NCBI GenBank assembly: GCA_947478845.1
Contig: CANJXC010000007.1
Span: 49,939-113,938, forward strand
Direction: 5' to 3'
Length of the DNA stretch: 64,000 nucleotides
Source: Spirochaetales bacterium
GTDB taxonomy: Bacteria > Spirochaetota > Spirochaetia > JABEVK01
A program made the position numbers and the translations under genes. Of this stretch, positions 1-64,000 are shown one piece after another (within the stretch, counting starts at the first letter, position 1; every line of letters begins with the position of its first letter). The notes beneath the pieces were generated by a model. That model was not told the origin of the DNA, searched no databases, and saw only the letters and a list, made by a program, of their open reading frames with translations.

Positions 1-1157
1 TTCTGTTTTTCGGAGTTGGAACCATTATCTACGGCAGGTTGTCGGACCTCTTCAGCATCCGCCGCCTCCTTGGTTTCGGAGTGATACTCTACGCTGTGGG
101 CTCGGCCTTTGGGTTTGCCTTTCAGGGAAATTACGCCACCGTGCTCGTGGGGCGGGCCCTACAGGGAGCCGGTGGCTCGGCCCTTCCCGCGCTGGTGATG
201 GTGATTGTGGCACGCTACTTTGCCCCCGAGGTGCGAGGGCAGCTCTTTGGGTCTATTGGTTCGGTGATTTCGTTTGCGGCGGGCATAGGGCCGGTGATCG
301 GCGGCTTTGTTACCTCGCAAATGCATTGGGGCTGGCTGTTCCTGATTCCCCTGCTCACGCTGGTGGCGTTTCCGTTCTTGATGAAGGTATTGCCCCAGGA
401 AGCTACCAAGCCAGGTAAGCTGGACTTTGTCGGTGCAGGGGTTTTGACCTTGGGCCTGACGGCTATCATTTTGTGGCTCACCTACCCCGACTGGTATTGG
501 CTGGTTGCGGGCTTGGTGCTACTCGCTGGCTTTGTGGCCCGCATCCTCACCGCTCGTGAACCCTTCATCGACCCAAAACTTTTTTCAATACGCCCCTTCC
601 GCGCCGGGGTAATTACCACCTTTGTGCTCTTTGGAGCCTTCATCGGCTTGAACTTTCTGTTGCCGCTGATGCTGCACCGAGTCAACGGACTCGACTCACA
701 AGGGATTGGGCTGGTTCTGTTCCCTGGGGCCATTTGTGGAGTGTTTTTTGGCCCCTTCAGCGGGCGCATGGCCGATAGGGTAGGCAACCACCGGGTGATG
801 GTGATCGGTATTGCGTTGTTGGGAACCAGCCTGCTGCTCAGCCCGCTGGTGTTGGGCTACCCCGTGTGGGTGCTCTCGGCCCTGCTCGTGTTTCTGTTCA
901 CCGGGCTGACGTTTTTTAACACCGGCGTGATCAATGGCGTTTCCAACACACTCCCTGAAACCGAGACCGGCGTGGGAATGGGCGTATTCAACCTAGCGGG
1001 CTTTTTGGCAGGCGCCGTGGGTGGAGCCATAGTGGGCCGCGTGCTCGACGCCAAAGCCCTTTCCGACGGTGGCATTTTGCTGGTGGTAGGAATTATCGTT
1101 ACCGCCATCGGCTTGTGGTACATCATCGCGGTTAGGAAACGACCGGTGGCGGTGTAG
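1..1157 (+). CDS. MFS transporter (5' partial; the reading frame is open to the window edge)
   Basis: Multiple hydrophobic segments. The N-terminal MFS motif 'GRLSD' is read in frame from position 3. The ORF continues upstream of position 1 with no stop. Confidence 0.8.
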   Translation, partial: LFFGVGTIIYGRLSDLFSIRRLLGFGVILYAVGSAFGFAFQGNYATVLVGRALQGAGGSALPALVMVIVARYFAPEVRGQLFGSIGSVISFAAGIGPVIGGFVTSQMHWGWLFLIPLLTLVAFPFLMKVLPQEATKPGKLDFVGAGVLTLGLTAIILWLTYPDWYWLVAGLVLLAGFVARILTAREPFIDPKLFSIRPFRAGVITTFVLFGAFIGLNFLLPLMLHRVNGLDSQGIGLVLFPGAICGVFFGPFSGRMADRVGNHRVMVIGIALLGTSLLLSPLVLGYPVWVLSALLVFLFTGLTFFNTGVINGVSNTLPETETGVGMGVFNLAGFLAGAVGGAIVGRVLDAKALSDGGILLVVGIIVTAIGLWYIIAVRKRPVAV

Positions 1158-1177
1158 TTCAGGGCCGGGGCAGGTGT

Positions 1178-1199
1178 TTTGCGGGGTGGGCCCCGCAAA
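1178..1199. terminator. GC-rich 9-bp hairpin between convergent genes (putative bidirectional terminator; no clean U-tract)
   Basis: TTTGCGGGG-tggg-CCCCGCAAA perfect inverted repeat between the MFS stop (1157) and the ABC-F stop (1259). Confidence 0.3.
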
Positions 1200-1258
1200 G
1201 GTTCCATTCCCAGGACCTCACGTAAACCTGGCACCCACGCTTTTCCAGGAAACTCCCG

Positions 1259-2869
1259 CTACCCCTTGGTTGCTAAATACTCTTCGTAGGGGCCCTCGTA
1301 AACCCGCAAGGTACCATGGTCGATTTCAAACACGCGGTTGGCTAGGTGCTTCAAAAAGTACCTGTCGTGGCTGACGATCATCACGGTGCCCTCAAACTGT
1401 TGCAGGGCCTCGAGAAGTACTTCGCGGCTGGCGATATCGAGGTGGTTGGTGGGCTCGTCGAGCACTAGAAAGTTCACGGGGCTGGCCAACAGGCAGGCCA
1501 ACATCACGCGGCTCTTTTCGCCACCTGAGAGTACGCTGATGCGCTTGTCGGCATCCTCACCGCTGAATTGGAAGGCCCCTAGCAGGTTTTTGATGCTACC
1601 AACCGATTCCCGCGGCAAGCGGTCCTGAAGTTCCTCCAGAATGGTGCGGTCGTTGTGGAGAAGGTCTCCGGAGTACTGGCTGAAATACCCCAATTGCACA
1701 CTAGCTCCCACCACCGAGGTGCCTGAGGAGGGGTCGGTTTGCCCGGTGATCACCTTGAGCAGGGTAGATTTTCCTGCCCCATTCACCCCGGTGACGGCGA
1801 TTTTGTTGGTACGCACCACGGTTCCGTCGAGGCCGCTGAAAACGCTTTGGCGGGCGCCGTTGGAAAGCTGCCACGCCTTGGAGAGGCCCTTGAAATCCAC
1901 CACGACGTCCCCCGAGCGCTTCAAGGCGCCAAACTGCACCTTCATCACCTTGGTTTCGCGGGGGATTTCGATGCGCTCAATTTTCTCGATGGCCTTCACC
2001 CGGCTTTGCACCTGCGCGGCATGGCTGGCTCGGGCCGCAAACCGGGCGATGAACTCCTCTTCTTTGGCCAGCATGGCCTCCTGCCGCGCTTTGGCAGCGA
2101 TGAGGTTGTCGCGCCGGATTTCCCGCTCGCGCAGGTAAAAGTCGTAGTCGCCGGAATAGGTGGTGATGGTTTGGTTGGCCACCTCCACAGTTCGTTTGCA
2201 AATGCGGGTCATGAACTCCCGGTCGTGGCTCGTCATCACCAGGGCGCCGGGAAACTCCTTGAGCCACGCTTCCAGCCAGACAATGGTTTCAAGGTCGAGG
2301 TGGTTGGTGGGTTCGTCGATGAGCAAGGCATCCGGGTTGAGAAGCAAGATACGGGCCAGAGCCACCCGCATTTTCCAGCCACCGCTCAGGGTCTCGATGG
2401 GTTCATGCCAACGGGCGCTGCTGATGCCCAAGCCCTCAAGAATGGTCTCGGCCCGGTTTTCCAGATCGTAGCCGTCCCGGGTCATGAACTCGTGCTGCAA
2501 CTCTCCGTAGAGATCCATTTCTTTGTCAGACAATGGATTGCTCGTATCGCCCATGCGATGTTCCAGCTCAGACAGCTGTTCGCCGATGGCGGCCACTTTG
2601 CCCGCACCGGCCAAAACTTCGGCCAGCACCGACCGACCGGCCATTTCCCCCACGTCTTGGCTGAAATAGCCCACCACCACCTTGGGGTCAAGGTTCACCT
2701 GTCCGGTATCGGGAGTCTCTTCCCCCGTGATGAGGCGGAAAATAGTGGTTTTACCCGCACCGTTGGGGCCCACCAAACCTATCTTGTCGCCGGGACGAAC
2801 GAGAAGATCGGCTTGCGTGAGCAGGACGCGGCTGCCATAGGCGAGAGAAACTTGACTCAAGGTGATCAT
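1259..2869 (-). CDS. ABC-F family ATPase (two tandem ABC domains, no transmembrane domain; translation-factor or resistance type)
   Basis: Two Walker A motifs (GPNGAGKTT, GVNGAGKST). Two LSGG signatures. Start placed at MITLSQVSLAYG, which matches typical ABC-F N-termini. Confidence 0.85.
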   Translation of the reverse strand: MITLSQVSLAYGSRVLLTQADLLVRPGDKIGLVGPNGAGKTTIFRLITGEETPDTGQVNLDPKVVVGYFSQDVGEMAGRSVLAEVLAGAGKVAAIGEQLSELEHRMGDTSNPLSDKEMDLYGELQHEFMTRDGYDLENRAETILEGLGISSARWHEPIETLSGGWKMRVALARILLLNPDALLIDEPTNHLDLETIVWLEAWLKEFPGALVMTSHDREFMTRICKRTVEVANQTITTYSGDYDFYLREREIRRDNLIAAKARQEAMLAKEEEFIARFAARASHAAQVQSRVKAIEKIERIEIPRETKVMKVQFGALKRSGDVVVDFKGLSKAWQLSNGARQSVFSGLDGTVVRTNKIAVTGVNGAGKSTLLKVITGQTDPSSGTSVVGASVQLGYFSQYSGDLLHNDRTILEELQDRLPRESVGSIKNLLGAFQFSGEDADKRISVLSGGEKSRVMLACLLASPVNFLVLDEPTNHLDIASREVLLEALQQFEGTVMIVSHDRYFLKHLANRVFEIDHGTLRVYEGPYEEYLATKG

Positions 2870-3089
2870 GGGCCGGGATTGTATCGGAAAGCACCGATGG
2901 ACGACAATGGCACCCATGAATGCCCTGTTCAGTGCTTGGGTCAACTTACGCAACTCGCTCGACTGGTGGCTCAGAAACTCGTTGACTTGGTCTCCCAGCG
3001 CTAGGGAACAGGCCGAAGAAAAAGGCGAAGCTGATGCCCGCGAAACTCACTTTATAGCCAACTATTTTTTGTTCTCCGCCCGTCAGCGT

Positions 3090-3710
3090 ATGACCAACTC
3101 ACGTTGGCAACGTAATTTGGCCGTGCTTGAGCGCTTGGAATCGGCCTCCCGTTCGCCAGCATTGGACAAGCTCTTGCGGCAGACCGGCCCCCTGAGAATC
3201 CTCGACATTGGCAGCAAGAACTTCGACTATGTGGATGCTTTAGCCGGCTTTTTTTCCCGTTGCCTCTCCCACAGGGACGTGCAGATCACAGGTCTGGAAA
3301 TTGACGCCCATCGCCGCTACACCGATTTACGCACGCGCCGTGCCTGGGCTGAGCACTACGTTTCGTTTGTGCCTTCGGCCCGCTACTTTGCTGCTGACCT
3401 GCTCAATCATACCGAAACCTACCATGCGATCACATGGTTCTTTCCCTTCTTGACGGAGTTTCCTTTGCTCAAGTGGGGCCTACCGTTGTCGTTGTTTCAG
3501 CCGGCCACGCTACTGGCCCACGCTTGGAGTTTGCTCTTGCCCGGAGGTGTGCTCATTCTGGTCAACCAAACCGACGCTGAGCTCGAAACCCAGTGCAAAC
3601 TTCTCGCGGAACTCGGAGCGCCGTTTGATCCAAGGCAAGGGCGGGTAACGGTTGCCTACAAAACTTCGGCTTTCATCTCATCGAATGAGAGGTTGACAAG
3701 GAATGGATAA
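3090..3710 (+). CDS. Hypothetical protein, possibly a degenerate class I SAM methyltransferase-like fold
   Basis: LRILDIGSKNF resembles MTase motif I and GGVLILV resembles post I. The start is uncertain; the ORF is open from 2862, overlapping the ABC-F start region. Confidence 0.3.
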   Translation: MTNSRWQRNLAVLERLESASRSPALDKLLRQTGPLRILDIGSKNFDYVDALAGFFSRCLSHRDVQITGLEIDAHRRYTDLRTRRAWAEHYVSFVPSARYFAADLLNHTETYHAITWFFPFLTEFPLLKWGLPLSLFQPATLLAHAWSLLLPGGVLILVNQTDAELETQCKLLAELGAPFDPRQGRVTVAYKTSAFISSNERLTRNG

Positions 3711-3801
3711 AGAACGTACTGGTCCACGGCTATTTAACCTGCTATTTATAGGAGTACGCTCACTGTGAGGCACGAGGAAGTTTAATAGAGGGAGAATCAC
3801 C

Positions 3802-4671
3802 ATGAAGTTTGGAATCTACTACGCGTATTGGGAGCAAGAATGGGTCGGCGACTTCAAGTATTACATCGAAAAGGCGGCCAAACTCGGCTTCGATATCCTT
3901 GAAATCGCAGCCCATCAAATCACAACCTACTCCGACAAGCAGATCGAAGAGATCCGTTCCGCGGCCAAGGCCAATAATGTCCTTCTAACGGCCGGAATCG
4001 GACCTACCGCCGACAAGAACCTCTCTTCAGCCGATCCCGCCATCCGCGAACGGGGCAAGAAGTTCTTCACAGAAACCCTGACCCAGATAGCCCGTCTCGA
4101 GGTGAGGGCCATTGGCGGCGCCCTCCATTCCTATTGGCCGGCAGACTACACTAAACCCGTCGACAAGATGGGTGACTGGCAGCGGGGTGCCGATGGGGTC
4201 AGGGAAATCTCAAAGTTCGCCGAAGAACTCGGAATCACGCTGAATATCGAGGTGCTCAACCGGTTTGAGAACTTCGTGCTCAATACCGCTGAAGAAGGTG
4301 TCGCCTTCGTAAGGCAGGTGGGTCGACCCAACGTTAAGGTCATGCTCGATACCTTTCATATGAACATTGAAGAAGACTCCATCGGCGGTGCGATACGTAC
4401 GGCCGGCCCGCTCTTGGGTCACCTCCACACGGGAGAGTGCAACCGCCGCGTCCCGGGTCAGGGCCGCATGCCGTGGCGCGAAATTGGAGAAGCACTGCGC
4501 GGCATCGGCTATCAGGGAAACGTCGTCATGGAACCCTTTGTTCGCTCAGGAGGGTCAGTCGGCAACGATATCCGAGTATGGCGCGACCTGAGCAACAAGG
4601 CCAGCGAGCAGAAACTAGACCGCGACGCGATGGAAAGTCTGCGGTTCTCCCGGTTCATGCTCGAAGGTTGA
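3802..4671 (+). CDS. Ketose 3-epimerase of the D-psicose (D-allulose)/D-tagatose 3-epimerase family (xylose-isomerase-like TIM barrel)
   Basis: Near-colinear similarity to Agrobacterium D-psicose 3-epimerase as I recall it (MKxGIYYxYWExEW, IEVLNRFE, MLDTFHMNIEED, GHLHTGExNRRVPGxGRMPW, MEPFV). All four metal-binding residues (Glu/Asp/His/Glu) are present. RBS GGAGAA upstream. Confidence 0.85.
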   Translation: MKFGIYYAYWEQEWVGDFKYYIEKAAKLGFDILEIAAHQITTYSDKQIEEIRSAAKANNVLLTAGIGPTADKNLSSADPAIRERGKKFFTETLTQIARLEVRAIGGALHSYWPADYTKPVDKMGDWQRGADGVREISKFAEELGITLNIEVLNRFENFVLNTAEEGVAFVRQVGRPNVKVMLDTFHMNIEEDSIGGAIRTAGPLLGHLHTGECNRRVPGQGRMPWREIGEALRGIGYQGNVVMEPFVRSGGSVGNDIRVWRDLSNKASEQKLDRDAMESLRFSRFMLEG

Positions 4672-5755
4672 TCCCGAAAGAGGAAGACTTGCGAACCCTG
4701 AGCTCCGCGGCAATGGTGAGGTTACGGGCCGGAAGCTCCGGATTGTCGACCCGCGAGAGCATGGCGCTCAGCGCTACTTCTCCGATTTCCCTGCAGGGTT
4801 GATGCATGGTCGTAAGGGGTACATGGGCCAGGCGAGCATATTTGAGGTCGTCAAAACCCGCTACCCGCACCTCTTCGGGAACCTTGAGTCCGAGCCCTTC
4901 CAGAGTGCTGATGAGGGTGACTGCGGTTTCGTCGTTGATACAAATAATGTCGTGGGCCCCGTTCTTGATCATTCGGGCTACAAACTCAACGTCGTGAGGC
5001 TTTCCCTGGTGTTCAAAGGCGCGACTGGGCTCGATTCCGGCCCGTTGGAGGGCCTCCCGATAACCGATCAGCCGCAGAGCATACGTGCCAGCCGTGTTGG
5101 GACGCCATAGAAAATCAACCCTCCGGGGCTGGTTTTCTAGGAAGTGATTGCAGAGAACCAACCCCGCCTGAACGTTGTCGATTCCAACCAAGTCGTGGGT
5201 GCTGCGCTCGGGGTAGGCCAGATAGTCGCTGTCCAGCAGGACAAGGGGAACACCGGCTCTCTCAAACATCGAAGCAATTCTCAGGTTTTTGTTCGACAAA
5301 CCTGGCTCCCGCTCAACCGGCTGCAGAAACACCCCGTCTACACCGCCCTCAATAAATCTCTGCGCGGTCTGGTAGAGGCGCTCTTCGGTGGTTTCGTCAA
5401 ACTCGCTCGGTATACTGCCCCATATGAGCGAGAAGTCGTACTCATGCGATAATTCAGCGATCCGGGTGCAGATGGGCTCAAAAATCTCGCCCCGGCCAAG
5501 CCCAGGCACAAAAAGGCCAAAAGTGCGCTGTTTGCCGCTCTTTTGGCTCCCAGGTGCCGTCAGATAAGTTCCCGAACCCACGATGCGCTCAATGAGGCCC
5601 ATGTCGCGCAGTTGGTCGAGAACCCGGCTGACGGTAGGACGGGAAACTCCGAATTGCTGCGAAAGTTCCCGTTCTGTGGGTAGTTTTTCGCCGAGCTTCC
5701 AAATACCCTGTTCCACCCGGCCCAAAAGTTCAGCAAAAATATCCTTGCTCTTCAT
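4655..5755 (-). CDS. AraR-type transcriptional regulator (GntR-family winged HTH fused to a LacI/GalR-like sugar-binding domain)
   Basis: N-terminal PTERELSQQFGVSRPTVSRVLDQLRDMGLI is GntR HTH-like. The C-terminus has a periplasmic-binding-protein fold (LacI-like). Start at MKSKDIF with a GGAGAG RBS. The 3' end overlaps the epimerase gene by 17 nt, convergently. Confidence 0.8.
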   Translation of the reverse strand: MKSKDIFAELLGRVEQGIWKLGEKLPTERELSQQFGVSRPTVSRVLDQLRDMGLIERIVGSGTYLTAPGSQKSGKQRTFGLFVPGLGRGEIFEPICTRIAELSHEYDFSLIWGSIPSEFDETTEERLYQTAQRFIEGGVDGVFLQPVEREPGLSNKNLRIASMFERAGVPLVLLDSDYLAYPERSTHDLVGIDNVQAGLVLCNHFLENQPRRVDFLWRPNTAGTYALRLIGYREALQRAGIEPSRAFEHQGKPHDVEFVARMIKNGAHDIICINDETAVTLISTLEGLGLKVPEEVRVAGFDDLKYARLAHVPLTTMHQPCREIGEVALSAMLSRVDNPELPARNLTIAAELRVRKSSSFGINLRA

Positions 5756-5778
5756 TCTCTCCCCCCAATTGGCAATGC

Positions 5779-5799
5779 AACTTACCAAAATGGTAAGTT
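5779..5799. promoter_or_regulatory. Operator-like perfect palindrome in the divergent regulator/ABC promoter region, plus repeated TACCAA/TTGGTA half-sites
   Basis: AACTTACCA-aaa-TGGTAAGTT is a 9-bp inverted repeat. Further CCAATTGG and CCAAAATTGGTA repeats lie at 5766-5780 and 5829-5845. A TTGACA -35-like box at 5841 sits upstream of the binding-protein gene. Confidence 0.35.
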
Positions 5800-5899
5800 T
5801 TTTACAAGCGAATAAGTTAACCAAAATTCCAAAATTGGTATTGACAGATTGTGATATTGGCCTGAACATCTGCTATACCAATTCGCCCAGGAGGCAAAT

Positions 5900-6916
5900 A
5901 TGTTTTCAAGAATGATGTCGCGTATCGCGCGGCTCACCGTTCTGTCTGTGTTGGTTTGTGGTCTCGTCGCGGCACCTTCGCTTTCTGCCCAGTCGATTCC
6001 CAAGGCAAAGATCAAGCAATTCAGCGTGATCTTTGTACCCAAACTCGTCGGAGTCCCGTGGTTCAATTCCATGACCAAGGGCTTTGAAGATTACTCCAAG
6101 GGGAGCAACATCAAGTACACCGTGAGCGGAGCGGCCAATACCGACCCCGCGGCTCAGGCCCGTTTGATTGAAGACGCCATCGCCAAGAAGCCCGATTGTA
6201 TTCTCGTGGTTCCCAACGATACTGCAGTCATCGAGCCTGCCATGAAGAAAGGCATGGCCGCCGGCATCCTCATGCTGACTTCGGAAGCATCGACCATCGT
6301 CAATGCCTATGCCGACATTGAGTTCTTCATTCTTGCCAAAGAAGGCAAAGACATGGCGGACATTTTTGTCAAGCACGCCGGAACCAAGGGTGGCTACGCC
6401 GTAATGGTCGGTGGTTTGACCAACCAGGGTCACAACGCCCGAGCCGATGCGGCTGTCGAATACCTGGCTAAGAACTACCCCGACCTGAAGCAGGTTACCA
6501 CCCGTTTGGAAGGTTCGGAAAACGTTCAGGAAGCCCATGACAAGACCCTGCAACTGATCACTGCTTACCCCGAATTGGTGGGTGTGCTGTATGTCGGTTC
6601 TGCCGGTCCTATCGGCGGCGCCCAGGCTGTTACCGAGAAGGGTGTGCAGAAGAGGGTGGCTATCGTCGGTTCTGCTGTTCCGAGCCAGGCCAAAAAGTAC
6701 CTTTTGGATGGCAGCCTCAAGGCCAGCTACATCGGCAACCCCTACCTGATCGGTAAGGACTCCGCCTACATCATCGAGCGCATGCTTTCCGGCGTGAAGC
6801 TGGAAGACGTCGGCAACCTGCCCCAGTTTGGTGCGCAGACGGTGAGCGGTCGTGTGATCACGTTCCACGCTGACGCCGAAGTTTCGGCCGCCAACGCGGA
6901 CTCGTTCGGGTTCTAG
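5900..6916 (+). CDS. Sugar ABC transporter periplasmic substrate-binding protein (ribose/allose RbsB/AlsB type)
   Basis: Signal peptide with SPase I site SLSA/QS. Type I periplasmic-binding-protein fold. RBS AGGAGG. Confidence 0.85.
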   Translation: MFSRMMSRIARLTVLSVLVCGLVAAPSLSAQSIPKAKIKQFSVIFVPKLVGVPWFNSMTKGFEDYSKGSNIKYTVSGAANTDPAAQARLIEDAIAKKPDCILVVPNDTAVIEPAMKKGMAAGILMLTSEASTIVNAYADIEFFILAKEGKDMADIFVKHAGTKGGYAVMVGGLTNQGHNARADAAVEYLAKNYPDLKQVTTRLEGSENVQEAHDKTLQLITAYPELVGVLYVGSAGPIGGAQAVTEKGVQKRVAIVGSAVPSQAKKYLLDGSLKASYIGNPYLIGKDSAYIIERMLSGVKLEDVGNLPQFGAQTVSGRVITFHADAEVSAANADSFGF

Positions 6917-6925
6917 TTTACTTCG

Positions 6926-6972
6926 GACGCCGGTAGGTGTGTACCGGCGTCTGTCTTGTTGTCGGTTTTTTC
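6926..6972 (+). terminator. Intrinsic terminator/attenuator directly after the binding-protein gene
   Basis: GACGCCGGTA-ggtgtg-TACCGGCGTC 10-bp stem followed by a U-rich tract (TGTCTTGTTGTCGGTTTTTT). Confidence 0.55.
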
Positions 6973-7015
6973 GTGTTCTTAATCCCATCTTCATGTTCTT
7001 AGGAAACCATCCACC

Positions 7016-8506
7016 ATGTCTGACTTCATCGCTATGCGTCATGTTACCAAGAATTACGCCGGCGTGCAGGCGCTCAAAGACATCGATTTTCAGCTAAAAC
7101 GGGGAGAAATACACTGTTTATGCGGTGAAAATGGTTCCGGAAAGTCCACGCTTATCAAAATCCTCTCTGGTGTTGTGAAGCCCGACGAGGGCAGTGAAAT
7201 CACCATAGACGGCCGTGTGTTTCCTCACCTGAGTGCTCATGAGGCCCTCGAACAGGGAGTGCGTGTCATTTACCAAGACTTGGCCCTGTTTCCCAATTTG
7301 ACTGTCAAAGAGAATATCGCATTCCAGTCATTTTCGGAAAAAGGCTCACCAATGGTGAGTTGGAACCAAGTGGAAAAGACAGCCCGGGGCGCAATGAGTT
7401 TGATTGGCCTCGACTTGGATCTTAACCGCCTGACCGGTACCTTGCCGATCGCACAACAGCAACTTGTCGAGATCACCCGTGCGCTCATCGGGGAGCCGAA
7501 GCTGTTGGTGCTCGACGAACCGACCGCTTCACTGACCCGCAAAGAGGTTAACGCGCTTTTTGAGGTGATCTTCCGACTAAAGTCCCGAGGTGTGACAACC
7601 ATGTTTGTCAGCCATAAGCTTAACGAAGTTTTCGAGATCGCCGAGCGTGTGACCGTGCTGCGGGATGGCGAGAGAATCGGTGAGTACGTCCCCTCTGAAA
7701 TTGACCACAAAAAATTGGTTTTTTTGATGACGGGCCGTAAGTACGAAAGCGCTCTTCCGTCACCAGTTGACCCCTTGGCCCCTAATCTCCTGGAGGTCAA
7801 GAATCTGACGCGAAACGGCGAGTTCACAGATCTTTCGTTCACCGTGAAGAAAGGGGAGATTGTGGGCATCACGGGACTTCTGGGCTCGGGACGCACTGAA
7901 TTGGCCTTGGCAATTTTTGGGATGACGGTGCCTGATTCGGGAAGCCTCCTCTTGGAAGGCAAAGCCATCAAACCCCGTTCCAACAGCGATGCCAAGAAAC
8001 TAGGAATCGGTTATGTTCCCGAGGACCGGTTGAGGCAGGGAGTGATTCAGGCCCAATCGATCCTCGATAATATGAGTCTCACCGTTCTCGAAAAACTCAA
8101 GACTACCCTAGGACTTTTGGACAAACAAAAGATGAAAACCGATGCGCAGACTTGGGTAAAAGACCTGCAAATCAAGATCCCTTCGCTCGATTCCTCGGTG
8201 AAGACGCTTTCGGGAGGAAACCAACAGAAGGTGGTACTTTCCAAGTGGTTGGCAACCAACCCCAAGCTCCTGATTCTCGACGAGCCTACCATCGGAATCG
8301 ATGTTTTGGCCAAGAACGGCGTCCACGATTTGGTAAAGAAATTGGCTACAAAAGGTATCGGCATTATCCTCATCTCCGACGAGATCCCTGAGGTACTGTC
8401 GAATTGCCATCGGGTGCTAGTGATGCAGAAAGGGCGGTTTGTTCATGAATTGGTGCCGGGTCCCGATGCCGAGCGAGATTTACTCGAGAACTTCAATCTT
8501 TCGTGA
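7016..8506 (+). CDS. Sugar ABC transporter ATP-binding protein (duplicated ABC domains, RbsA/AlsA type)
   Basis: GENGSGKST Walker A, LSGGNQQK signature and a second nucleotide-binding domain. 496 aa. Confidence 0.9.
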   Translation: MSDFIAMRHVTKNYAGVQALKDIDFQLKRGEIHCLCGENGSGKSTLIKILSGVVKPDEGSEITIDGRVFPHLSAHEALEQGVRVIYQDLALFPNLTVKENIAFQSFSEKGSPMVSWNQVEKTARGAMSLIGLDLDLNRLTGTLPIAQQQLVEITRALIGEPKLLVLDEPTASLTRKEVNALFEVIFRLKSRGVTTMFVSHKLNEVFEIAERVTVLRDGERIGEYVPSEIDHKKLVFLMTGRKYESALPSPVDPLAPNLLEVKNLTRNGEFTDLSFTVKKGEIVGITGLLGSGRTELALAIFGMTVPDSGSLLLEGKAIKPRSNSDAKKLGIGYVPEDRLRQGVIQAQSILDNMSLTVLEKLKTTLGLLDKQKMKTDAQTWVKDLQIKIPSLDSSVKTLSGGNQQKVVLSKWLATNPKLLILDEPTIGIDVLAKNGVHDLVKKLATKGIGIILISDEIPEVLSNCHRVLVMQKGRFVHELVPGPDAERDLLENFNLS

Positions 8507-8527
8507 GCAAACAGGGGTGGTAGCTGT

Positions 8528-9559
8528 ATGACAAACAAGAACCCCGGAGCCCAGCTTCGGTTGCAACGCTTCTTCGGACAAAATGAAACGATACTCCTCC
8601 TGGTGTTGCTCGCCATGGTGACGGCCATTACAGCGGTGAGTCCACGCTTCCTCGGGCCCGAAAACCTCTTCTCCATCCTCCTGAGTGCGTCGTACACAGG
8701 TATTTTCGCCATCGGCTTTTTGTTGGTCTTGGTTTCTGGCGGGCTGGATGTTTCCTTTACTGCGGTCGCTACGGTAGCTCAATATGCGATGGGAACCGTG
8801 CTTCTCGCCAATCCCGACATTTCACCTGCTTTGGCCCTGCTGATTCCACTTCTCGTTGGAATGGCCCTTGGCTCGCTCAATGCACTCTTGATCCACTACC
8901 TCAGTGCGCCACCTATCATCATCACCATTGCCAACCTGAACATCTTTTTTGGTCTGCTTCAATTCATCACAGGCGGCGAGTGGCTCAACGGCTTTCCTGA
9001 GTGGTTCGACCATTTTCCTCAAACCTATGTGCTTTCCTTTGAGAATGCAGATGGGGTTAAGTATGGGCTTTCCGTTATCGTGATGATTTGGCTCGCGGTG
9101 GCGGTGGTGGCCGGCGTTCTGATGCATTATTTCAAGGCTGGGCGCAAGTTGTACGCCATGGGCGGCAATCTCGAGGCTGCCCGACGAGCGGGAATCGATA
9201 TCCTTCGATACAGAATTTTTGCCTACGGTTTCTTGGGCTTCTGCGCCGGCCTTGGGGGAATGGTTCACACGCTCATCACCCAGACGGTGGTCCCCAATAC
9301 CTTGGTTGGACACGAGTTCGACGTCGTAGCCGCCGTTGTTCTTGGGGGAGCTAGCATTTTTGGTGGTTCAGGCACCGTGGTTGGAACCGTGCTCGGAGTT
9401 GGCCTGCTTGCGGTGCTGAGCAACGCTCTCACCATCATGAAGGTTCCTACTTACTGGCACGAGGTTTTTGTCGGTGCCATCGTCATCCTCAGCATAACTA
9501 TCACGACTCTTAGTGCCCTTGCCGCTCGCAATCGGGAGAAGAAATACCATGCTCAATAA
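8528..9559 (+). CDS. Sugar ABC transporter permease (RbsC/AlsC type)
   Basis: About 10 transmembrane segments. Branched-chain/ribose permease family features. Confidence 0.85.
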   Translation: MTNKNPGAQLRLQRFFGQNETILLLVLLAMVTAITAVSPRFLGPENLFSILLSASYTGIFAIGFLLVLVSGGLDVSFTAVATVAQYAMGTVLLANPDISPALALLIPLLVGMALGSLNALLIHYLSAPPIIITIANLNIFFGLLQFITGGEWLNGFPEWFDHFPQTYVLSFENADGVKYGLSVIVMIWLAVAVVAGVLMHYFKAGRKLYAMGGNLEAARRAGIDILRYRIFAYGFLGFCAGLGGMVHTLITQTVVPNTLVGHEFDVVAAVVLGGASIFGGSGTVVGTVLGVGLLAVLSNALTIMKVPTYWHEVFVGAIVILSITITTLSALAARNREKKYHAQ

Positions 9560-10592
9560 TCTGCTCGCAGCCTCCCGCGCCTGGGGAAAGCGCAACGCCG
9601 AGATGGCCGCCCTTCCGTTTCTGTTGGTGGGGGTTGTTCTTCTGCTATCTGTTGCGATTGAGATCACTTCCGAAGGAAACGTCCATTTTCTCTCTGTGGA
9701 AAACTTCGGTGCCATGGCCGCTCAGATTCCTGAACTGGGACTGCTTTCGCTGGCCATGATGGTGACCATGCTGACGGCGGGCATCAACTTGTCGATTATC
9801 AGTAGCGCCAACCTCGTGGGCGTTACCATGGCAATAACGATGCTGACTTTTGGCCCGGGCGCGGCCTCTGCCGGGCTCACCCTTCCCCTCATCGTGCTGA
9901 CCATTGTCGGTGGCCTCCTGTTCTCCGTGCTTTTGGGACTCTTTAACGGCCTTTTGATTGCCAAGCTCAAGATTACGCCCGTGCTGGCAACCTTGGGCAC
10001 TATGATACTGTACGAAGGTCTAACTCTCGCCATCACCAAAGGCTACGTGATTTCTGGCATGCCCGAAGAGTTCCTGGTCATCGCCTCCGGCGACGTTTTT
10101 GGAGTTCCCTATGCGTTGATCGTTTTTACCGTCGCTGCCGTAGTGATGGCCTATGTGCTTCAACGTAGGCCCTTTGGTCGACAGTTGTACATGCTTGGTT
10201 CCAATCAGACGGCCGCCAGTTTTTCCGCGGTGAATATCGACCGCGTGATTTTAAAAACCTATATGCTCTCGGGACTGCTCGTTGGTCTTGCAGCCATCAT
10301 TATGCTTTCCCGTTTTTCTTCCGCCAACGCCCGCCAAGGAACTTCGCTGCTTCTCGTAACCGTACTTATTGCCGTTCTCGGAGGCACAGATCCAGATGGT
10401 GGTTTTGGCAAGGTTTTGGGCTTGGTTATGGCACTGGTTATCATGCAGTGCATTACCAGTGGTCTCAACCTTTTGGGAATCAGCTCCTTCCTTACGTTGG
10501 GTCTTTGGGGCGCTTTGTTGATCGGAGTCATTGCTTACCGTTCTTACCGAGCCAAAAATCCGGGCAATCGCCCGAAGTCTGTTTCAGCATAA
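9549..10592 (+). CDS. Sugar ABC transporter permease (second RbsC-type subunit)
   Basis: The start ATG overlaps the upstream stop. Polytopic membrane protein, paralogous to the previous permease. Confidence 0.85.
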   Translation: MLNNLLAASRAWGKRNAEMAALPFLLVGVVLLLSVAIEITSEGNVHFLSVENFGAMAAQIPELGLLSLAMMVTMLTAGINLSIISSANLVGVTMAITMLTFGPGAASAGLTLPLIVLTIVGGLLFSVLLGLFNGLLIAKLKITPVLATLGTMILYEGLTLAITKGYVISGMPEEFLVIASGDVFGVPYALIVFTVAAVVMAYVLQRRPFGRQLYMLGSNQTAASFSAVNIDRVILKTYMLSGLLVGLAAIIMLSRFSSANARQGTSLLLVTVLIAVLGGTDPDGGFGKVLGLVMALVIMQCITSGLNLLGISSFLTLGLWGALLIGVIAYRSYRAKNPGNRPKSVSA

Positions 10593-10609
10593 CGAACAAG
10601 GAGAATTTT

Positions 10610-11185
10610 ATGTCTAGCCGATACAGGGAATTAACCAAAATCGTGGTAGAAGAGAACCGAAAAGTTCTCGAGGCGGTCTCCGAACACGAAGTCGCTCTTC
10701 TGATTGATGAAATTGAAAAGGCCAAGGTGATACAATTGTTCGCCATGGGCCGGATGACGGCCTCGATGCGTGGCTTTGCCATGCGGCTCAAGCACATGGG
10801 CCTCGACGCCTACGTGGTGTTCGACACCACAACCCCCGTGATTGGCAAGGGAGATCTGCTCATCGTGAACTGCGCCGTTACCGAAATCGACTTAGGAATC
10901 ATCCAGCGGGCGAAGAAGGCTGGGGCCCGCGTCGCCATCATCACCGCGCACCCAGAGTACGAGCAGGGAAAATACGCAGACCTGAAAGTTACCGTTCCCG
11001 GGCAGATTTTCGGCACGCCGCCAGAGATTGCGTCGGTTCAGCCCATGGCCTCTTTGCTGGAACAGGCACTTTTCCTTTTTGAGGATATTGTGGTAATGAT
11101 GCTGATCGAGAAGCGCAAGGTGTCGATGGAAGATATGCAAAAACGCCACACAAACCTGGAAGGAGTCATGGGTTCATTCGCCTAA
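10610..11185 (+). CDS. SIS-domain sugar-phosphate isomerase of the 6-phospho-3-hexuloisomerase (PHI/HxlB) family
   Basis: Strong resemblance to HxlB (GFAMRLKHMGL; VQPMASLLEQALFLFEDIVVMMLIEKRKVSMEDMQKRHTNLE). RBS AAGGAG. 191 aa. Confidence 0.8.
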   Translation: MSSRYRELTKIVVEENRKVLEAVSEHEVALLIDEIEKAKVIQLFAMGRMTASMRGFAMRLKHMGLDAYVVFDTTTPVIGKGDLLIVNCAVTEIDLGIIQRAKKAGARVAIITAHPEYEQGKYADLKVTVPGQIFGTPPEIASVQPMASLLEQALFLFEDIVVMMLIEKRKVSMEDMQKRHTNLEGVMGSFA

Positions 11186-11192
11186 GGCCTGC

Positions 11193-12593
11193 ATGAACCA
11201 CCTCGGCGTCGATTTGGGAACGGCCTCGCTTAAACTCCTTCTCGTGACTTCCGACGGAGCTGAACAAATCTGGTCTCAGCCGTATGCCGTGACTTCACCA
11301 AGGCCTGGCTTTGCCGAGACCGAACCTTCCGCCTGGCTGGTGGCCCTGCGAAAAGCCTCTGCGCAACTGCCGGCTGAACCGCTGGCCTCGGTAGGACTTT
11401 CGGGCCAAATGCACGGCATTGTTCCCTGCAGTTTCAAACGCGGTGCTCTCCATCCTGCCATCTTGTGGGCCGACCAACGCGGTAAAGACGTCCTGACTCG
11501 CCTCGGTGAGCTCGGACCGGAAAGTGTGCGCCGCGTGCGAAACTCTTGGGCCAGCGGAATGGCGGTAACCTCCATTCTATGGCTGCAGGAGAATTATCCT
11601 GCACTTTACGCTGAAACCGACGTTTTCCTCACGCCCAAGGACTATTTACGGTGGGTAATGACCGGAGAAGTGGGCACCGACCCTTCCGACGCCAGCGGAA
11701 CTCTGCTCTATGATTTGGCGCAGGGAGGCTGGATGACCGATCTGCTCGAGCGCATGGGCCTCGACCCGAGAAAGTTGCCAACAATCTTTGACAGTGCTTC
11801 CCTAGCGGGCACAGTGACTACCGAGGGCGCTCGCCAGACGGGCTTGCCCGAGGGTGTGGCTGTTGGGGTAGGGGCAGGGGATACTCCGGCCGCCATTTTT
11901 GGCTCAAACCTGCCCGTCGGCGATACCCTGCAAATCAGTATCGGCTCCGGCACCCAGGTCGTCCGTCTTCTGCCTAAATTGCCAGAGTTTAACCCCTCTC
12001 TCAACGTCTTCGAAAGCGTGAGAGCCGGTGTGTATTACCAGATGGCGGGAATGCTCAACGGAGGGGTTGCACTGGAATGGGTGCGCAAGACTGTCGGCTT
12101 GGACTGGTCTTCGTTTTACTCCAACATCAAGCAGAAAGAGGCGCCTCTCGACCTCGTATTTTTACCCTACCTGACGGGGGAACGGACTCCCTACCTGAAT
12201 CCAGACGCCCGTGCCTGCTGGGCGGGCCTCGGCCTTCACCATCAACCCAACGACCTGCTTCATTCGGCCCTCCTTGGTGTCGCTTGCTCGGTTCGCCTTG
12301 GTGTTCAGACTTTGGGGACAGGGGGAGTGATCCACTTCCGCCTTGTTGGGGGTAGTACCCGTTACGTGTTTTGGAACCAAATGCTGGCTAACGTGCTGCA
12401 GGTTCGCCTTAGTGTTTCCACCCAAGGTGATATTTCTGCCCGAGGGGCGGCTATGCTAGGTGCGGAGGCGGCGGGGCTTAAGTGGATTCCTCAACAAGAG
12501 TTCCAGACTTACGAGCCCCAACCTTGGCCCGGCATCGACGACTACTTCCGCCGCTTCCAAGACCTCTATGCACGCCTCTATAGCGATAAGTAG
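11193..12593 (+). CDS. FGGY-family carbohydrate kinase (xylulokinase-like)
   Basis: N-terminal GVDLGTASLK, GLSGQMHG and a C-terminal FGGY domain. 466 aa. Confidence 0.85.
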   Translation: MNHLGVDLGTASLKLLLVTSDGAEQIWSQPYAVTSPRPGFAETEPSAWLVALRKASAQLPAEPLASVGLSGQMHGIVPCSFKRGALHPAILWADQRGKDVLTRLGELGPESVRRVRNSWASGMAVTSILWLQENYPALYAETDVFLTPKDYLRWVMTGEVGTDPSDASGTLLYDLAQGGWMTDLLERMGLDPRKLPTIFDSASLAGTVTTEGARQTGLPEGVAVGVGAGDTPAAIFGSNLPVGDTLQISIGSGTQVVRLLPKLPEFNPSLNVFESVRAGVYYQMAGMLNGGVALEWVRKTVGLDWSSFYSNIKQKEAPLDLVFLPYLTGERTPYLNPDARACWAGLGLHHQPNDLLHSALLGVACSVRLGVQTLGTGGVIHFRLVGGSTRYVFWNQMLANVLQVRLSVSTQGDISARGAAMLGAEAAGLKWIPQQEFQTYEPQPWPGIDDYFRRFQDLYARLYSDK

Positions 12594-12737
12594 CAAACAA
12601 AGATCCCCGGCCCGAGATACCCTTAGTCTTTTTCGTCGGTCCAAGGGCGGAGTTTCGACTTATCCACGGGTGGCAGGTTCTTCCCCTTTTGGATGCCGAC
12701 GACTATGGTGGTCACGATGCCACCCACGAGCGTTAAA

Positions 12738-14159
12738 ATGACAACGACAAACCAGAACCCTGCTGACATACCTTCACAATACACCCAAAGTCTCTTTACG
12801 TCGTTGCCGCTAGGGGCTTCCCTTCTTGCTACGCTCAACCAGTTAGGCTACCTGACAATGACCCCCATACAGGCCCAGGCGCTGCCGCTGACTTTGGGTG
12901 GTCGGGACCTGTTGGGACAGGCCGCCACCGGGAGTGGGAAGACGGCGGTGTTTTCGCTGACTCTTCTTACGCGGGTGAACCCACGGTTCTTTGGTGTGCA
13001 AGCGTTGGTGCTTTGCCCTACCCGTGAACTGGCCGACCAGGTTGCTGCCGAAGTTCGCAAACTCGGCCGATCGGTGGCAAACCTCAAGGTGATTTCGCTC
13101 TGCGGAGGGGTGCCTGTGAAGAGCCAACTCGACAGTTTGGCCCACGGCGCCCATGTGGTTGTGGGAACACCTGGGCGCGTGCTCGACCACCTCGGCCGCA
13201 AAAGCCTGATCCTCGAAGGACTGCGGATACTTGTGCTCGACGAAGCCGACCGGATGCTCGACATGGGCTTCGCGGACGATATGGCCAAGGTTGCCCAAGA
13301 ATGCCCCCTAGACCGGCAGACGCTTTTGTTTTCGGCCACCATGCCTGCTCAGGTCGAGGACGTCGCCGGCCCTTTTCTCACGAATCCGTCGCGGGTGTAT
13401 ATTTCCGCTGAAGCCGATAAAACCTCAATTGAGCAGTTGTTCTTGGAGACCACCCGAGACGAAAAAGCGACCTTGCTGGCCGCGATTTTCGATTTTTACC
13501 GGCCAGAATCGACGCTGGTGTTTGTGAACACTAAGGTATCCGGGCGCGAGTTGACCGCAGAACTGGTACGGTTGGGGTTGTCCGCCCGTGACCTCTCGGG
13601 TGATCTCGAGCAACGGGAACGCGACGAAGTGATGGCTCTCTTCGCGAGCCGGTGCCTGCCCATCGTGGTGGCCACGGATGTGGCTTCCCGCGGGCTGGAT
13701 ATTGCAAAACTAGATCTAGTAGTGAATTACGAGCTGAGTCCGGACCCTGAGGTGCATGTTCATCGGGTGGGTCGCACAGGGAGGGCTGGTGAGCTTGGGC
13801 GCGCGGTCAGCTTGGTTGCCCCCCACGAAGTGACGCTGCTCCGACGGGTCGAAGAGTTGACCGGAGGCCGGTTCCCTTGGTCGCCGAAGGTGCCTGAAGT
13901 CTCTGGTGGTCAGCCGCAAGTTTCACGTTTTGTCATGTTTCGGTTCTATGATGGAAAAAAAGACAAACTGCGCCCTGCTGACGTTCTCGGCGCCTTCACA
14001 GCAGGACTCGGCCTCACCCGCGAGCAGGTGGGCACCATCAAGGTTACCGAATGGGGGACTTGGGTGGCGGTGGCTCGTGAGATGGCAGGTACCGTTGAGC
14101 AGGGCTTGCCCTCGTTAACGATCAAAGGAAAAGTCCGCAGGGCGGTGAGGGTGAGCTGA
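12738..14159 (+). CDS. dbpA: ATP-dependent RNA helicase DbpA (DEAD-box, 23S rRNA-specific)
   Basis: Q motif and GYLTMTPIQ, AATGSGKT, DEAD (VLDEADRMLDMGF), SAT, HRVGRTGRAG. The C-terminal RNA-binding domain matches DbpA (DGKKDKLRPADVLGAFTAGLGL...IKGK). The start is uncertain; an upstream ATG at 12693 is possible. Confidence 0.85.
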   Translation: MTTTNQNPADIPSQYTQSLFTSLPLGASLLATLNQLGYLTMTPIQAQALPLTLGGRDLLGQAATGSGKTAVFSLTLLTRVNPRFFGVQALVLCPTRELADQVAAEVRKLGRSVANLKVISLCGGVPVKSQLDSLAHGAHVVVGTPGRVLDHLGRKSLILEGLRILVLDEADRMLDMGFADDMAKVAQECPLDRQTLLFSATMPAQVEDVAGPFLTNPSRVYISAEADKTSIEQLFLETTRDEKATLLAAIFDFYRPESTLVFVNTKVSGRELTAELVRLGLSARDLSGDLEQRERDEVMALFASRCLPIVVATDVASRGLDIAKLDLVVNYELSPDPEVHVHRVGRTGRAGELGRAVSLVAPHEVTLLRRVEELTGGRFPWSPKVPEVSGGQPQVSRFVMFRFYDGKKDKLRPADVLGAFTAGLGLTREQVGTIKVTEWGTWVAVAREMAGTVEQGLPSLTIKGKVRRAVRVS

Positions 14160-14163
14160 GTTC

Positions 14164-14844
14164 CTAGGCTAGATTGTCCATCATGTGGCCCGACTTTCCG
14201 GCCTTGGTTTTCAAGTAGAAGTCATTGTGCGGATTCGAGGGAATGATGAGCGGAATGCGTCCGGAGACATTGACACCCAGAGCTTTGAGGCCGTCGATCT
14301 TTTTAGGGTTATTCGTCATCAGCTTGACACTTTTGATGCGTAGCGAATGGATCATGTGGGCGGCGATGCTGTAGTCCCGCTCATCATCGCGGAAGCCGAG
14401 GGCCAAGTTGGCCTCAACGGTGTCCATCCCCTGATCTTGCAAAGTATAGGCTCGGATCTTGTTGAGCAGGCCAATGCCCCGGCCTTCTTGGCGCAAGTAG
14501 AAAAGCACTCCACGTTCCATTTTTCCTAGAGCTAGCAGCGAAGCTTCGAGTTGGTCGCGGCAATCGCAGCGCAGGCTTCCTATGGCATCGCCTGTCAGGC
14601 ACTCCGAGTGCATCCGGATGGGAACGTCTTCATAGCCAAGCACATCGCCGTGGACGAAGGCTGCGTGCTCCTTGTTGTCACGGTTGTTCCAGAAAGCCAC
14701 AACCTGAAAGTCACCAAATCGGGAAGGAAGTTGGGCTGCTGCCACCACTTTGATGCAGACATTGTCCTTACCCACTCCTCTACATTCGTGGGTTTTATCG
14801 GCTTCCACCAGTTCGGCGAGGGATTGGATTTCATGGGTGTTCAC
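14164..14844 (-). CDS. ribA: GTP cyclohydrolase II (monofunctional RibA)
   Basis: RMHSECLTGD...CDCR zinc motif and the GRGIGLLNKI core. GTG start. Confidence 0.85.
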   Translation of the reverse strand: MNTHEIQSLAELVEADKTHECRGVGKDNVCIKVVAAAQLPSRFGDFQVVAFWNNRDNKEHAAFVHGDVLGYEDVPIRMHSECLTGDAIGSLRCDCRDQLEASLLALGKMERGVLFYLRQEGRGIGLLNKIRAYTLQDQGMDTVEANLALGFRDDERDYSIAAHMIHSLRIKSVKLMTNNPKKIDGLKALGVNVSGRIPLIIPSNPHNDFYLKTKAGKSGHMMDNLA

Positions 14845-14892
14845 GGTAAGCCTCCTGAGGGAGTATACTTCACACCGGACAGGAGGGCAAAT

Positions 14893-15912
14893 TTGGTCCG
14901 CGATTTCGTCATTGTGGGTGCTGGATTAGCCGGTCTCGCTCGTGCCCGGGTTCTAGCCGAAGCAGGGGCCGCTCCCCTGGTTTTAGAACGTTCCTATCGG
15001 CCGGGGGGGCGTTTGGCGACCCGGGAGCTCGGGGGTGCGACCTTTGACTATGGTGTGGTTTTTGTGAGCTCCCACGACCGGGATTTCCTCACTTGGGCCA
15101 AGAACGCCGCAGGTGATCGGTTGATTTCCGGTTGGCCGCAGCGCGTGGAAGGATTGGGAACACCCTGCCAACCGTGGTCGCTAGGGGCCACCGAGGAACG
15201 CTTCGCCCTCCGGGGTGGCCTCAACCAACTAGCAGTTGAAGAGTGTAGGTGTGTGGTCCAGGCAGGGGGCGAACTTCGCCTCAACACCGAGGTGACTGCT
15301 CTGGCGGCCCATCGTGATGGCATCGAGGTGCACGTGGCCAATGGCGAGGTGATCGTGGCCCGTAACCTCGTCTTGGCGTTGGCCCATCCACAAGCGGTGG
15401 CGCTCTTGGCGACTTTGGGCGAAGCGCCTATCGCTCGAGCCATGCGTGCCACGCTCGACTTGTTTCCCGCGGTTCCTAGCCTCGTAGTAGCGGCTGTGTA
15501 TGACGAAGCCCCCCAGCTCTCTTGGGATATCAGCTACCCTGAAGACTCACTCTTGCAGTTGGCATCGCACGAAAGCACCAAGACTCCCGCCGACGGCCGT
15601 ACGGTTGTGGTTTATCAGGCCCGTCCCAACTGGTCGGCCAAGAGGATCGAGGAACCCAAAGAGAACTGGAGGCAAGAAATCTTGGCTGAAGCTGCTCGCC
15701 TGTGGGGACCTTGGGCCGCGTCCCCGCAACATCTACACGCCCATCGCTGGAAGCACGCCCGTTTGGACGGTTCAGGCACAGCACAACGTCCTCTCGTCGT
15801 ACCGTTTGCGGGGGGGACATTGACCCTAGCCGGAGAGTTATTCTCGGAAGTCGGTGGGGTTGCCGGCGCCTGGGTTTCTGGTCGCCGTGCTTCAGCCTTC
15901 ACGGGGAGTTGA
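14893..15912 (+). CDS. FAD/NAD(P)-binding oxidoreductase (amine-oxidase or renalase-like)
   Basis: DFVIVGAGLAGLARARVL Rossmann motif. TTG start 7 nt after an AGGAGGG RBS. The long upstream ORF extension (14551-14892) overlaps ribA on the opposite strand and is judged non-coding. Confidence 0.6.
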   Translation: MVRDFVIVGAGLAGLARARVLAEAGAAPLVLERSYRPGGRLATRELGGATFDYGVVFVSSHDRDFLTWAKNAAGDRLISGWPQRVEGLGTPCQPWSLGATEERFALRGGLNQLAVEECRCVVQAGGELRLNTEVTALAAHRDGIEVHVANGEVIVARNLVLALAHPQAVALLATLGEAPIARAMRATLDLFPAVPSLVVAAVYDEAPQLSWDISYPEDSLLQLASHESTKTPADGRTVVVYQARPNWSAKRIEEPKENWRQEILAEAARLWGPWAASPQHLHAHRWKHARLDGSGTAQRPLVVPFAGGTLTLAGELFSEVGGVAGAWVSGRRASAFTGS

Positions 15913-15972
15913 ACTCCCACAAGTCTTTGCGATATAGTCCTTGCACTTCGTCCCCCGAAAAGGAGTTTCTCC

Positions 15973-16977
15973 GTGTCGAGAACCACTAAGATCGTGCTTG
16001 GGTGCCTCATTTTAGTGGCCCTGTCTATTGTTGCCGCCTCGGCAGCTCCCTTGGTCCTAAAAGTTGGTTCCATCGCACCTGAAGCCACGCCTTGGGGCGA
16101 ATCGCTCAACAAGCTTGCTGCCGAATGGAAACGAGTCTCCAATGGGCAGGTTGAACTGAAGGTCTACCACGGGGGAATCGCAGGGGGCGAATCTGATTCC
16201 ATTCGTAAAATGCGCCTTAACCAACTTCAGGGGGCCGTCCTAACGTCATTTGGCGTGAATGAGCTCACCAAAGACTTCCTAACGCTCAGCATTCCGTTCA
16301 TGATCCGCACGGACGCTGAACTCGATTATGTGCTATCCAAAGTCTCTGATCGCTACAAAAAAGAGGTCGCCGCACAGAAGTTCTACGTCTTCGCTTGGTC
16401 GAAGGCAGGCTGGGTGCGATTCTTTAGCAAGACGCCAGTCAGGTTGCCAGCTGATCTCAAGCCCTTGAAACTTGGCTCCAACCCTGTCGATCAGCAGATG
16501 TTCGAAGCTTGGCAATCCATGGGCTACAATCAGGTGCCCGTAGAACTTCCCAATACTCTCACAGCTCTGAACTCAGGCCGGATAGACGCTCTCTATGCCA
16601 GTCCCATCGCGACCGGCGGCTTCCAGTGGTTTGGTATAGCCAAGTATATGGCCTCCATTAAGATCGCCCCGTTTTTGGGGGGAATTGTGTTCACCCAAAG
16701 TACCTGGGACAAGATTCCTGCCAACCTGAAGCCGGCCCTAGAGGCCGCTGCCGCACCAATCTTCGAGAAACTTGACGCAGACATCCAGCAAATGGAGGTC
16801 AGCGCGATTAAGACCATGAAAACCTACGGGCTCATCGAAACCACCGTCTCGCCGGCTGACGAGTTGGTTTGGAAATCTGAAATGGATACCGGTCTCTCGG
16901 GCCTGCTTGGCAAGAGCTTCAACAAGGAGGTCTACGACATCATGGTATCGGCGCTGGCGGAGTACCGGAAGAAATGA
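15973..16977 (+). CDS. TRAP transporter substrate-binding protein (DctP family)
   Basis: Signal peptide. DctP-like sequence (LVLKVGSIAPEATPWGESLNKLAAEW). GTG start with an AAAGGAG RBS. Confidence 0.85.
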   Translation: MSRTTKIVLGCLILVALSIVAASAAPLVLKVGSIAPEATPWGESLNKLAAEWKRVSNGQVELKVYHGGIAGGESDSIRKMRLNQLQGAVLTSFGVNELTKDFLTLSIPFMIRTDAELDYVLSKVSDRYKKEVAAQKFYVFAWSKAGWVRFFSKTPVRLPADLKPLKLGSNPVDQQMFEAWQSMGYNQVPVELPNTLTALNSGRIDALYASPIATGGFQWFGIAKYMASIKIAPFLGGIVFTQSTWDKIPANLKPALEAAAAPIFEKLDADIQQMEVSAIKTMKTYGLIETTVSPADELVWKSEMDTGLSGLLGKSFNKEVYDIMVSALAEYRKK

Positions 16978-18875
16978 GCGACCTCCTGCGCGCCCGGCCT
17001 GGCAACAGGTTTGTGGGCATACTCCATCGAACCGAAGAGGGTGTGGGAATTGCCAGCTTGGTACTTCTGCTCCTCTTGCCTCTGTCGGACTTCCTGGCGC
17101 GTAAGTTTTTCGGAGAACCCATTCCAGGTTCGCTCATCACAACCCGCCACCTGATTCTGTATGTCACTTTTATTGGAGGAATGCTGGCAGCACGTGAAGG
17201 TCAGCATCTTGCTATTGGGACATTCCTGAGTTTCGTCAATGCCAAATCGAAAAGCCTGCTCAATGCGGTGACTGCCTTTGTCGCCGTCTCCGTCACAACA
17301 GCGTTTACTTGGGGTGCACTTTCGCTTTTCCTTACGGGTTTTACCCCGGGAGCCTTAGTCGGTTTCATTCCACTGCCCTTGTTCACTGTGATTCTTCCTG
17401 TTGGTTTGGTATTGATCACCGTTCGGTTTGTTACCCAGGCAGAAACCTCATTGCGAGGAAAAATCGTCGCCACCTTTGGGGTTGTGCTCGGCACCTACCT
17501 TGCTCTTCAGCCGTTCGCCAACGTAGTGACGGCCTTGTTTGGAGCGCCCGACTGGTACGACGTTAGCATCGCGTTCTGGACAGCCAGCCTGAGTCCCCTG
17601 GCGGTTTCCGGGATCGTGGTTCTCGTCTTACTGGCCTTCGCGGGCCTTCCGTTGTTTGTGGTCCTCGGAGGCACCGCGTGGTTCCTTTTTCTTCCAACCG
17701 GTGGTGCACTCGAGACGATTCCCAGTGAAGGATTTACGCTGCTGACCGACGGATCAATGCCAGCGATTCCTCTGTTTACCCTTGTCGGTTTTATTCTCGC
17801 CGAGGGAAAATCAGCCGAAAGGCTCATCCGTCTTTTCCGTGCGTGGTTCGGCTGGATGCCTGGCGGCTTGATCTTCGTGACTGTGGTCGTTTCGGCCTTC
17901 TTCACCACCTTTACCGGGGCTTCGGGGGTCACCATCTTGGCGCTAGGGATGATCCTGTTTCTCATCCTAACCAAGAGCGGTTACAGCGCCATGTTCGCGA
18001 TCGGGCTGCTCACAGCGAGCGGTTCGATAGGCATTCTCTTACCGCCTAGCCTGCCCATGATCCTCTATGGGAGTTCTTCAAGGGTTTCGGTCATCGATAT
18101 GTTTCTTGGCGGGCTGATACCCGGAACCCTCATGATTGTCGCTATGTCGGTGTTCGGGGTGTTCTCGTCGCTCAAGAATAAAGTGGAGCGCCCTGCGTTC
18201 AACCTAAAGGAAGCCCTCATCGCCTTACGCGATGGATTACTGGATATCCTTTTGCCGGTTATCATCGTGGTTGTCTACTTTTCCGGCGCCATGGACCTCA
18301 CAGAAACCGCCGCCACGGCCGCCGCCTACGCCATCGTCGTTCAAGTGCTCGTGCTGCGCGATCTCAAAGTCATTGACCTGCTGAGAGCCATGACCAAAGC
18401 CCTGGTGATCTTGGGTGGCATTCTTGTCATACTGGCTTTTGCTCGCGGGCTTTCCTACTACATTGTTGATACGCAATTGCCGACGCAGTTGGCCGCTTGG
18501 GTACGGGCAAGCATCACAGAACCTTGGGTTTTCTTGGCGTTTCTGAACGTGGCTCTTTTAGTCGTTGGAATGTTCATGGACATCTATTCTTCTATTGTTG
18601 TTGTCGCGCCTCTTATCATCCCCATGGGAGTTGCCTTCGGTATTGATCCTATCCATTTGGGAATCGTCTTTCTCGTCAACATGGAGATCGGATTCTTGAC
18701 GCCTCCTGTTGGGCTGAACCTCTACCTGGCATCTTATTGTTTCAAGCAACCTCTCGGCAAAATTGCCATCTCGGTGCTCCCTTTTCTAGCCATCCAATTG
18801 GCCATCCTATTCCTTGTGACCTATGTGCCGTGGTTAAGTACGGGACTGGTGAAACTTGTTCACTCCCTTCCGTAA
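16974..18875 (+). CDS. TRAP transporter fused small/large permease (DctQ-DctM fusion)
   Basis: N-terminal DctQ-like 4 transmembrane segments followed by a DctM-like 12-TM domain. ATG overlaps the DctP stop (ATGA). Confidence 0.85.
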   Translation: MSDLLRARPGNRFVGILHRTEEGVGIASLVLLLLLPLSDFLARKFFGEPIPGSLITTRHLILYVTFIGGMLAAREGQHLAIGTFLSFVNAKSKSLLNAVTAFVAVSVTTAFTWGALSLFLTGFTPGALVGFIPLPLFTVILPVGLVLITVRFVTQAETSLRGKIVATFGVVLGTYLALQPFANVVTALFGAPDWYDVSIAFWTASLSPLAVSGIVVLVLLAFAGLPLFVVLGGTAWFLFLPTGGALETIPSEGFTLLTDGSMPAIPLFTLVGFILAEGKSAERLIRLFRAWFGWMPGGLIFVTVVVSAFFTTFTGASGVTILALGMILFLILTKSGYSAMFAIGLLTASGSIGILLPPSLPMILYGSSSRVSVIDMFLGGLIPGTLMIVAMSVFGVFSSLKNKVERPAFNLKEALIALRDGLLDILLPVIIVVVYFSGAMDLTETAATAAAYAIVVQVLVLRDLKVIDLLRAMTKALVILGGILVILAFARGLSYYIVDTQLPTQLAAWVRASITEPWVFLAFLNVALLVVGMFMDIYSSIVVVAPLIIPMGVAFGIDPIHLGIVFLVNMEIGFLTPPVGLNLYLASYCFKQPLGKIAISVLPFLAIQLAILFLVTYVPWLSTGLVKLVHSLP

Positions 18876-18903
18876 AATCTTTCGGGAGTTATCAGCTCGT
18901 CCA

Positions 18904-19503
18904 ATGCCTGGATTGCTGGGTGTGGTCCTGCTCATCTTGGCAGCCATAGCCAGCCGTCTAGCCAACGACTTCGTGAACGGTTTTCCACTATCCACCGAGT
19001 CGCTGCCAGACATCATCCATCAGTTGGGCCCGCCCGTCGACCTCAACTTGCTGGTAACCCATGGAGATCAACTGTTGCTTATGCTGATGATAGCCTACTT
19101 TCTTTTCTGGGACACGGAAAGTTTTCCTTTGGCTCTCATTCTCCTGGGTAGCTATTTCCTGATTCGAGCAGTCTTTTTGTTCTGCACTGTATTGCCAACA
19201 CCCTTTCCTCGAATTGACGATCAGCCCACCATAGACCTGAAAATCATGTTCTATGGGACCCGTGATCTTTTCCCGTCCGGCCATGCAGGATCGATGTTCA
19301 TCCTTGCTTTTCTGGTGCGCAACCATCGCTGGGTGAGACGGGCAGGTTTTGCGCTAGCGCTCGTCATGAGTTCTGCCGTGCTGATGATGCACGTCCACTA
19401 CACAATCGATGTGGTGGGGGCGTTTTTTATTTCCTATGCAATTTTTGCTTTCGCGGAGAAACACTGGGCTCCCTGGGCAAGGCGTGCGAGACCCAATGGC
19501 TGA
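18904..19503 (+). CDS. PAP2-family phosphatase (membrane)
   Basis: PSGH and HxxxD motifs (FPSGHAGS...HVHYTIDVV), with transmembrane helices. ATG at 18904 is preferred over the TTG at 18856. Confidence 0.7.
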   Translation: MPGLLGVVLLILAAIASRLANDFVNGFPLSTESLPDIIHQLGPPVDLNLLVTHGDQLLLMLMIAYFLFWDTESFPLALILLGSYFLIRAVFLFCTVLPTPFPRIDDQPTIDLKIMFYGTRDLFPSGHAGSMFILAFLVRNHRWVRRAGFALALVMSSAVLMMHVHYTIDVVGAFFISYAIFAFAEKHWAPWARRARPNG

Positions 19504-29353: not shown

Positions 29354-29782
29354 ATGCTGGTCAATTTTATTTGGGTGGCGCTGGGTGGGGCCCTGGGCTC
29401 GGCCGCTCGCTATGGCCTGAACCTGACGCTCAAGGACTGGAAACTCCCGCAGACTTTAGCGGTGCAAAGCAATGGTCTAACTTCGGCCGTGGCTCTCCCA
29501 TGGGGCACCCTGGGAGCCAATGTGTTGGGATGTTTTCTGATAGGCCTATTCACCGAGTGGGCAGGCTCAAAGGTCGGCATGAACACGGAGACCAAACTTT
29601 TTCTCACTACGGGGTTTTGCGGGGGATTCACCACACTTTCTACCCTGATTTTGGAAATCTCAGATTTTCTCCGCGACCGTGAGTGGGGCTGGGCCGTGAT
29701 TTACCTGATTGCCTCGCTAGTATTGCCATTTTTTGCCTTGTGGCTGGGTCTAGGCCTAGTGAAGCTGATTTCCCAAGAATGA
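29354..29782 (+). CDS. crcB: Fluoride ion channel CrcB
   Basis: Four transmembrane segments and the GFCGGFTT motif. No fluoride riboswitch is visible upstream; the upstream gap is only 3 nt. Confidence 0.85.
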   Translation: MLVNFIWVALGGALGSAARYGLNLTLKDWKLPQTLAVQSNGLTSAVALPWGTLGANVLGCFLIGLFTEWAGSKVGMNTETKLFLTTGFCGGFTTLSTLILEISDFLRDREWGWAVIYLIASLVLPFFALWLGLGLVKLISQE

Positions 29783-29796
29783 ACTGGCGCTGGGCA

Positions 29797-29828
29797 TAAA
29801 AAAGCCACCCCGAAGGATGGCCTTTCCT
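29797..29828 (-). terminator. Intrinsic terminator of the RRM gene (minus strand), also placed downstream of crcB
   Basis: Minus-strand RNA reads GCCAUCC-UUCG-GGGUGGC followed by U6. A second perfect 9-bp AU-rich hairpin (AAAGGTTAG-caata-CTAACCTTT, 29877-29899) sits immediately after the stop codon. Confidence 0.5.
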
Positions 29829-29904
29829 GACATGGCGCCAAAGTTAAGCTGCCAAACCCATAGGTTCGACGAGCCTAAAGGTTAGCAATACTAACCTTTA
29901 CAAA

Positions 29905-30198
29905 CTACCAGCGACCGCCGCCACCGCCGCCGCCAGTGCTTTCGCGGCGGGGTTTGTCGTTGGCTTCGTTGACGCGAAGCTGGCGACCGTCCATTTCCTG
30001 TCCGTTCATGCCCGAGATGGCGGCATTGGCGGCTTGGTCACTGCCCATTTCCACAAAGCCGAAGCCTTTGCTGGAACCGGTGTAGCGGTCCATGACGATG
30101 TTGGCCGAAACCACTTCGCCGAACTGGGCAAAGCCGTTGCGGAGAGTGTCTTCGGTGGTGTGGTAACTGAGGTTACCAACGTAGATTTTTTTGGCCAT
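29905..30198 (-). CDS. RRM-domain glycine-rich RNA-binding protein
   Basis: RNP2 (IYVGNL) and RNP1 (KGFGFVEM) motifs. A C-terminal GGGGGGG tail. Confidence 0.85.
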   Translation of the reverse strand: MAKKIYVGNLSYHTTEDTLRNGFAQFGEVVSANIVMDRYTGSSKGFGFVEMGSDQAANAAISGMNGQEMDGRQLRVNEANDKPRRESTGGGGGGGRW

Positions 30199-30214
30199 TT
30201 GATGGTCCTTGGTT

Positions 30215-30260
30215 CTGGAACTTCAGGTTCCAGTTGTTAGTTCGCTGATCAACGATCAGC
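30215..30260 (-). promoter_or_regulatory. Two tandem perfect hairpins in the 5' leader of the RRM gene
   Basis: CTGGAAC-ttcag-GTTCCAG (30215-30233) and GCTGATC-aac-GATCAGC (30244-30260), 17-62 nt upstream of the start. The AAGGA Shine-Dalgarno follows directly. Four GATC sites lie within 45 bp. Confidence 0.35.
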
Positions 30261-30379
30261 CCTTTTCCGTGCTTTGGGCGATCAGATCAAGAAGCGAACT
30301 AACGTTTCCAGAAAACAGTGCCGTGCGGTGGGAAAAGATTCGATTAGTCCTTCCGGATGAATCATCTTTAGAAACAATA

Positions 30380-30395
30380 GGGGCAATGTTGCCCC
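30380..30395 (-). terminator. Putative terminator hairpin downstream of the MFS gene
   Basis: GGGGCAA-tg-TTGCCCC inverted repeat, followed on the minus strand by a U-rich stretch (UAUUGUUUCU). Confidence 0.3.
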
Positions 30396-30530
30396 ACGTC
30401 AAGAGCAAGATTCTGAATTCCCATAAGAATACCTCTATTTTCTGCTATTACGACAAAATAACTTGCGCTTTAATGGGGTAGTCGCCTCGAAATGGCGATG
30501 TCTGCCCCTTGGACCGGCCGAAGTCAACCC

Positions 30531-31916
30531 TTACGCTGGCTTGGAAGGACCGCGGGATAAAGAGGCTACGATACCTAGAGAACACAGAACTGCCGAAACA
30601 CCGAACCCCCAGTGCTGGGCCGCCAAAAACCCTTGCGCTGTAGAGGGTTCCACCTCAGCTTTTCCCAGAAACAACGACAACAATACGAGTGCCAGGGCCA
30701 TGGATACCATCTGCCCCAATACGCGCATCGTCGCAACCGTGGCCGAAGCCAGACCCAAATCGTGCTGTTCGACGGATCCCATGATGGAATTGGTGTTCGG
30801 CGAAGAAAAAAGAGCAAACCCGAGCCCCACCAGAAACAGCGCCACTAGGATAAACAGAATTGGTGTTTCTGTGTCCAAGAAGGCAAGCCCCGCCAAACCC
30901 AATGCGGTGACCCCCATGCCCACCGAAGTGAGCAACCGCGGGGATATTTTGTCGGACATTCGCCCCGTGAACAAAGAAAACAGGGACTGGGTGAGAAACT
31001 GCACCAGAAGTACCAGCCCAGCAACCGAGGGAGTCATTCCGCGAACGACCTCGAGGTATAAACTGAGAAAGAAGGCCACAGAAAACGTGGCTGAGTAGCT
31101 AATTGCAGCTGCCAAGTTGGAAAAAGCAAACTCACGGTTTCTGGTAAACAGGGTCACCGGGAGAATCGGGTGGGTCAATTTGGACTCAAAGACCAAGAAC
31201 CCTGACAGAAGGGCCAACCCGCCAACTAAAAGACCGACGCCAAGAGGTTGGGGTAGATCGGAAACACCGAGAAGCAGCAGGGCAAGACCGGCTGCATACA
31301 GCAGAGAGCCGGAAAGGTCAAAAGCTCCGTGGTTGCCCCTATCGTTGCCGCCAAGCCGAGTGATGATGAGCAGCACCACAGGAACGCTGAGGGCAGTATG
31401 GAGCCAAAACAAACTTCGCCAGCCCCAAGCCTGGGTAATTAGCCCTCCGAGGGCGGGACCGAGCGAAATACCCAAATAGATCAGTGCCACGTTGATGCCC
31501 AAAATACGGCCCCGTTCTTGGGGAGGAAAAGCAGCAACCAAAACAGCGGTGACCGTACCAGTGGCCATTGAGGAGCCGATTCCCGTGAGTGCGCGCGCCA
31601 CAATGAGCCACCCTACATCGGGGGCCAAGGAGGACCACAGGCTGCCCAGCAGCGTCACAATCATCCCCAACGAAAAAATCAGCTGGCGACCATAAAGATC
31701 TCCCAGCCGACCCAAGGGCATAATCAACGCTGCTGAAGTCAGCACAAAGGCAGTGACAACCCAGTTGAGAGTAATTCCAGCAAGGTGATATTCGCTACCA
31801 ATCAAAGGGAGTGCCACGTTCACCGACGAGGCGCTGAAACTCGAAAGAAACGCCGCTGCCGTGGTGATGAACAAAACCAGATTGGGGGAAGGTAGGGTTG
31901 TTGTGGTCATGAACAC
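30531..31916 (-). CDS. MFS transporter, DHA2 (14-TMS drug:H+ antiporter) family
   Basis: Motif A GRLGDLYGRQ. 461 aa with about 14 predicted transmembrane helices. Confidence 0.85.
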   Translation of the reverse strand: MFMTTTTLPSPNLVLFITTAAAFLSSFSASSVNVALPLIGSEYHLAGITLNWVVTAFVLTSAALIMPLGRLGDLYGRQLIFSLGMIVTLLGSLWSSLAPDVGWLIVARALTGIGSSMATGTVTAVLVAAFPPQERGRILGINVALIYLGISLGPALGGLITQAWGWRSLFWLHTALSVPVVLLIITRLGGNDRGNHGAFDLSGSLLYAAGLALLLLGVSDLPQPLGVGLLVGGLALLSGFLVFESKLTHPILPVTLFTRNREFAFSNLAAAISYSATFSVAFFLSLYLEVVRGMTPSVAGLVLLVQFLTQSLFSLFTGRMSDKISPRLLTSVGMGVTALGLAGLAFLDTETPILFILVALFLVGLGFALFSSPNTNSIMGSVEQHDLGLASATVATMRVLGQMVSMALALVLLSLFLGKAEVEPSTAQGFLAAQHWGFGVSAVLCSLGIVASLSRGPSKPA

Positions 31917-32225
31917 TCCTCGCCCTACCAGCTCATCGAAAGTTCGTACATGATGAACAGCGAACCGTTGGGAGTATAGGAGAACAAAAGCGTTGGGAAC
32001 AGAGGGACTCCCTCCGTACCTTAACCGCGCCCGTCAGTGTGTCCACAGTGGCCTTCGCAGAGGTCTTTTGCAACCACTTCGAGAACAACCCTCCGCCCTC
32101 TTACCAGCCTTTGGCGGAAGGCCAATCTTGGTAGTCGGCGTTGGCCAAACCTACAAGGGTTTCGGCCACAGACCGAAAGCCACGAAGTGTATGCGTAATT
32201 CTCTCACAGGTGCACCTCAAGTGCG

Positions 32226-33431
32226 CTACTTCCCGGCAGGAACCAGCTTGAGCACACGGCCGCGCGGGTTGTCGGTGAGCAGGTAAATCGCGCCCTCTGG
32301 CCCCACCTCCACCTCGCGCACGCGCTCGCCGAGTTCGGTTAATAGGCGCTCTTCGCCCACGACTCTCCCCTCTTGCACTACGAGCCGGTCAAGGTGCTCT
32401 CCTCGTAGCCCACCAACAAACAGATTTCCTTTCCAACTGGGGAATAGGTCGGCCTGGTACAAGGCCAAGCCCGAAGGCGCAATCACCGGATCCCAGTAGT
32501 ACACCGGTTGCTCCAGCCCTTCCTGCCGCGTTAGTCCCTTGCCAATCGGAAAGCCCGAATAGTCGATGCCGTAGGTGATCACGGGCCAACCGTAGTTTCG
32601 CCCTGCCACGGGCCGGTTCAGCTCGTCGCCGCCCCGGGCACCGTGCTCCACCTCCCAAAGCGTTCCCGTCGCGGCGTCGAACGTCAGGCCCTGGGGGTTG
32701 CGGTGGCCCAGCGACCAGATTTCGCCTCGGGCACCGGCTACCCCCACAAATGGATTATCGGGCGGGATCTGCCCGTCAACCGTAATTCTGATAAGCTTGC
32801 CCAAGTCGCTGCCTAAGTTCTGAGCCTCATCGCGCGACCCAAAACGGTCGCCCACGCTGACGATGAGCGTGCCGTCGCCCAAGAACGCCATCCGTGACCC
32901 GACGTTGGTTGTACCCACGCGTGACGGTTCGGCGCGGAAAATCACCCTCCCTTCGACCAACGCGGGGCCCGAGGTCTCATCGAAAGTTGCCCGATACACC
33001 GAAATGCCCGAACCAAACGCGCGGGCCTCGTGGTAGGTCAGGTAAACACGGTGGTTGGCGGCGAACTGCGGATCGAGGACGATGTCGAGCAACCCTGCCT
33101 GACCCGAGGCCAACACCTTGGGGACGCCCGGCAAAGGAACCGAGAGCGAGCCGTTTGAGTTAAGTACACGTAAACGCCCTGGTTTCTCGGTCACGAGCGC
33201 TCTGCCATCGGGAAGAAACGCTAAACCCCAAGGGGACTCGAGACCTGTGGCGACCGAAACCACCTTGTAGCGTTCGGTGGAAGGTGCGGCGTTGACGCGG
33301 GTCTGGCCAGGAAATGCGGGGGCTTGGCCTCTGGCTTCAGGCGGGTAAGTTTCTACCGGCCCGGGTTCGGCCGCGAGTGCCAGCGCGACAAACCACGCAA
33401 CCACGGCCCAAGTGTTTCGAATCGTCACCAT
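32226..33431 (-). CDS. PQQ-dependent soluble sugar dehydrogenase (glucose/sorbosone dehydrogenase family)
   Basis: Signal peptide. Six-bladed beta-propeller GSDH-family motifs (LESPWGLAFLPDGRALVTEKPGRL). Confidence 0.8.
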   Translation of the reverse strand: MVTIRNTWAVVAWFVALALAAEPGPVETYPPEARGQAPAFPGQTRVNAAPSTERYKVVSVATGLESPWGLAFLPDGRALVTEKPGRLRVLNSNGSLSVPLPGVPKVLASGQAGLLDIVLDPQFAANHRVYLTYHEARAFGSGISVYRATFDETSGPALVEGRVIFRAEPSRVGTTNVGSRMAFLGDGTLIVSVGDRFGSRDEAQNLGSDLGKLIRITVDGQIPPDNPFVGVAGARGEIWSLGHRNPQGLTFDAATGTLWEVEHGARGGDELNRPVAGRNYGWPVITYGIDYSGFPIGKGLTRQEGLEQPVYYWDPVIAPSGLALYQADLFPSWKGNLFVGGLRGEHLDRLVVQEGRVVGEERLLTELGERVREVEVGPEGAIYLLTDNPRGRVLKLVPAGK

Positions 33432-33464
33432 CGTTTTCCTCCGCTTGCTCCCAAAGTTGTTTCC

Positions 33465-34640
33465 TCAGTGACAATTCTCGATCACTCGCACGAGCAGAAC
33501 GCCCTCTATGGCTGCCAACTCCTGTTTGAGGTGGGTGGCAATTTCGCCCGATACGTCGATGATGTTGTAAGCCACTTCGCCCTTGTTCTTATTGAGCATG
33601 TCGTCGATGTTCAACTTGTGCTTGGCCAGTATGGTGGTCACCTGGCCGATCATGTTGGGCACGTTTTTGTTGGCGATAGTGAGGCGGGTTTTACCCGTGG
33701 GGGCCATCTCGGCGGCGGGAAAGTTCACACTGTTTCTGATGTTGCCACGCTCGAGGAACTCACGGAGTTGGTCGGCAGCCATGATGGCGCAGTTGTCCTC
33801 GGCTTCGGGGGTACTGGCGCCGAGGTGGGGAATGGCCAGAATGTTGTCTATCCCCAACAGGTCGTCTTCCGGGAAGTCAGTGACGTAACCACCGAGCCGA
33901 CCCGAGGCCAGTTCGGCCTTGAGCGCGGTGTTGTCCACTAAGCCCGAGCGGCTGAGGTTGATGATGCGGGCGCCCTTTTTGGTGCGGGCCAGACATTCCT
34001 TGCTGAAAAGCCCCTTGGTTTCGGGAGTTAGAGGCACGTGGATGGTGATGAAATCGCTTTCCGCCACCAGGGCATCGAGGTTGGTGGCCTTGCGCACGGC
34101 GGTGTTCATCTTCCAGGCTGCCTCGACGCTGATGTAGGGGTCAAAACCGATCACCTTTACGCCAAGTGAGTTGGCAGCGTTGGCGATCATGACGCCGATG
34201 GCGCCCAACCCAATGACACCCAGCGTTTTGCCTTCGATTTCAGGACCAACGAACTGTGCCTTACCTTTTTCGACTAACTCGGGCACCTCATCACCTTTGC
34301 CCTTGAGGCTCTGGCTCCAGCCCAGGCCCTGTACGATGCGGCGACTCGAGAGCAGCATGGCGGCGATGACAAGTTCCTTGACGGCATTGGCGTTGGCGCC
34401 CGGGGTGTTAAACACCACGATGCCCTTTTCGGTGGCGGCCGGAATTGGAATGTTGTTGGTACCGGCACCTGCGCGCGCTATGGCCAGCAGGGTGGTGGGC
34501 AGTTCGAAGGTATGCATGTCTTGGCTGCGGACAAGGATACCGTCGGGATGCCCAAGCTCGCTGGCGGTTTCGTAGGATTCGCGGGGCAGGCGCTCGAGTC
34601 CGCAGGCGGCGATTTTGTTCAATGTCTGGATTTTAAACAT
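33465..34640 (-). CDS. serA: D-3-phosphoglycerate dehydrogenase
   Basis: 2-hydroxyacid dehydrogenase fold with GLGAIG NAD motif and a C-terminal ACT-like region. Confidence 0.85.
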   Translation of the reverse strand: MFKIQTLNKIAACGLERLPRESYETASELGHPDGILVRSQDMHTFELPTTLLAIARAGAGTNNIPIPAATEKGIVVFNTPGANANAVKELVIAAMLLSSRRIVQGLGWSQSLKGKGDEVPELVEKGKAQFVGPEIEGKTLGVIGLGAIGVMIANAANSLGVKVIGFDPYISVEAAWKMNTAVRKATNLDALVAESDFITIHVPLTPETKGLFSKECLARTKKGARIINLSRSGLVDNTALKAELASGRLGGYVTDFPEDDLLGIDNILAIPHLGASTPEAEDNCAIMAADQLREFLERGNIRNSVNFPAAEMAPTGKTRLTIANKNVPNMIGQVTTILAKHKLNIDDMLNKNKGEVAYNIIDVSGEIATHLKQELAAIEGVLLVRVIENCH

Positions 34641-34653
34641 GGGTGCATTCTCC

Positions 34654-35745
34654 TCAGTTGTTTTTCGTTTCGAACTCTTTCAGGAAGGCCACGAGTTTTT
34701 CCACACCGGCAATAGGCATGGCGTTGTAGATGCTGGCGCGCATACCACCCACAGAGCGGTGACCGGCCAGATTAACCAAGCCTGTGGCTTCGGCTTCCTT
34801 GACGAACTTCTTGTTCACGGCCTCAGCCACCTCGGGGTCGGCCACGCGGGTCAGGAAAGGCACGTTCATTAGCGAGCGGTCGGCACTTTCCACGGGGCTG
34901 CAAAAGAACTTCGACTGGTCGAGATATCCATAAAGTAACTCGGCCTTCTTCTGGTTCGCTGCAAACAGGGCCTTGGTTCCGCCGGTCTCTTGAATCCACT
35001 CCAGAACCAGCTTGACGATGTAAATCGCGTAGCAGGGTGGAGTGTTGAACATCGAGCCGTTGTCGACGTGCGTCTGGAAACTCAGCATGGCTGGCAAGTT
35101 TGCGGGAATGCGGGGCATCAGGTCTTTCTTAATGATGACAAGCGTAACGCCGGCAGGGCCAAGGTTTTTTTGCGCGCCGGCATACACCAAGGCGAACTTA
35201 CTGATATCGAGTGGCTCGCTCAAAATACCCGAGGAGATGTCGGCGATGAGCGGAACCTTCGTGTCGGGGATTTTGTGGTATTGAGTGCCCTCAATAGTAT
35301 TGTTATACGTGATATGCAGATAGTCAGCTTCCGGGTCGGCGCCAGTGATGACGGGCAAATAGCTCCACTTCTTGTCCTTCGATGAACCGACAGTATTCGC
35401 TTTGCCCAGTCTGGTCGCCTCTTCGATGGCCTTGATGGCCCAAGCCCCTGTGAGCGTGAAGTCGGCTTTCTTGTTCACGGTCATGAAGTTGAGGGGAATC
35501 ATGTGGAACATGAGGCTCGCGCCACCTTGCAAAAACAAGACATGGTAATCTTCGGGTACGTTCATCACTTCGCGCACCAAGCGCTCGGCACCGGCGATAA
35601 TGCTCTCGTAAGCCTTCGAGCGGTGGCTCATTTCCATCACCGACTGGCCCGTGCCGTCCCAGTCGAGCATTTCGGCAGCGGCCTTGGCTAAGACTGATTC
35701 GGGCAACATGGACGGCCCGGCAGAAAAATTATGCACTCGCTTCAT
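34654..35745 (-). CDS. serC: Phosphoserine aminotransferase
   Basis: Canonical SerC N-terminus (HNFSAGPSMLPESVL). PLP-fold class V. RBS GGAGGGAG. Confidence 0.9.
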   Translation of the reverse strand: MKRVHNFSAGPSMLPESVLAKAAAEMLDWDGTGQSVMEMSHRSKAYESIIAGAERLVREVMNVPEDYHVLFLQGGASLMFHMIPLNFMTVNKKADFTLTGAWAIKAIEEATRLGKANTVGSSKDKKWSYLPVITGADPEADYLHITYNNTIEGTQYHKIPDTKVPLIADISSGILSEPLDISKFALVYAGAQKNLGPAGVTLVIIKKDLMPRIPANLPAMLSFQTHVDNGSMFNTPPCYAIYIVKLVLEWIQETGGTKALFAANQKKAELLYGYLDQSKFFCSPVESADRSLMNVPFLTRVADPEVAEAVNKKFVKEAEATGLVNLAGHRSVGGMRASIYNAMPIAGVEKLVAFLKEFETKNN

Positions 35746-35818
35746 CAGGAAACTCCCTCCGGAAGGTTAACCCCGGTGAACTGAAGATAAACAACCGGTG
35801 GAAGTGTGTCGAGTTTAC

Positions 35819-35836
35819 CTGTGAATAAATTCACAA
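35819..35836. promoter_or_regulatory. Near-consensus Rex operator upstream of serC-serA
   Basis: CTGTGAA-TAAA-TTCACAA matches 17/18 positions of the Rex box TTGTGAAnnnnTTCACAA. It lies 74-91 nt upstream of the serC start and is adjacent to a putative -35/-10 (TCGACA-17-TATCTT on the minus strand). Confidence 0.5.
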
Positions 35837-35854
35837 CTTGCCGATTTCGGCAAG
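35837..35854 (-). terminator. Short hairpin downstream of the EVE gene (possible terminator)
   Basis: CTTGCCGA-tt-TCGGCAAG inverted repeat, followed on the minus strand by an A/U-rich stretch. Confidence 0.3.
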
Positions 35855-35864
35855 TTGCTCAAGG

Positions 35865-36335
35865 TCAGGAAGCCGAAGCTGGCCGTAAAGAGTTCACAAA
35901 GGACCATTCCTCGGGAGCTACTGGTGTAATCGAGAGGCGGTTACCCCGCTGGAGCACCACCATAGAAGCCAGTTCCGGGAAGGACCGAAGTTCCGACAAA
36001 GGAATCAATTCCCATTTGCGTTGGAGTGTGACGTCCACTTGGAACCAACGCGGCGCCTCCCGCGTTGCCTTGGGGTCGAAATAGTCACTTTCGGGGTCGA
36101 ACTGTGTGGGGTCGGGATAGCTTTCGCGGCTCACGCGCACGATGCCTGCGATGCCCGGCAGAGGACAACTGGAATGGTAATAAAACACCAAGTCTCCGAC
36201 GCGCATCTGGTCGCGCATGTAGTTGCGAGCCAGATAATTGCGTACACCATACCAACCTACGGTCTGGCCCGAGTAACTCTCGAGGTCGTCTACAGAGGTA
36301 ATAGAGGGTTCAATTTTCATCAGCCAAGTGTTCAT
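35865..36335 (-). CDS. EVE (PUA-like) domain protein
   Basis: MNTWLMKIEP...VGDLVFYYHS: typical EVE-domain N-terminus and core. Confidence 0.75.
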   Translation of the reverse strand: MNTWLMKIEPSITSVDDLESYSGQTVGWYGVRNYLARNYMRDQMRVGDLVFYYHSSCPLPGIAGIVRVSRESYPDPTQFDPESDYFDPKATREAPRWFQVDVTLQRKWELIPLSELRSFPELASMVVLQRGNRLSITPVAPEEWSFVNSLRPASAS

Positions 36336-37114
36336 TCCGCCAAGAGTTTCTGAATCAAGGCTTCGTCCTCGACGACGGTGTCAGACGCCCGGATAATGCC
36401 TTTTTTGTCGATGAGAAAACCGTGGGGAATCCCGGTGACTCCGTAATCTTCGATCTGCACTGTACCCCAGTCTTTTCCTTGCGGGCCATTCTGAGCCACC
36501 AGACTAGGAAAAGTCAGCTTCAACGAGGCTGCATTCTGTAGAGCTTTGGCTGCATCACCTTCGATGTTGATCCCCAAAACCTGCAAGCCTTTGCCTTTGA
36601 ATCGTTTGTAAAGAGCTTCGGTACCGGGCAGGGCGTTCTGGCAGGGTCCACACCAACTGGCCCAAAAATCAAGGAAGACAACCTTGCCCTTCAACGACGA
36701 AAGTTTCACCTTGGTTTTACCATCTAAACTGGGTAGCTCAAAATCGGGTGCAGGGTCGCCAACCACAGGGTTCCAGCTCATCGTTCCTTTTACCGGATCA
36801 CTTTTGACAAGGCGGCCGTCAGGGAAGCTGAACTGGTATTGATTGACGGCATACCGGTAGACTTCCGTGCCGTCGGACAAACCGAGGCCTTGCCAGCCAC
36901 TTTCTTTGTTTTCATAAACCGCATTTCCGTCGGCGCCGAGGTACTCGATCCAACCGTTGGCGTAGTCCTTAACCAACTTCAAGCCCGCTGAAGGGAAGGT
37001 TTTGCCGTTGTATTGTTTGACAATTGCCAACTGCGAGGCGGACGGTTCGGCAAAAACAGGAACTCCCAGTGAAATCAAAACTGCCATTAGTAAAGCAATC
37101 ATCCAGTGGTGCAT
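36332..37114 (-). CDS. TlpA-like thiol:disulfide oxidoreductase (thioredoxin fold) with an N-terminal secreted domain
   Basis: WCGPC active site (FWASWCGPCQ). Signal peptide. Confidence 0.75.
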   Translation of the reverse strand: MHHWMIALLMAVLISLGVPVFAEPSASQLAIVKQYNGKTFPSAGLKLVKDYANGWIEYLGADGNAVYENKESGWQGLGLSDGTEVYRYAVNQYQFSFPDGRLVKSDPVKGTMSWNPVVGDPAPDFELPSLDGKTKVKLSSLKGKVVFLDFWASWCGPCQNALPGTEALYKRFKGKGLQVLGINIEGDAAKALQNAASLKLTFPSLVAQNGPQGKDWGTVQIEDYGVTGIPHGFLIDKKGIIRASDTVVEDEALIQKLLAE

Positions 37115-37138
37115 AAACCCTCCGTAAGTACTGTGACA

Positions 37139-38032
37139 TTATACTCGAGAATCTGACTGGCGAAGTGGATTCTGTTTATAAAAGCGCATCAGAAGATCAA
37201 AGACGCCCGGGTACTGTTTTTTGAGCACCTGGGGAGTCTCAAAAAACACCTCGCTGCACACCGCAAAAAACTCTCCCGGGTCGGTGGCCGCATACGGGTC
37301 GATAGCCAACTGCGCCTCAGCCTTTCGCCCCAATCGTCGCGCCTGGCGTTCCAGGTCGGTAAAGGCCAAAGTGAACACGGTCTTCCATTGTTCAAAATCC
37401 ATGTCGGAATGCAAAGGCGGGCAACCGTCGACCCCTCCATTGCGGGCATCGAGCTTGTGCGCCATTTCATGGATCACCACGTTGTAGCCCTCACCCCAGC
37501 CTGAGTCTTCGATATCGCGCCAGCTCAGAATGACCGGACCAAGGGGCAAAATCTCTCCGCCGAGTTCCTCGTTGGTTTCGTGCACCAAATGGCCGTCTGG
37601 CGTGAGCATTTGCTCCTTAAACTCTTTTGGTACAAGGATCAAGGTGCTCCAGTCGTTATACCAGTCGATTCCCAGTTCAAGCACCGGGAGGCAGGCCTGC
37701 ACGGCAAGGCTGGCCTTTTGAAACTCGTCGAGGGACAGACCTCTTACCAGTTCAAACTGCTTTTCGGCAAGAAAAATTGTCGTGAGGTCGCGCAGGCGTG
37801 ATTTTTCACCGTAGGTGAGGCGAGCGAGAATCGGGTGTTGAACCAGAAGCTCGCTCCATAACTCCGCGTTCAGGGGTTTTGTAGCTAGGAGCTTGCGACG
37901 GCGGGCATTTCGGAAGTAGGACAGCGTTAAGGCACCCTCGGCAAGGTTTTCATAGTCCTGTGAAGACTCCTCGTTCTTCAAGCCACACCTGCCGCCGGTT
38001 GAGCCGGAGCACGGAAGACGCGTAATTGACAA
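37139..38032 (-). CDS. mtfA: MtfA-like zinc metallopeptidase (M90 family)
   Basis: HEMAHKLD zinc motif. Extended colinearity with E. coli MtfA (LPVLELGIDW, AATDPGEFFAVCSEVFFETP, YKQNPLRQ). The start is uncertain. Confidence 0.75.
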   Translation of the reverse strand: MSITRLPCSGSTGGRCGLKNEESSQDYENLAEGALTLSYFRNARRRKLLATKPLNAELWSELLVQHPILARLTYGEKSRLRDLTTIFLAEKQFELVRGLSLDEFQKASLAVQACLPVLELGIDWYNDWSTLILVPKEFKEQMLTPDGHLVHETNEELGGEILPLGPVILSWRDIEDSGWGEGYNVVIHEMAHKLDARNGGVDGCPPLHSDMDFEQWKTVFTLAFTDLERQARRLGRKAEAQLAIDPYAATDPGEFFAVCSEVFFETPQVLKKQYPGVFDLLMRFYKQNPLRQSDSRV

Positions 38033-38633
38033 TTCGTTTCACACCCCCTTGCACAAACCGCTCGGCGACTTTCTGCGCTTCCATTGCGGGAACCAACAGG
38101 ATGGCCGCTTCGAGTCCGAGCCTGAGGCTCACCCGTGTGATGTCAGTGGTGGGCCAAACAGGGAAGTTCACCTCCAGCTGTTCCAGGCGGTTGGCCCGCG
38201 AATCGAAGCCGGCCAGAAGTTGGTAGGGGCTGTCCGTACGAAGGATCAATTCGTCGGCAAGGGACAGTCCCCAGTCGCTCAGGCCGGCGACAGCGGTTCT
38301 GAGAGGTTGCCGGGGAGTGGGGTGTAAATAGGTTTCTATCCTCCGGGCCAGTTCTGCTGGTTGATAGGCTGATCCCCCCGTGGCGGCCTCGCCAGCCCTC
38401 ATAGGACACCAGGAAAGGTCTTTTCTCACGGTTGCGGCGGTGGTTCCCAGCCAGCGGGCCAGTTCATTGCTGGTCACCGTGTCGCGGTGGAGGGCCACCA
38501 AATCACCGAGCATCGCCTGCATGAGGCCTAAGCGTTCGATTGTCGCAGGTGACGGTTGTGGCTCGGTATTAAAACGCGGTGTAATGCAGACCCCACTTGT
38601 CGTAAAGATCCAGAACCTCTTTCTTCTTGCCAA
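37950..38633 (-). CDS. Rex-like redox-sensing repressor paralogue with a degenerate dinucleotide-binding motif
   Basis: Winged-helix region with VRKDLS. C-terminal LLVPAMEAQKVAERFVQGGVKRIVNYASSVL parallels Rex (LTVPREAAQ...GIKGILNFAP). The GxGxxG is replaced by AVAGLSDWG. It overlaps the MtfA gene; the start is uncertain. Confidence 0.5.
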   Translation of the reverse strand: MARRKRFWIFTTSGVCITPRFNTEPQPSPATIERLGLMQAMLGDLVALHRDTVTSNELARWLGTTAATVRKDLSWCPMRAGEAATGGSAYQPAELARRIETYLHPTPRQPLRTAVAGLSDWGLSLADELILRTDSPYQLLAGFDSRANRLEQLEVNFPVWPTTDITRVSLRLGLEAAILLVPAMEAQKVAERFVQGGVKRIVNYASSVLRLNRRQVWLEERGVFTGL

Positions 38634-40836
38634 TAAAAGTGACGCTGGCCTTCACGAAGTAGTCGATTTTCTGCGGCTCTGTTTGTGGAAGTTGGTCCTC
38701 CGGCAGTTCCCGGTACTGACGATAGAGCTTGGTGAGCCAGCTAGTCCCATATCGATCCATCATTTCTTGAAACAACCCGAGCTTAAAGAAAGGGTCCTCG
38801 ATTTCGGGTGAAGTGTTGTAATCTTTCTTCTGGGTAGGGCGCTTGAAATACTCCCGCCCAAGAGTCTTGATACCAGTGGCGACGAGTTTAGGGAAAACGA
38901 TGTTATCATCGACGGGAATGATCCAGGGATTCTTTTCTTTCCAGTGCTTAACCATGACTAGGCTGAAAATGTTCGTTGTAACTTCGCCGATTGCGTTCCA
39001 GGTCCACGATTGCTGGTAATTGTGCCCCATTTCATGCCAAAAGCCCCAAAGTTTCTGGGTTTTGGAGTTTGCAAGGTGGGAAAGTTGGTCGTCGTCATAG
39101 AAGTGAATCGGGTAACCCGAGTACATGTACGCTTGATAAGAGATCTCGATGTCTTTGAGGTAGCGCTCGGGGTTCCTCGGGGCTGTGTGTGGCAAGGCGG
39201 CAGTTGAGGAAAGACCCGCTAACTCCTTGTAAACGGAAAGGTTGTCGTCCCAAGTGGCCGTCAATACCTCCGGGTCGATCTTCGAAAGCGCTGAGACGGG
39301 TAAAGTGAAAATAACCTGATCGCTGGCAATTTCTCCCCACGGAGCTGCGCAGGAGGCCAACATGGCTTTCCATTCCTTGGCTGTCGTCTTGCCCCTTTGA
39401 AACCAAGGCGCTTGTACCGCGCCATTAAACGTCATTTCTCCCCGATAGCGAAAACTCCTTTTGTCGGGAATCAGATAAATCAGGCCGCCGAACGCACTGG
39501 TTACAGTGTTGACGCCAACATTCAGGGGAAAAATAACGACTAACATGGGGTCACGAGACCAAAGTAGGTTGGTCGACAACGTATCTGGATGGCTGCCTAT
39601 TTGAACTGAAAGACCCGCGAGTTCCAAGGGGACCGTGATTGTGACGGGCTGTCCGGAGGGAGCATACATTCCCGTGCTCTGCCAGTAGTCCCCGGTTTGG
39701 TTTTGGCGGAGGTAAGACAGATCTTCGGCTTGAAAATCGACAGCGAGCGGTGAACTCCCGGAGAATTGGGTCTTCCCTGGCAAAAGACTCCCTGGGAAGG
39801 CCGCCGAAGCTTGTACCAACTGGTTCGCGTCAGAGTGATCAGAAAGAAACAGCGAAAACTGGGCTGCCAGCTGCCCAGCAGTTGGAGTTATATCGAGTTC
39901 GGCTAGCGGGGTGAAGCTCGTCGCTGCTTTGCCAAACCCTTCGGCTAGCTTCCCCAGACCCGGTGGGTTTCTTGGCAGATCGCTAAGGACTGAGACGATG
40001 TTTTGTAGCGCCTTGGTTTGCAGAGCCAACAGGGCCTTCAGGTTTGCTGTGGCGTTAGGTGCCTTCAAGGCTTGGGCATACTGGAGCACCGGGTCCCAGT
40101 TTGGCTTCGGTGAGTTCCGGGTGTTGAGACCCTCTGGCCACTCTTCGCCCTCGTTTGAGAGACCCAAACCGAACTCGAAGAGGAGTTTCTGGACCCCTTT
40201 GCATTTCAGTCCTTTGGCCCCGCCGAAGATCCAACCTGGCATAGCTGCGAGGGCCCCTCCTCCCGCTCCCACATAGGCCTTGACCAGAGCCTGCTCTTCG
40301 TCGGTGGTATCTGCGGAAATCCAGGCGATGCGGCCACTTCCCTTCTTCAGGTCGGCCTCTTGAAACCTGCTTACATAAAACACCTCTACGGACAAGCCCT
40401 TGAGTTTCAACGTCATCTGACCTTTTTTTTCGGCCCCGTTTTGGACTAAAGTAACTTTCGAGAGTTGTTTCTTGTCTTCAAGGAAAGCCAACCACTGCAA
40501 GCTGTTGACCGCAAAAGTGTCGAGGTTTGACTGATCTATCTCTGCCATCCGACCCAGGTTGAAGAACGCATCGTGACCGGCAGCTAGAACGCGCCCTTTG
40601 CCAAAGAGGGAGGCCGAAACGCTTGGGCGGCCGTCTGGGCTTCCGAGCACCGCAAACGCTTCGGGCCCAAAGGTGTGCATGTAAGAAATATAGGCATCAC
40701 CGAAGCCTGACATATGGTCGATTCCCGCTACGAGCAGGCGCTGCACTCGGGTTGAATCATTCTCGGCGCTGAGGCTCGCCGCACCGATCACAAAGATCAA
40801 GCAGGATAGCAACATCCTCGATAAACTTCTTTCCAT
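38569..40836 (-). CDS. Secreted M60-like (enhancin-like) zinc metallopeptidase
   Basis: Signal peptide. HEMGHN...(13 aa)...E matches the M60-like HEXXHX(8-24)E signature (WGFWHEMGHNYQQSWTWNAIGE). 755 aa. Confidence 0.55.
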   Translation of the reverse strand: MERSLSRMLLSCLIFVIGAASLSAENDSTRVQRLLVAGIDHMSGFGDAYISYMHTFGPEAFAVLGSPDGRPSVSASLFGKGRVLAAGHDAFFNLGRMAEIDQSNLDTFAVNSLQWLAFLEDKKQLSKVTLVQNGAEKKGQMTLKLKGLSVEVFYVSRFQEADLKKGSGRIAWISADTTDEEQALVKAYVGAGGGALAAMPGWIFGGAKGLKCKGVQKLLFEFGLGLSNEGEEWPEGLNTRNSPKPNWDPVLQYAQALKAPNATANLKALLALQTKALQNIVSVLSDLPRNPPGLGKLAEGFGKAATSFTPLAELDITPTAGQLAAQFSLFLSDHSDANQLVQASAAFPGSLLPGKTQFSGSSPLAVDFQAEDLSYLRQNQTGDYWQSTGMYAPSGQPVTITVPLELAGLSVQIGSHPDTLSTNLLWSRDPMLVVIFPLNVGVNTVTSAFGGLIYLIPDKRSFRYRGEMTFNGAVQAPWFQRGKTTAKEWKAMLASCAAPWGEIASDQVIFTLPVSALSKIDPEVLTATWDDNLSVYKELAGLSSTAALPHTAPRNPERYLKDIEISYQAYMYSGYPIHFYDDDQLSHLANSKTQKLWGFWHEMGHNYQQSWTWNAIGEVTTNIFSLVMVKHWKEKNPWIIPVDDNIVFPKLVATGIKTLGREYFKRPTQKKDYNTSPEIEDPFFKLGLFQEMMDRYGTSWLTKLYRQYRELPEDQLPQTEPQKIDYFVKASVTFIGKKKEVLDLYDKWGLHYTAF

Positions 40837-40845
40837 TGGCTTCTC

Positions 40846-42180
40846 CTAGGTTTTCCAAATTGACTTAAGCGCTTCTTGAATGCGGCGGATCTTTCCGGGC
40901 TCTGGGACTACCACCTGATGAAAACCTAAGTCGTTGGCGGCTTTAACACGCCGGCGCAAATGGGTGGTGGGTCTCACTTCCCCGGCTAGGCTGAGTTCCC
41001 CGGCGCTTGCGACTCCAGAAGGCAAGGGTTGGCCGGTGCGCGCGGAGTACAGGGCCAAGGCTAGCGGGAGGTCGGCTCCCGGGTCGTTAATGCGCATGCC
41101 CCCGGCCACGTTCACGTATAAATCCTGCTCGCTGAACTTCAGTCCAGTATGTTTTTCCAGAATGGCCGCAATTCGGCTCACCCTGCCGGAGTCAATGCGG
41201 TCGCTGAAAACCCGGCTCATGCCGCCTTTGGCAGGAACCGTGAGCGCTTGCAACTCCACAAGAAGAGCCCGGCTACCCTCAAAGATAGGTGCCACCGAAA
41301 TTCCCGGTGGCAGTTCGCCTTCCCGTTGTATCAAAAAAATTGAGGCTGGGTTGGTCACTTCACTTAGGCCGTGTTCATCCATGGTGAAGAGCCCCACTTC
41401 GTCGACGCTACCAAAACGGTTTTTGGTGGCACGAAGAATGCGGATGTCGCCTGCCGCCTGCTCAAAATGAAGTACCGTGTCTACCATGTGTTCGATCACT
41501 TTGGGGCCGGCAATTTGCCCGCCCTTAGTCACATGCGCAATGAGGAAACTTGAGGTTTCATGTTCCTTGCACCAACTCAAAATTTCGTGGCAACCGTACT
41601 TGAGTTGGTTGACGGTACCAGGAACCTCCCCGGCATCGGGGTTGTAGAGGGTCTGAATGCTGTCGACGATCACGAGCACAGGTTTGATTTTCTCGAGCAC
41701 ATTGCTGATGACGGGCACGTGGGTTTCGACAAGGATCTCAAGGCCCTGGCGAGAAATGCCCAGCCGGTCGGCCCGCATTTTGATCTGAGCGGCCGACTCC
41801 TCACCGGTGATGTAGAGAACCCGGCCCGCCGTTTTTACCTTGGCTGCAAGCTGAAGCAGGAGTGTGGACTTGCCAATTCCCGGTTCACCGCCGATGAGCA
41901 CTGAGGCACCCCGGATGATGCCGCCACCGAGCACTTGGTTCACTTCGCTCAGGCCTGCGTCGATACGGATATCGGCTTGCGCTTCGAGGGAAGCCAGCGG
42001 GATGCTATGCCCGCCCGAAGTCGCACGCGGGTCTCCAGGAAGTGGTGCCGACTTTGGGGTGTTGGCAACCGCCTCTTCGCTAAAGCTGTTCCAAGTTCCG
42101 CATTGAGGACATCGGCCCAACCACTTCGATTCCTCGTGCTGGCAGGCGTTGCAAAGGTAAACGGTCTTTCTCTTGGCCAT
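40846..42180 (-). CDS. radA: DNA repair protein RadA/Sms
   Basis: N-terminal C4 zinc finger (CNACQ...CPQC), Walker A GEPGIGKST, KNRFG motif and a Lon-like C-terminal domain. Confidence 0.9.
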   Translation of the reverse strand: MAKRKTVYLCNACQHEESKWLGRCPQCGTWNSFSEEAVANTPKSAPLPGDPRATSGGHSIPLASLEAQADIRIDAGLSEVNQVLGGGIIRGASVLIGGEPGIGKSTLLLQLAAKVKTAGRVLYITGEESAAQIKMRADRLGISRQGLEILVETHVPVISNVLEKIKPVLVIVDSIQTLYNPDAGEVPGTVNQLKYGCHEILSWCKEHETSSFLIAHVTKGGQIAGPKVIEHMVDTVLHFEQAAGDIRILRATKNRFGSVDEVGLFTMDEHGLSEVTNPASIFLIQREGELPPGISVAPIFEGSRALLVELQALTVPAKGGMSRVFSDRIDSGRVSRIAAILEKHTGLKFSEQDLYVNVAGGMRINDPGADLPLALALYSARTGQPLPSGVASAGELSLAGEVRPTTHLRRRVKAANDLGFHQVVVPEPGKIRRIQEALKSIWKT

Positions 42181-42232
42181 GGGTCAGTCCTTATCGAGTG
42201 TATCAAGACTCAAGTTACGACGTTTCCTCGCT

Positions 42233-44035
42233 TCAGGACAGAGCTTCGAGAGTTTCCCACCGAGCGTACGCGGCAAGAAGTTCAGCTTCTGCAGCGGCCA
42301 GACGCGCCGTGATTTCGGTGACCCCAGCCCCGGCTGCCTTGTAAAAGTCGGGCGCGGCCATGCGGTCGTGAAGCGCCGAAGTTTCGGCTTCCAAGGCCTC
42401 CAGGCGCGCGGGGAGGGCTTCAAGCTCTCTTTCTTCTTTAAAGGTCCGCTTCCGCGGTTTGTCTGCTATCGCCAGCCCACCAGTCCCGAGGCGAGCCTCA
42501 ACAGTTTTTAGGTCCTTCGAGGTCTGTCCCTCCTGCGCTTTTTTGCGAACTTGCCAGGCGGCCCACTCGGTAAACCCTCCCGGAGTTTCGTCGAGGGTTG
42601 TGTCGGGGTTGAAGCTCCAGGTACTGGTCACCACGTTGTCGAGAAACTCCCGGTCGTGACTCACAAGGAAGATGGTGCCGCGATAGTCCAAAAGAAGCTC
42701 TTCCAGCAGATCAAGGGTCTCCGCATCAAGGTCGTTGGTGGGTTCATCGAGCACCAGCACATTGCTCGGTCGGGTAAATAGCTTTGCCAAAAGCAGGCGA
42801 TTGCGCTCCCCACCTGAGAGGATGCTTGCGTTTGCCCTGGCGCGTTCGGGGCTGAAAAGGAAACGCTCAAGATAGCCGAGAATATGCTGGGACTTCCCGC
42901 CAACCTCCACTGTGTCGTAACCGCCACCGACGTTTTCCTGCACCGACTTGGTCAGGTCGAGCTGACTCCGCAATTGGTCGAAGTACAGCACCTGCAGGTT
43001 TGTGCCGCGGTGCAGGTGGCCGTGAGAGGGTTGAAGGTCGCCAAACAAAAGACGCAGCAGCGTGGTCTTACCGGTGCCGTTGCGCCCAATGATGCCAATT
43101 CGCTCCCGGCGCATCACCGTGCGGGTAAAGTCGCGCAGCACCTGACACCCCGGGTAAGTGAAACCCAAGTGCCGTGCCTCAAACACCAAATCGCCCGAGC
43201 GTTCCGCGTCTTGAAGGGCCATGCGAGCGGTACCGGTTTTGTGACGACGGTCGTCCATCTCTTGGCGCATTTTCTGCAGGGCTTTCACCCGACCCTCGTT
43301 GCGCTTGAGGCGGGCCTTGACTCCCCTGCGCACCCAGCGTTCTTCGGCAGCGAGTTTCTTCTCGAACTCCTCCCAACGGCGATCTTCAGCCTCGATCACG
43401 GCTTCGCGGCGTTCCAGAAAAGCATCCCAACCGCAGGCAAATGCGATCAGCCGGCCCCGGTCTACCTCGGCGACGCGGGTCGCCACGCGGCGAGCGAACT
43501 GGCGGTCATGGGTAACAAACACCACAGCACCGCGAAACACAACCAGAGCGTCCTCGAGCCAAGCGATGGTTTCGATGTCGAGGTGGTTGGTCGGCTCGTC
43601 TAGGAGCAGTAGATTTGGCTCGCAGGCCAGCGCGCCGGCTAGGGCCGCGCGGCGCTTGTTGCCGCCCGAAAGGCTTGTGAAGTCGCCCTCTGGGTCAACT
43701 CCGAGTTTGCTAAGGTACTGCCTTGCCTTGTGTTCCTGTTCCCAAGGCTCGTCCGAGGTGGGAAAGGCTTCGAGGGCGGCCTCGAGAGCAGACTTGCCGG
43801 GGGCTTCGGGGAGTTCCTGATCTAAGGCTGCAAGCCGAAGCCCCTGCTGCCGGCTAATTTCGCCCTTGTCGAGGGTTAGAAAACCCTGCATGAGGCGGAT
43901 CAATGTTGATTTTCCCGCCCCATTGCGGCCAACCAGACAAAGCCTGTCGCCGGCTTCGAGCTGAAGCGAGGCCCCGGCAAATAACGGGAGGCCCCCGATA
44001 GTGTAGTGAATGTCTTGTAGACCGATCAGTGCCAC
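42233..44035 (-). CDS. ABC-F family ATPase (Uup-like, with a C-terminal coiled coil)
   Basis: Two nucleotide-binding domains (GRNGAGKST; GRNGTGKTT), an inter-domain linker and a C-terminal helical extension. Confidence 0.85.
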   Translation of the reverse strand: MALIGLQDIHYTIGGLPLFAGASLQLEAGDRLCLVGRNGAGKSTLIRLMQGFLTLDKGEISRQQGLRLAALDQELPEAPGKSALEAALEAFPTSDEPWEQEHKARQYLSKLGVDPEGDFTSLSGGNKRRAALAGALACEPNLLLLDEPTNHLDIETIAWLEDALVVFRGAVVFVTHDRQFARRVATRVAEVDRGRLIAFACGWDAFLERREAVIEAEDRRWEEFEKKLAAEERWVRRGVKARLKRNEGRVKALQKMRQEMDDRRHKTGTARMALQDAERSGDLVFEARHLGFTYPGCQVLRDFTRTVMRRERIGIIGRNGTGKTTLLRLLFGDLQPSHGHLHRGTNLQVLYFDQLRSQLDLTKSVQENVGGGYDTVEVGGKSQHILGYLERFLFSPERARANASILSGGERNRLLLAKLFTRPSNVLVLDEPTNDLDAETLDLLEELLLDYRGTIFLVSHDREFLDNVVTSTWSFNPDTTLDETPGGFTEWAAWQVRKKAQEGQTSKDLKTVEARLGTGGLAIADKPRKRTFKEERELEALPARLEALEAETSALHDRMAAPDFYKAAGAGVTEITARLAAAEAELLAAYARWETLEALS

Positions 44036-44065
44036 AGAGCCCCCAGAATACTGGCCCTGAGTATA

Positions 44066-44599
44066 TCAGATCACCCAAACCTCGAAACGGTCGCCCTTGT
44101 CGTGGTCGAGGTACTCAAAAACCTTCCCGGTTTCGCCCGATTCCAAGCTGCGGAAAAGTGCTTCATAATCGATCTGTTGAATGGGGTGGACGATCATCGG
44201 GGGCTTGGACATAAGCAGAGGTTTGAGTGCGGTGAAAATTTTGAGAGGAATGGTGACCTGATAGCGCTCCATGCTGGTGTCGAGCACAAGTACTTTGAGC
44301 ACCACATTCTGCGGGCCTAGGCCCAAGCCATCCTTGACGGTTTGGCTGGCAAAACCGAACAGTTGTTCAAAGCCCTTGGTAAAGGTTTTGCCGGCCTCTT
44401 CAACCATACGAAGAAGGTCGGCACTGGGGTCGGCATGTTCCTCTTTGGGAAGATCGCGGGACCCTTCGTGATTTGACCCGTGGGGTCCTTCTTTCGGCGG
44501 ATTTTGCTGCAACTCCTGGATAAGGCGCTGACCTTGCTCGGCAGTCAGAAAGCCTTCCTGCACCATTTTGAGAATTTTGAGAGTGGGGTCAGAGTCCAT
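44066..44599 (-). CDS. Hypothetical protein with an N-terminal SHOCT/YvlB-like helical motif
   Basis: ILKMVQEGFLTAEQGQRLIQEL resembles the N-terminal motif of YvlB/LiaG-type proteins. Immediately downstream of rex, with a 2-nt gap. Confidence 0.4.
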   Translation of the reverse strand: MDSDPTLKILKMVQEGFLTAEQGQRLIQELQQNPPKEGPHGSNHEGSRDLPKEEHADPSADLLRMVEEAGKTFTKGFEQLFGFASQTVKDGLGLGPQNVVLKVLVLDTSMERYQVTIPLKIFTALKPLLMSKPPMIVHPIQQIDYEALFRSLESGETGKVFEYLDHDKGDRFEVWVI

Positions 44600-44601
44600 G
44601 A

Positions 44602-45237
44602 TTAAGCTCCGCTGAGGCCGTTGCGAATCACCTGAAAAAACAGATTTTCAATTTCGACCCCGATGTTGATGTTATGAATAATACAATTCGGGGTGGTTTT
44701 CAATTCGACCGGTGTAAAGTTCAAGATACCTCGGATGCCGGAGTCCTTGAGCAACTTGTGACTTTCGGTAGCGACCTCTTCGGGAACCGCCAGAATGGCC
44801 ACCTGGATGCTATTGGCGTTGCAGAAGGCCGCCAACTCCTCGATGGGGTAAACCTTGAGAGAAAGCGACTCGGGCAACCCGACTGGGCGGACGTCGAACC
44901 CAGCGGCAACCTCAAAGTCTCCCTGTAAAAACCCCTTATACTGAGCAATGGCCGTACCAATCTTGCCCATGCCCAAAATGATGATCTTTTGTTCATTGGT
45001 TTTGCCTAAAATCAGTCCCAGTTGCTCCGAAAGGTAGTCGATGTTGTAGCCACCGCGTTTGTTGCCACCAAGCACTAACAATGAAAAGTCCTTGCGAACT
45101 AGTGCCGGGGCTACTCCAATCGCATCGCCTAGGTTGTTCGAGAACACCTTTTCAAAACCGAGGCTTTTTAGCTGGGTGAGAATGCGCCTATACTTCAATA
45201 GACGAATGACTAGTTCTTTATTAAGGGTTCCACGCAT
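44602..45237 (-). CDS. rex: Redox-sensing transcriptional repressor Rex
   Basis: Winged-helix region with VRKDFS. Rossmann motif ILGMGKIGTA. C-terminal GIRGILNFTPV. 211 aa. Confidence 0.85.
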   Translation of the reverse strand: MRGTLNKELVIRLLKYRRILTQLKSLGFEKVFSNNLGDAIGVAPALVRKDFSLLVLGGNKRGGYNIDYLSEQLGLILGKTNEQKIIILGMGKIGTAIAQYKGFLQGDFEVAAGFDVRPVGLPESLSLKVYPIEELAAFCNANSIQVAILAVPEEVATESHKLLKDSGIRGILNFTPVELKTTPNCIIHNINIGVEIENLFFQVIRNGLSGA

Positions 45238-45241
45238 TTTA

Positions 45242-45259
45242 TTGTACTAAGTTTCACAA
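45242..45259. promoter_or_regulatory. Putative Rex autoregulatory operator within the rex leader
   Basis: TTGTACT-AAGT-TTCACAA has one perfect half-site and one 4/7 half-site. It overlaps the predicted transcription start region downstream of a minus-strand promoter (TTGCCA-17-TACATT at 45271-45299). Confidence 0.45.
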
Positions 45260-45306
45260 AAACTTCTCTTAATGTAGGCGAGTTTCTTGCGTTTGGCAAG
45301 CAGTAT

Positions 45307-45951
45307 TTGTCAGAACGAACCAAGCCTGCTAGGATGGCCACCGGGGAAGAGGTGGTTCGAGTGCAGACCCGGTACACAGATTGCCTAGTCGTCTACCTCT
45401 GTCTTGCGGTGTCGAGCTTCGCTGTCGAGGCACCGTCCCTGGTGCTGAATCCTTTTGTGATGGCTCCGCCCGCCCTAACGGCTCTTGAACGGGCAAAGTT
45501 CTTGCTTTTTCAGAATCCAACCCTGAGTCCAGGTTTTTCGCTGAACATGGCCCTTCTCTACGAGGAGGAGGCGTCGGCAGAGAACGTGAGTCCTGACATC
45601 GCCTTTGCCCAGATGTGTCTGGAAACTTCTTACCTCAGGTTTGGAAATCAGGTGCGGTCGGGACAATACAATTTTGCCGGACTAGGAGCTGTTGATGGAG
45701 GAACGAACGCTCTTACCTTTGGATCTCCCCGAGAAGGCGTAAGGGCTCAGGTACAACACCTGAAATACTATGCCTCGACCCTCCCCTTGCAAAGTCCTCC
45801 TGTCAATCCGCGCCTTGTGTATGTTAGCCGGGGCATTGCCCCCACCGTGTGGCAATTGGCGGGAACTTGGGCCAGCGATGTCGACTACGGAAAAAAACTG
45901 CTCGCGGTCTTGCAAAGGATGCTCGGCTACGCGCGCACCCCAACTCGCTGA
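45307..45951 (+). CDS. Glucosaminidase-domain protein (GH73-like peptidoglycan hydrolase), membrane-anchored
   Basis: AQMCLETSYLRFG...YNFAGLG...SPREGVRAQVQHLKYY resembles the glucosaminidase (FlgJ/AcmA-type) domain. An N-terminal hydrophobic segment is present. Confidence 0.45.
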   Translation: MSERTKPARMATGEEVVRVQTRYTDCLVVYLCLAVSSFAVEAPSLVLNPFVMAPPALTALERAKFLLFQNPTLSPGFSLNMALLYEEEASAENVSPDIAFAQMCLETSYLRFGNQVRSGQYNFAGLGAVDGGTNALTFGSPREGVRAQVQHLKYYASTLPLQSPPVNPRLVYVSRGIAPTVWQLAGTWASDVDYGKKLLAVLQRMLGYARTPTR

Positions 45952-46690
45952 ACGATTGGAAGCGCTGTATAGGCGCTGGCATCAACCCCAGCATTTGGGG
46001 AGTGATCCTTTGGTTTTGGTACGGGAAATCAAGACTGTGGCCGACCGCGAAGTGGCGGCGTTGGTCGTGTCGGCCCTCGCCTTGGGGCGAGCCTCTCTCA
46101 TCATCCCCGCAGCAAGATCCGTGTTGGCCACGTTGGGTACGTCGATCGCTGAGCGTGTGAGGGAAACAGCACCGGGCGGTTGGCGGGCAAAACTGGCGGG
46201 ATTCCGGTACCGATTTTTCTCGGGAAACCAAGTGTCCTGCTTGCTCGACGGCGTGGGCGAGGTGCTCCGAGAGCACGGTAGTCTCGAAGCCGCCTATGGT
46301 CGCGGAGCAAGGGGTTGGGAAGGCCTGCGAGCCTTCGCGGCACTTTTCACCGCCAAGGAACGCGACCTTGGCATCTTGGTGCCGGTAGAAGGTTCCACGG
46401 GCGCCTTCAAACGGCTCAATTTGTTCTTACGCTGGATGGTCCGCCAAGATTCCATCGATCCGGGTGGTTGGAGCGTCTTGGAGCCTTCAGGTTTGTTCAT
46501 GCCCATCGACACACACGTGTTGCAGTGGGCACGTCTCGAGGGTCTGACCCAAAGGGCTTCGGCCGACCGGAACTCCTGCCAAGCTATTACCGACGTTCTT
46601 CGCGAGCTCTGCCCGGAGGATCCGCTGCGCTACGATTTCGCCATCACACGGCAAGGTATGGAAAACAAAAAGACCCTGCCCTCTTTTTGA
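45878..46690 (+). CDS. Conserved hypothetical protein (possibly DUF2400/TIGR02757 family)
   Basis: Coding-like ORF. The start is uncertain: ATG at 45878 overlaps the upstream gene, and an alternative TTG lies at 45956. The family assignment is from memory only. Confidence 0.35.
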
Positions 46691-46748
46691 CTGGACGATC
46701 GCCAAGCGAACTCCTATAATTCTCCTCAGACGCCATATTGGAGGAATT

Positions 46749-46913
46749 ATGCATAAGTACGTTTGTGATGTTTGTGGATACATCTACGACCCTGAAGTAG
46801 GAGACCCGGACAACGATATTGCGGCGGGTACCTCGTTTGAAGCTCTGACCGACGACTGGGTGTGCCCGATGTGTGGTGCTTCCAAGGACGACTTCTCCCT
46901 TAGCGACGAATAA
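46749..46913 (+). CDS. Rubredoxin (54 aa; below the ORF-track length cutoff)
   Basis: [54 protein letters not shown] carries both CxxCG iron-binding knuckles. GGAGGA RBS. A TATAAT -10 box lies at 46725-46730. Confidence 0.85.
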
Positions 46914-46920
46914 GCCACAA

Positions 46921-46963
46921 ATCGCAAAAAAAGAGTCCGAACCTGGAAGAGGGTCGGACTCTT
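46921..46963. terminator. Bidirectional intrinsic terminator between the rubredoxin gene (+) and aroC (-)
   Basis: A7-GAGTCCGA-(loop)-TCGGACTC-T7: a perfect 8-bp stem flanked by an A-tract and a T-tract. Confidence 0.65.
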
Positions 46964-46971
46964 TTTTTGCC

Positions 46972-48042
46972 TTAGGTGAACAGCGAGGCCTGCCGTTTGT
47001 AGTGGTCTTCTAGAACGATGGCGGCCATCGCCTCGACGACCGGCACCAAGCGGGGGCAGATGCACGGGTCGTGGCGACCTACGGTGCTAATTTCCATCTC
47101 GGTACCCTTGGTGTCGATGGTATGTTGTACCTTGCTAATGGAGCTGGTGGGCTTTACGGCGACTCGGAAGACAATATCCTCACCGTTGCTGATGCCCCCT
47201 ACGATGCCCCCCGCATTGTTGGAACGGAAACCGTCCTTGTCCATTTCGTCGTTATGCTCGCTGCCATGCAGGTCGACACAGCCAAACCCCAGACCCACTT
47301 CAAAGCCTTTTACCGCACCGAGGCTCATCATGGCTTTGGCTAGGTCGGCCTCGAGCTTGTCGAACACCGGTTCGCCAAGGCCGGCCATCACACCTGTAAT
47401 GCGACACTCAACAATACCTCCCACGCTGTCGCCATCCTTGGCAAGTTGTTCGATGACGGGTACCATTTTGGCGGCCGCTGCGAGGTCGGCAGCCCGCATG
47501 GGGTTCTTCTCGATCACCGAGTAGTCCACCGTTTGGCAACTGATTCCCGCGCACCGCTGGGTCCACGCTACGATGGTGACGCCTCTTTGGGCTAGCAGCT
47601 TTTTAGCCACAGCACCCGCTGCCACCCTAGCCGCCGTTTCGCGGCCCGAGGCTCGCCCGGAGCCCCGGTAATCTCTCATTCCGTACTTTTTCAAGTAGGT
47701 GAAGTCGGCGTGTCCGGGGCGGAACATGTCTTTGATGTCGTCGTAGGCGCTCGATTGCGCATCTTTGTTGTATAAAATCATCAGGATGGGCGTACCAGTG
47801 GTCTTACCTTCGAAAATGCCACTCATCAGGTGAATGGTATCGGGTTCCTGCCTGGGGGTGGTAACCGAGCTTTGGCCGGGCTTGCGGCGGTCAAGCTCCT
47901 TTTGAATATCTGACTCAGTGAGTTCGAGGCCCGGAGGCGCCCCGTCGAGGACGACGCCTACTGCACCACCATGAGATTCGCCAAAAGTACTGAGTTTATA
48001 GAGGTGTCCGAAACTGCTGCCGGGCATGGAGTTCTCCTTCAA
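46972..48042 (-). CDS. aroC: Chorismate synthase
   Basis: Canonical N-terminus FGHLYKLSTFGESHG. The start is probably MPGSSF at 48027. Confidence 0.9.
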   Translation of the reverse strand: MKENSMPGSSFGHLYKLSTFGESHGGAVGVVLDGAPPGLELTESDIQKELDRRKPGQSSVTTPRQEPDTIHLMSGIFEGKTTGTPILMILYNKDAQSSAYDDIKDMFRPGHADFTYLKKYGMRDYRGSGRASGRETAARVAAGAVAKKLLAQRGVTIVAWTQRCAGISCQTVDYSVIEKNPMRAADLAAAAKMVPVIEQLAKDGDSVGGIVECRITGVMAGLGEPVFDKLEADLAKAMMSLGAVKGFEVGLGFGCVDLHGSEHNDEMDKDGFRSNNAGGIVGGISNGEDIVFRVAVKPTSSISKVQHTIDTKGTEMEISTVGRHDPCICPRLVPVVEAMAAIVLEDHYKRQASLFT

Positions 48043-48559
48043 GGGTTTGCAAAAGTTTTGTCAGGGCGACTTCGATGGTCGACCCTCCGAGGGTGACGCG
48101 GTTGGTGGTTAAGGTTTCCATGAGGGCCATCCGTTCCTGATAAAGGCGCTGGAAATCTTCCCAGGGGTTTTGCTTCGAAAGGAAGGCCGGAAGCCCGCCG
48201 CGAACAATGCGCTCAAACAGGAGTTCGGATCGCTCTTCCAGCAGCACCAAGACCCCGTAGTTCCGTAGAGCCTGTACTGCAGCAGGATTTGTAGCCGTCC
48301 CACCACCCCACGCGAGAACAAAGGACCCCTTTTCCAGAAGCGGTACCACCTTCAAAGCGGCCCGAGCTTCGTAGGCCTGAAAAGTCTCTTGACCAAGTTC
48401 GCGGTAGATTTCGCGCGCACTGAGCCTGTGCGTTCCCGGGTGCTCCTTTTCCAACAGGTAATCCAGATCGGCGAAGTCCCAACCGAGTCTTCGGGCCGCC
48501 AAGGCACCGAGTGTGCTCTTGCCACTGTGTTTCATGCCCAGGATTTGGAGCGCTGCCAC
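47996..48559 (-). CDS. aroK: Shikimate kinase
   Basis: Walker A GMKHSGKST. About 187 aa. The 3' end overlaps the aroC start. Confidence 0.8.
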   Translation of the reverse strand: MAALQILGMKHSGKSTLGALAARRLGWDFADLDYLLEKEHPGTHRLSAREIYRELGQETFQAYEARAALKVVPLLEKGSFVLAWGGGTATNPAAVQALRNYGVLVLLEERSELLFERIVRGGLPAFLSKQNPWEDFQRLYQERMALMETLTTNRVTLGGSTIEVALTKLLQTLEGELHARQQFRTPL

Positions 48560-48568
48560 GGCGATTTC

Positions 48569-50257
48569 CTAGAGCTCCGTCGTGGGCAGGCGCAAGGTGA
48601 CCTTTGTCCCAAGACCCTCGACGCTTTCTGCCGTCAGTTGGCCGCCAAGGTTTGTGGTAAGGTCGAGACAGAGGCCCAACCCAATACCCTGCCCGTGTTC
48701 CTTGGCCGTGCCGTAGGTGATTACCCGCTCATGTTTCTCAAAAATCCGGGTAAGGGTTTCGGCGTTCATCCCCACACCGCTGTCTTCCACGCTAACCCAA
48801 ATCCCGTGTTCGGTTTCACCGGCGCAAACGGTTACCTTTCCGCCGATACGGGTAAACTTGAGGGCATTGTTCACGAGATTACGAATGATGGTAGAAAGAA
48901 GCTGTTTGTCGCTCATGACTGGTGAGGTGAGCTCAATGTGGTGATGGAGCTCAATCTTTTTTTCGTTGGCGATGAGCTTCTGCAGGCTGAAGATGTCAAC
49001 GACCAAAGGCTCCAGCGAAAAGAGCTCGAACACACTCTCGTCTTCGCCTTTTTGATTGCGGACCCAACTCAGAAGGTTCTCGAGAAGCTGAAACAGGCTG
49101 TCGCTGGTTTTTCGCATGTCTTGGAAGACAGTGTCCCAGGTGGCCCGGTCGAAGATGCCCGGGTCCTCGATGTAAATCTCGAGCAATTGCTTCATCTTTC
49201 CGATGGGGGCCCTCAGGTCGTGACTCAAAATTCGGAACAACTGGTCCTTGGTATCATTCAATTGAATGAGATTCTGCTCTTTTTGCTTGCGATCCGTAAT
49301 ATCAATCAGTACTCCGACGTAGCCCTGATTGGACTGCAGGGTGTTCACAAAAGGCCTCATGTACACGATGAAATCGTGCATGCGGCCATCGGGGTGGAGC
49401 AGCTTGGTCTCTTCCGCGGCCATCGAGTCGCGGGCGAGCACCTCGAGCTCGATTTTGGCCAGCTTGCCTGCGTTATGCTCGCCCAGAAAGTCGGGGTTAT
49501 TTTTTCCTATGACCTCACTGGGGACTACATCGAAAACGACGCCAAAGGAAGCATTAATGTTCAAGAAGACACCATCCATGCTTTTGGAAAACAGAGGAAA
49601 TGGTATCAGGTCGAGCAGGGCTTCCAAGAACTTGGTTTGGTTGGCATACCGCAATTCGCTTGACCTCGAGGCTTCCAAGTGTTCGGCAAGGACTCCGTTG
49701 CGCTCCTGATTGAAGGCAAAGGTCGCCTCGAGCAACCGAAGTACGATGGCGGCGAGGCCCAAAAAGCCCGAAGCTCCCACAACCCCTGCCATAGCCCAGA
49801 ACAAAAGGTTCATCTCAGAGGTTACGCTCAGCGCCAGAGCGCCACCGGCCACTGTAGCCAGCGCGCCCCAAGCGCTCTTGCGGCCTACAGTCAGGAGCAG
49901 ACCCGAGGGAGCGAGCAAACACCAGACCAACAGGGTCGGCGAAAGGTCGTACAAACTGAGGGCTGCGGCGAGCAAGATTCCAAGGACCATCAGTACGCTC
50001 ACCCTTTTAGCGTCCGATCTTTTGGGCAGCAGGAGCACGAGGGCTACAAAGGCCAAAGCTAAAACTAGATGAAGCAAAGCAATATTCGCGTGACGTACCT
50101 GAATTGCCCAAGCCCCTGCCAAAAGTTCGATCAGGACCGTGACGAGAATCACCACAACGCGTAAAACTCTCGCTATGCGGGCTAACGGGTCCTCCGTTTC
50201 GTCAGCAAGAAAGAGATTGCGGTCAAGCCATTGCGGTAGTTTCTGTAGTGGGCCCAA
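48569..50257 (-). CDS. Membrane sensor histidine kinase with a PAS domain (orphan; no adjacent response regulator)
   Basis: Six N-terminal transmembrane segments. PAS region. H-box SHDLRAPI. HATPase_c N/G boxes. Confidence 0.8.
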   Translation of the reverse strand: MGPLQKLPQWLDRNLFLADETEDPLARIARVLRVVVILVTVLIELLAGAWAIQVRHANIALLHLVLALAFVALVLLLPKRSDAKRVSVLMVLGILLAAALSLYDLSPTLLVWCLLAPSGLLLTVGRKSAWGALATVAGGALALSVTSEMNLLFWAMAGVVGASGFLGLAAIVLRLLEATFAFNQERNGVLAEHLEASRSSELRYANQTKFLEALLDLIPFPLFSKSMDGVFLNINASFGVVFDVVPSEVIGKNNPDFLGEHNAGKLAKIELEVLARDSMAAEETKLLHPDGRMHDFIVYMRPFVNTLQSNQGYVGVLIDITDRKQKEQNLIQLNDTKDQLFRILSHDLRAPIGKMKQLLEIYIEDPGIFDRATWDTVFQDMRKTSDSLFQLLENLLSWVRNQKGEDESVFELFSLEPLVVDIFSLQKLIANEKKIELHHHIELTSPVMSDKQLLSTIIRNLVNNALKFTRIGGKVTVCAGETEHGIWVSVEDSGVGMNAETLTRIFEKHERVITYGTAKEHGQGIGLGLCLDLTTNLGGQLTAESVEGLGTKVTLRLPTTEL

Positions 50258-50280
50258 GGTAGTGAGACTCTAGCCTATTC

Positions 50281-50309
50281 TTGCCATGCATGCAAACCTT
50301 GCCTACAAT
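50281..50309 (+). promoter_or_regulatory. Sigma-70-like promoter of fumC (TTGCCA-17-TACAAT), implying a leaderless or near-leaderless transcript
   Basis: The -10 box ends 7 nt before the fumC ATG at 50317. There is no Shine-Dalgarno sequence. Confidence 0.35.
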
Positions 50310-50316
50310 CGCCAGA

Positions 50317-51720
50317 ATGAAAACCCGCACGGAAACCGACTCGATGGGAACCATCGAAGTTGACCAGGAACGCTATTGGGGTGCCCAGACCGAGCGGGCA
50401 CGTCGCAACTTTCAGGTCTCGGCGCATCGCATTCCCTTGCCATTTCTGCGGGCCCTTTGCTTGGTCAAGGGTGTGGCAGCCCAGACAAATGCCGAGCTCG
50501 GATTGCTTGAGCCGGAGGTCGCTAGGGCTCTCGATCAGGCTTCAAGGGAAGCTTTTGAGGGCAGCTTTGACAGCGAGTTCCCGCTTGACGTTTTTCAGAC
50601 GGGTAGCGGCACCAGTTGGAACATGAACGCCAATGAAGTCCTTGCCGGGCGTGCCAACGAAATCCTTGGTGGAGACCGGGGCGGTAAAACTCCGGTGCAT
50701 CCCAACGACCAGGTTAACCTCGGTCAAAGCTCAAATGATGTTATTCCTGCTACCCTCAATGTGAGTTGCCGGCTCGAGGCGCAGAGATTTGCACAGGCCC
50801 TCGACAGACTGGCGTCGGCCTTTGAACTTAAGGCGACCGAGTTTGCTTTTATCGTGAAAATTGGCCGAACCCACCTCCAAGACGCAGTTCCGATGACGCT
50901 GGGAAACGAGTTCGGAGCCTTCGCGCGCCAGATTCGCTTGGGAGCAGACCGGGTTCGCGCGACGTTCACTAGGCTTGAGGAACTGGCTCTCGGTGGAACC
51001 GCCCTTGGTACGGGCCTCAACACTCATCCGGAGTTTGGAGCCAATGTTGCAGCCCACCTTGAGGCACGTCTTGGGGTTCCTTTCCGTCAGGCGTCGAATC
51101 TTTACGAGGCCATTTCTGCCCGAGATTCACAAGTGGAACTGATGGGTGCGCTCAATACAGTGGCGACCAGCTTGCTCAAGATCGGCAACGATCTGCGTCT
51201 CCTCTCGTCGGGACCACGCACTGGTTTTGGCGAAATCCGTCTACCCAGCCTTCAACCCGGAAGCTCCATTATGCCTGGCAAGGTTAATCCGGTGATCCTG
51301 GAAATGCTGAATCAGGCCTGTGCCCATGTGATGGGAAAACACCTCAGCGTCACCATCGCCGGCCAAAACGCGCCTCTCCAGCTGAACATCATGATGCCGC
51401 TTCTGGCGCACGAGGTGCTGAGCTCTCTCGATCTTCTGACGAACTGCTGTGACACTTTGGCTGTTAGTTGTGTGGCTGGCATTGAAGCCGACACCCAACG
51501 TGCCTCAGAGCAGGTGGAACGGTCGCTGGCACTGGTTACGCCGTTGGCCTTGGTGATCGGCTATGACCGTGCGGCGGCACTCAGCAAGCAGGCTTTAGAC
51601 GAAAATAAGACCATACGCCAGCTCGTCCTCGAGCAGCAACTATTGTCGCAAAAGGACTTGGATAAGGTTCTTGACCCCAGAGTTCTCGCTGGTTTACCAG
51701 CCAGCCACGAGAAGGCGTGA
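50317..51720 (+). CDS. fumC: Class II fumarate hydratase / aspartase-family lyase (FumC-like)
   Basis: N-terminus MKTRTETDSMGTIEV parallels E. coli FumC (MNTVRSEKDSMGAIDV). GSSIMPGKVNP signature. The start is set at 50317, not the upstream ATG at 50281. Confidence 0.8.
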   Translation: MKTRTETDSMGTIEVDQERYWGAQTERARRNFQVSAHRIPLPFLRALCLVKGVAAQTNAELGLLEPEVARALDQASREAFEGSFDSEFPLDVFQTGSGTSWNMNANEVLAGRANEILGGDRGGKTPVHPNDQVNLGQSSNDVIPATLNVSCRLEAQRFAQALDRLASAFELKATEFAFIVKIGRTHLQDAVPMTLGNEFGAFARQIRLGADRVRATFTRLEELALGGTALGTGLNTHPEFGANVAAHLEARLGVPFRQASNLYEAISARDSQVELMGALNTVATSLLKIGNDLRLLSSGPRTGFGEIRLPSLQPGSSIMPGKVNPVILEMLNQACAHVMGKHLSVTIAGQNAPLQLNIMMPLLAHEVLSSLDLLTNCCDTLAVSCVAGIEADTQRASEQVERSLALVTPLALVIGYDRAAALSKQALDENKTIRQLVLEQQLLSQKDLDKVLDPRVLAGLPASHEKA

Positions 51721-52899
51721 CTAAAAAAGACTGTCGAAAGGAACCCCTCTCCAGAGGGGATCGTTGACGCCGGTTCCGTAGCCGCGGAAAAGCGTTGGTC
51801 GCTCGGGAGAAGGGAACTGGAACAACTCCTCGAGTACCAGAACCGCGGCACCGAGGCTCACCTCATCGATCCCGGTCGGTAGAGGGTGCAAAAGGGCCTT
51901 CCCAGCCGGCCAGGCCACCAAATCGCAGGCTTTCAGAACCTCAGAGTAATGGTGCTTCAGGTCACCGCCTAAGTGTATGGTTTGCGGGTCTAAAAGTTCC
52001 GTGGCAAAACGGAGGTTGCGCAGAATCTCCCCAAGGGTCGCCAAAAATATTTGAGGTTCAGAACGGATTTGCCCGAAGGTGTCGTCGTCCAAACCATAGG
52101 CGGAGCGGCTTCCAGGCTTCCAAAGTGCAGAAATAAACTCGCCCGCTGCATGTCGCCAACCGCGATGCAATTGTCCGTTGACAACAAGACCAAATCCTAC
52201 CGAAAGTTCGCTGGGAAAACCCAGAGGTCCATTTTCGAGAAAACGTCCCAACACATACAACTCGTCGGCAGTCGGCTGACCACGACCTAGCCCGCTCCAA
52301 GCGCCGCAGTTGGCGTCGTTTTCCCAAAGGACCGGGAGGTGAGATGGCCATTCCCGCGGACAGGGCGTATGCTTCAGCCCGAACTCATCCGAACGCATCA
52401 CTATCGAAGCGCTGGAATCGATCCAACCCGGGACGGCAATTCCAATGCCCAACAAAGGCGTAACAGCGTGCTGTTCGCTGGCCAGGTCACCGGCCAGCCT
52501 GAGAGCGTGATCCACGTGCCCAGCCCAGTCACCTTGATAGGGTGCAAGAGAGACCTCGCGGGTGGCAATGTTTTCTCCCTGCAGGTTGCAGATGGTGACT
52601 CGAATGCGGTCGCGCCAAAGAGCTAGCCCCCACACCTGACCAAAATCCTCTCGAACTTTGAGGGCAATACGACGGCGCCCCCCGGGCGCGGGACCTTGGG
52701 TCGAGGAACCTTCAATCGTACCGGAACTCTCGACAAGGCCGGAGCTGAGCAATTGACCGACTAACCGCGAAACGCTCGATTCATCGATATCGAATTGGTC
52801 CACCAACTCCCTGCGGCTGATACCGGGATTTTTCCAGACGGCACGGGCCAACACGGCAAGGTTGTTGCGCCTTTGACCAGTTGGGTTAGTGGTCTGCAC
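51721..52899 (-). CDS. ROK-family transcriptional regulator (NagC/XylR type)
   Basis: N-terminal wHTH (ISRRELVDQFDIDESSVSRLV) plus a ROK sugar-kinase-like domain. Confidence 0.8.
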   Translation of the reverse strand: MQTTNPTGQRRNNLAVLARAVWKNPGISRRELVDQFDIDESSVSRLVGQLLSSGLVESSGTIEGSSTQGPAPGGRRRIALKVREDFGQVWGLALWRDRIRVTICNLQGENIATREVSLAPYQGDWAGHVDHALRLAGDLASEQHAVTPLLGIGIAVPGWIDSSASIVMRSDEFGLKHTPCPREWPSHLPVLWENDANCGAWSGLGRGQPTADELYVLGRFLENGPLGFPSELSVGFGLVVNGQLHRGWRHAAGEFISALWKPGSRSAYGLDDDTFGQIRSEPQIFLATLGEILRNLRFATELLDPQTIHLGGDLKHHYSEVLKACDLVAWPAGKALLHPLPTGIDEVSLGAAVLVLEELFQFPSPERPTLFRGYGTGVNDPLWRGVPFDSLF

Positions 52900-53704
52900 T
52901 GTAAACCCTCACCCAGTCTATGGAAAAGGTCCAGGGGAGCGAGGCGTTATCGATACCTTGCTGACCACCCCAGTCTCCGCCTACAGCCATATTGAGAATT
53001 AGGGAGAAAGGTTTGTCGAAGGGCCATTCCTGAACGGTTTTGTGCATGTTAGGAAAAGTATAGACCACCTCACCATCGAGGAGTAAGTCGGCTTTCTCAG
53101 GGCTCCAGTCGAGGCCATAAACGTGGAAAGCCGTCTCTGCGTCGGCTCTATTTTGCCGCGTACCCTTCTGAGTGCCAATCTTAAAATTGAAGGCGCCCGT
53201 GTGGAAGGTCTGCGCAATCATAGTGGGCTCAAAGCCCACATGCTCCATGATGTCGATCTCGCCCGTCGCCGGCCAAGAAGAGGCCACCGGCCCAGCTGCG
53301 ATGTCGATAAACGCTGCATCGGGAAGCATCCAGATGGCTGGCCAACTCCCCACGCCGGTAGGTACCTTGGCCCTGACTTCGATCCGGCCATACAACCAGC
53401 TTTGGCGTGAAGTCAACTTAGCGCTCGTGTAGGGCCACCCCGCGGTCTTCTGCTTCAAAGCCACAATGTGCAACTCTCCGTTGGCAACCGAGCTGTTGTC
53501 GGGTTTGTTGGAATACCATTGCATTTCGTTGTTGCCGAAGCCGCCGCCACCGACGGAAAACGCCCATTTTGCCTTGTCGACTTCTGTGCCGCTAAACTCG
53601 TCGCTCCACACCAGCGTCCTGGTTGCGGAAGCTGACTGAGCAAACAGCGGCGAGTCGCACGTGAGCATCAAGGCTATGGCCATCAACAGCAGACTGGTTT
53701 TCAC
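52886..53704 (-). CDS. Glycoside hydrolase family 16 endo-beta-1,3(4)-glucanase (laminarinase-type), secreted
   Basis: Signal peptide. GH16 catalytic motif GEIDIME. WPAIWMLP. 272 aa. Confidence 0.85.
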   Translation of the reverse strand: MKTSLLLMAIALMLTCDSPLFAQSASATRTLVWSDEFSGTEVDKAKWAFSVGGGGFGNNEMQWYSNKPDNSSVANGELHIVALKQKTAGWPYTSAKLTSRQSWLYGRIEVRAKVPTGVGSWPAIWMLPDAAFIDIAAGPVASSWPATGEIDIMEHVGFEPTMIAQTFHTGAFNFKIGTQKGTRQNRADAETAFHVYGLDWSPEKADLLLDGEVVYTFPNMHKTVQEWPFDKPFSLILNMAVGGDWGGQQGIDNASLPWTFSIDWVRVYSADH

Positions 53705-53756
53705 GGTGTTACCGATTTACTCTGGTTTTGCGCGTAGGTCAACGCCTCACCGTAAG

Positions 53757-53843
53757 ATTCTTGCACCAAGAAAGTTTATGCAAGTTCTCTGTTGACAGAT
53801 TGGAACACTGGGTAGAAACTGCGATAACTTGCACCGTGCAAGT
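53757..53843. promoter_or_regulatory. Divergent promoter region with two CTTGCA/TGCAAG palindromes (candidate ROK-regulator operators) and a TTGACAGATTG -35 element
   Basis: CTTGCA-n13-TGCAAG (53759-53784) and ACTTGCAC-c-GTGCAAGT (53826-53842). TTGACAGATTGGAACACTGG at 53791 shares 16/20 nt with the element at 5841 upstream of the other sugar ABC operon. Confidence 0.3.
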
Positions 53844-53866
53844 AAGTGTTTTTCCGTGGAGGAATC

Positions 53867-55129
53867 ATGAAAAGATTGTGTTTTATGGTGGTTCTTGGAG
53901 TGGTTGCCACCGCACTCCTGACCGGCCAGGCGATAGACCCCGCCAAAAAGTACGAAGTGACTGTTGGCGCCTACGGCGACCTCGAGAAGGCCTACAAGGC
54001 TGTTATTGCCACGGATGACTTCAAGAAGAAGTTTCCCAATGTCACCCTCAAGTTTCAAACCTCTGATTTTGGTGGACACCACAACCGACTAACCACCGTT
54101 ATCGCTGCCGGTGAGCAAACCAACGACATCGAAGCTCTCGAAGTTGGCTACATTGCCCAGTTTGTGCAGGCAGGCGGACTCACCGACCTTAATGCGGCAC
54201 CCTTCAACGCCAAGAAGCTGAGCAAGGACCTCGTCAAGTTCGCTGTGGCCAACGCCACCACCGAAGGCGGAGCCTTGATCGCCATGCCCGTCGACATCGC
54301 ACCGGCTGTCATGTTTTACCGTGCCGACCTGGCCAAGACCGCTGGATTGAACATGGACAACGTGGCCAACTGGGACGCCTACATCGCTGCCCTCAAGAAA
54401 CTGACCGACAAGTCTAAGGGTGTTTTCGGTATTGAACACCCCGCTGCCGTTTCTGCCATTCCGTTAAACGGTGGGAAGGGTGGTTGGTTCCAGAATAACA
54501 AGCCTCTCGAACCAAAGTCTAAGTTCTTGGACGCGCTGAGCTTGGTTCAGAAGGTCAAGGCCGCCAATGTTGACGGCGACCTCGGCGCTTGGTCTGGACC
54601 CTGGTCGCAGGCCTACCTCGACGGCAAGATTGCCAGCATCGTGAATGGCGCCTGGTTTGGTGGCACTCTGCGCACCTGGTTGTCGCCTGCTGGCGCCGAT
54701 GGCTCGAGTCCCTGGCGAGTGGCCTACTTGCCCGGCAAGATGATGGCCTCTCTTGGTGGCACCTACCTCTCGATCCCGCAAACCGTTCCCGGTCCCCGCA
54801 AGCTGGTTGCCTACGAAATCCTGAAGTATCTGACCAACAGCCCCGTGGCCCAGTTGACCACCTTCAAAGAAATAGACGCCTTCCCCGCCCTCACCACGGT
54901 GTACAACGACAAGGTGATGGACGAGCCAGTGGCCTACTACGGTGGCCAGAAGGTCCGCAAGATTTATGCCGACGTGGCCCTCAACATTCCGGAAAACAAG
55001 GTGTCGGAATATGATGCTGTGATCGGTGGAATTTGGAACGGTGCGGTCAACGACGTTGTGTCTGGAAAGTCGACTCCCCAAGCCGCTTATGATTCCGCAC
55101 TGAAAAAGGTTATCGCAACCATTCAGTAA
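53867..55129 (+). CDS. Carbohydrate ABC transporter substrate-binding protein (solute-binding family 1)
   Basis: Signal peptide MKRLCFMVVLGVVATALLTGQA. MalE-like fold. 420 aa. Confidence 0.85.
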   Translation: MKRLCFMVVLGVVATALLTGQAIDPAKKYEVTVGAYGDLEKAYKAVIATDDFKKKFPNVTLKFQTSDFGGHHNRLTTVIAAGEQTNDIEALEVGYIAQFVQAGGLTDLNAAPFNAKKLSKDLVKFAVANATTEGGALIAMPVDIAPAVMFYRADLAKTAGLNMDNVANWDAYIAALKKLTDKSKGVFGIEHPAAVSAIPLNGGKGGWFQNNKPLEPKSKFLDALSLVQKVKAANVDGDLGAWSGPWSQAYLDGKIASIVNGAWFGGTLRTWLSPAGADGSSPWRVAYLPGKMMASLGGTYLSIPQTVPGPRKLVAYEILKYLTNSPVAQLTTFKEIDAFPALTTVYNDKVMDEPVAYYGGQKVRKIYADVALNIPENKVSEYDAVIGGIWNGAVNDVVSGKSTPQAAYDSALKKVIATIQ

Positions 55130-55135
55130 GCATGT

Positions 55136-55175
55136 GGGGGAAGAGAGTTCGCTCTTTTCCCCCTTTTTTGTTTCA
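55136..55175 (+). terminator. Strong intrinsic terminator/attenuator between the binding-protein gene and the permease genes
   Basis: GGGGGAAGAGAG-UUCG-CUCUUUUCCCCC: a 12-bp stem with a UUCG tetraloop, followed by UUUUUUGUUU. Confidence 0.6.
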
Positions 55176-55184
55176 GGAGCCGCC

Positions 55185-56015
55185 ATGAATCCTTTCAAGA
55201 AGCTCTCGACGTACGCAACTACCTTTCTCCTGGGTCTGTTGGCGTTGGTGTTCGCGTTTCCATTTTATTACGTGTTTGTTCTGGCCACTTGGCGCTCGCA
55301 GGAAGTTCTTGCGTTTCCGCCGCATCTATGGTTTGGCACCGGGCTGTTAGAAAACTGGACCTCGTTGTTCGGGCGGGTACCGTTTGCCACAAACTTCCTC
55401 AATAGCCTAGGTATCGCCACGCTCTCCACCGTCAGCGTTCTTTTCTTCTGTACCCTGGCAGGTTTTGCCTTTTCAAAATATCAGTTCAAGTTGAAGAAAA
55501 CCCTCTTCTTCTTTGTGATCGCCACCATGGCTATCCCCGGATTCCTGAATATTATTCCCTTTTATAAAATGATGGTCGTGTTCGGTTGGATCAACACTTG
55601 GCTTCCCTTGATTGTCCCTGGCATGGCCGGCGCGTTCGGTATCTTCCTGATGACGCAGTTTCTGGAGAACGCCCTCCCGTTTGAGCTTCTCGAAGCGGCC
55701 CGCATCGACGGTGTGGGCGAGTTTTCTATGCTTTGGCGCGTGGTGTTTCCCCTAGCTCGGGCCGGTATGGCCGTGTTGGGCGTGGTAACCTTTGTTGGCT
55801 CGTGGAACAATTTCACCGGTCCGCTGATTCTGCTTCCCGACCTGGATGCGACGACCTTGCCGGTGGCCCTCTCGGTGCTCAATAGCCGCGTGGATAACAA
55901 CATGGGCGCCTTGTTTCTGGGCAACGCTCTCACGCTGCTGCCTCTGCTCGTCATCTTCATGTTGTTTTCCCGGCAGATCATCTCCGGGCTCACCGCCGGT
56001 GCGGTGAAAGGATAA
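55185..56015 (+). CDS. Carbohydrate ABC transporter permease (MalG-like)
   Basis: Six transmembrane helices. EAA-like motif region (LEAARIDGVGEFSMLWRVVFPL). RBS CAGGAG. Confidence 0.85.
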   Translation: MNPFKKLSTYATTFLLGLLALVFAFPFYYVFVLATWRSQEVLAFPPHLWFGTGLLENWTSLFGRVPFATNFLNSLGIATLSTVSVLFFCTLAGFAFSKYQFKLKKTLFFFVIATMAIPGFLNIIPFYKMMVVFGWINTWLPLIVPGMAGAFGIFLMTQFLENALPFELLEAARIDGVGEFSMLWRVVFPLARAGMAVLGVVTFVGSWNNFTGPLILLPDLDATTLPVALSVLNSRVDNNMGALFLGNALTLLPLLVIFMLFSRQIISGLTAGAVKG

Positions 56016-56024
56016 ACAAACTCC

Positions 56025-56948
56025 ATGGCCACCACTATCCTAGCCCAGCGCAAGAGGCGCATGAAGGCTCAGCAATGGGCACCCTACGTGTTCATCAGCC
56101 CGTTTTTCATCCTGTTTCTGGTGTTTGGTGTGTACCCCATCGGCTATTCCATTGTCAGCTCGTTCTACAACTGGAAACTTATCGGAAACAAGGCGCCGGT
56201 TTTCATCGGCTTTGACAACTACGTCAATGTGCTGACCATCGACCCCTTTTTCCTTTCGGCCGTGGTGAACACGGTGTTCCTCCTCATTACCGGATCGCTA
56301 CTTCAACACGTGATCGCTCTGCCCTTGGCCATCCTGCTTAACAGTAGAATTGTCAGGGCCAAGGAACTCTTCAAGACAGCGTTTTTCCTTCCCTACATCA
56401 CCAGCACCGTTTCGGTGGTGATCATTTTCGGAAACCTCTTCGATACGAACTTCGGCCTGATCAACTGGGTATTGGGGTTGTTTGGGCTCCCCCATTTCCG
56501 CTGGAGTGGCGAGGACCTCGGCATCAAGGTAATTCTGTCCACCATTTTGAACTGGAAGTTCATCGGTTGGAATACCGTGATCTATCTGGCCGGACTTCAG
56601 GCCATTCCCGCCGAAATGTACGAGGCAGCCGAAATGGACGGGGCCTCCGGGTTCATCAAGCACTGGAAAATAACCATTCCGCAGTTGTATCCCATCATTT
56701 TCTTGGCCGTATCGCTGAGTATCATCGGTGGCATGCAGGTCTTTGAAGAGCCATTCGTGCTCACCGGAGGCTACGACAACATGGGTGGATCCGGTAATTC
56801 CGGCCTCACTGCGGCCTTCTACTTGATGTTTACAGCCTTCAAAGCCTATAAAATCGGAAAGGGAAGTGCCATTGCTTGGCTGCTTTTCATCACAATTCTG
56901 GGACTCAACGCCATCAACAGGCAAGCGACGAGGAAATACAACCAATGA
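56025..56948 (+). CDS. Carbohydrate ABC transporter permease (MalF-like)
   Basis: Polytopic. EAA motif (YEAAEMDGASGFIKHWKITIP). Confidence 0.85.
   Translation: MATTILAQRKRRMKAQQWAPYVFISPFFILFLVFGVYPIGYSIVSSFYNWKLIGNKAPVFIGFDNYVNVLTIDPFFLSAVVNTVFLLITGSLLQHVIALPLAILLNSRIVRAKELFKTAFFLPYITSTVSVVIIFGNLFDTNFGLINWVLGLFGLPHFRWSGEDLGIKVILSTILNWKFIGWNTVIYLAGLQAIPAEMYEAAEMDGASGFIKHWKITIPQLYPIIFLAVSLSIIGGMQVFEEPFVLTGGYDNMGGSGNSGLTAAFYLMFTAFKAYKIGKGSAIAWLLFITILGLNAINRQATRKYNQ

Positions 56949-64000: not shown

Follow-up and report, generated by a model that had tools for sequence, protein, structure and literature searches.

A strain-variable gene cluster of a freshwater spirochete most likely imports, inverts at one carbon and phosphorylates a rare ketose

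The psi locus of Agrobacterium, regulated by PsiR-PsiO and the source of the first characterized D-psicose 3-epimerase, combines an epimerase that acts on free ketohexose with a CUT2 importer and a kinase gene; among 12 sugars, only D-allulose was effective on PsiR (PMC12748958). The D-ribulose (Rbl) locus of Citrobacter rodentium instead consists of an ABC importer, an FGGY kinase and an SIS isomerase; there is no epimerase, D-ribulose is phosphorylated directly, and growth on D-ribulose does not require the SIS gene (Cottam et al. 2025, PMC12307932). In the Escherichia coli als system (AlsBAC, AlsE, AlsK, RpiB), a rare-hexose CUT2 importer serves a route to fructose-6-P that uses an ROK kinase and, at the sugar-phosphate stage, an RPE-family epimerase, while the RuMP cycle pairs HxlA (HPS) with the isomerase HxlB (PHI).

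The locus described here lies in a 64-kb stretch of freshwater spirochete DNA, hereafter the window. Profile searches returned strong family matches for all genes at 3802–12593, and the proposed clustering was borne out: the sugar epimerase gene has as neighbors those of an ABC importer for monosaccharides, a regulator of the AraR type, a PHI-like SIS protein and an FGGY kinase. Three N-termini, those of the regulator, permease 2 and the SIS protein, are too long in the longest open reading frames. No HPS, AlsE/RPE, VOC or second PHI gene was found within the whole 64 kb; as the original prediction held, the PHI homolog has no HPS partner, and the locus is neither the alsK/alsE route, whose ROK kinase and RPE-family epimerase are both missing here, nor the RuMP cycle. 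Functional assignments throughout rest on homology and gene context.

The gene at 3802–4671 (plus strand) encodes a ketose 3-epimerase of the D-psicose/D-allulose 3-epimerase (DPE) family. The protein scores 448.7 bits against the NCBIfam D-psicose 3-epimerase equivalog NF051856 (cut-off 300 bits), aligns without gaps over 288 residues to the DPE structure of C. cellulolyticum, 3vnk (439 bits), and matches 2hk0 at 436 bits; rhizobial DPEs are 65–69% identical. The four metal ligands, E150, D183, H209 and E244, are intact as first read, and the substrate residues E156, H186 and R215 and the pocket residues Y6, W14, G65, A107, W112 and F246 are kept. The TIM-barrel protein is hence a free-ketose 3-epimerase by equivalog assignment, as had been claimed, and not a pentulose-phosphate epimerase. 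Together with its Agrobacterium psi ortholog (67% identical), it would act on free ketohexose. Characterized DPE relatives prefer D-allulose and D-fructose, and turn over D-ribulose and D-xylulose at ~10% (PMC4965175).

The importer likewise resembles that of the psi locus. The periplasmic solute-binding protein (SBP; 5900–6916, plus strand) belongs to the AauA/Rbl/Psi clade; in the PDB, it is closest to 3d02 (185.8 bits) and to 9I1M, EHEC AauA with alpha-D-ribulose (180.3 bits). It is 35–36% identical to AauA- and Rbl-type SBPs, and all six AauA residues that hold alpha-D-ribulofuranose in 9I1M are conserved (PMC12307932); in LsrB, AlsB and RbsB, five of these six positions are occupied by other residues. 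The original prediction of an AlsBAC-type transporter is therefore upheld only as far as the CUT2 class: an AlsB-type SBP was rejected on the basis of 18% identity to AlsB and the AauA-type ligand residues; in the same alignment AlsB, which is without those residues, likewise shares just 18% identity with AauA. Agrobacterium has the same six-residue set in the SBP encoded at its DPE locus, and because PsiR is allulose-responsive, the clade spans allulose as well as ribulose systems. We infer D-erythro-2-ketofuranoses as the ligand class of the window SBP, a class that does not discriminate D-allulose from D-ribulose. The remaining components, all on the plus strand, are a CUT2-type ATPase with two fused nucleotide-binding domains (7016–8506; two Pfam ABC_tran matches, 194 bits), which scores 440–455 bits against the AraG, XylG and AlsA models, each time under the model's cut-off, and two CUT2 permeases (8528–9559 and 9549–10592; Pfam BPD_transp_2, 134 and 93.5 bits) that are supported by gene calls in the identical contig L105. 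Directly 3′ of the SBP gene, a hairpin (6924–6953, plus strand) with a 12-bp stem and 8 GC pairs is possibly a partial terminator or a stabilizer that tunes the SBP:transporter ratio. Beyond these likenesses, the Agrobacterium locus has a LacI-type PsiR and its published PsiO operator, both absent here, and an additional TIM-barrel gene, and it lacks an SIS gene; its kinase is a P-loop protein of the nucleoside/nucleotide kinase family, unlike the FGGY kinase of the window.

That kinase (11193–12593, plus strand; Pfam FGGY_N 151 bits, FGGY_C 71 bits) is XylB-like. It scores 315 bits against the xylulokinase model TIGR01312, under the cut-off of 380 bits, as compared to only 63.5 bits against the pentulose kinase model TIGR01315, and matches E. 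coli XylB (2itm) at 203.5 bits. We know of no FGGY-family fructokinase, and a kinase that is most xylulokinase-like favors a pentulose branch. A pentulose-specific pathway, in which D-ribulose would be epimerized to D-xylulose and phosphorylated to xylulose-5-P, is thus a tentative alternative to D-allulose catabolism; it is also in keeping with the full set of alpha-D-ribulose contacts in the SBP, the turnover of D-ribulose and D-xylulose by DPE-family enzymes, and a relative of the SIS gene that lies amid araBAD and a FucA-like aldolase gene, that is, among pentose/pentulose genes, in Commensalibacter. Set against it are the sub-cut-off XylB score, an epimerase that is a DPE equivalog with the pocket of enzymes ~10-fold better on D-allulose, the allulose-specific regulation of the nearest annotated DPE locus, and the greater simplicity of direct D-ribulose phosphorylation as in Rbl. 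The combination of ABC importer, FGGY kinase and single-domain SIS protein has a precedent in Rbl (PMC12307932), although neither the kinase nor the SIS protein of the window is an ortholog of its Rbl counterpart. RblK belongs to the TIGR01315 pentulose kinases (686 bits for the Duffyella copy) and shares only 21% identity with the window kinase, and the KpsF-like RblI, with its GxGxSG loop, shows no similarity to the SIS protein of the window by BLAST.

The full architecture is conserved in a second spirochete genome (L005; DPE 91% identical). A related contig (L110) carries DPE (71%), LacI, SBP (60%), ATPase and two permease genes, all co-directional and ending in an ortholog of the FGGY kinase (57%), and has no SIS gene, so that import, 3-epimerization and phosphorylation look self-sufficient. 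In strains that are 98–99% identical in DNA (L025, L106, L107), a 6.7-kb segment (3762–10482) that holds the DPE, regulator, SBP, ATPase and permease 1 genes and most of permease 2 is missing; the junction of window positions 3761 and 10483 falls on a 4-bp repeat, GCTC (3758–3761, 10483–10486). These strains retain a 54-aa permease remnant together with the SIS and FGGY genes, which are adjacent and translationally tight; having both survived the deletion, the two could form a functional pair that does not depend on DPE.

The SIS protein (10610–11185, plus strand) is a single-domain, PHI-like protein. It scores 146.5 bits against TIGR03127 (HxlB; cut-off 160 bits), is not matched by the Pfam SIS model and is 30–39% identical to PHI-like proteins. 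The AF2 model (pLDDT 90.7) has the PHI fold, with YckF as the best fold match (TM 0.81–0.86). Among SIS enzymes, Ser/Thr-rich loops bind phosphate; here, loop 1 reads AMGRM[QT] in place of GAGRSG, and loop 2 reads [NH]C[AG]V--T in place of GSGSGE[TS] and is two residues shorter. This loss need not preclude phosphate binding, as R48, R54, R59 and H62 are common to true PHIs. The motifs shared with PHI (SVQPM, LEQ, H-x-NLE, R48, R59, H62) are invariant in the subfamily, which adds motifs of its own: an invariant C88, HPE, VPGQIFG and a C-terminal EG-x4-FA tail. Across 100 fetched loci from several phyla, members of the subfamily, which is strongly conserved and uncharacterized, are 60–99% identical. 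Elsewhere, genes for a small VOC-fold protein and an AauA-type importer usually lie next to that of the subfamily member, in many cases with no kinase gene; at the 24 well-flanked loci, an ABC importer was present at 19 and any kinase at only 7. In an SIS-VOC-ABC operon of Cedecea, a translationally coupled ROK kinase is a fructokinase (Mak) equivalog (477 bits, cut-off 443 bits), which suggests that this operon yields a free hexose, and some SIS-ABC clusters have a genuine HxlA/HxlB pair nearby as distinct genes.

According to the original prediction, this protein may isomerize a novel keto-sugar phosphate that the kinase forms. With both Ser/Thr-rich loops lost, a score under the PHI cut-off and no HPS partner, such a substrate is doubtful, and the claim is further weakened by the SIS-less cluster and by SIS clusters that often have no kinase. 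A version of it in which FGGY phosphorylates the imported rare ketose (D-allulose-6-P being one possible product), the SIS protein converts the product to fructose-6-P via a 2,3-enediol/3-keto intermediate, and DPE provides a parallel entry is chemically plausible, given that the 2,3-enediol of hexulose-6-P is common to allulose-6-P and fructose-6-P. The tight SIS-FGGY pair kept in the deletion strains, the retained PHI fold and residues, and the want of an AlsE/RPE gene in the window agree with it. We nonetheless consider it unlikely: besides the points above, the kinases that do accompany the subfamily belong to unrelated families, one of them the fructokinase equivalog, and some members are orphans amid unrelated genes. 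That the protein is no metabolic isomerase at all, and instead speeds ring opening, or the interconversion of anomers or ring forms, of the imported ketofuranose, like RbsD of the rbs operon, or is a sugar-binding accessory or regulatory protein, is very unlikely. The strong conservation across phyla, the lead position of the SIS gene in most SIS-VOC-ABC operons, minimal SIS + ABC clusters, an SIS gene that the analogous Rbl locus can do without in growth on D-ribulose (PMC12307932) and the presence of RpiR-type regulators, whose SIS domains are sensors, among the fold matches would fit such a role. Invariance of the residues shared with catalytic PHIs speaks against it, as does the lack of a DNA-binding domain. 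To our knowledge, an SIS-fold mutarotase also has no precedent. Most probably, the SIS protein performs an auxiliary isomerization of the unphosphorylated ketose, and it looks like a non-essential add-on outside the minimal route.

The regulator (4655–5755, minus strand; 366 aa in the gene call of L105) joins a GntR winged-helix domain (63.9 bits) to a periplasmic-binding-protein-like sugar sensor (Peripla_BP_3, 86.5 bits), which is the AraR architecture. The original prediction described the locus as divergently regulated; this applies to the ABC-SIS-kinase operon only, as DPE forms a transcription unit of its own, which runs toward the regulator gene and overlaps its 3′ end by 17 bp. Two candidate operators lie between the regulator and SBP genes (5779–5883): the palindrome AACTTACCA-AAA-TGGTAAGTT at 5779–5799, and the inverted pair AATTGGTAT (5833–5841) and ATACCAATT (5875–5883). 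TGGTA/TACCA elements occur at matching positions in L005. No such palindromic site was found 5′ of DPE, and a search for an operator common to the DPE and operon promoters found none, which leaves their co-induction unproven. In SIS-VOC clusters too, regulator orthologs (37–44% identity) are transcribed divergently from the SIS gene. This uncharacterized SIS-VOC-ABC module, present in Spirochaetota, Anaeromyxobacter, Planctomycetota and Cedecea colo, shares with the window the SIS protein (62–79% identity), the AraR-type regulator and an AauA-clade importer; it differs in a 156-aa Glyoxalase_4 (VOC) gene directly after the SIS gene, absent in the window, an SBP only 33–38% identical, and a kinase that is missing or of another family (a 530-aa FGGY, ROK fructokinase or PfkB). 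The window thus looks like a mosaic of two modules, DPE-ABC-FGGY and SIS-VOC-ABC, with the SIS gene and regulator appearing to be acquired from the separate, widespread second module.

Taking the evidence as a whole, we favor, with a probability of roughly 55%, sugar-inducible uptake and catabolism of a free D-erythro-2-ketose in furanose form, D-allulose being the likeliest substrate and D-ribulose a possible second. The AauA/Psi-type importer would take up the unphosphorylated ketose, DPE would invert C3, and the XylB-like kinase would phosphorylate the resulting D-threo-ketose, with the divergent AraR-type repressor controlling the ABC-SIS-kinase operon. The cluster would lead from D-allulose via D-fructose to fructose-6-P, the end product of the als route, or from D-ribulose via D-xylulose to xylulose-5-P. 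Should the pentulose-specific pathway hold, it would be a third solution for D-ribulose use, epimerase-dependent, beside Aau/AraB and Rbl/RblK.

ORF listing and HMM scans confirmed eight genes between positions 3802 and 12593. A ketose 3-epimerase of the D-psicose (D-allulose) 3-epimerase family (DPE; 3802–4671, forward strand) forms a separate unit and is convergent with the gene for an AraR-type regulator (4655–5755, reverse strand; span per the gene call in L105, a public contig 100% identical to the window). Divergent from the regulator lie the genes of a CUT2 ABC importer, comprising a solute-binding protein (SBP; 5900–6916), a double-domain ATPase (7016–8506) and two permeases (8528–9559 and 9549–10592), followed by a 191-residue SIS protein (10610–11185), which is preceded by a good Shine–Dalgarno sequence, and an FGGY kinase (11193–12593). 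The genes from SBP to kinase lie close together on one strand and constitute one operon. A strong GC-rich hairpin with a 12-bp stem (6924–6953) separates the SBP and ATPase genes and may act as an intra-operon attenuator or stabiliser. Both flanks are unrelated to the locus: directly upstream is a 267-residue ORF (2907–3710) without a Pfam or NCBIfam match, which is an annotated gene in L105 and in the near-identical relatives L106 and L107, and downstream is a DbpA helicase (12693–14159). Identical or near-identical contigs derive from metagenome assemblies; we take the Ga01149xx samples to be lake metagenomes.

The original prediction of a free-ketose rather than a pentulose-phosphate 3-epimerase holds up well. 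With 448.7 bits over its full length (residues 1–287), the enzyme exceeds the 300-bit cut-off of the D-psicose 3-epimerase equivalog NF051856; on the model for L-ribulose-5-phosphate 3-epimerase it reaches no more than 33 bits. Its alignments to the Clostridium cellulolyticum (439 bits) and Agrobacterium tumefaciens (436 bits) enzymes are ungapped, and it is 65–69% identical to rhizobial copies. The metal ligands E150, D183, H209 and E244 (C. cellulolyticum DPE numbering) are all present, and E156, H186 and R215, which bind O1–O3, are unchanged together with the hydrophobic pocket; this residue list follows the papers on the 3vnk and 2hk0 structures. DPE-family enzymes prefer D-allulose over D-fructose and both greatly over D-ribulose and D-xylulose; the F. 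plautii enzyme turns over the two pentuloses at about 8–10% of its allulose rate, and the Agrobacterium DPE also accepts them (PMC4965175).

The importer had been likened to the ribose/allose-type AlsBAC system, an assignment that the SBP contradicts: it reaches 50.9 bits on the AlsB model, whose cut-off is 335, and its closest relatives of solved structure are Klebsiella 3d02 and 9I1M (180 bits to the latter). The 9I1M structure is the EHEC D-ribulose-binding protein AauA in complex with alpha-D-ribulofuranose, bound with a KD of about 2 uM through K37, W43, E118, H167, E196 and S223 (PMC12307932). All six contact residues are aligned and kept in the window SBP, as they are in the SBPs of the L110 cluster (a related locus without a SIS gene), of a Rbl-type D-ribulose locus, of the Agrobacterium DPE locus and of SIS–VOC clusters, in which the SIS gene accompanies a small Glyoxalase_4 (VOC) protein gene; in the control SBPs LsrB, AlsB and RbsB of E. 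coli, five of the six positions differ. The window importer is thus best classified, by its predicted binding residues, as a ketofuranose importer of the AauA/Psi type and not of the AlsB type.

Between the LacI and SBP genes of the Agrobacterium DPE locus lies the published PsiR operator with 1–2 mismatches, and PsiR responds to D-allulose only, among 12 sugars including D-ribulose (PMC12748958). The AauA residues recur in this PsiR-operator locus, so that D-allulose systems as well as D-ribulose systems draw on this SBP clade. D-Allulose and D-ribulose share the D-erythro-2-ketose configuration, and in furanose form a CH2OH on C5 is all that distinguishes them; the binding residues of the window SBP do not separate the two as its ligand. 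At the third position after the ligand-stacking Trp (AauA R46), Arg is found in AauA and in Rbl-type and SIS–VOC-type SBPs, Ala in the Agrobacterium (allulose) SBP, and Ser in the window and L110 SBPs; this residue might bear on how much space there is for the additional CH2OH of D-allulose. The operator match lies on the Agrobacterium larrymoorei plasmid pAlCFBP5477 (L023:5662–5683), ahead of neither a SIS nor an FGGY gene: besides LacI, the AauA-like SBP and the DPE, this locus has genes for another TIM-barrel protein and for a P-loop protein of the nucleoside/nucleotide kinase family.

The kinase carries both FGGY domains (PF00370, 151 bits; PF02782, 71 bits). It scores 315.1 bits on the XylB equivalog TIGR01312, below the cut-off of 380.25, and 197.7 against 912 on PRK15027. 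On the pentulose kinase model TIGR01315 it reaches only 63.5 bits (cut-off 408.7), as compared to 686 for an Rbl-type kinase, to which it is 21% identical. These scores place it as a XylB-like kinase, far from the Rbl-type D-ribulokinase subfamily. Homologues at 55–57% identity occur in more than one genomic context; the idea of an FGGY clade tied to a single context was rejected, with the homologues on two relative contigs, L111 and L112 (55–56% identity), adjoining glycyl-radical enzyme genes.

Taken together, a model for the locus emerges to which we assign a probability of roughly 55% on the basis of these sequence comparisons. A free, unphosphorylated ketose would be imported by the ABC importer, the DPE would turn D-allulose into D-fructose (or D-ribulose into D-xylulose), and phosphorylation by the XylB-like kinase would yield fructose-6-phosphate (or xylulose-5-phosphate), with the SIS protein as an accessory that most probably acts on an unphosphorylated sugar. 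A version confined to pentuloses, running from D-ribulose through D-xylulose to xylulose-5-phosphate, draws on the resemblance of the kinase to xylulokinase and on the match of the SBP pocket to a ribulose binder; we regard it as a serious rival, though at rather less than even odds.

The SIS protein had been called a 6-phospho-3-hexuloisomerase (PHI) homologue, a designation that survives for its fold only. An AF2 model (pLDDT 90.7) has YckF, AF1796 and MJ1247 as top Foldseek matches (TM 0.73–0.86), and the predicted fold is PHI-like. The Pfam SIS model does not match the protein, and the PHI (HxlB) model TIGR03127 gives 146.5 bits, under its cut-off of 160, as against 212–230 bits for genuine HxlB proteins of related loci. 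We aligned the window protein with six members of its subfamily, two genuine HxlB proteins (that of locus L020, scoring 229.8 bits, and that of locus L006, assigned by similarity and by its neighbouring HPS, the PHI partner) and two more distantly related PHI-like proteins (L014, L015). SVQPM, LEQ, H-x-NLE, R48, R59 and H62 are all retained in the subfamily. Throughout it, the PHI loop GAGRSG is replaced by AMGRM[QT], and the Ser/Thr-rich loop GSGSGE[TS] by [NH]C[AG]V--T, which is two residues shorter. These two loops grip the sugar phosphate in SIS enzymes, for instance in GlmS (S347, S349, T352). The subfamily has invariant motifs of its own: C88, HPE, VPGQIFG and a C-terminal EG-x4-FA tail.

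To place the SIS protein in a wider context, we fetched 100 loci of its subfamily (60–99% identity), which left 68 after dereplication. Going by source-record names, the carriers are Spirochaetota, Anaeromyxobacter/Myxococcota, Planctomycetota, Ktedonobacteraceae, Cedecea and Commensalibacter; E. coli genomes and plasmids held no member, only ordinary PHIs at <40% identity. Among the 49 dereplicated loci with >=1.5 kb visible downstream, a CUT2 SBP gene lies near the SIS gene in 42, and a 156-residue Glyoxalase_4 (VOC) gene directly follows it in 27. The commonest operon, which is widespread and has an importer of the AauA clade, reads SIS-VOC-SBP-ATPase-permease-permease (L016:10001–17424, L001:10001–16612, L003:10001–15941, L022:10001–15843 and many others); an AraR-type regulator gene frequently lies divergent to it. 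Its VOC protein weakly resembles methylmalonyl-CoA epimerase, with 3gm5 as best PDB match. DPE-like TIM barrels recur near SIS genes. Strict alternation of VOC and DPE beside the SIS gene was considered and dropped: the 24 well-flanked loci divide into nine with VOC only, three with DPE only, three with both and nine with neither. Some of these last nine do carry TIM-barrel or VOC genes of divergent sequence, and there are SIS genes that are orphans.

A kinase gene is present in only seven of these 24 loci, and the neighbouring kinases across all fetched loci belong to unrelated families (window-type FGGY, 530-residue FGGY, PfkB, P-loop and ROK). The ROK kinase is translationally coupled in Cedecea and on one metagenome contig; that of Cedecea passes the fructokinase (Mak) equivalog with 477 bits against 443. 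Minimal clusters of SIS and ABC genes and orphan SIS genes also occur. In Anaeromyxobacter-like loci, genuine pairs of HPS (HxlA) and HxlB lie downstream of SIS-ABC as separate genes. None of this is compatible with a protein whose substrate has to come from a kinase of its own. The original prediction had the kinase act first and the PHI homologue then isomerise the resulting novel ketose phosphate. Although chemically sensible, this order is opposed by the lost phosphate loops, by the kinase-poor contexts and by the L110 cluster with no SIS gene, and we consider it unlikely. A non-metabolic or ring-opening role for the SIS protein we judge very improbable.

Several SIS neighbourhoods carry further genes. 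The SIS-VOC-ABC operon often has no kinase and in Cedecea colo ends with the Mak-type fructokinase. In L006:16766–18848 and loci L009, L010, L033, L036 and L052, SIS-ABC is followed by a gene resembling DPE (at about 66% identity to that of L016) and by an HxlA/HxlB-like pair. In L020:16731–19577, PfkB, HxlB, HxlA and RPE/AlsE-like genes form a block on the opposite strand, and its HxlA and HxlB score above the NCBIfam cut-offs. In L016:17524–20573, from another Spirochaetota lineage, and also in L017–L019, the BREX genes BrxL and PglZ lie directly downstream of a SIS-VOC-ABC-FGGY operon. In Commensalibacter oyaizuii (L002:7086–16335), no ABC importer accompanies the SIS gene, which adjoins genes for a TIM barrel similar to DPE/IolO, a PfkB kinase and a class II aldolase resembling FucA and has an L-arabinose cluster of the araBAD type immediately next to it; this neighbourhood hints at a ketose-1-phosphate aldolase route.

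The closest genome, a Spirochaetales MAG (L005), keeps the full set, with M24 peptidase, DPE, LacI, MFS, AraR-type regulator, ABC importer, SIS and FGGY genes. L110 encodes, in one direction, an M24 peptidase, DPE (71%), LacI, SBP (60%), ATPase (64%), permeases (60%, 57%) and FGGY kinase (57%) but lacks the SIS gene; its LacI is 48% identical to that of L005. By this comparison, the window DPE, importer and kinase are of the L110 type, and import, 3-epimerisation and phosphorylation would form a route that is self-standing without the SIS protein. The regulator and SIS genes are neighbours in L016, at 44% and 78% identity to the window copies, and resemble those of SIS–VOC clusters. Two modules thus seem to have been combined, mosaic-fashion, in the window locus.

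Three relatives at 98–99% DNA identity to the window (L025, L106, L107) lack positions 3762–10482. The 6.7-kb gap, with its junction in the 4-bp repeat GCTC (3758–3761, 10483–10486), takes with it the DPE and regulator genes and nearly the whole importer, and places the DPE promoter region ahead of a 54-residue permease 2 remnant and intact SIS and FGGY genes. Since that remnant is left, this is a deletion in the relatives and not an insertion in the window. L076 and L081 (about 81–86% DNA identity) carry an independent deletion that fuses DPE codon ~95 to SIS codon ~62 (L076:106–2292 and L081:2677–4489, corresponding to window 3788–4085 joined to 10793 onward). At the protein level these mimic a DPE-SIS-FGGY operon; DNA alignment shows them to be deletion derivatives, and they were withdrawn as evidence. 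Two independent deletions in relatives mark the locus as accessory and repeatedly lost.

The regulator's long ORF matches PF00392 (GntR winged helix-turn-helix) at 41–102 and PF13377 at 241–396, the predicted AraR-type fusion of an N-terminal GntR domain to a LacI/PBP-type sugar-binding domain. The 144-bp region between the regulator and SBP genes contains a perfect 9+3+9 palindrome (5779–5799) and an inverted pair, AATTGGTAT and ATACCAATT, with a TTGACA between its halves; L005 has elements of either kind as well. Upstream of the DPE no similar element was found, and a promoter consensus scan gave nothing usable. Divergent regulation, as first proposed for the whole cluster, is borne out by the arrangement of the ABC-SIS-kinase operon, which the AraR-type protein plausibly controls, and does not extend to an operator shared with the DPE.

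As originally predicted, the locus corresponds neither to alsK/alsE nor to the RuMP pathway: the SBP is far from AlsB, the 64-kb scan found no RPE gene, and tblastn found no HPS partner in the window. The only ROK gene, 13 kb away, is glucokinase-like (320 residues; 199 bits on ROK_glcA_fam, below its cut-off); it shares a reverse-strand block (22385–27002) with a polyphosphate kinase (706 residues) and a Ppx/GppA phosphatase (509 residues), a grouping that could suggest a polyphosphate-linked sugar kinase. The Agrobacterium psi locus has the same epimerase and importer clade but a different regulator, a different kinase and no SIS gene. The Rbl/Aau systems share the importer clade and the layout of ABC, FGGY and SIS genes; they differ in having no epimerase in Rbl and a non-orthologous kinase and SIS protein, orthology to RblK and RblI being rejected at 21% kinase identity and a SIS BLASTP E of 14. 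The Rbl-type SIS protein matches KpsF/GutQ models. The uncharacterised SIS-VOC-ABC module is among the three closest systems. A Klebsiella psicose utilisation locus, comprising AlsE, a ribokinase and a permease, proved unrelated, and literature searches on DPE with PHI, on allulose clusters with SIS and on a D-ribulose route through a ketose 3-epimerase and xylulokinase returned nothing relevant.

D-Allulose has become an industrial sweetener, and recent work identified D-ribulose as a nutrient in the gut for which pathogens compete; the use of either sugar by environmental bacteria is barely charted. The AauA/Rbl/Psi importer clade occurs alongside kinases of at least four families with no relation to one another and alongside isomerases or epimerases of two or three folds, likewise unrelated, and loci with the epimerase-first, phosphorylate-later logic are assigned to several phyla. 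Regulators, binding proteins and kinases responsive to allulose or ribulose are possible returns for biosensors and rare-sugar bioprocessing. A strongly conserved PHI-like protein without phosphate loops, usually with a VOC partner and beside an AauA-type ketofuranose importer in 42 of 49 dereplicated loci, is a concrete candidate for new sugar chemistry, for which the culturable Cedecea colo and Commensalibacter oyaizuii offer testable hosts. The SIS protein and its usual VOC partner could, as a tentative suggestion, form a kinase-independent funnel from rare to ordinary ketoses ahead of phosphorylation, with the DPE having replaced the VOC protein in the window. The subfamily may be the first SIS-fold enzyme on free sugars, isomerising or 2,3-enediol-epimerising D-allulose or D-ribulose; action on free ketoses, if true, would be new chemistry for the fold.

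Follow-up and report, generated by a model that had tools for sequence, protein, structure and literature searches.

A conserved palindrome at the serC-serA promoter of a Spirochaetales bacterium is a predicted Rex-family operator with a divergent Rex paralog encoded nearby

Does an NADH sensor control an operon for serine biosynthesis whose dehydrogenase itself produces NADH, and which member of the Rex family would act there? Both questions are raised by a palindrome at 35819-35836 of the window, that is, of the whole 64,000-nucleotide stretch of DNA analyzed here. An earlier sequence-only reading had taken the region for a near-perfect Rex operator in front of serC-serA. The identities of the two genes are clear. 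serC (34654-35745, minus strand) encodes a phosphoserine aminotransferase of 363 amino acids that scores above the cutoffs of both NCBIfam NF003764 (506.6 bits) and TIGR01364 (466 bits). serA follows 13 nt after serC on the same strand (33465-34640) and encodes a serA-type D-3-phosphoglycerate dehydrogenase (3-PGDH) of 391 amino acids, with the Pfam domains 2-Hacid_dh and 2-Hacid_dh_C. It scores under the NCBIfam equivalog cutoffs; its best PDB matches are full-length D-3-phosphoglycerate dehydrogenases, and serA neighbors serC in 78 of 80 related loci. Since serC and serA both lie on the minus strand, the palindrome stands upstream of both.

The palindrome, CTGTGAATAAATTCACAA on the plus strand and TTGTGAATTTATTCACAG on the gene strand, agrees with the Rex consensus TTGTGAA-N4-TTCACAA at 17 of 18 positions, as the sequence-only reading had counted, and the single mismatch falls at an outer position. 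A perfect inverted repeat of 7 nt, TGTGAAT/ATTCACA, forms its core, with arms at 35820-35826 and 35829-35835. In the window-wide scan it was the sole match with at most one mismatch, against 0.01 expected; this estimate is based on dinucleotide-preserving shuffles, 1 of 100 of which gave a match of this quality. At a looser threshold of up to three mismatches, the window holds five matches, which is near the chance expectation of 2.9. Among the four with three mismatches, three were dismissed for want of support, and the one at rex1 (45242-45259) alone is kept in relatives. The range first proposed, 35819-35858, was too long: the operator comprises 35819-35836, and 35837-35858 belongs to a separate terminator-like hairpin.

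The same core, at 35820-35835, is also a perfect TGTGA-N6-TCACA, the CRP-type consensus. This core is common to CRP and Rex sites and therefore does not discriminate between them. Hence, a CRP/FNR-family regulator rather than Rex might use the palindrome, and sites 5' of the -35 hexamer are typical for CRP-type activators. Several observations nevertheless make this reading very unlikely. The half-sites extend to TGTGAA/TTCACA, which is Rex-like, and a partial scan of about 30 window ORFs showed no cNMP-binding or Crp protein. Moreover, the predicted transcription start puts the operator center at about -50.5, which corresponds to neither the class I nor the class II positions of CRP. Further evidence against CRP comes from the related loci and from published binding experiments, as described below.

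The promoter could be read next to the operator. On the gene strand, TTGTGAATTTATTCACAG is followed by GTAAAC, the -35 hexamer TCGACA (35807-35812), a 17-nt spacer, the -10 hexamer TATCTT (35784-35789) and a leader of ~32 nt, which contains the Shine-Dalgarno-like GGAGGGAG (35753-35760; read from sequence) 7 nt before the serC ATG. This sigma-70-like promoter (35812-35784, minus strand) matches the consensus at 5/6 and 4/6 positions. Its -35 hexamer lies 6 nt downstream of the operator, which bears out the placement just upstream of a serC-serA -35/-10 that had been claimed. Transcription of serC-serA is predicted to start near 35777, and the distance from the operator to the serC ATG is 73 nt. 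A search of 35400-36200 against Rfam returned no family at E up to 1. As a separate observation, the short serC leader of the closest relative, L001, can form a hairpin of -22.8 kcal/mol (3950-3990), in which CCTCCTCACCGG is paired to the Shine-Dalgarno region, CCGGTGAGGAG. This structure is not conserved in the window or the other relatives, and a Shine-Dalgarno-sequestering hairpin in the serC 5'UTR, strong in L001 only, was dropped as a candidate.

On its other side, the operator is abutted by a hairpin that resembles a terminator of the EVE-domain gene upstream (about 35833-35858, minus strand). The G+C-rich stem of 11 bp at 35834-35857 and the tail GAATTTATTC fold at -21.9 kcal/mol (z=-3.5), and the stem-loop with its T run has the form of an intrinsic terminator. 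The stem survives a G-C to G-U change in L084. The 3' arm and the T-rich tail run into the operator and overlap its first 4 nt, and in the window and L084-L086 the AT-rich center of the operator doubles as the T tract of the hairpin. As a side observation, transcription of M90-redoxin-EVE might read through into serC-serA, and termination and regulator binding might interfere with each other.

Given so strong a hairpin, for which the palindrome center supplies the T-rich tail, the palindrome could be non-regulatory, either as part of the EVE terminator region or as a chance inverted repeat. We regard this as hardly credible. The palindrome is kept in L002, L003, L088, and L090, where the upstream gene differs or diverges; its half-sites are kept and its spacer is variable; and 0.01 matches per window are expected by chance. 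The reading of the palindrome itself as a terminator was rejected separately, because its AT-rich arms of 7 nt are just 2 nt apart and cannot form a hairpin.

Conservation was followed in related loci. MAGs labelled Spirochaetales supply the closest serC loci, at SerC identities of 72-89%. In an alignment of eight loci (window, L084, L001, L006, L009, L002, L005, and L003), the invariant columns are only those of the half-sites TGT.A / T.ACAG, the -35 T.GAC and the -10 TAT..T; the 4-nt operator spacer and all flanks vary. The operator is kept in L084-86, L001, L006, L009, L002/L005, and L003, and the gap from its end to the -35 hexamer is 5-6 nt at every one of nine lineage loci. In L002 and L005, CTGTTAAAAATTTAACAG occupies the equivalent position, and TGTGAA is changed to TGTTAA symmetrically in both half-sites. 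This half-site type is that of the published clostridial Rex motif TTGTTAA-N4-TTAACAA (PMC8457756), which speaks against a CRP/FNR-family regulator.

The gene 5' of the operator varies among these loci. It is the EVE gene with its hairpin in the window and another gene in L001 and L009, and the upstream neighbor is divergent in L002 (the homoserine dehydrogenase gene hom) and L003 (a WG-repeat gene). Because this neighbor differs between loci, the palindrome is assigned to the serC promoter rather than to the gene 5' of it. In L003, no box stands immediately before serC; the box is instead 5' of an intervening rex gene. Across 216 kb of lineage sequence, every Rex site with at most two mismatches sits at a serC or rex-serC promoter. 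No Rex box was found at serC in five relatives labelled Desulfuromonadales, Pelobacter or Formivibrio, nor in L010. Collectively, the comparative evidence strongly supports the prediction that the palindrome is a conserved Rex-family operator.

Two further arrangements were observed in these relatives. In L002 and L005 (~3920-3945), the TGTTAA-type operator lies between serC and the divergent hom gene, whose product, too, is NAD(P)-linked, and the operator is overlapped by a further box, TTGTTAACCTGTTAAAAA, displaced by 8 nt. The serC genes of L004, L007, and L010 (73-74% identical; from MAGs labelled Desulfuromonadales, Pelobacter, and Deltaproteobacteria) are without a Rex box and share a conserved TTGACA...TGATA(A/T)TT promoter ~150-170 nt 5' of serC, which implies a long serC leader.

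Apart from the window's own clade and a handful of loci labelled Desulfuromonadales, Pelobacter or Formivibrio, it is Clostridia SerC, mainly from MAGs labelled Acutalibacteraceae, that comes nearest to the SerC of the window (61-64% identity). Rex boxes are enriched 5' of serC in 70 Clostridia loci: 26 loci carry one against 0.84 expected at up to two mismatches, 12 against 0.08 at up to one mismatch, and 3 carry a perfect box against 0.003, although these loci are interrelated and the counts overstate their independence. Two Rex-type boxes ~53 bp apart, or five helical turns, occur at many Clostridia serC promoters (L028, L033, L036, L055, L063, L065, L072, L073, and L078), and in such two-box promoters the proximal box stops exactly 5 nt before a consensus TTGACA-17-TATAAT. 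In other Clostridia clades, a single box precedes the -35 hexamer by 16 nt or 26-28 nt, with an apparent phasing of ~11 bp.

Published work places Rex at this operon in thermophilic Clostridia. In Caldicellulosiruptor bescii, Rex binds 5' of an operon for a class V aminotransferase and a 3-PG dehydrogenase, and deleting rex raises expression of the serC operon by log2 0.57-0.63 (~1.5-fold; PMC6391272). SerC and SerA count among the best-conserved members of Rex's regulon across 14 Caldicellulosiruptor genomes (PMC8579813). Similarly, DAP-seq with Rex_2471 of Clostridium thermocellum shows a peak at the 3-PGDH gene that contains two sites, and the authors find Rex control of NADH-producing enzymes counter-intuitive (PMC8457756). 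Rex binding at serCA promoters is thus experimental in two Clostridia, which weighs further against the CRP/FNR alternative. In addition, a serine-pyruvate aminotransferase is assigned to the Rex regulon in five Thermotogales genomes, as far as the work of Ravcheev 2012 is relayed in PMC6391272. A literature search on Rex with phosphoserine aminotransferase yielded nothing past PMC6391272, PMC8579813, and PMC8457756.

These reports put the earlier interpretation in perspective. It described serC-serA as not a classical Rex target; the target is indeed non-classical, but it is not new, having been published for Caldicellulosiruptor and C. thermocellum. On the kind of site and its target, the interpretation was essentially right; its novelty was overstated. 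The window ORFs that were scanned include ppk, ppx, a ROK kinase, omptin, a fumarase/aspartase-type lyase, a histidine kinase, and an ABC-F protein, and none of them is adhE, ldh, a hydrogenase, nuo or cyd.

Which regulator might bind the operator was approached through the two Rex-family genes of the window. Rex1 (44602-45237, minus strand; 211 amino acids) is a canonical Rex, with 201 bits to NF003996 and E=4e-29 to the Thermotoga maritima Rex structure 5zz5; it aligns full-length to the Rex structures 5zz5 and 3ikt (T. maritima and Thermus aquaticus). Its canonical features are all present, namely, VRKDFS, GMGKIG, and the C-terminal helix GVEIENLFFQVI. Consequently, the protein nominated by the sequence-only reading is a genuine Rex (NF003996, 5zz5), but it may not be the cognate or the sole regulator, given the linkage of the second paralog, Rex2, described below.

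Rex1 has a probable operator of its own, TTGTGAAACTTAGTACAA on the gene strand (45242-45259), with a TTGCCA-17-TACATT promoter (45299-45271) before it and the rex1 ATG after it. With three mismatches, this box is not significant alone. However, TTGTGAA-N4-AGTACAA is kept at rex1 with a variable spacer in the window, L081, and L087, as expected for Rex autoregulation, which is therefore predicted as probable. An inverted repeat is also seen over the -35 hexamer of the rex1 promoter (45294-45312, minus strand); it reads CTGACAAATACTGCTTGCCAA in the window and TTGACAA-N7-TTGTCAA in L081 and L087. All three genomes keep this repeat, and the Rex box 35 nt downstream is a separate element.

Rex2 (37950-38633, minus strand) is a divergent Rex-family paralog and a candidate cognate regulator. 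Both of its Pfam domains score above cutoff, PF06971 with 37.6 bits (cutoff 27) and PF02629 with 24.7 bits, and Rex structures are matched at E=1e-10. The gene lies on the strand of serC, 2.2 kb upstream of it with three intervening genes, and downstream of a radA-like gene (40846-42180) and an M60-peptidase gene (38569-40836). The N-terminal winged helix of Rex2 retains the VRKDLS recognition motif, which is invariant in the family, and the FD motif is kept. In contrast, the GxGxxG dinucleotide motif is replaced by GLSDWG; the window Rex2, P0002, and P0004 have GLS(D/E)(W/A)G in this place, whereas P0006-P0008 keep GLGDWG. Furthermore, Rex2 is without the C-terminal domain-swapped helix that is present in Rex1 and the L003-type proteins, and all six aligned members stop ~20-25 residues early. 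Eight Rex2 homologs were found (62-97% identical), and the five that were aligned share the truncation, which indicates a stable family rather than a pseudogene. With the helix absent and GLSDWG present, dimerization and the NADH response of Rex2 may differ from those of canonical Rex. The start of Rex2 is uncertain, as conserved N-terminal residues lie before the first ATG; the only canonical upstream start is a TTG at 38633, which overlaps the M60 gene by 65 nt.

The gene order around rex2 varies in the relatives. A backbone of rex1 - SHOCT-like ORF - ABC-F - radA - rex2 - M90 is kept in L081, L083, and L087, with redoxin - EVE coming after M90 in L081 and L083. It is interrupted by lineage-specific insertions: relatives have a mazE/pemK toxin-antitoxin pair ahead of radA, and L081 has a sugar-utilization cluster of 8 kb between rex2 and M90. 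The M60-peptidase gene between radA and rex2 occurs in the window lineage only, compared with L081, L083, and L087. Rex2 was not seen beside serC in the 4 kb examined at each of L006, L009, L002, and L005. In L006, a GntR regulator gene, and not rex2, stands 5' of the M90-peptidase gene, so Rex2 is not always nearby.

In other lineages, the link between a Rex-family gene and serCA is direct. L003 carries a full-length Rex-like gene between the palindrome-promoter module and serC-serA. A rex gene stands directly 5' of serC and/or serA in L003, L088, and L091 and in all 15 of the 15 metagenome loci with room downstream; L088 and L091, the latter from a MAG labelled Verrucomicrobiota, have the order rex-serC-serA. 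The 15 metagenome loci comprise 8 with rex-serC-serA, 5 with serC followed by the contig end, and 2 in which rex is directly followed by serA. That Rex-family and not CRP-family genes are co-operonic with serCA in all these loci is a further argument against a CRP/FNR-family regulator.

The rex-serCA loci have one or two upstream palindromes of the type CTGTGAAAT.A.TCACAG each. In most of the metagenome loci, the proximal palindrome begins 2-4 nt past the -10 hexamer; it therefore covers the transcription start, which is the classical position of a repressor. Where there are two boxes, the second palindrome lies ~94 bp upstream (nine helical turns). In the metagenome loci L094-L107, this ~94 bp separation suggests looping.

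In a neighbor-joining tree, which is distance-based and includes a small canonical sample, the serCA-linked proteins group with the Rex2 family apart from Rex1 and other canonical Rex proteins in 98/100 bootstraps, and Rex2 joins the L003 type in 93/100. The window Rex2 gene does not stand directly upstream of serC or serA behind a CTGTGAA..TCACAG palindrome; the palindrome is at the serC promoter instead. Since Rex2 is not adjacent to serC, its membership of the subfamily rests on phylogeny (98/100, 93/100). A literature search found no paper on a Rex paralog dedicated to serCA. Based on the comparative evidence, a serCA-linked Rex subfamily that has a truncated representative in the window would be a genuinely new angle. 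In the window lineage, the Rex2 gene may have become separated from the operon, and the protein may have lost part of the GxGxxG motif as well as the C-terminal helix, through which NADH binding is coupled to DNA release.

Taken together, we infer that the palindrome is probably the operator of a Rex-family dimer at the serC-serA promoter, with repression at low NADH/NAD+ that is relieved by NADH. A dimeric winged-helix regulator of the Rex family, with an NAD(H)-binding Rossmann domain, would occupy both TGTGAA half-sites at low NADH/NAD+ and lower the transcription of serC-serA. Rising NADH would then take the regulator off the DNA, and serC-serA would be derepressed. Such a response runs counter to classical Rex logic, since an NADH-producing enzyme is derepressed at high NADH; it could be understood as compensation. 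Thermodynamics disfavors the forward reaction of 3-PGDH, and NADH inhibits it; a reduced NAD pool therefore calls for more enzyme, and the extra enzyme would sustain serine flux in this state.

NADH-relieved repression appears to be the most likely mode of control, judging from the near-consensus promoters, the derepression in C. bescii, and the operators over the transcription start in rex-serCA loci. In the window, too, the strong core promoter (5/6, 4/6, 17-nt spacer) fits repression better than activation. The position of the operator is less typical of a repressor, as it lies upstream of the -35 hexamer, clear of the -10 hexamer and the transcription start. This position, the phasing, and a precedent at the MBH operon of C. 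bescii are the reasons for keeping activation as a rival, in which a Rex-family regulator, bound at about -50.5 on one helix face, would stimulate RNA polymerase at low NADH, and high NADH would shut the NADH-producing branch, a physiological logic that is intuitive. The distance of 5-6 nt to the -35 hexamer is strictly kept in nine loci. In addition, the box-to--35 gaps in Clostridia cluster at 5-6, 16, and 26-28 nt, that is, with a phasing of ~11 bp, which suggests face-specific contact with RNA polymerase or looping between boxes, and from 27 nt upstream a box cannot block the promoter. The Rex site at MBH, 45 bp 5' of the transcription start, was read as activating (PMC8579813). However, activation seems unlikely to us. 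Core promoters near consensus, TTGACA-17-TATAAT in Clostridia and similarly close here, should need no activator, and the C. bescii serC operon rises rather than falls in the rex deletion. The proximal operators of the rex-serC-serA operons cover the transcription start, and the three spacing classes are probably three clades, which leaves the phasing evidence thin.

As to which paralog would bring about NADH-relieved repression, Rex1 and Rex2 share the RKD recognition motif, and either could bind the operator. Rex1 alone of the two has all the canonical features of NADH coupling. The linkage of its subfamily to serCA favors Rex2 as the dedicated partner, possibly together with Rex1. More tentatively, Rex2, as a member of an undescribed serine-dedicated subfamily that elsewhere would form autoregulated rex-serC-serA operons, may serve the operator instead of the global Rex, from a phased position upstream of the -35 hexamer and with an altered response to redox state or to another ligand.

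The locus is of interest in several respects. It carries the published but little-known link between Rex and the phosphorylated serine pathway beyond thermophilic Clostridia, into an uncultured lineage that is unrelated to them. The Rex-serCA link is widespread, occurring in many gut Clostridia, and some lineages have a dedicated rex-serC-serA operon. serC-serA is therefore a test case for why an NADH sensor controls NADH-producing enzymes, the question of the C. thermocellum authors, and two answers can be compared there, namely, compensation for mass-action inhibition and shut-down of NADH production. Moreover, the naturally truncated Rex2 would be useful for probing the coupling of NADH binding to DNA release through the C-terminal helix.

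Compared with known systems, the window operator has the 18-bp TTGTGAA-N4-TTCACAA form of the canonical Rex operator of Streptomyces, Thermus, and Bacillus, found at cyd, nuo, ldh, and adhE. Common to those systems and the window are a dimeric winged-helix/Rossmann regulator and a rex gene that carries its own operator (45242-45259 in the window). The target differs, as classical Rex targets re-oxidize NADH or serve respiration or fermentation, whereas serA produces NADH. The position differs as well: classical Rex operators usually overlap or follow the promoter (PMC8579813), whereas the window operator is upstream of the -35 hexamer. With CRP-type sites, the window operator has an identical 16-bp core, and the context, the half-site extension, and the published experiments favor Rex in the window.

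Among the systems in which Rex is tied to serine biosynthesis, C. thermocellum has two predicted sites 5' of the 3-PGDH gene, which are also enriched 5' of its orthologs (Hebdon 2021, PMC8457756). This two-box layout is seen in many Clostridia serC loci, whereas the window has a single box, and the C. thermocellum motif is TTGTTAA-N4-TTAACAA, compared with the TGTGAA type in the window. Both share the puzzle of Rex control over an NADH-producing enzyme. In C. bescii and its relatives (Sander 2018, PMC6391272; Rodionov 2021, PMC8579813), as in the window, a Rex palindrome stands ~80-90 nt 5' of an operon for an aminotransferase and 3-PGDH; the distance to the first gene is 88 nt in C. bescii and ~82 nt, taken from the palindrome center, in the window. 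In Caldicellulosiruptor and the window alike, the site is conserved across relatives and a Rex-family regulator is encoded. The binder in C. bescii is a single global Rex, shown by EMSA and sensitive to NADH, whereas the window operator is a prediction from sequence. The window organism also comes from another lineage at the phylum level (MAGs labelled Spirochaetales), and its aminotransferase is a canonical SerC (TIGR01364) rather than the class V aminotransferase of C. bescii. Finally, unlike C. bescii, the window has a second, serCA-linked Rex paralog.

Follow-up and report, generated by a model that had tools for sequence, protein, structure and literature searches.

The 64-kb stretch of DNA that we have analysed (hereafter, the window) carries two Rex-type genes: a canonical rex and the gene of a diverged paralogue, here called RexL, which is followed by the gene of an MtfA-type zinc peptidase (Table 1). 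Our preferred reading, to which we give, as a whole, a probability of roughly one half, is that RexL is a functional, fast-evolving Rex paralogue, unable to run the canonical NADH switch and linked to the serine-biosynthesis genes serC and serA, and that MtfA is its neighbour in the operon. The usual view of Rex is that of one global sensor of NADH/NAD+, and the first step of serine biosynthesis makes NADH; a selected paralogue that keeps the DNA-reading head, is devoid of the switch helix and is tied to serC-serA would add a dedicated or redox-independent layer of control on serine biosynthesis, and the tie between RexL, serC-serA and a Rex operator spans many uncultured lineages. A scan of the GTDB species genomes gave one locus only; the gene context that is described below has been drawn from metagenomic contigs, whose lineages are numbered with an L, while homologous proteins are numbered with a P.

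Table 1. Positions of the genes, protein motifs and putative control sites around RexL and MtfA, in coordinates of the window.
Feature	Position	Strand	Details
serA	33465..34640	-	putative target operon
serC	34654..35745	-	putative target; with serA spans 33465..35745
Promoter-like site for serC-serA	35784..35812	-	TCGACA, 17 nt, TATCTT; starts 6 nt downstream of the operator
Predicted Rex-type operator	35819..35836	.	+ strand CTGTGAATAAATTCACAA, gene strand TTGTGAATTTATTCACAG
Terminator-like hairpin, 11 bp, after EVE	35833..35858	-	3' arm overlaps the first 4 nt of the operator
EVE-domain protein	35865..36335	-	downstream, same putative transcription unit
TlpA-like redoxin	36332..37114	-	downstream, same putative transcription unit as MtfA
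MtfA-type M90 zinc peptidase	37139..37927	-	262 codons from apparent start ACG 37927..37925, at the ancestral Met position
HEMAH zinc-binding motif of MtfA	37457..37471	-	aligns with H148ExxH152 of E. coli MtfA
Mini-ORF MKTLPRVP-stop, 8 codons	37927..37953	-	ATG overlaps the RexL stop (ATGA); stop overlaps ACG by 1 nt
RexL, Rex-like paralogue	37950..38633	-	227 aa in the ORF list of the window; 227 codons from TTG 38633; first ATG 38522 (M38)
Glycine loop of RexL, G117-L-S-D-W-G122, degenerate	38268..38285	-	AVAGLSDWG = residues 114-122
Winged HTH of RexL, lengthened wing loop	38319..38552	-	residues 28-105; AF2 helices H29-47, H55-62, H66-73
Overlap of RexL 5' end and M60-like peptidase 3' end, 65 nt	38569..38633	-	counted from TTG
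M60-like peptidase, inserted	38569..40836	-	between RadA and RexL
RadA	40846..42180	-	upstream of RexL
Canonical Rex	44602..45237	-	NF003996, 201 bits against a cutoff of 138
Imperfect Rex box upstream of canonical rex	45242..45259	-	3 mismatches

RexL is a diverged paralogue of Rex

The presence of a second, diverged Rex had been proposed from the sequence, and the profile searches bear this out: the canonical Rex passes the cutoff of its model, whereas RexL scores below the cutoffs of all nine NCBIfam Rex models (best score, 90 bits against a cutoff of 126, for NF003995), as do its homologues P0004 and P0007, and the two Rex-type proteins of the window are only 22-25% identical. At the N-terminus of RexL, residues 28-74 are matched by the Pfam domain Put_DNA-bind_N (PF06971; E-value 2.4e-9, 37.6 bits against a cutoff of 27), and the match to CoA_binding is weak. 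The AF2 model of RexL (pLDDT 91.5), for which the input alignment comprised 129 sequences, predicts a winged-HTH domain and a C-terminal Rossmann domain, i.e. the overall architecture of Rex; a family alignment of eight sequences gave a pLDDT of 44.6, and that model was unusable. When the PDB was searched with the RexL model by Foldseek, the top 39 matches were all Rex structures (E-values down to 1e-14, TM 0.7-0.8).

The identity of RexL with the solved Rex structures (T. aquaticus 1XCB, T. maritima 5ZZ5-7 and 7WB3, RSP 3WG9) is about 25%. The elements held in common are the winged-HTH and Rossmann domains, the R-K pair, the serine and the wing Gly-Tyr of the DNA-reading head, the Asp that ends strand β2, the VP and N(F/Y) motifs, and a Rex-type palindrome nearby; RexL differs in the absence of the domain-swapped helix α9, in the replacement of Tyr100 by Glu and of Asn92 by Asp, in the GxSxxG loop of the window copy and in a wing loop that is longer by 4-19 residues.

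The winged helix, which the original prediction described as retained, is found both by the PF06971 match and in the helices of the AF2 model. Judging from the alignments, the residues with which Rex reads DNA (R34, S55, R70, K71, G87 and Y90) are kept in RexL: all sequences of the 12-member family alignment have R70-K71, S55, G87 and Y90, R34 is present throughout a 12-sequence alignment, and R70-K71 matches R48-K49, the base-reading pair of T. maritima Rex (PMC8836258). The gene is under selection, with a pN/pS (uncorrected) of 0.25 against the 84%-identical relative L005 and with strong purifying selection on the C-terminal domain; the reading of RexL as a pseudogene or relic has been rejected on the strength of this ratio and of the invariant DNA-contact residues.

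The sole canonical start codon of RexL is the TTG listed in Table 1, which is conserved in L004-6. The start that is chosen by the gene caller, M38, has been rejected: it would cut helix α1 and remove the near-invariant R34, and the codons upstream of it are constrained. The 11 codons located 5' of M38 (PSPATIERLGL) differ from those of L005 by seven synonymous and no non-synonymous changes, which indicates that translation begins upstream of M38. Across the 65-nt overlap with the inserted M60-like gene, pN/pS in the RexL frame is 1.0, so that this stretch behaves as an unconstrained leader. Where relatives lack the M60-like gene, the start codon of RexL is GTG or ATG and overlaps the stop codon of RadA; upstream of RexL, the neighbour met most often is RadA, joined to it by such a stop/start overlap.

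The link with serC-serA and the Rex-type operator

The serC and serA orthologues, which carry the Pfam domains Aminotran_5 and 2-Hacid_dh, accompany RexL wherever a lineage provides enough sequence: RexL is located directly upstream of serC-serA in L012-15 and L024-31, and shares a block with these two genes in the window, L016, L004-6, L022, L033 and L034. The predicted Rex-type operator of the window has one mismatch to TTGTGAA-N4-TTCACAA, and is the only match with at most two mismatches in the 64 kb, where 0.13 are expected per shuffle. L016, L004-6, L034, L033 and L022 have a box in the corresponding position before serC, and L012, L015 and L025-31 have one before RexL-serC-serA, the operator being kept before serC or rexL-serC in at least ten lineages. 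On this comparative evidence, the related genomes tie RexL more firmly to serC-serA and the operator than to MtfA.

Control of serine-pathway genes by Rex is known from other bacteria: in C. bescii, Rex binds ahead of an operon that encodes a class V aminotransferase together with 3-phosphoglycerate dehydrogenase (PMC6391272), and in the Thermotogales, a serine-pathway gene under Rex control encodes serine-pyruvate aminotransferase. The window resembles C. bescii in that a Rex operator precedes an operon of an aminotransferase and an NAD-dependent phosphoglycerate dehydrogenase; unlike C. bescii, with its single global Rex, the window and at least ten metagenomic lineages have a separate, linked Rex-like gene, which in the window lineage is without the switch elements.

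In the deeper members of the subfamily, RexL heads an operon with serC and serA that has a Rex box before it, and we propose that in the window lineage it is part of a RadA-(M60)-RexL-MtfA-redoxin-EVE transcription unit, with the putative Rex-type operator staying directly before serC-serA. RexL would probably still bind TGTGA-type half-sites, most likely those of the serC-serA operator, and would not be released from DNA by NADH in the canonical manner; at the serine-biosynthesis genes, it would then either regulate constitutively or under some other control, or compete with the canonical Rex, and MtfA would be co-transcribed with it, probably with translational coupling.

A different division of labour, which we consider unlikely, would leave the serC-serA operator to the canonical Rex only, RexL having other targets, or being a dominant-negative or heterodimer partner, or a relic. 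The purifying selection on RexL and its invariant DNA-reading residues speak against such a role, and so does the occurrence of RexL-clade proteins (36-38% identical) at the head of a box-controlled serCA operon in L012 and L015; these proteins score higher against RexL (109-120 bits) than against the canonical Rex (36-60 bits), and their position points to RexL-type proteins as users of the box. What keeps this alternative in view is that a canonical Rex with all of the switch elements is found in the same neighbourhood in the window (6 kb away), L001 and L007, that the serC box fits the generic Rex consensus, and that the loss of a dimer-stabilising helix could disable independent DNA binding by RexL (PMC8063818). 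The canonical Rex of the window has the GMGKIG loop, the Tyr and the full C-terminal tail, and its imperfect box is conserved in L001 and L007, where TTGTGAAC(A/G)GCAGTACAA precedes rex.

Elements similar to the promoter-like site of the window, i.e. TCGAC(A/G) and, about 16-17 nt on, a -10-like hexamer TATCTT or TATACT, are found in L005, L033, L034 and L022. In the RadA-linked clade, the box is located upstream of the predicted -35 element, with its centre near -50; this is unusual for a repressor, and counts against our preferred reading.

The nucleotide pocket and the NADH switch

The original prediction had based the NADH blindness of RexL on the loss of the GxGxxG dinucleotide-binding motif. 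The middle Gly of the loop is indeed replaced by Ser in the window copy and in three close relatives (P0001, P0002 and P0004), but it is Gly in P0003 and P0005-8: the sequence GLGDxG is present in five of the nine close homologues, and the full G-L-G-x-x-G also in most of the remoter ones, so the loss does not extend to the family. The Gly-to-Ser change is specific to this lineage, and it is weak evidence of NADH blindness.

In T. maritima Rex, Y100 stacks on the nicotinamide and N92 contacts the pyrophosphate (PMC8836258), and D115 binds the adenosine ribose. Helix α9 of Rex, whose N-terminus binds the flipped nicotinamide of NADH, passes the signal on to the DNA-binding head (PMC8836258, PMC8063818); this domain-swapped, C-terminal helix also stabilises the dimer (PMC8063818). 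In RexL, the stacking Tyr (T. maritima Y100, T. aquaticus Y98) is replaced by E128, and none of the RexL proteins examined, P0001-P0012 and those of the outgroup L025-31, has an aromatic residue there; position 120 is Asp where T. maritima Rex has N92. The C-terminal dimerisation region, which had been described as retained, lacks α9: the alignments of RexL to Rex models and PDB chains end at about model position 191 of 213, the conserved N203 is followed by 24 residues in RexL as against 37-38 in the canonical Rex (n=2, the window and L001) and 30-41 in the outgroup RexL proteins that were measured, and the C-terminus of the AF2 model consists of a strand and coil.

Other elements of the pocket are kept. 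D144, in the sequence G-F-D-S at the end of strand β2, is present in 10 of the 12 family members aligned (P0009 has G-F-E), and the Asp at this position also occurs in the canonical Rex of the window; D144 and V181-P182 are invariant in the eight closest relatives of RexL, V181-P182 being lost in P0009-P0012, and all 12 sequences of the family alignment have G117, G122 and N203. For canonical sensing, NADH blindness is plausible from the sequence, its main grounds being the loss of α9 and of the Tyr rather than the glycine motif; the loss of α9 is stronger evidence than the Gly-to-Ser change.

RexL might alternatively still be a dinucleotide sensor that holds NAD(H) or another adenine nucleotide in its Rossmann pocket and signals independently of α9. 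This would agree with the high-confidence Rossmann fold of the AF2 model, the strong selection on the C-terminal domain, the full GxGxxG of most family members, the three invariant residues G117, G122 and N203, the retention of D144 and V181-P182 in most members, and the basic residue that the window RexL has at the position of T. maritima K120; yet the position of the nicotinamide-stacking Tyr is non-aromatic throughout, many members have an acidic residue after the second Gly, the NADH-specific contacts are located on the missing α9 (PMC8836258), and in the window copy, it is the Gly that must approach the pyrophosphate that has become Ser. We therefore regard such a sensor as unlikely.

Two observations on the pocket and the missing helix count against our preferred reading: the retained Asp, two of the three glycines, the VP motif and Asn203 may still allow an adenine nucleotide to bind, and RexL without α9 may dimerise more weakly, and hence may also bind palindromes more weakly. 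RexL would be a natural experiment on the part of α9 in the dimerisation and allostery of Rex.

Gene order around RexL and MtfA

MtfA directly follows RexL in seven lineages, where the identity of RexL goes down to about 41%; in the adjacent lineages, the two genes are on the same strand, and either overlap, by up to 16 nt, or leave a gap of at most about 70 nt, and stop/start overlaps of the ATGA/TGATG type occur in L034 and L037. In two lineages, insertions separate the two genes: L022 has a convergent gene between them, and a Spirochaetales MAG has an 8.2-kb cassette, located on the opposite strand; the adjacency is missing in L011 and L036, and all of the deeper RexL relatives (the outgroup lineages) are without an adjacent MtfA, RexL being coupled to serC-serA instead. 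The adjacency that had been put forward is therefore conserved within part of the family. Moreover, the block RadA-RexL-MtfA-EVE-serC-serA is syntenic as a whole, so that the adjacency of RexL and MtfA is not specific evidence of a protein pair. Adjacency with stop/start overlaps in seven lineages exceeds what would be expected for unrelated genes, which counts against our preferred reading.

Downstream of MtfA, the gap to the redoxin gene is 24 nt and the redoxin and EVE genes overlap by 4 nt; these short distances, and a terminator-like hairpin that is found only after EVE, point to one transcription unit. The Rfam scan of positions 30000..48000 gave no match.

MtfA as a candidate anti-regulator of RexL

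The assignment of MtfA to the M90 metallopeptidases is well founded: Peptidase_M90 (PF06167) matches with 256.6 bits against a cutoff of 26.2, over profile positions 2-243 of 243, and the protein matches the PDB structures 3dl1 (E-value 7e-44) and 9srw (6e-42). The zinc site of E. coli MtfA comprises H148ExxH152 and E211xxA214 (PMC13482132); within the PDB-aligned stretches shown, to which this comparison applies, the HExxH motif of the window protein is intact and its third zinc ligand (EFFA) aligns with E211xxA214. The pN/pS of MtfA against L005 (0.15-0.24, uncorrected) indicates purifying selection, and by these signs, MtfA is an intact, ordinary M90 zinc peptidase.

To our knowledge, the only known function of MtfA is the titration of Mlc; a link with RexL, if real, would carry this function to an unrelated family of regulators, while at present MtfA stands as a conserved operon neighbour only. 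The original prediction paired the two proteins as regulator and anti-regulator: MtfA would be dedicated to RexL, would bind the HTH face of the dimer, and would titrate RexL off DNA or cleave it. We hold this to be improbable, and equally so the accompanying idea that control by a partner protein substitutes for the lost NADH switch, which would place, in one spirochaete-related clade, a Rex paralogue without the switch under a co-translated MtfA that wedges between its HTH domains or clips them. The analogy starts from E. coli, where MtfA binds the two HTH domains of the Mlc dimer, with E177 and E189 contacting Mlc, and where cryo-EM has shown that MtfA targets the paired HTH domains in competition with DNA (PMC13482132). 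The window MtfA is likewise a full-length M90 gluzincin with the HExxH motif and the Glu ligand of the E. coli complex (9SRW) and of the K. pneumoniae protein (3DL1), and its gene adjoins that of a dimeric HTH regulator; the same-strand adjacency in seven lineages, the coupling-type overlaps of L034 and L037, the coupling-like mini-ORF of the window and the presence of MtfA precisely in the clade whose RexL has lost α9 would fit as well.

The candidate partner, however, has the Rex fold, which is unrelated to the ROK/Mlc fold, and MtfA scores 174 bits against NF011939, the equivalog model of the E. coli DgsA(Mlc) anti-repressor, below the cutoff of 400; the two Mlc contacts that could be placed unambiguously, E177 and E189, are charge-reversed in the window MtfA, to K182 and R194. 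Moreover, the splits in L022 and the Spirochaetales MAG and the missing adjacency in L011 and L036 argue against a dedicated pair, the links MtfA-EVE and RadA-RexL are at least equally conserved, as befits the synteny of a whole block, MtfA has more than 3,500 homologues at E-values below 1e-30 as against a handful for RexL, and a single clade of single origin amounts to essentially one evolutionary observation. Five further contacts that are given in the MD section of the E. coli study (E6, D118, D121, E174 and E210; PMC13482132) are not acidic in the deposited numbering, and were left out; among the window proteins scanned, a subset of the window, a ROK/Mlc match was not found. As far as the genome comparisons go, the link between RexL and MtfA is one of operon and synteny. 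If the anti-regulator reading were nevertheless true, MtfA-type proteins would counteract dimeric HTH regulators in general at the protein level, Mlc being no special case, and a relay from the ATGA of the mini-ORF to the ACG of MtfA would fix a low MtfA:RexL ratio.

The start of the MtfA gene

The longest MtfA ORF (37139..38032, minus strand, 297 aa) extends up to a TTG at 38032, and it is this choice of the longest ORF that had given rise to the reported overlap, of 83 nt, with RexL. The overlapped stretch is unconstrained in the MtfA frame (pN/pS 1.71 against L005, as opposed to 0.23 in the RexL frame), and the orthologues begin MtfA at an ATG or GTG located after or at the RexL stop codon.

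MtfA apparently starts at a non-canonical ACG, judging from the alignment of the N-termini of the orthologues, MFAFLRRARRKKLL (L007) and VFAWLRKRRRERLV (L010), with that of the window, TLSYFRNARRRKLL. The ACG codon is found in four independent assemblies, and in L005, there is no in-frame ATG, GTG or TTG from the upstream stop to the conserved N-terminus; the gene-caller start of L005 is located about 36 codons downstream of the ACG, and the stretch that it skips has a pN/pS of 0.24. The 224-aa MtfA of the gene caller has been rejected, as it would drop 35 conserved residues. A TTG at 37981, with an overlap of 32 nt, is possible as an alternative, lineage-specific start in the window species.

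The mini-ORF that connects the RexL stop with the ACG (Table 1) is arranged in the same way in L005 (MKVFLRVP-stop), L016 and L017, with TGA or TAA as its stop codon, and may serve as a relay of translational coupling. A fusion of RexL, or of the mini-ORF, with MtfA through frameshift or readthrough has been rejected: no slippery site or SD is conserved between the window and L005, the orthologues have their own ATG or GTG, and the overlap is unconstrained in the MtfA frame. An apparent ACG start, with both ancestral start codons lost after the M60 insertion, is a warning for the annotation of such genomes.

Identity of the Rex-like paralogue

The best-supported reading of RexL, the window's Rex-like paralogue, is that it is a member of a serCA-linked Rex subfamily; on the residues that it retains, it probably still recognises a Rex-type operator before the serine-synthesis genes serC-serA, while MtfA, the adjoining M90 peptidase gene, would be a co-transcribed neighbour that was acquired in one clade. 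The original prediction, of a redox-blind Rex paralogue overlapping its MtfA-type anti-regulator, was partly right in its observation; three of its details, namely the gene overlap, retention of the C-terminal region and motif loss across the family, are wrong or go too far.

Two ORFs, both on the minus strand, occupy the interval 37139..38633, and their PF06971 and Peptidase_M90 matches, together with Rex-model scores below cutoff, bear out a diverged Rex paralogue adjoining an M90 peptidase gene. RexL aligns to all nine NCBIfam Rex models, below the cutoff in every case (best score 90 bits vs 126, model positions 6-191 of 213), matches CoA_binding only weakly, and is 22-25% identical to the window's canonical Rex. 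Close homologues form only 8 clusters (62-97% identity) among 5.8 billion proteins; in an exhaustive profile search, a graded series of proteins (P0009-P0012, 36-48% identity to RexL) comes before ordinary Rex begin. RexL is a real, folded and selected protein: its AF2 model, from a deep alignment, has a pLDDT of 91.5, Rex structures make up all of the model's best 39 PDB matches (E 1e-14, TM 0.7-0.8), and its uncorrected pN/pS is 0.25 against the 84%-identical relative L005.

Coordinates of features in the window and in related loci (L numbers, mostly metagenomic contigs)
Feature	Locus	Position	Strand	Remarks
Putative Rex box before serC	window	35819..35836		one mismatch; in 119-nt EVE-serC gap
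Terminator-like hairpin	window	35833..35858	-	strong, 11-bp; after EVE
MtfA longest ORF	window	37139..38032	-	Peptidase_M90 match end to end, 256.6 bits
ACG at MtfA Met position	window	37927..37925
Mini-ORF junction	window	37925..37953	-	8 codons
RexL ORF	window	37950..38633	-	227 codons from TTG; PF06971 (Rex N-terminal DNA-binding domain) match
M60-like peptidase	window	38569..40836	-	enhancin-type, 755 aa
ABC-F gene	window	42233..44035
177-aa protein	window; L001	44066..44599; 3062..3592	- (window)	follows canonical rex
Canonical Rex	window	44602..45237	-	6 kb upstream of RexL, same strand; NF003996 201 bits vs cutoff 138
Imperfect Rex box, canonical rex 5' end	window; L001; L007	45242..45259; 2382..2399; 1124..1141		TTGTGAA-N4-AGTACAA
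Paired Rex boxes	L027	2209..2226 + 2336..2353		127 nt apart
Paired Rex boxes	L028	5758..5775 + 5885..5902		127 nt apart
MazE/PemK pair	L001; L007; L008	6118..6664; 6084..6666; 3080..3626		toxin-antitoxin
ROK-MFS-MtfA-TetR	L036	2788..5777

Conserved and lost residues

RexL has been compared with T. maritima Rex by HMM alignment and through the contact lists of PMC8836258. The DNA contacts R12, S33, G61 and Y64 are kept (R34, S55, G87 and Y90 in RexL), as is the base-reading pair R48-K49 (R70-K71); the 12-member family alignment shows no variation at S55, R70, K71, G87 or Y90, and a 12-sequence alignment none at R34, which is nearly invariant across Rex. In the Rossmann domain, G89, G94, D115, V153-P154 and N175 are kept (G117, G122, D144, V181-P182 and N203); changed are G91 (S119), N92 (D120) and Y100 (E128), the last being the tyrosine with which the partner subunit stacks on the nicotinamide (PMC8836258). 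The supposed loss of GxGxxG stands for this copy, where the middle glycine is serine, but not for the family: GLGxxG is intact in 5 of the 9 close homologues and in most of the remote ones, and the change is a lineage-specific dent, since the serine is restricted to the window copy and three relatives.

The C-terminus is more telling. In Rex, the dimer is stabilised by the domain-swapped helix alpha9, which binds the flipped NADH nicotinamide through its N-terminus and whose movement frees Rex from DNA (PMC8836258, PMC8063818). RexL had been expected to retain this dimerisation region; alpha9 is missing, with 24 residues after N203 (37-38 in two canonical Rex compared, 30-41 in those outgroup RexL that were measured), and the AF2 model ends 7 residues past the last beta-strand, with no terminal helix. 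Sequence and model thus argue against a canonical NADH switch, which RexL would be unable to run because of the lost helix rather than the glycine change.

Gene starts and the apparent overlap

Gene callers, on related contigs, start RexL at the ATG equivalent to M38; this candidate is ruled against by helix alpha1 (residues 29-47 in the AF2 model), by the near-invariant R34, and by the 11 codons before M38 (PSPATIERLGL), which carry 7 changes relative to L005, all of them synonymous. The only canonical start further upstream is TTG 38633, conserved in L004-6 and placed 65 nt inside the preceding M60 peptidase gene; in relatives without the M60 insertion, RexL starts at a GTG or ATG overlapping the RadA stop. 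The M60-like gene lies between RadA and RexL in the window clade only (also L005, L016); its insertion removed the ancestral start, and RexL now seems to start at the TTG.

The MtfA N-terminus reads MFAFLRRARRKKLL in orthologue L007, from an ATG 10 nt past the RexL stop, and VFAWLRKRRRERLV in L010, from a GTG; L034 and L037 have an ATG that overlaps the RexL stop. In the window's homologous sequence, TLSYFRNARRRKLL, the Met position is ACG, as it is in L016, L017 and L005, each an independent assembly, and the canonical start appears to have been lost in all four. In L005, no ATG, GTG or TTG occurs in frame from the upstream stop to the conserved N-terminus, and the next one, which is the callers' start, comes some 36 codons after the ACG; these 36 codons nevertheless have a pN/pS of 0.24. 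The RexL-overlapping stretch has a pN/pS of 1.71 in the MtfA frame vs 0.23 in the RexL frame. The claimed gene overlap (83 nt) is therefore a product of longest-ORF choice, given the orthologue starts at or after the RexL stop, the ACG and this contrast; a species-specific TTG at 37981, with a 32-nt overlap, is a possible alternative start. The RexL-MtfA gap also holds a mini-ORF of 8 codons, kept in four assemblies (window, L005, L016, L017) and possibly a coupling relay between the two genes; its ATG and the RexL stop run together as ATGA, and its own stop shares 1 nt with the ACG.

MtfA as a neighbour of RexL

MtfA keeps HExxH and the Glu ligand, as in E. coli, and aligns over nearly full length with the K. 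pneumoniae (E 7e-44) and E. coli (E 6e-42) proteins; on the NCBIfam Mlc anti-repressor equivalog, it stays below the cutoff (174 vs 400). That it is an anti-regulator of RexL, by analogy to MtfA-Mlc, is conceivable in principle, as a 2026 cryo-EM structure has one MtfA molecule inserted between the paired HTH domains of an Mlc dimer, where it competes with DNA (PMC13482132). We consider it improbable: the two Mlc-contact residues that can be placed unambiguously, E177 and E189, have changed charge to K182 and R194, within a helix turned basic, and more than 3,500 MtfA homologues (E below 1e-30) stand against a handful for RexL.

The adjacency, which also speaks for such a pair, has been examined by annotating the contexts of RexL and MtfA relatives with the window's proteins. 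RexL is directly followed by MtfA on the same strand in 7 lineages (window/L016; L004-6/L017; L007/L020; L010; L023; L034; L037); the order is interrupted in L022 (one convergent 603-aa gene) and in the Spirochaetales MAG ELA137 (an 8.2-kb cassette for sugar utilisation, on the other strand, with MtfA-redoxin-EVE-...-serC-serA continuing beyond it), and absent in L011 (RexL, then convergent genes) and L036 (ROK-MFS-MtfA-TetR...EVE). A lack of conservation, which would have counted against the original prediction, was thus not seen. However, conservation of the RadA-RexL and MtfA...EVE links is no weaker, which makes this a synteny of the entire block RadA-RexL-MtfA-(redoxin)-EVE-...-serC-serA, and all these lineages are one clade, so the adjacency amounts to one origin; as evidence for a pair, it is weaker than it looks.

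In L036, a ROK-family protein of 322 aa is encoded two genes upstream of MtfA, recalling the pairing of E. coli MtfA with Mlc, itself a ROK protein; the L036 protein, a short one, may be a kinase. A MazE/PemK pair sits between ABC-F and RadA in three relatives; in the window, ABC-F is directly followed by RadA.

The serC-serA link and Rex operators

The deeper genomic partner of RexL is serC-serA. Relatives outside the MtfA clade (L012-14/L024 and L015, 36-38% identity; L025-31, 33-36%) keep an alpha9-like tail and lie immediately upstream of serC-serA, with no MtfA in their contexts. Searched with the Rex consensus TTGTGAA-N4-TTCACAA, each of these rexL-serC-serA operons has, in front of it, one or two boxes that depart from the consensus at no more than 2 positions; in L027 and L028, which have two, the proximal box stands only some 8-30 nt ahead of the start codon of rexL.

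In the 64 kb window, the box before serC is the only one with at most 2 mismatches (0.13 expected per shuffle); it recurs at the same position in L016, L004-6, L034, L033 and L022, each time followed after 5-7 nt by a conserved promoter-like pair, TCGAC(A/G) ... TAT(A/C)(C/T)T. As in this arrangement, C. bescii Rex binds, by experiment, upstream of an operon of a class V aminotransferase and 3-phosphoglycerate dehydrogenase (PMC6391272). The terminator-like hairpin after EVE suggests two transcription units, RadA-M60-RexL-MtfA-redoxin-EVE and serC-serA; it overlaps the first 4 nt of the serC box, and termination and operator occupancy could interfere.

The imperfect box, conserved in three lineages at the 5' end of canonical rex, is a probable autoregulation site; it comes shortly before the called start in the window and L001, and in L007 it falls a little way into the called ORF. 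Canonical rex is always followed, 2-25 nt on, by the conserved 177-aa protein, which matches SHOCT-like/DUF2089-C faintly and may be a Rex operon partner.
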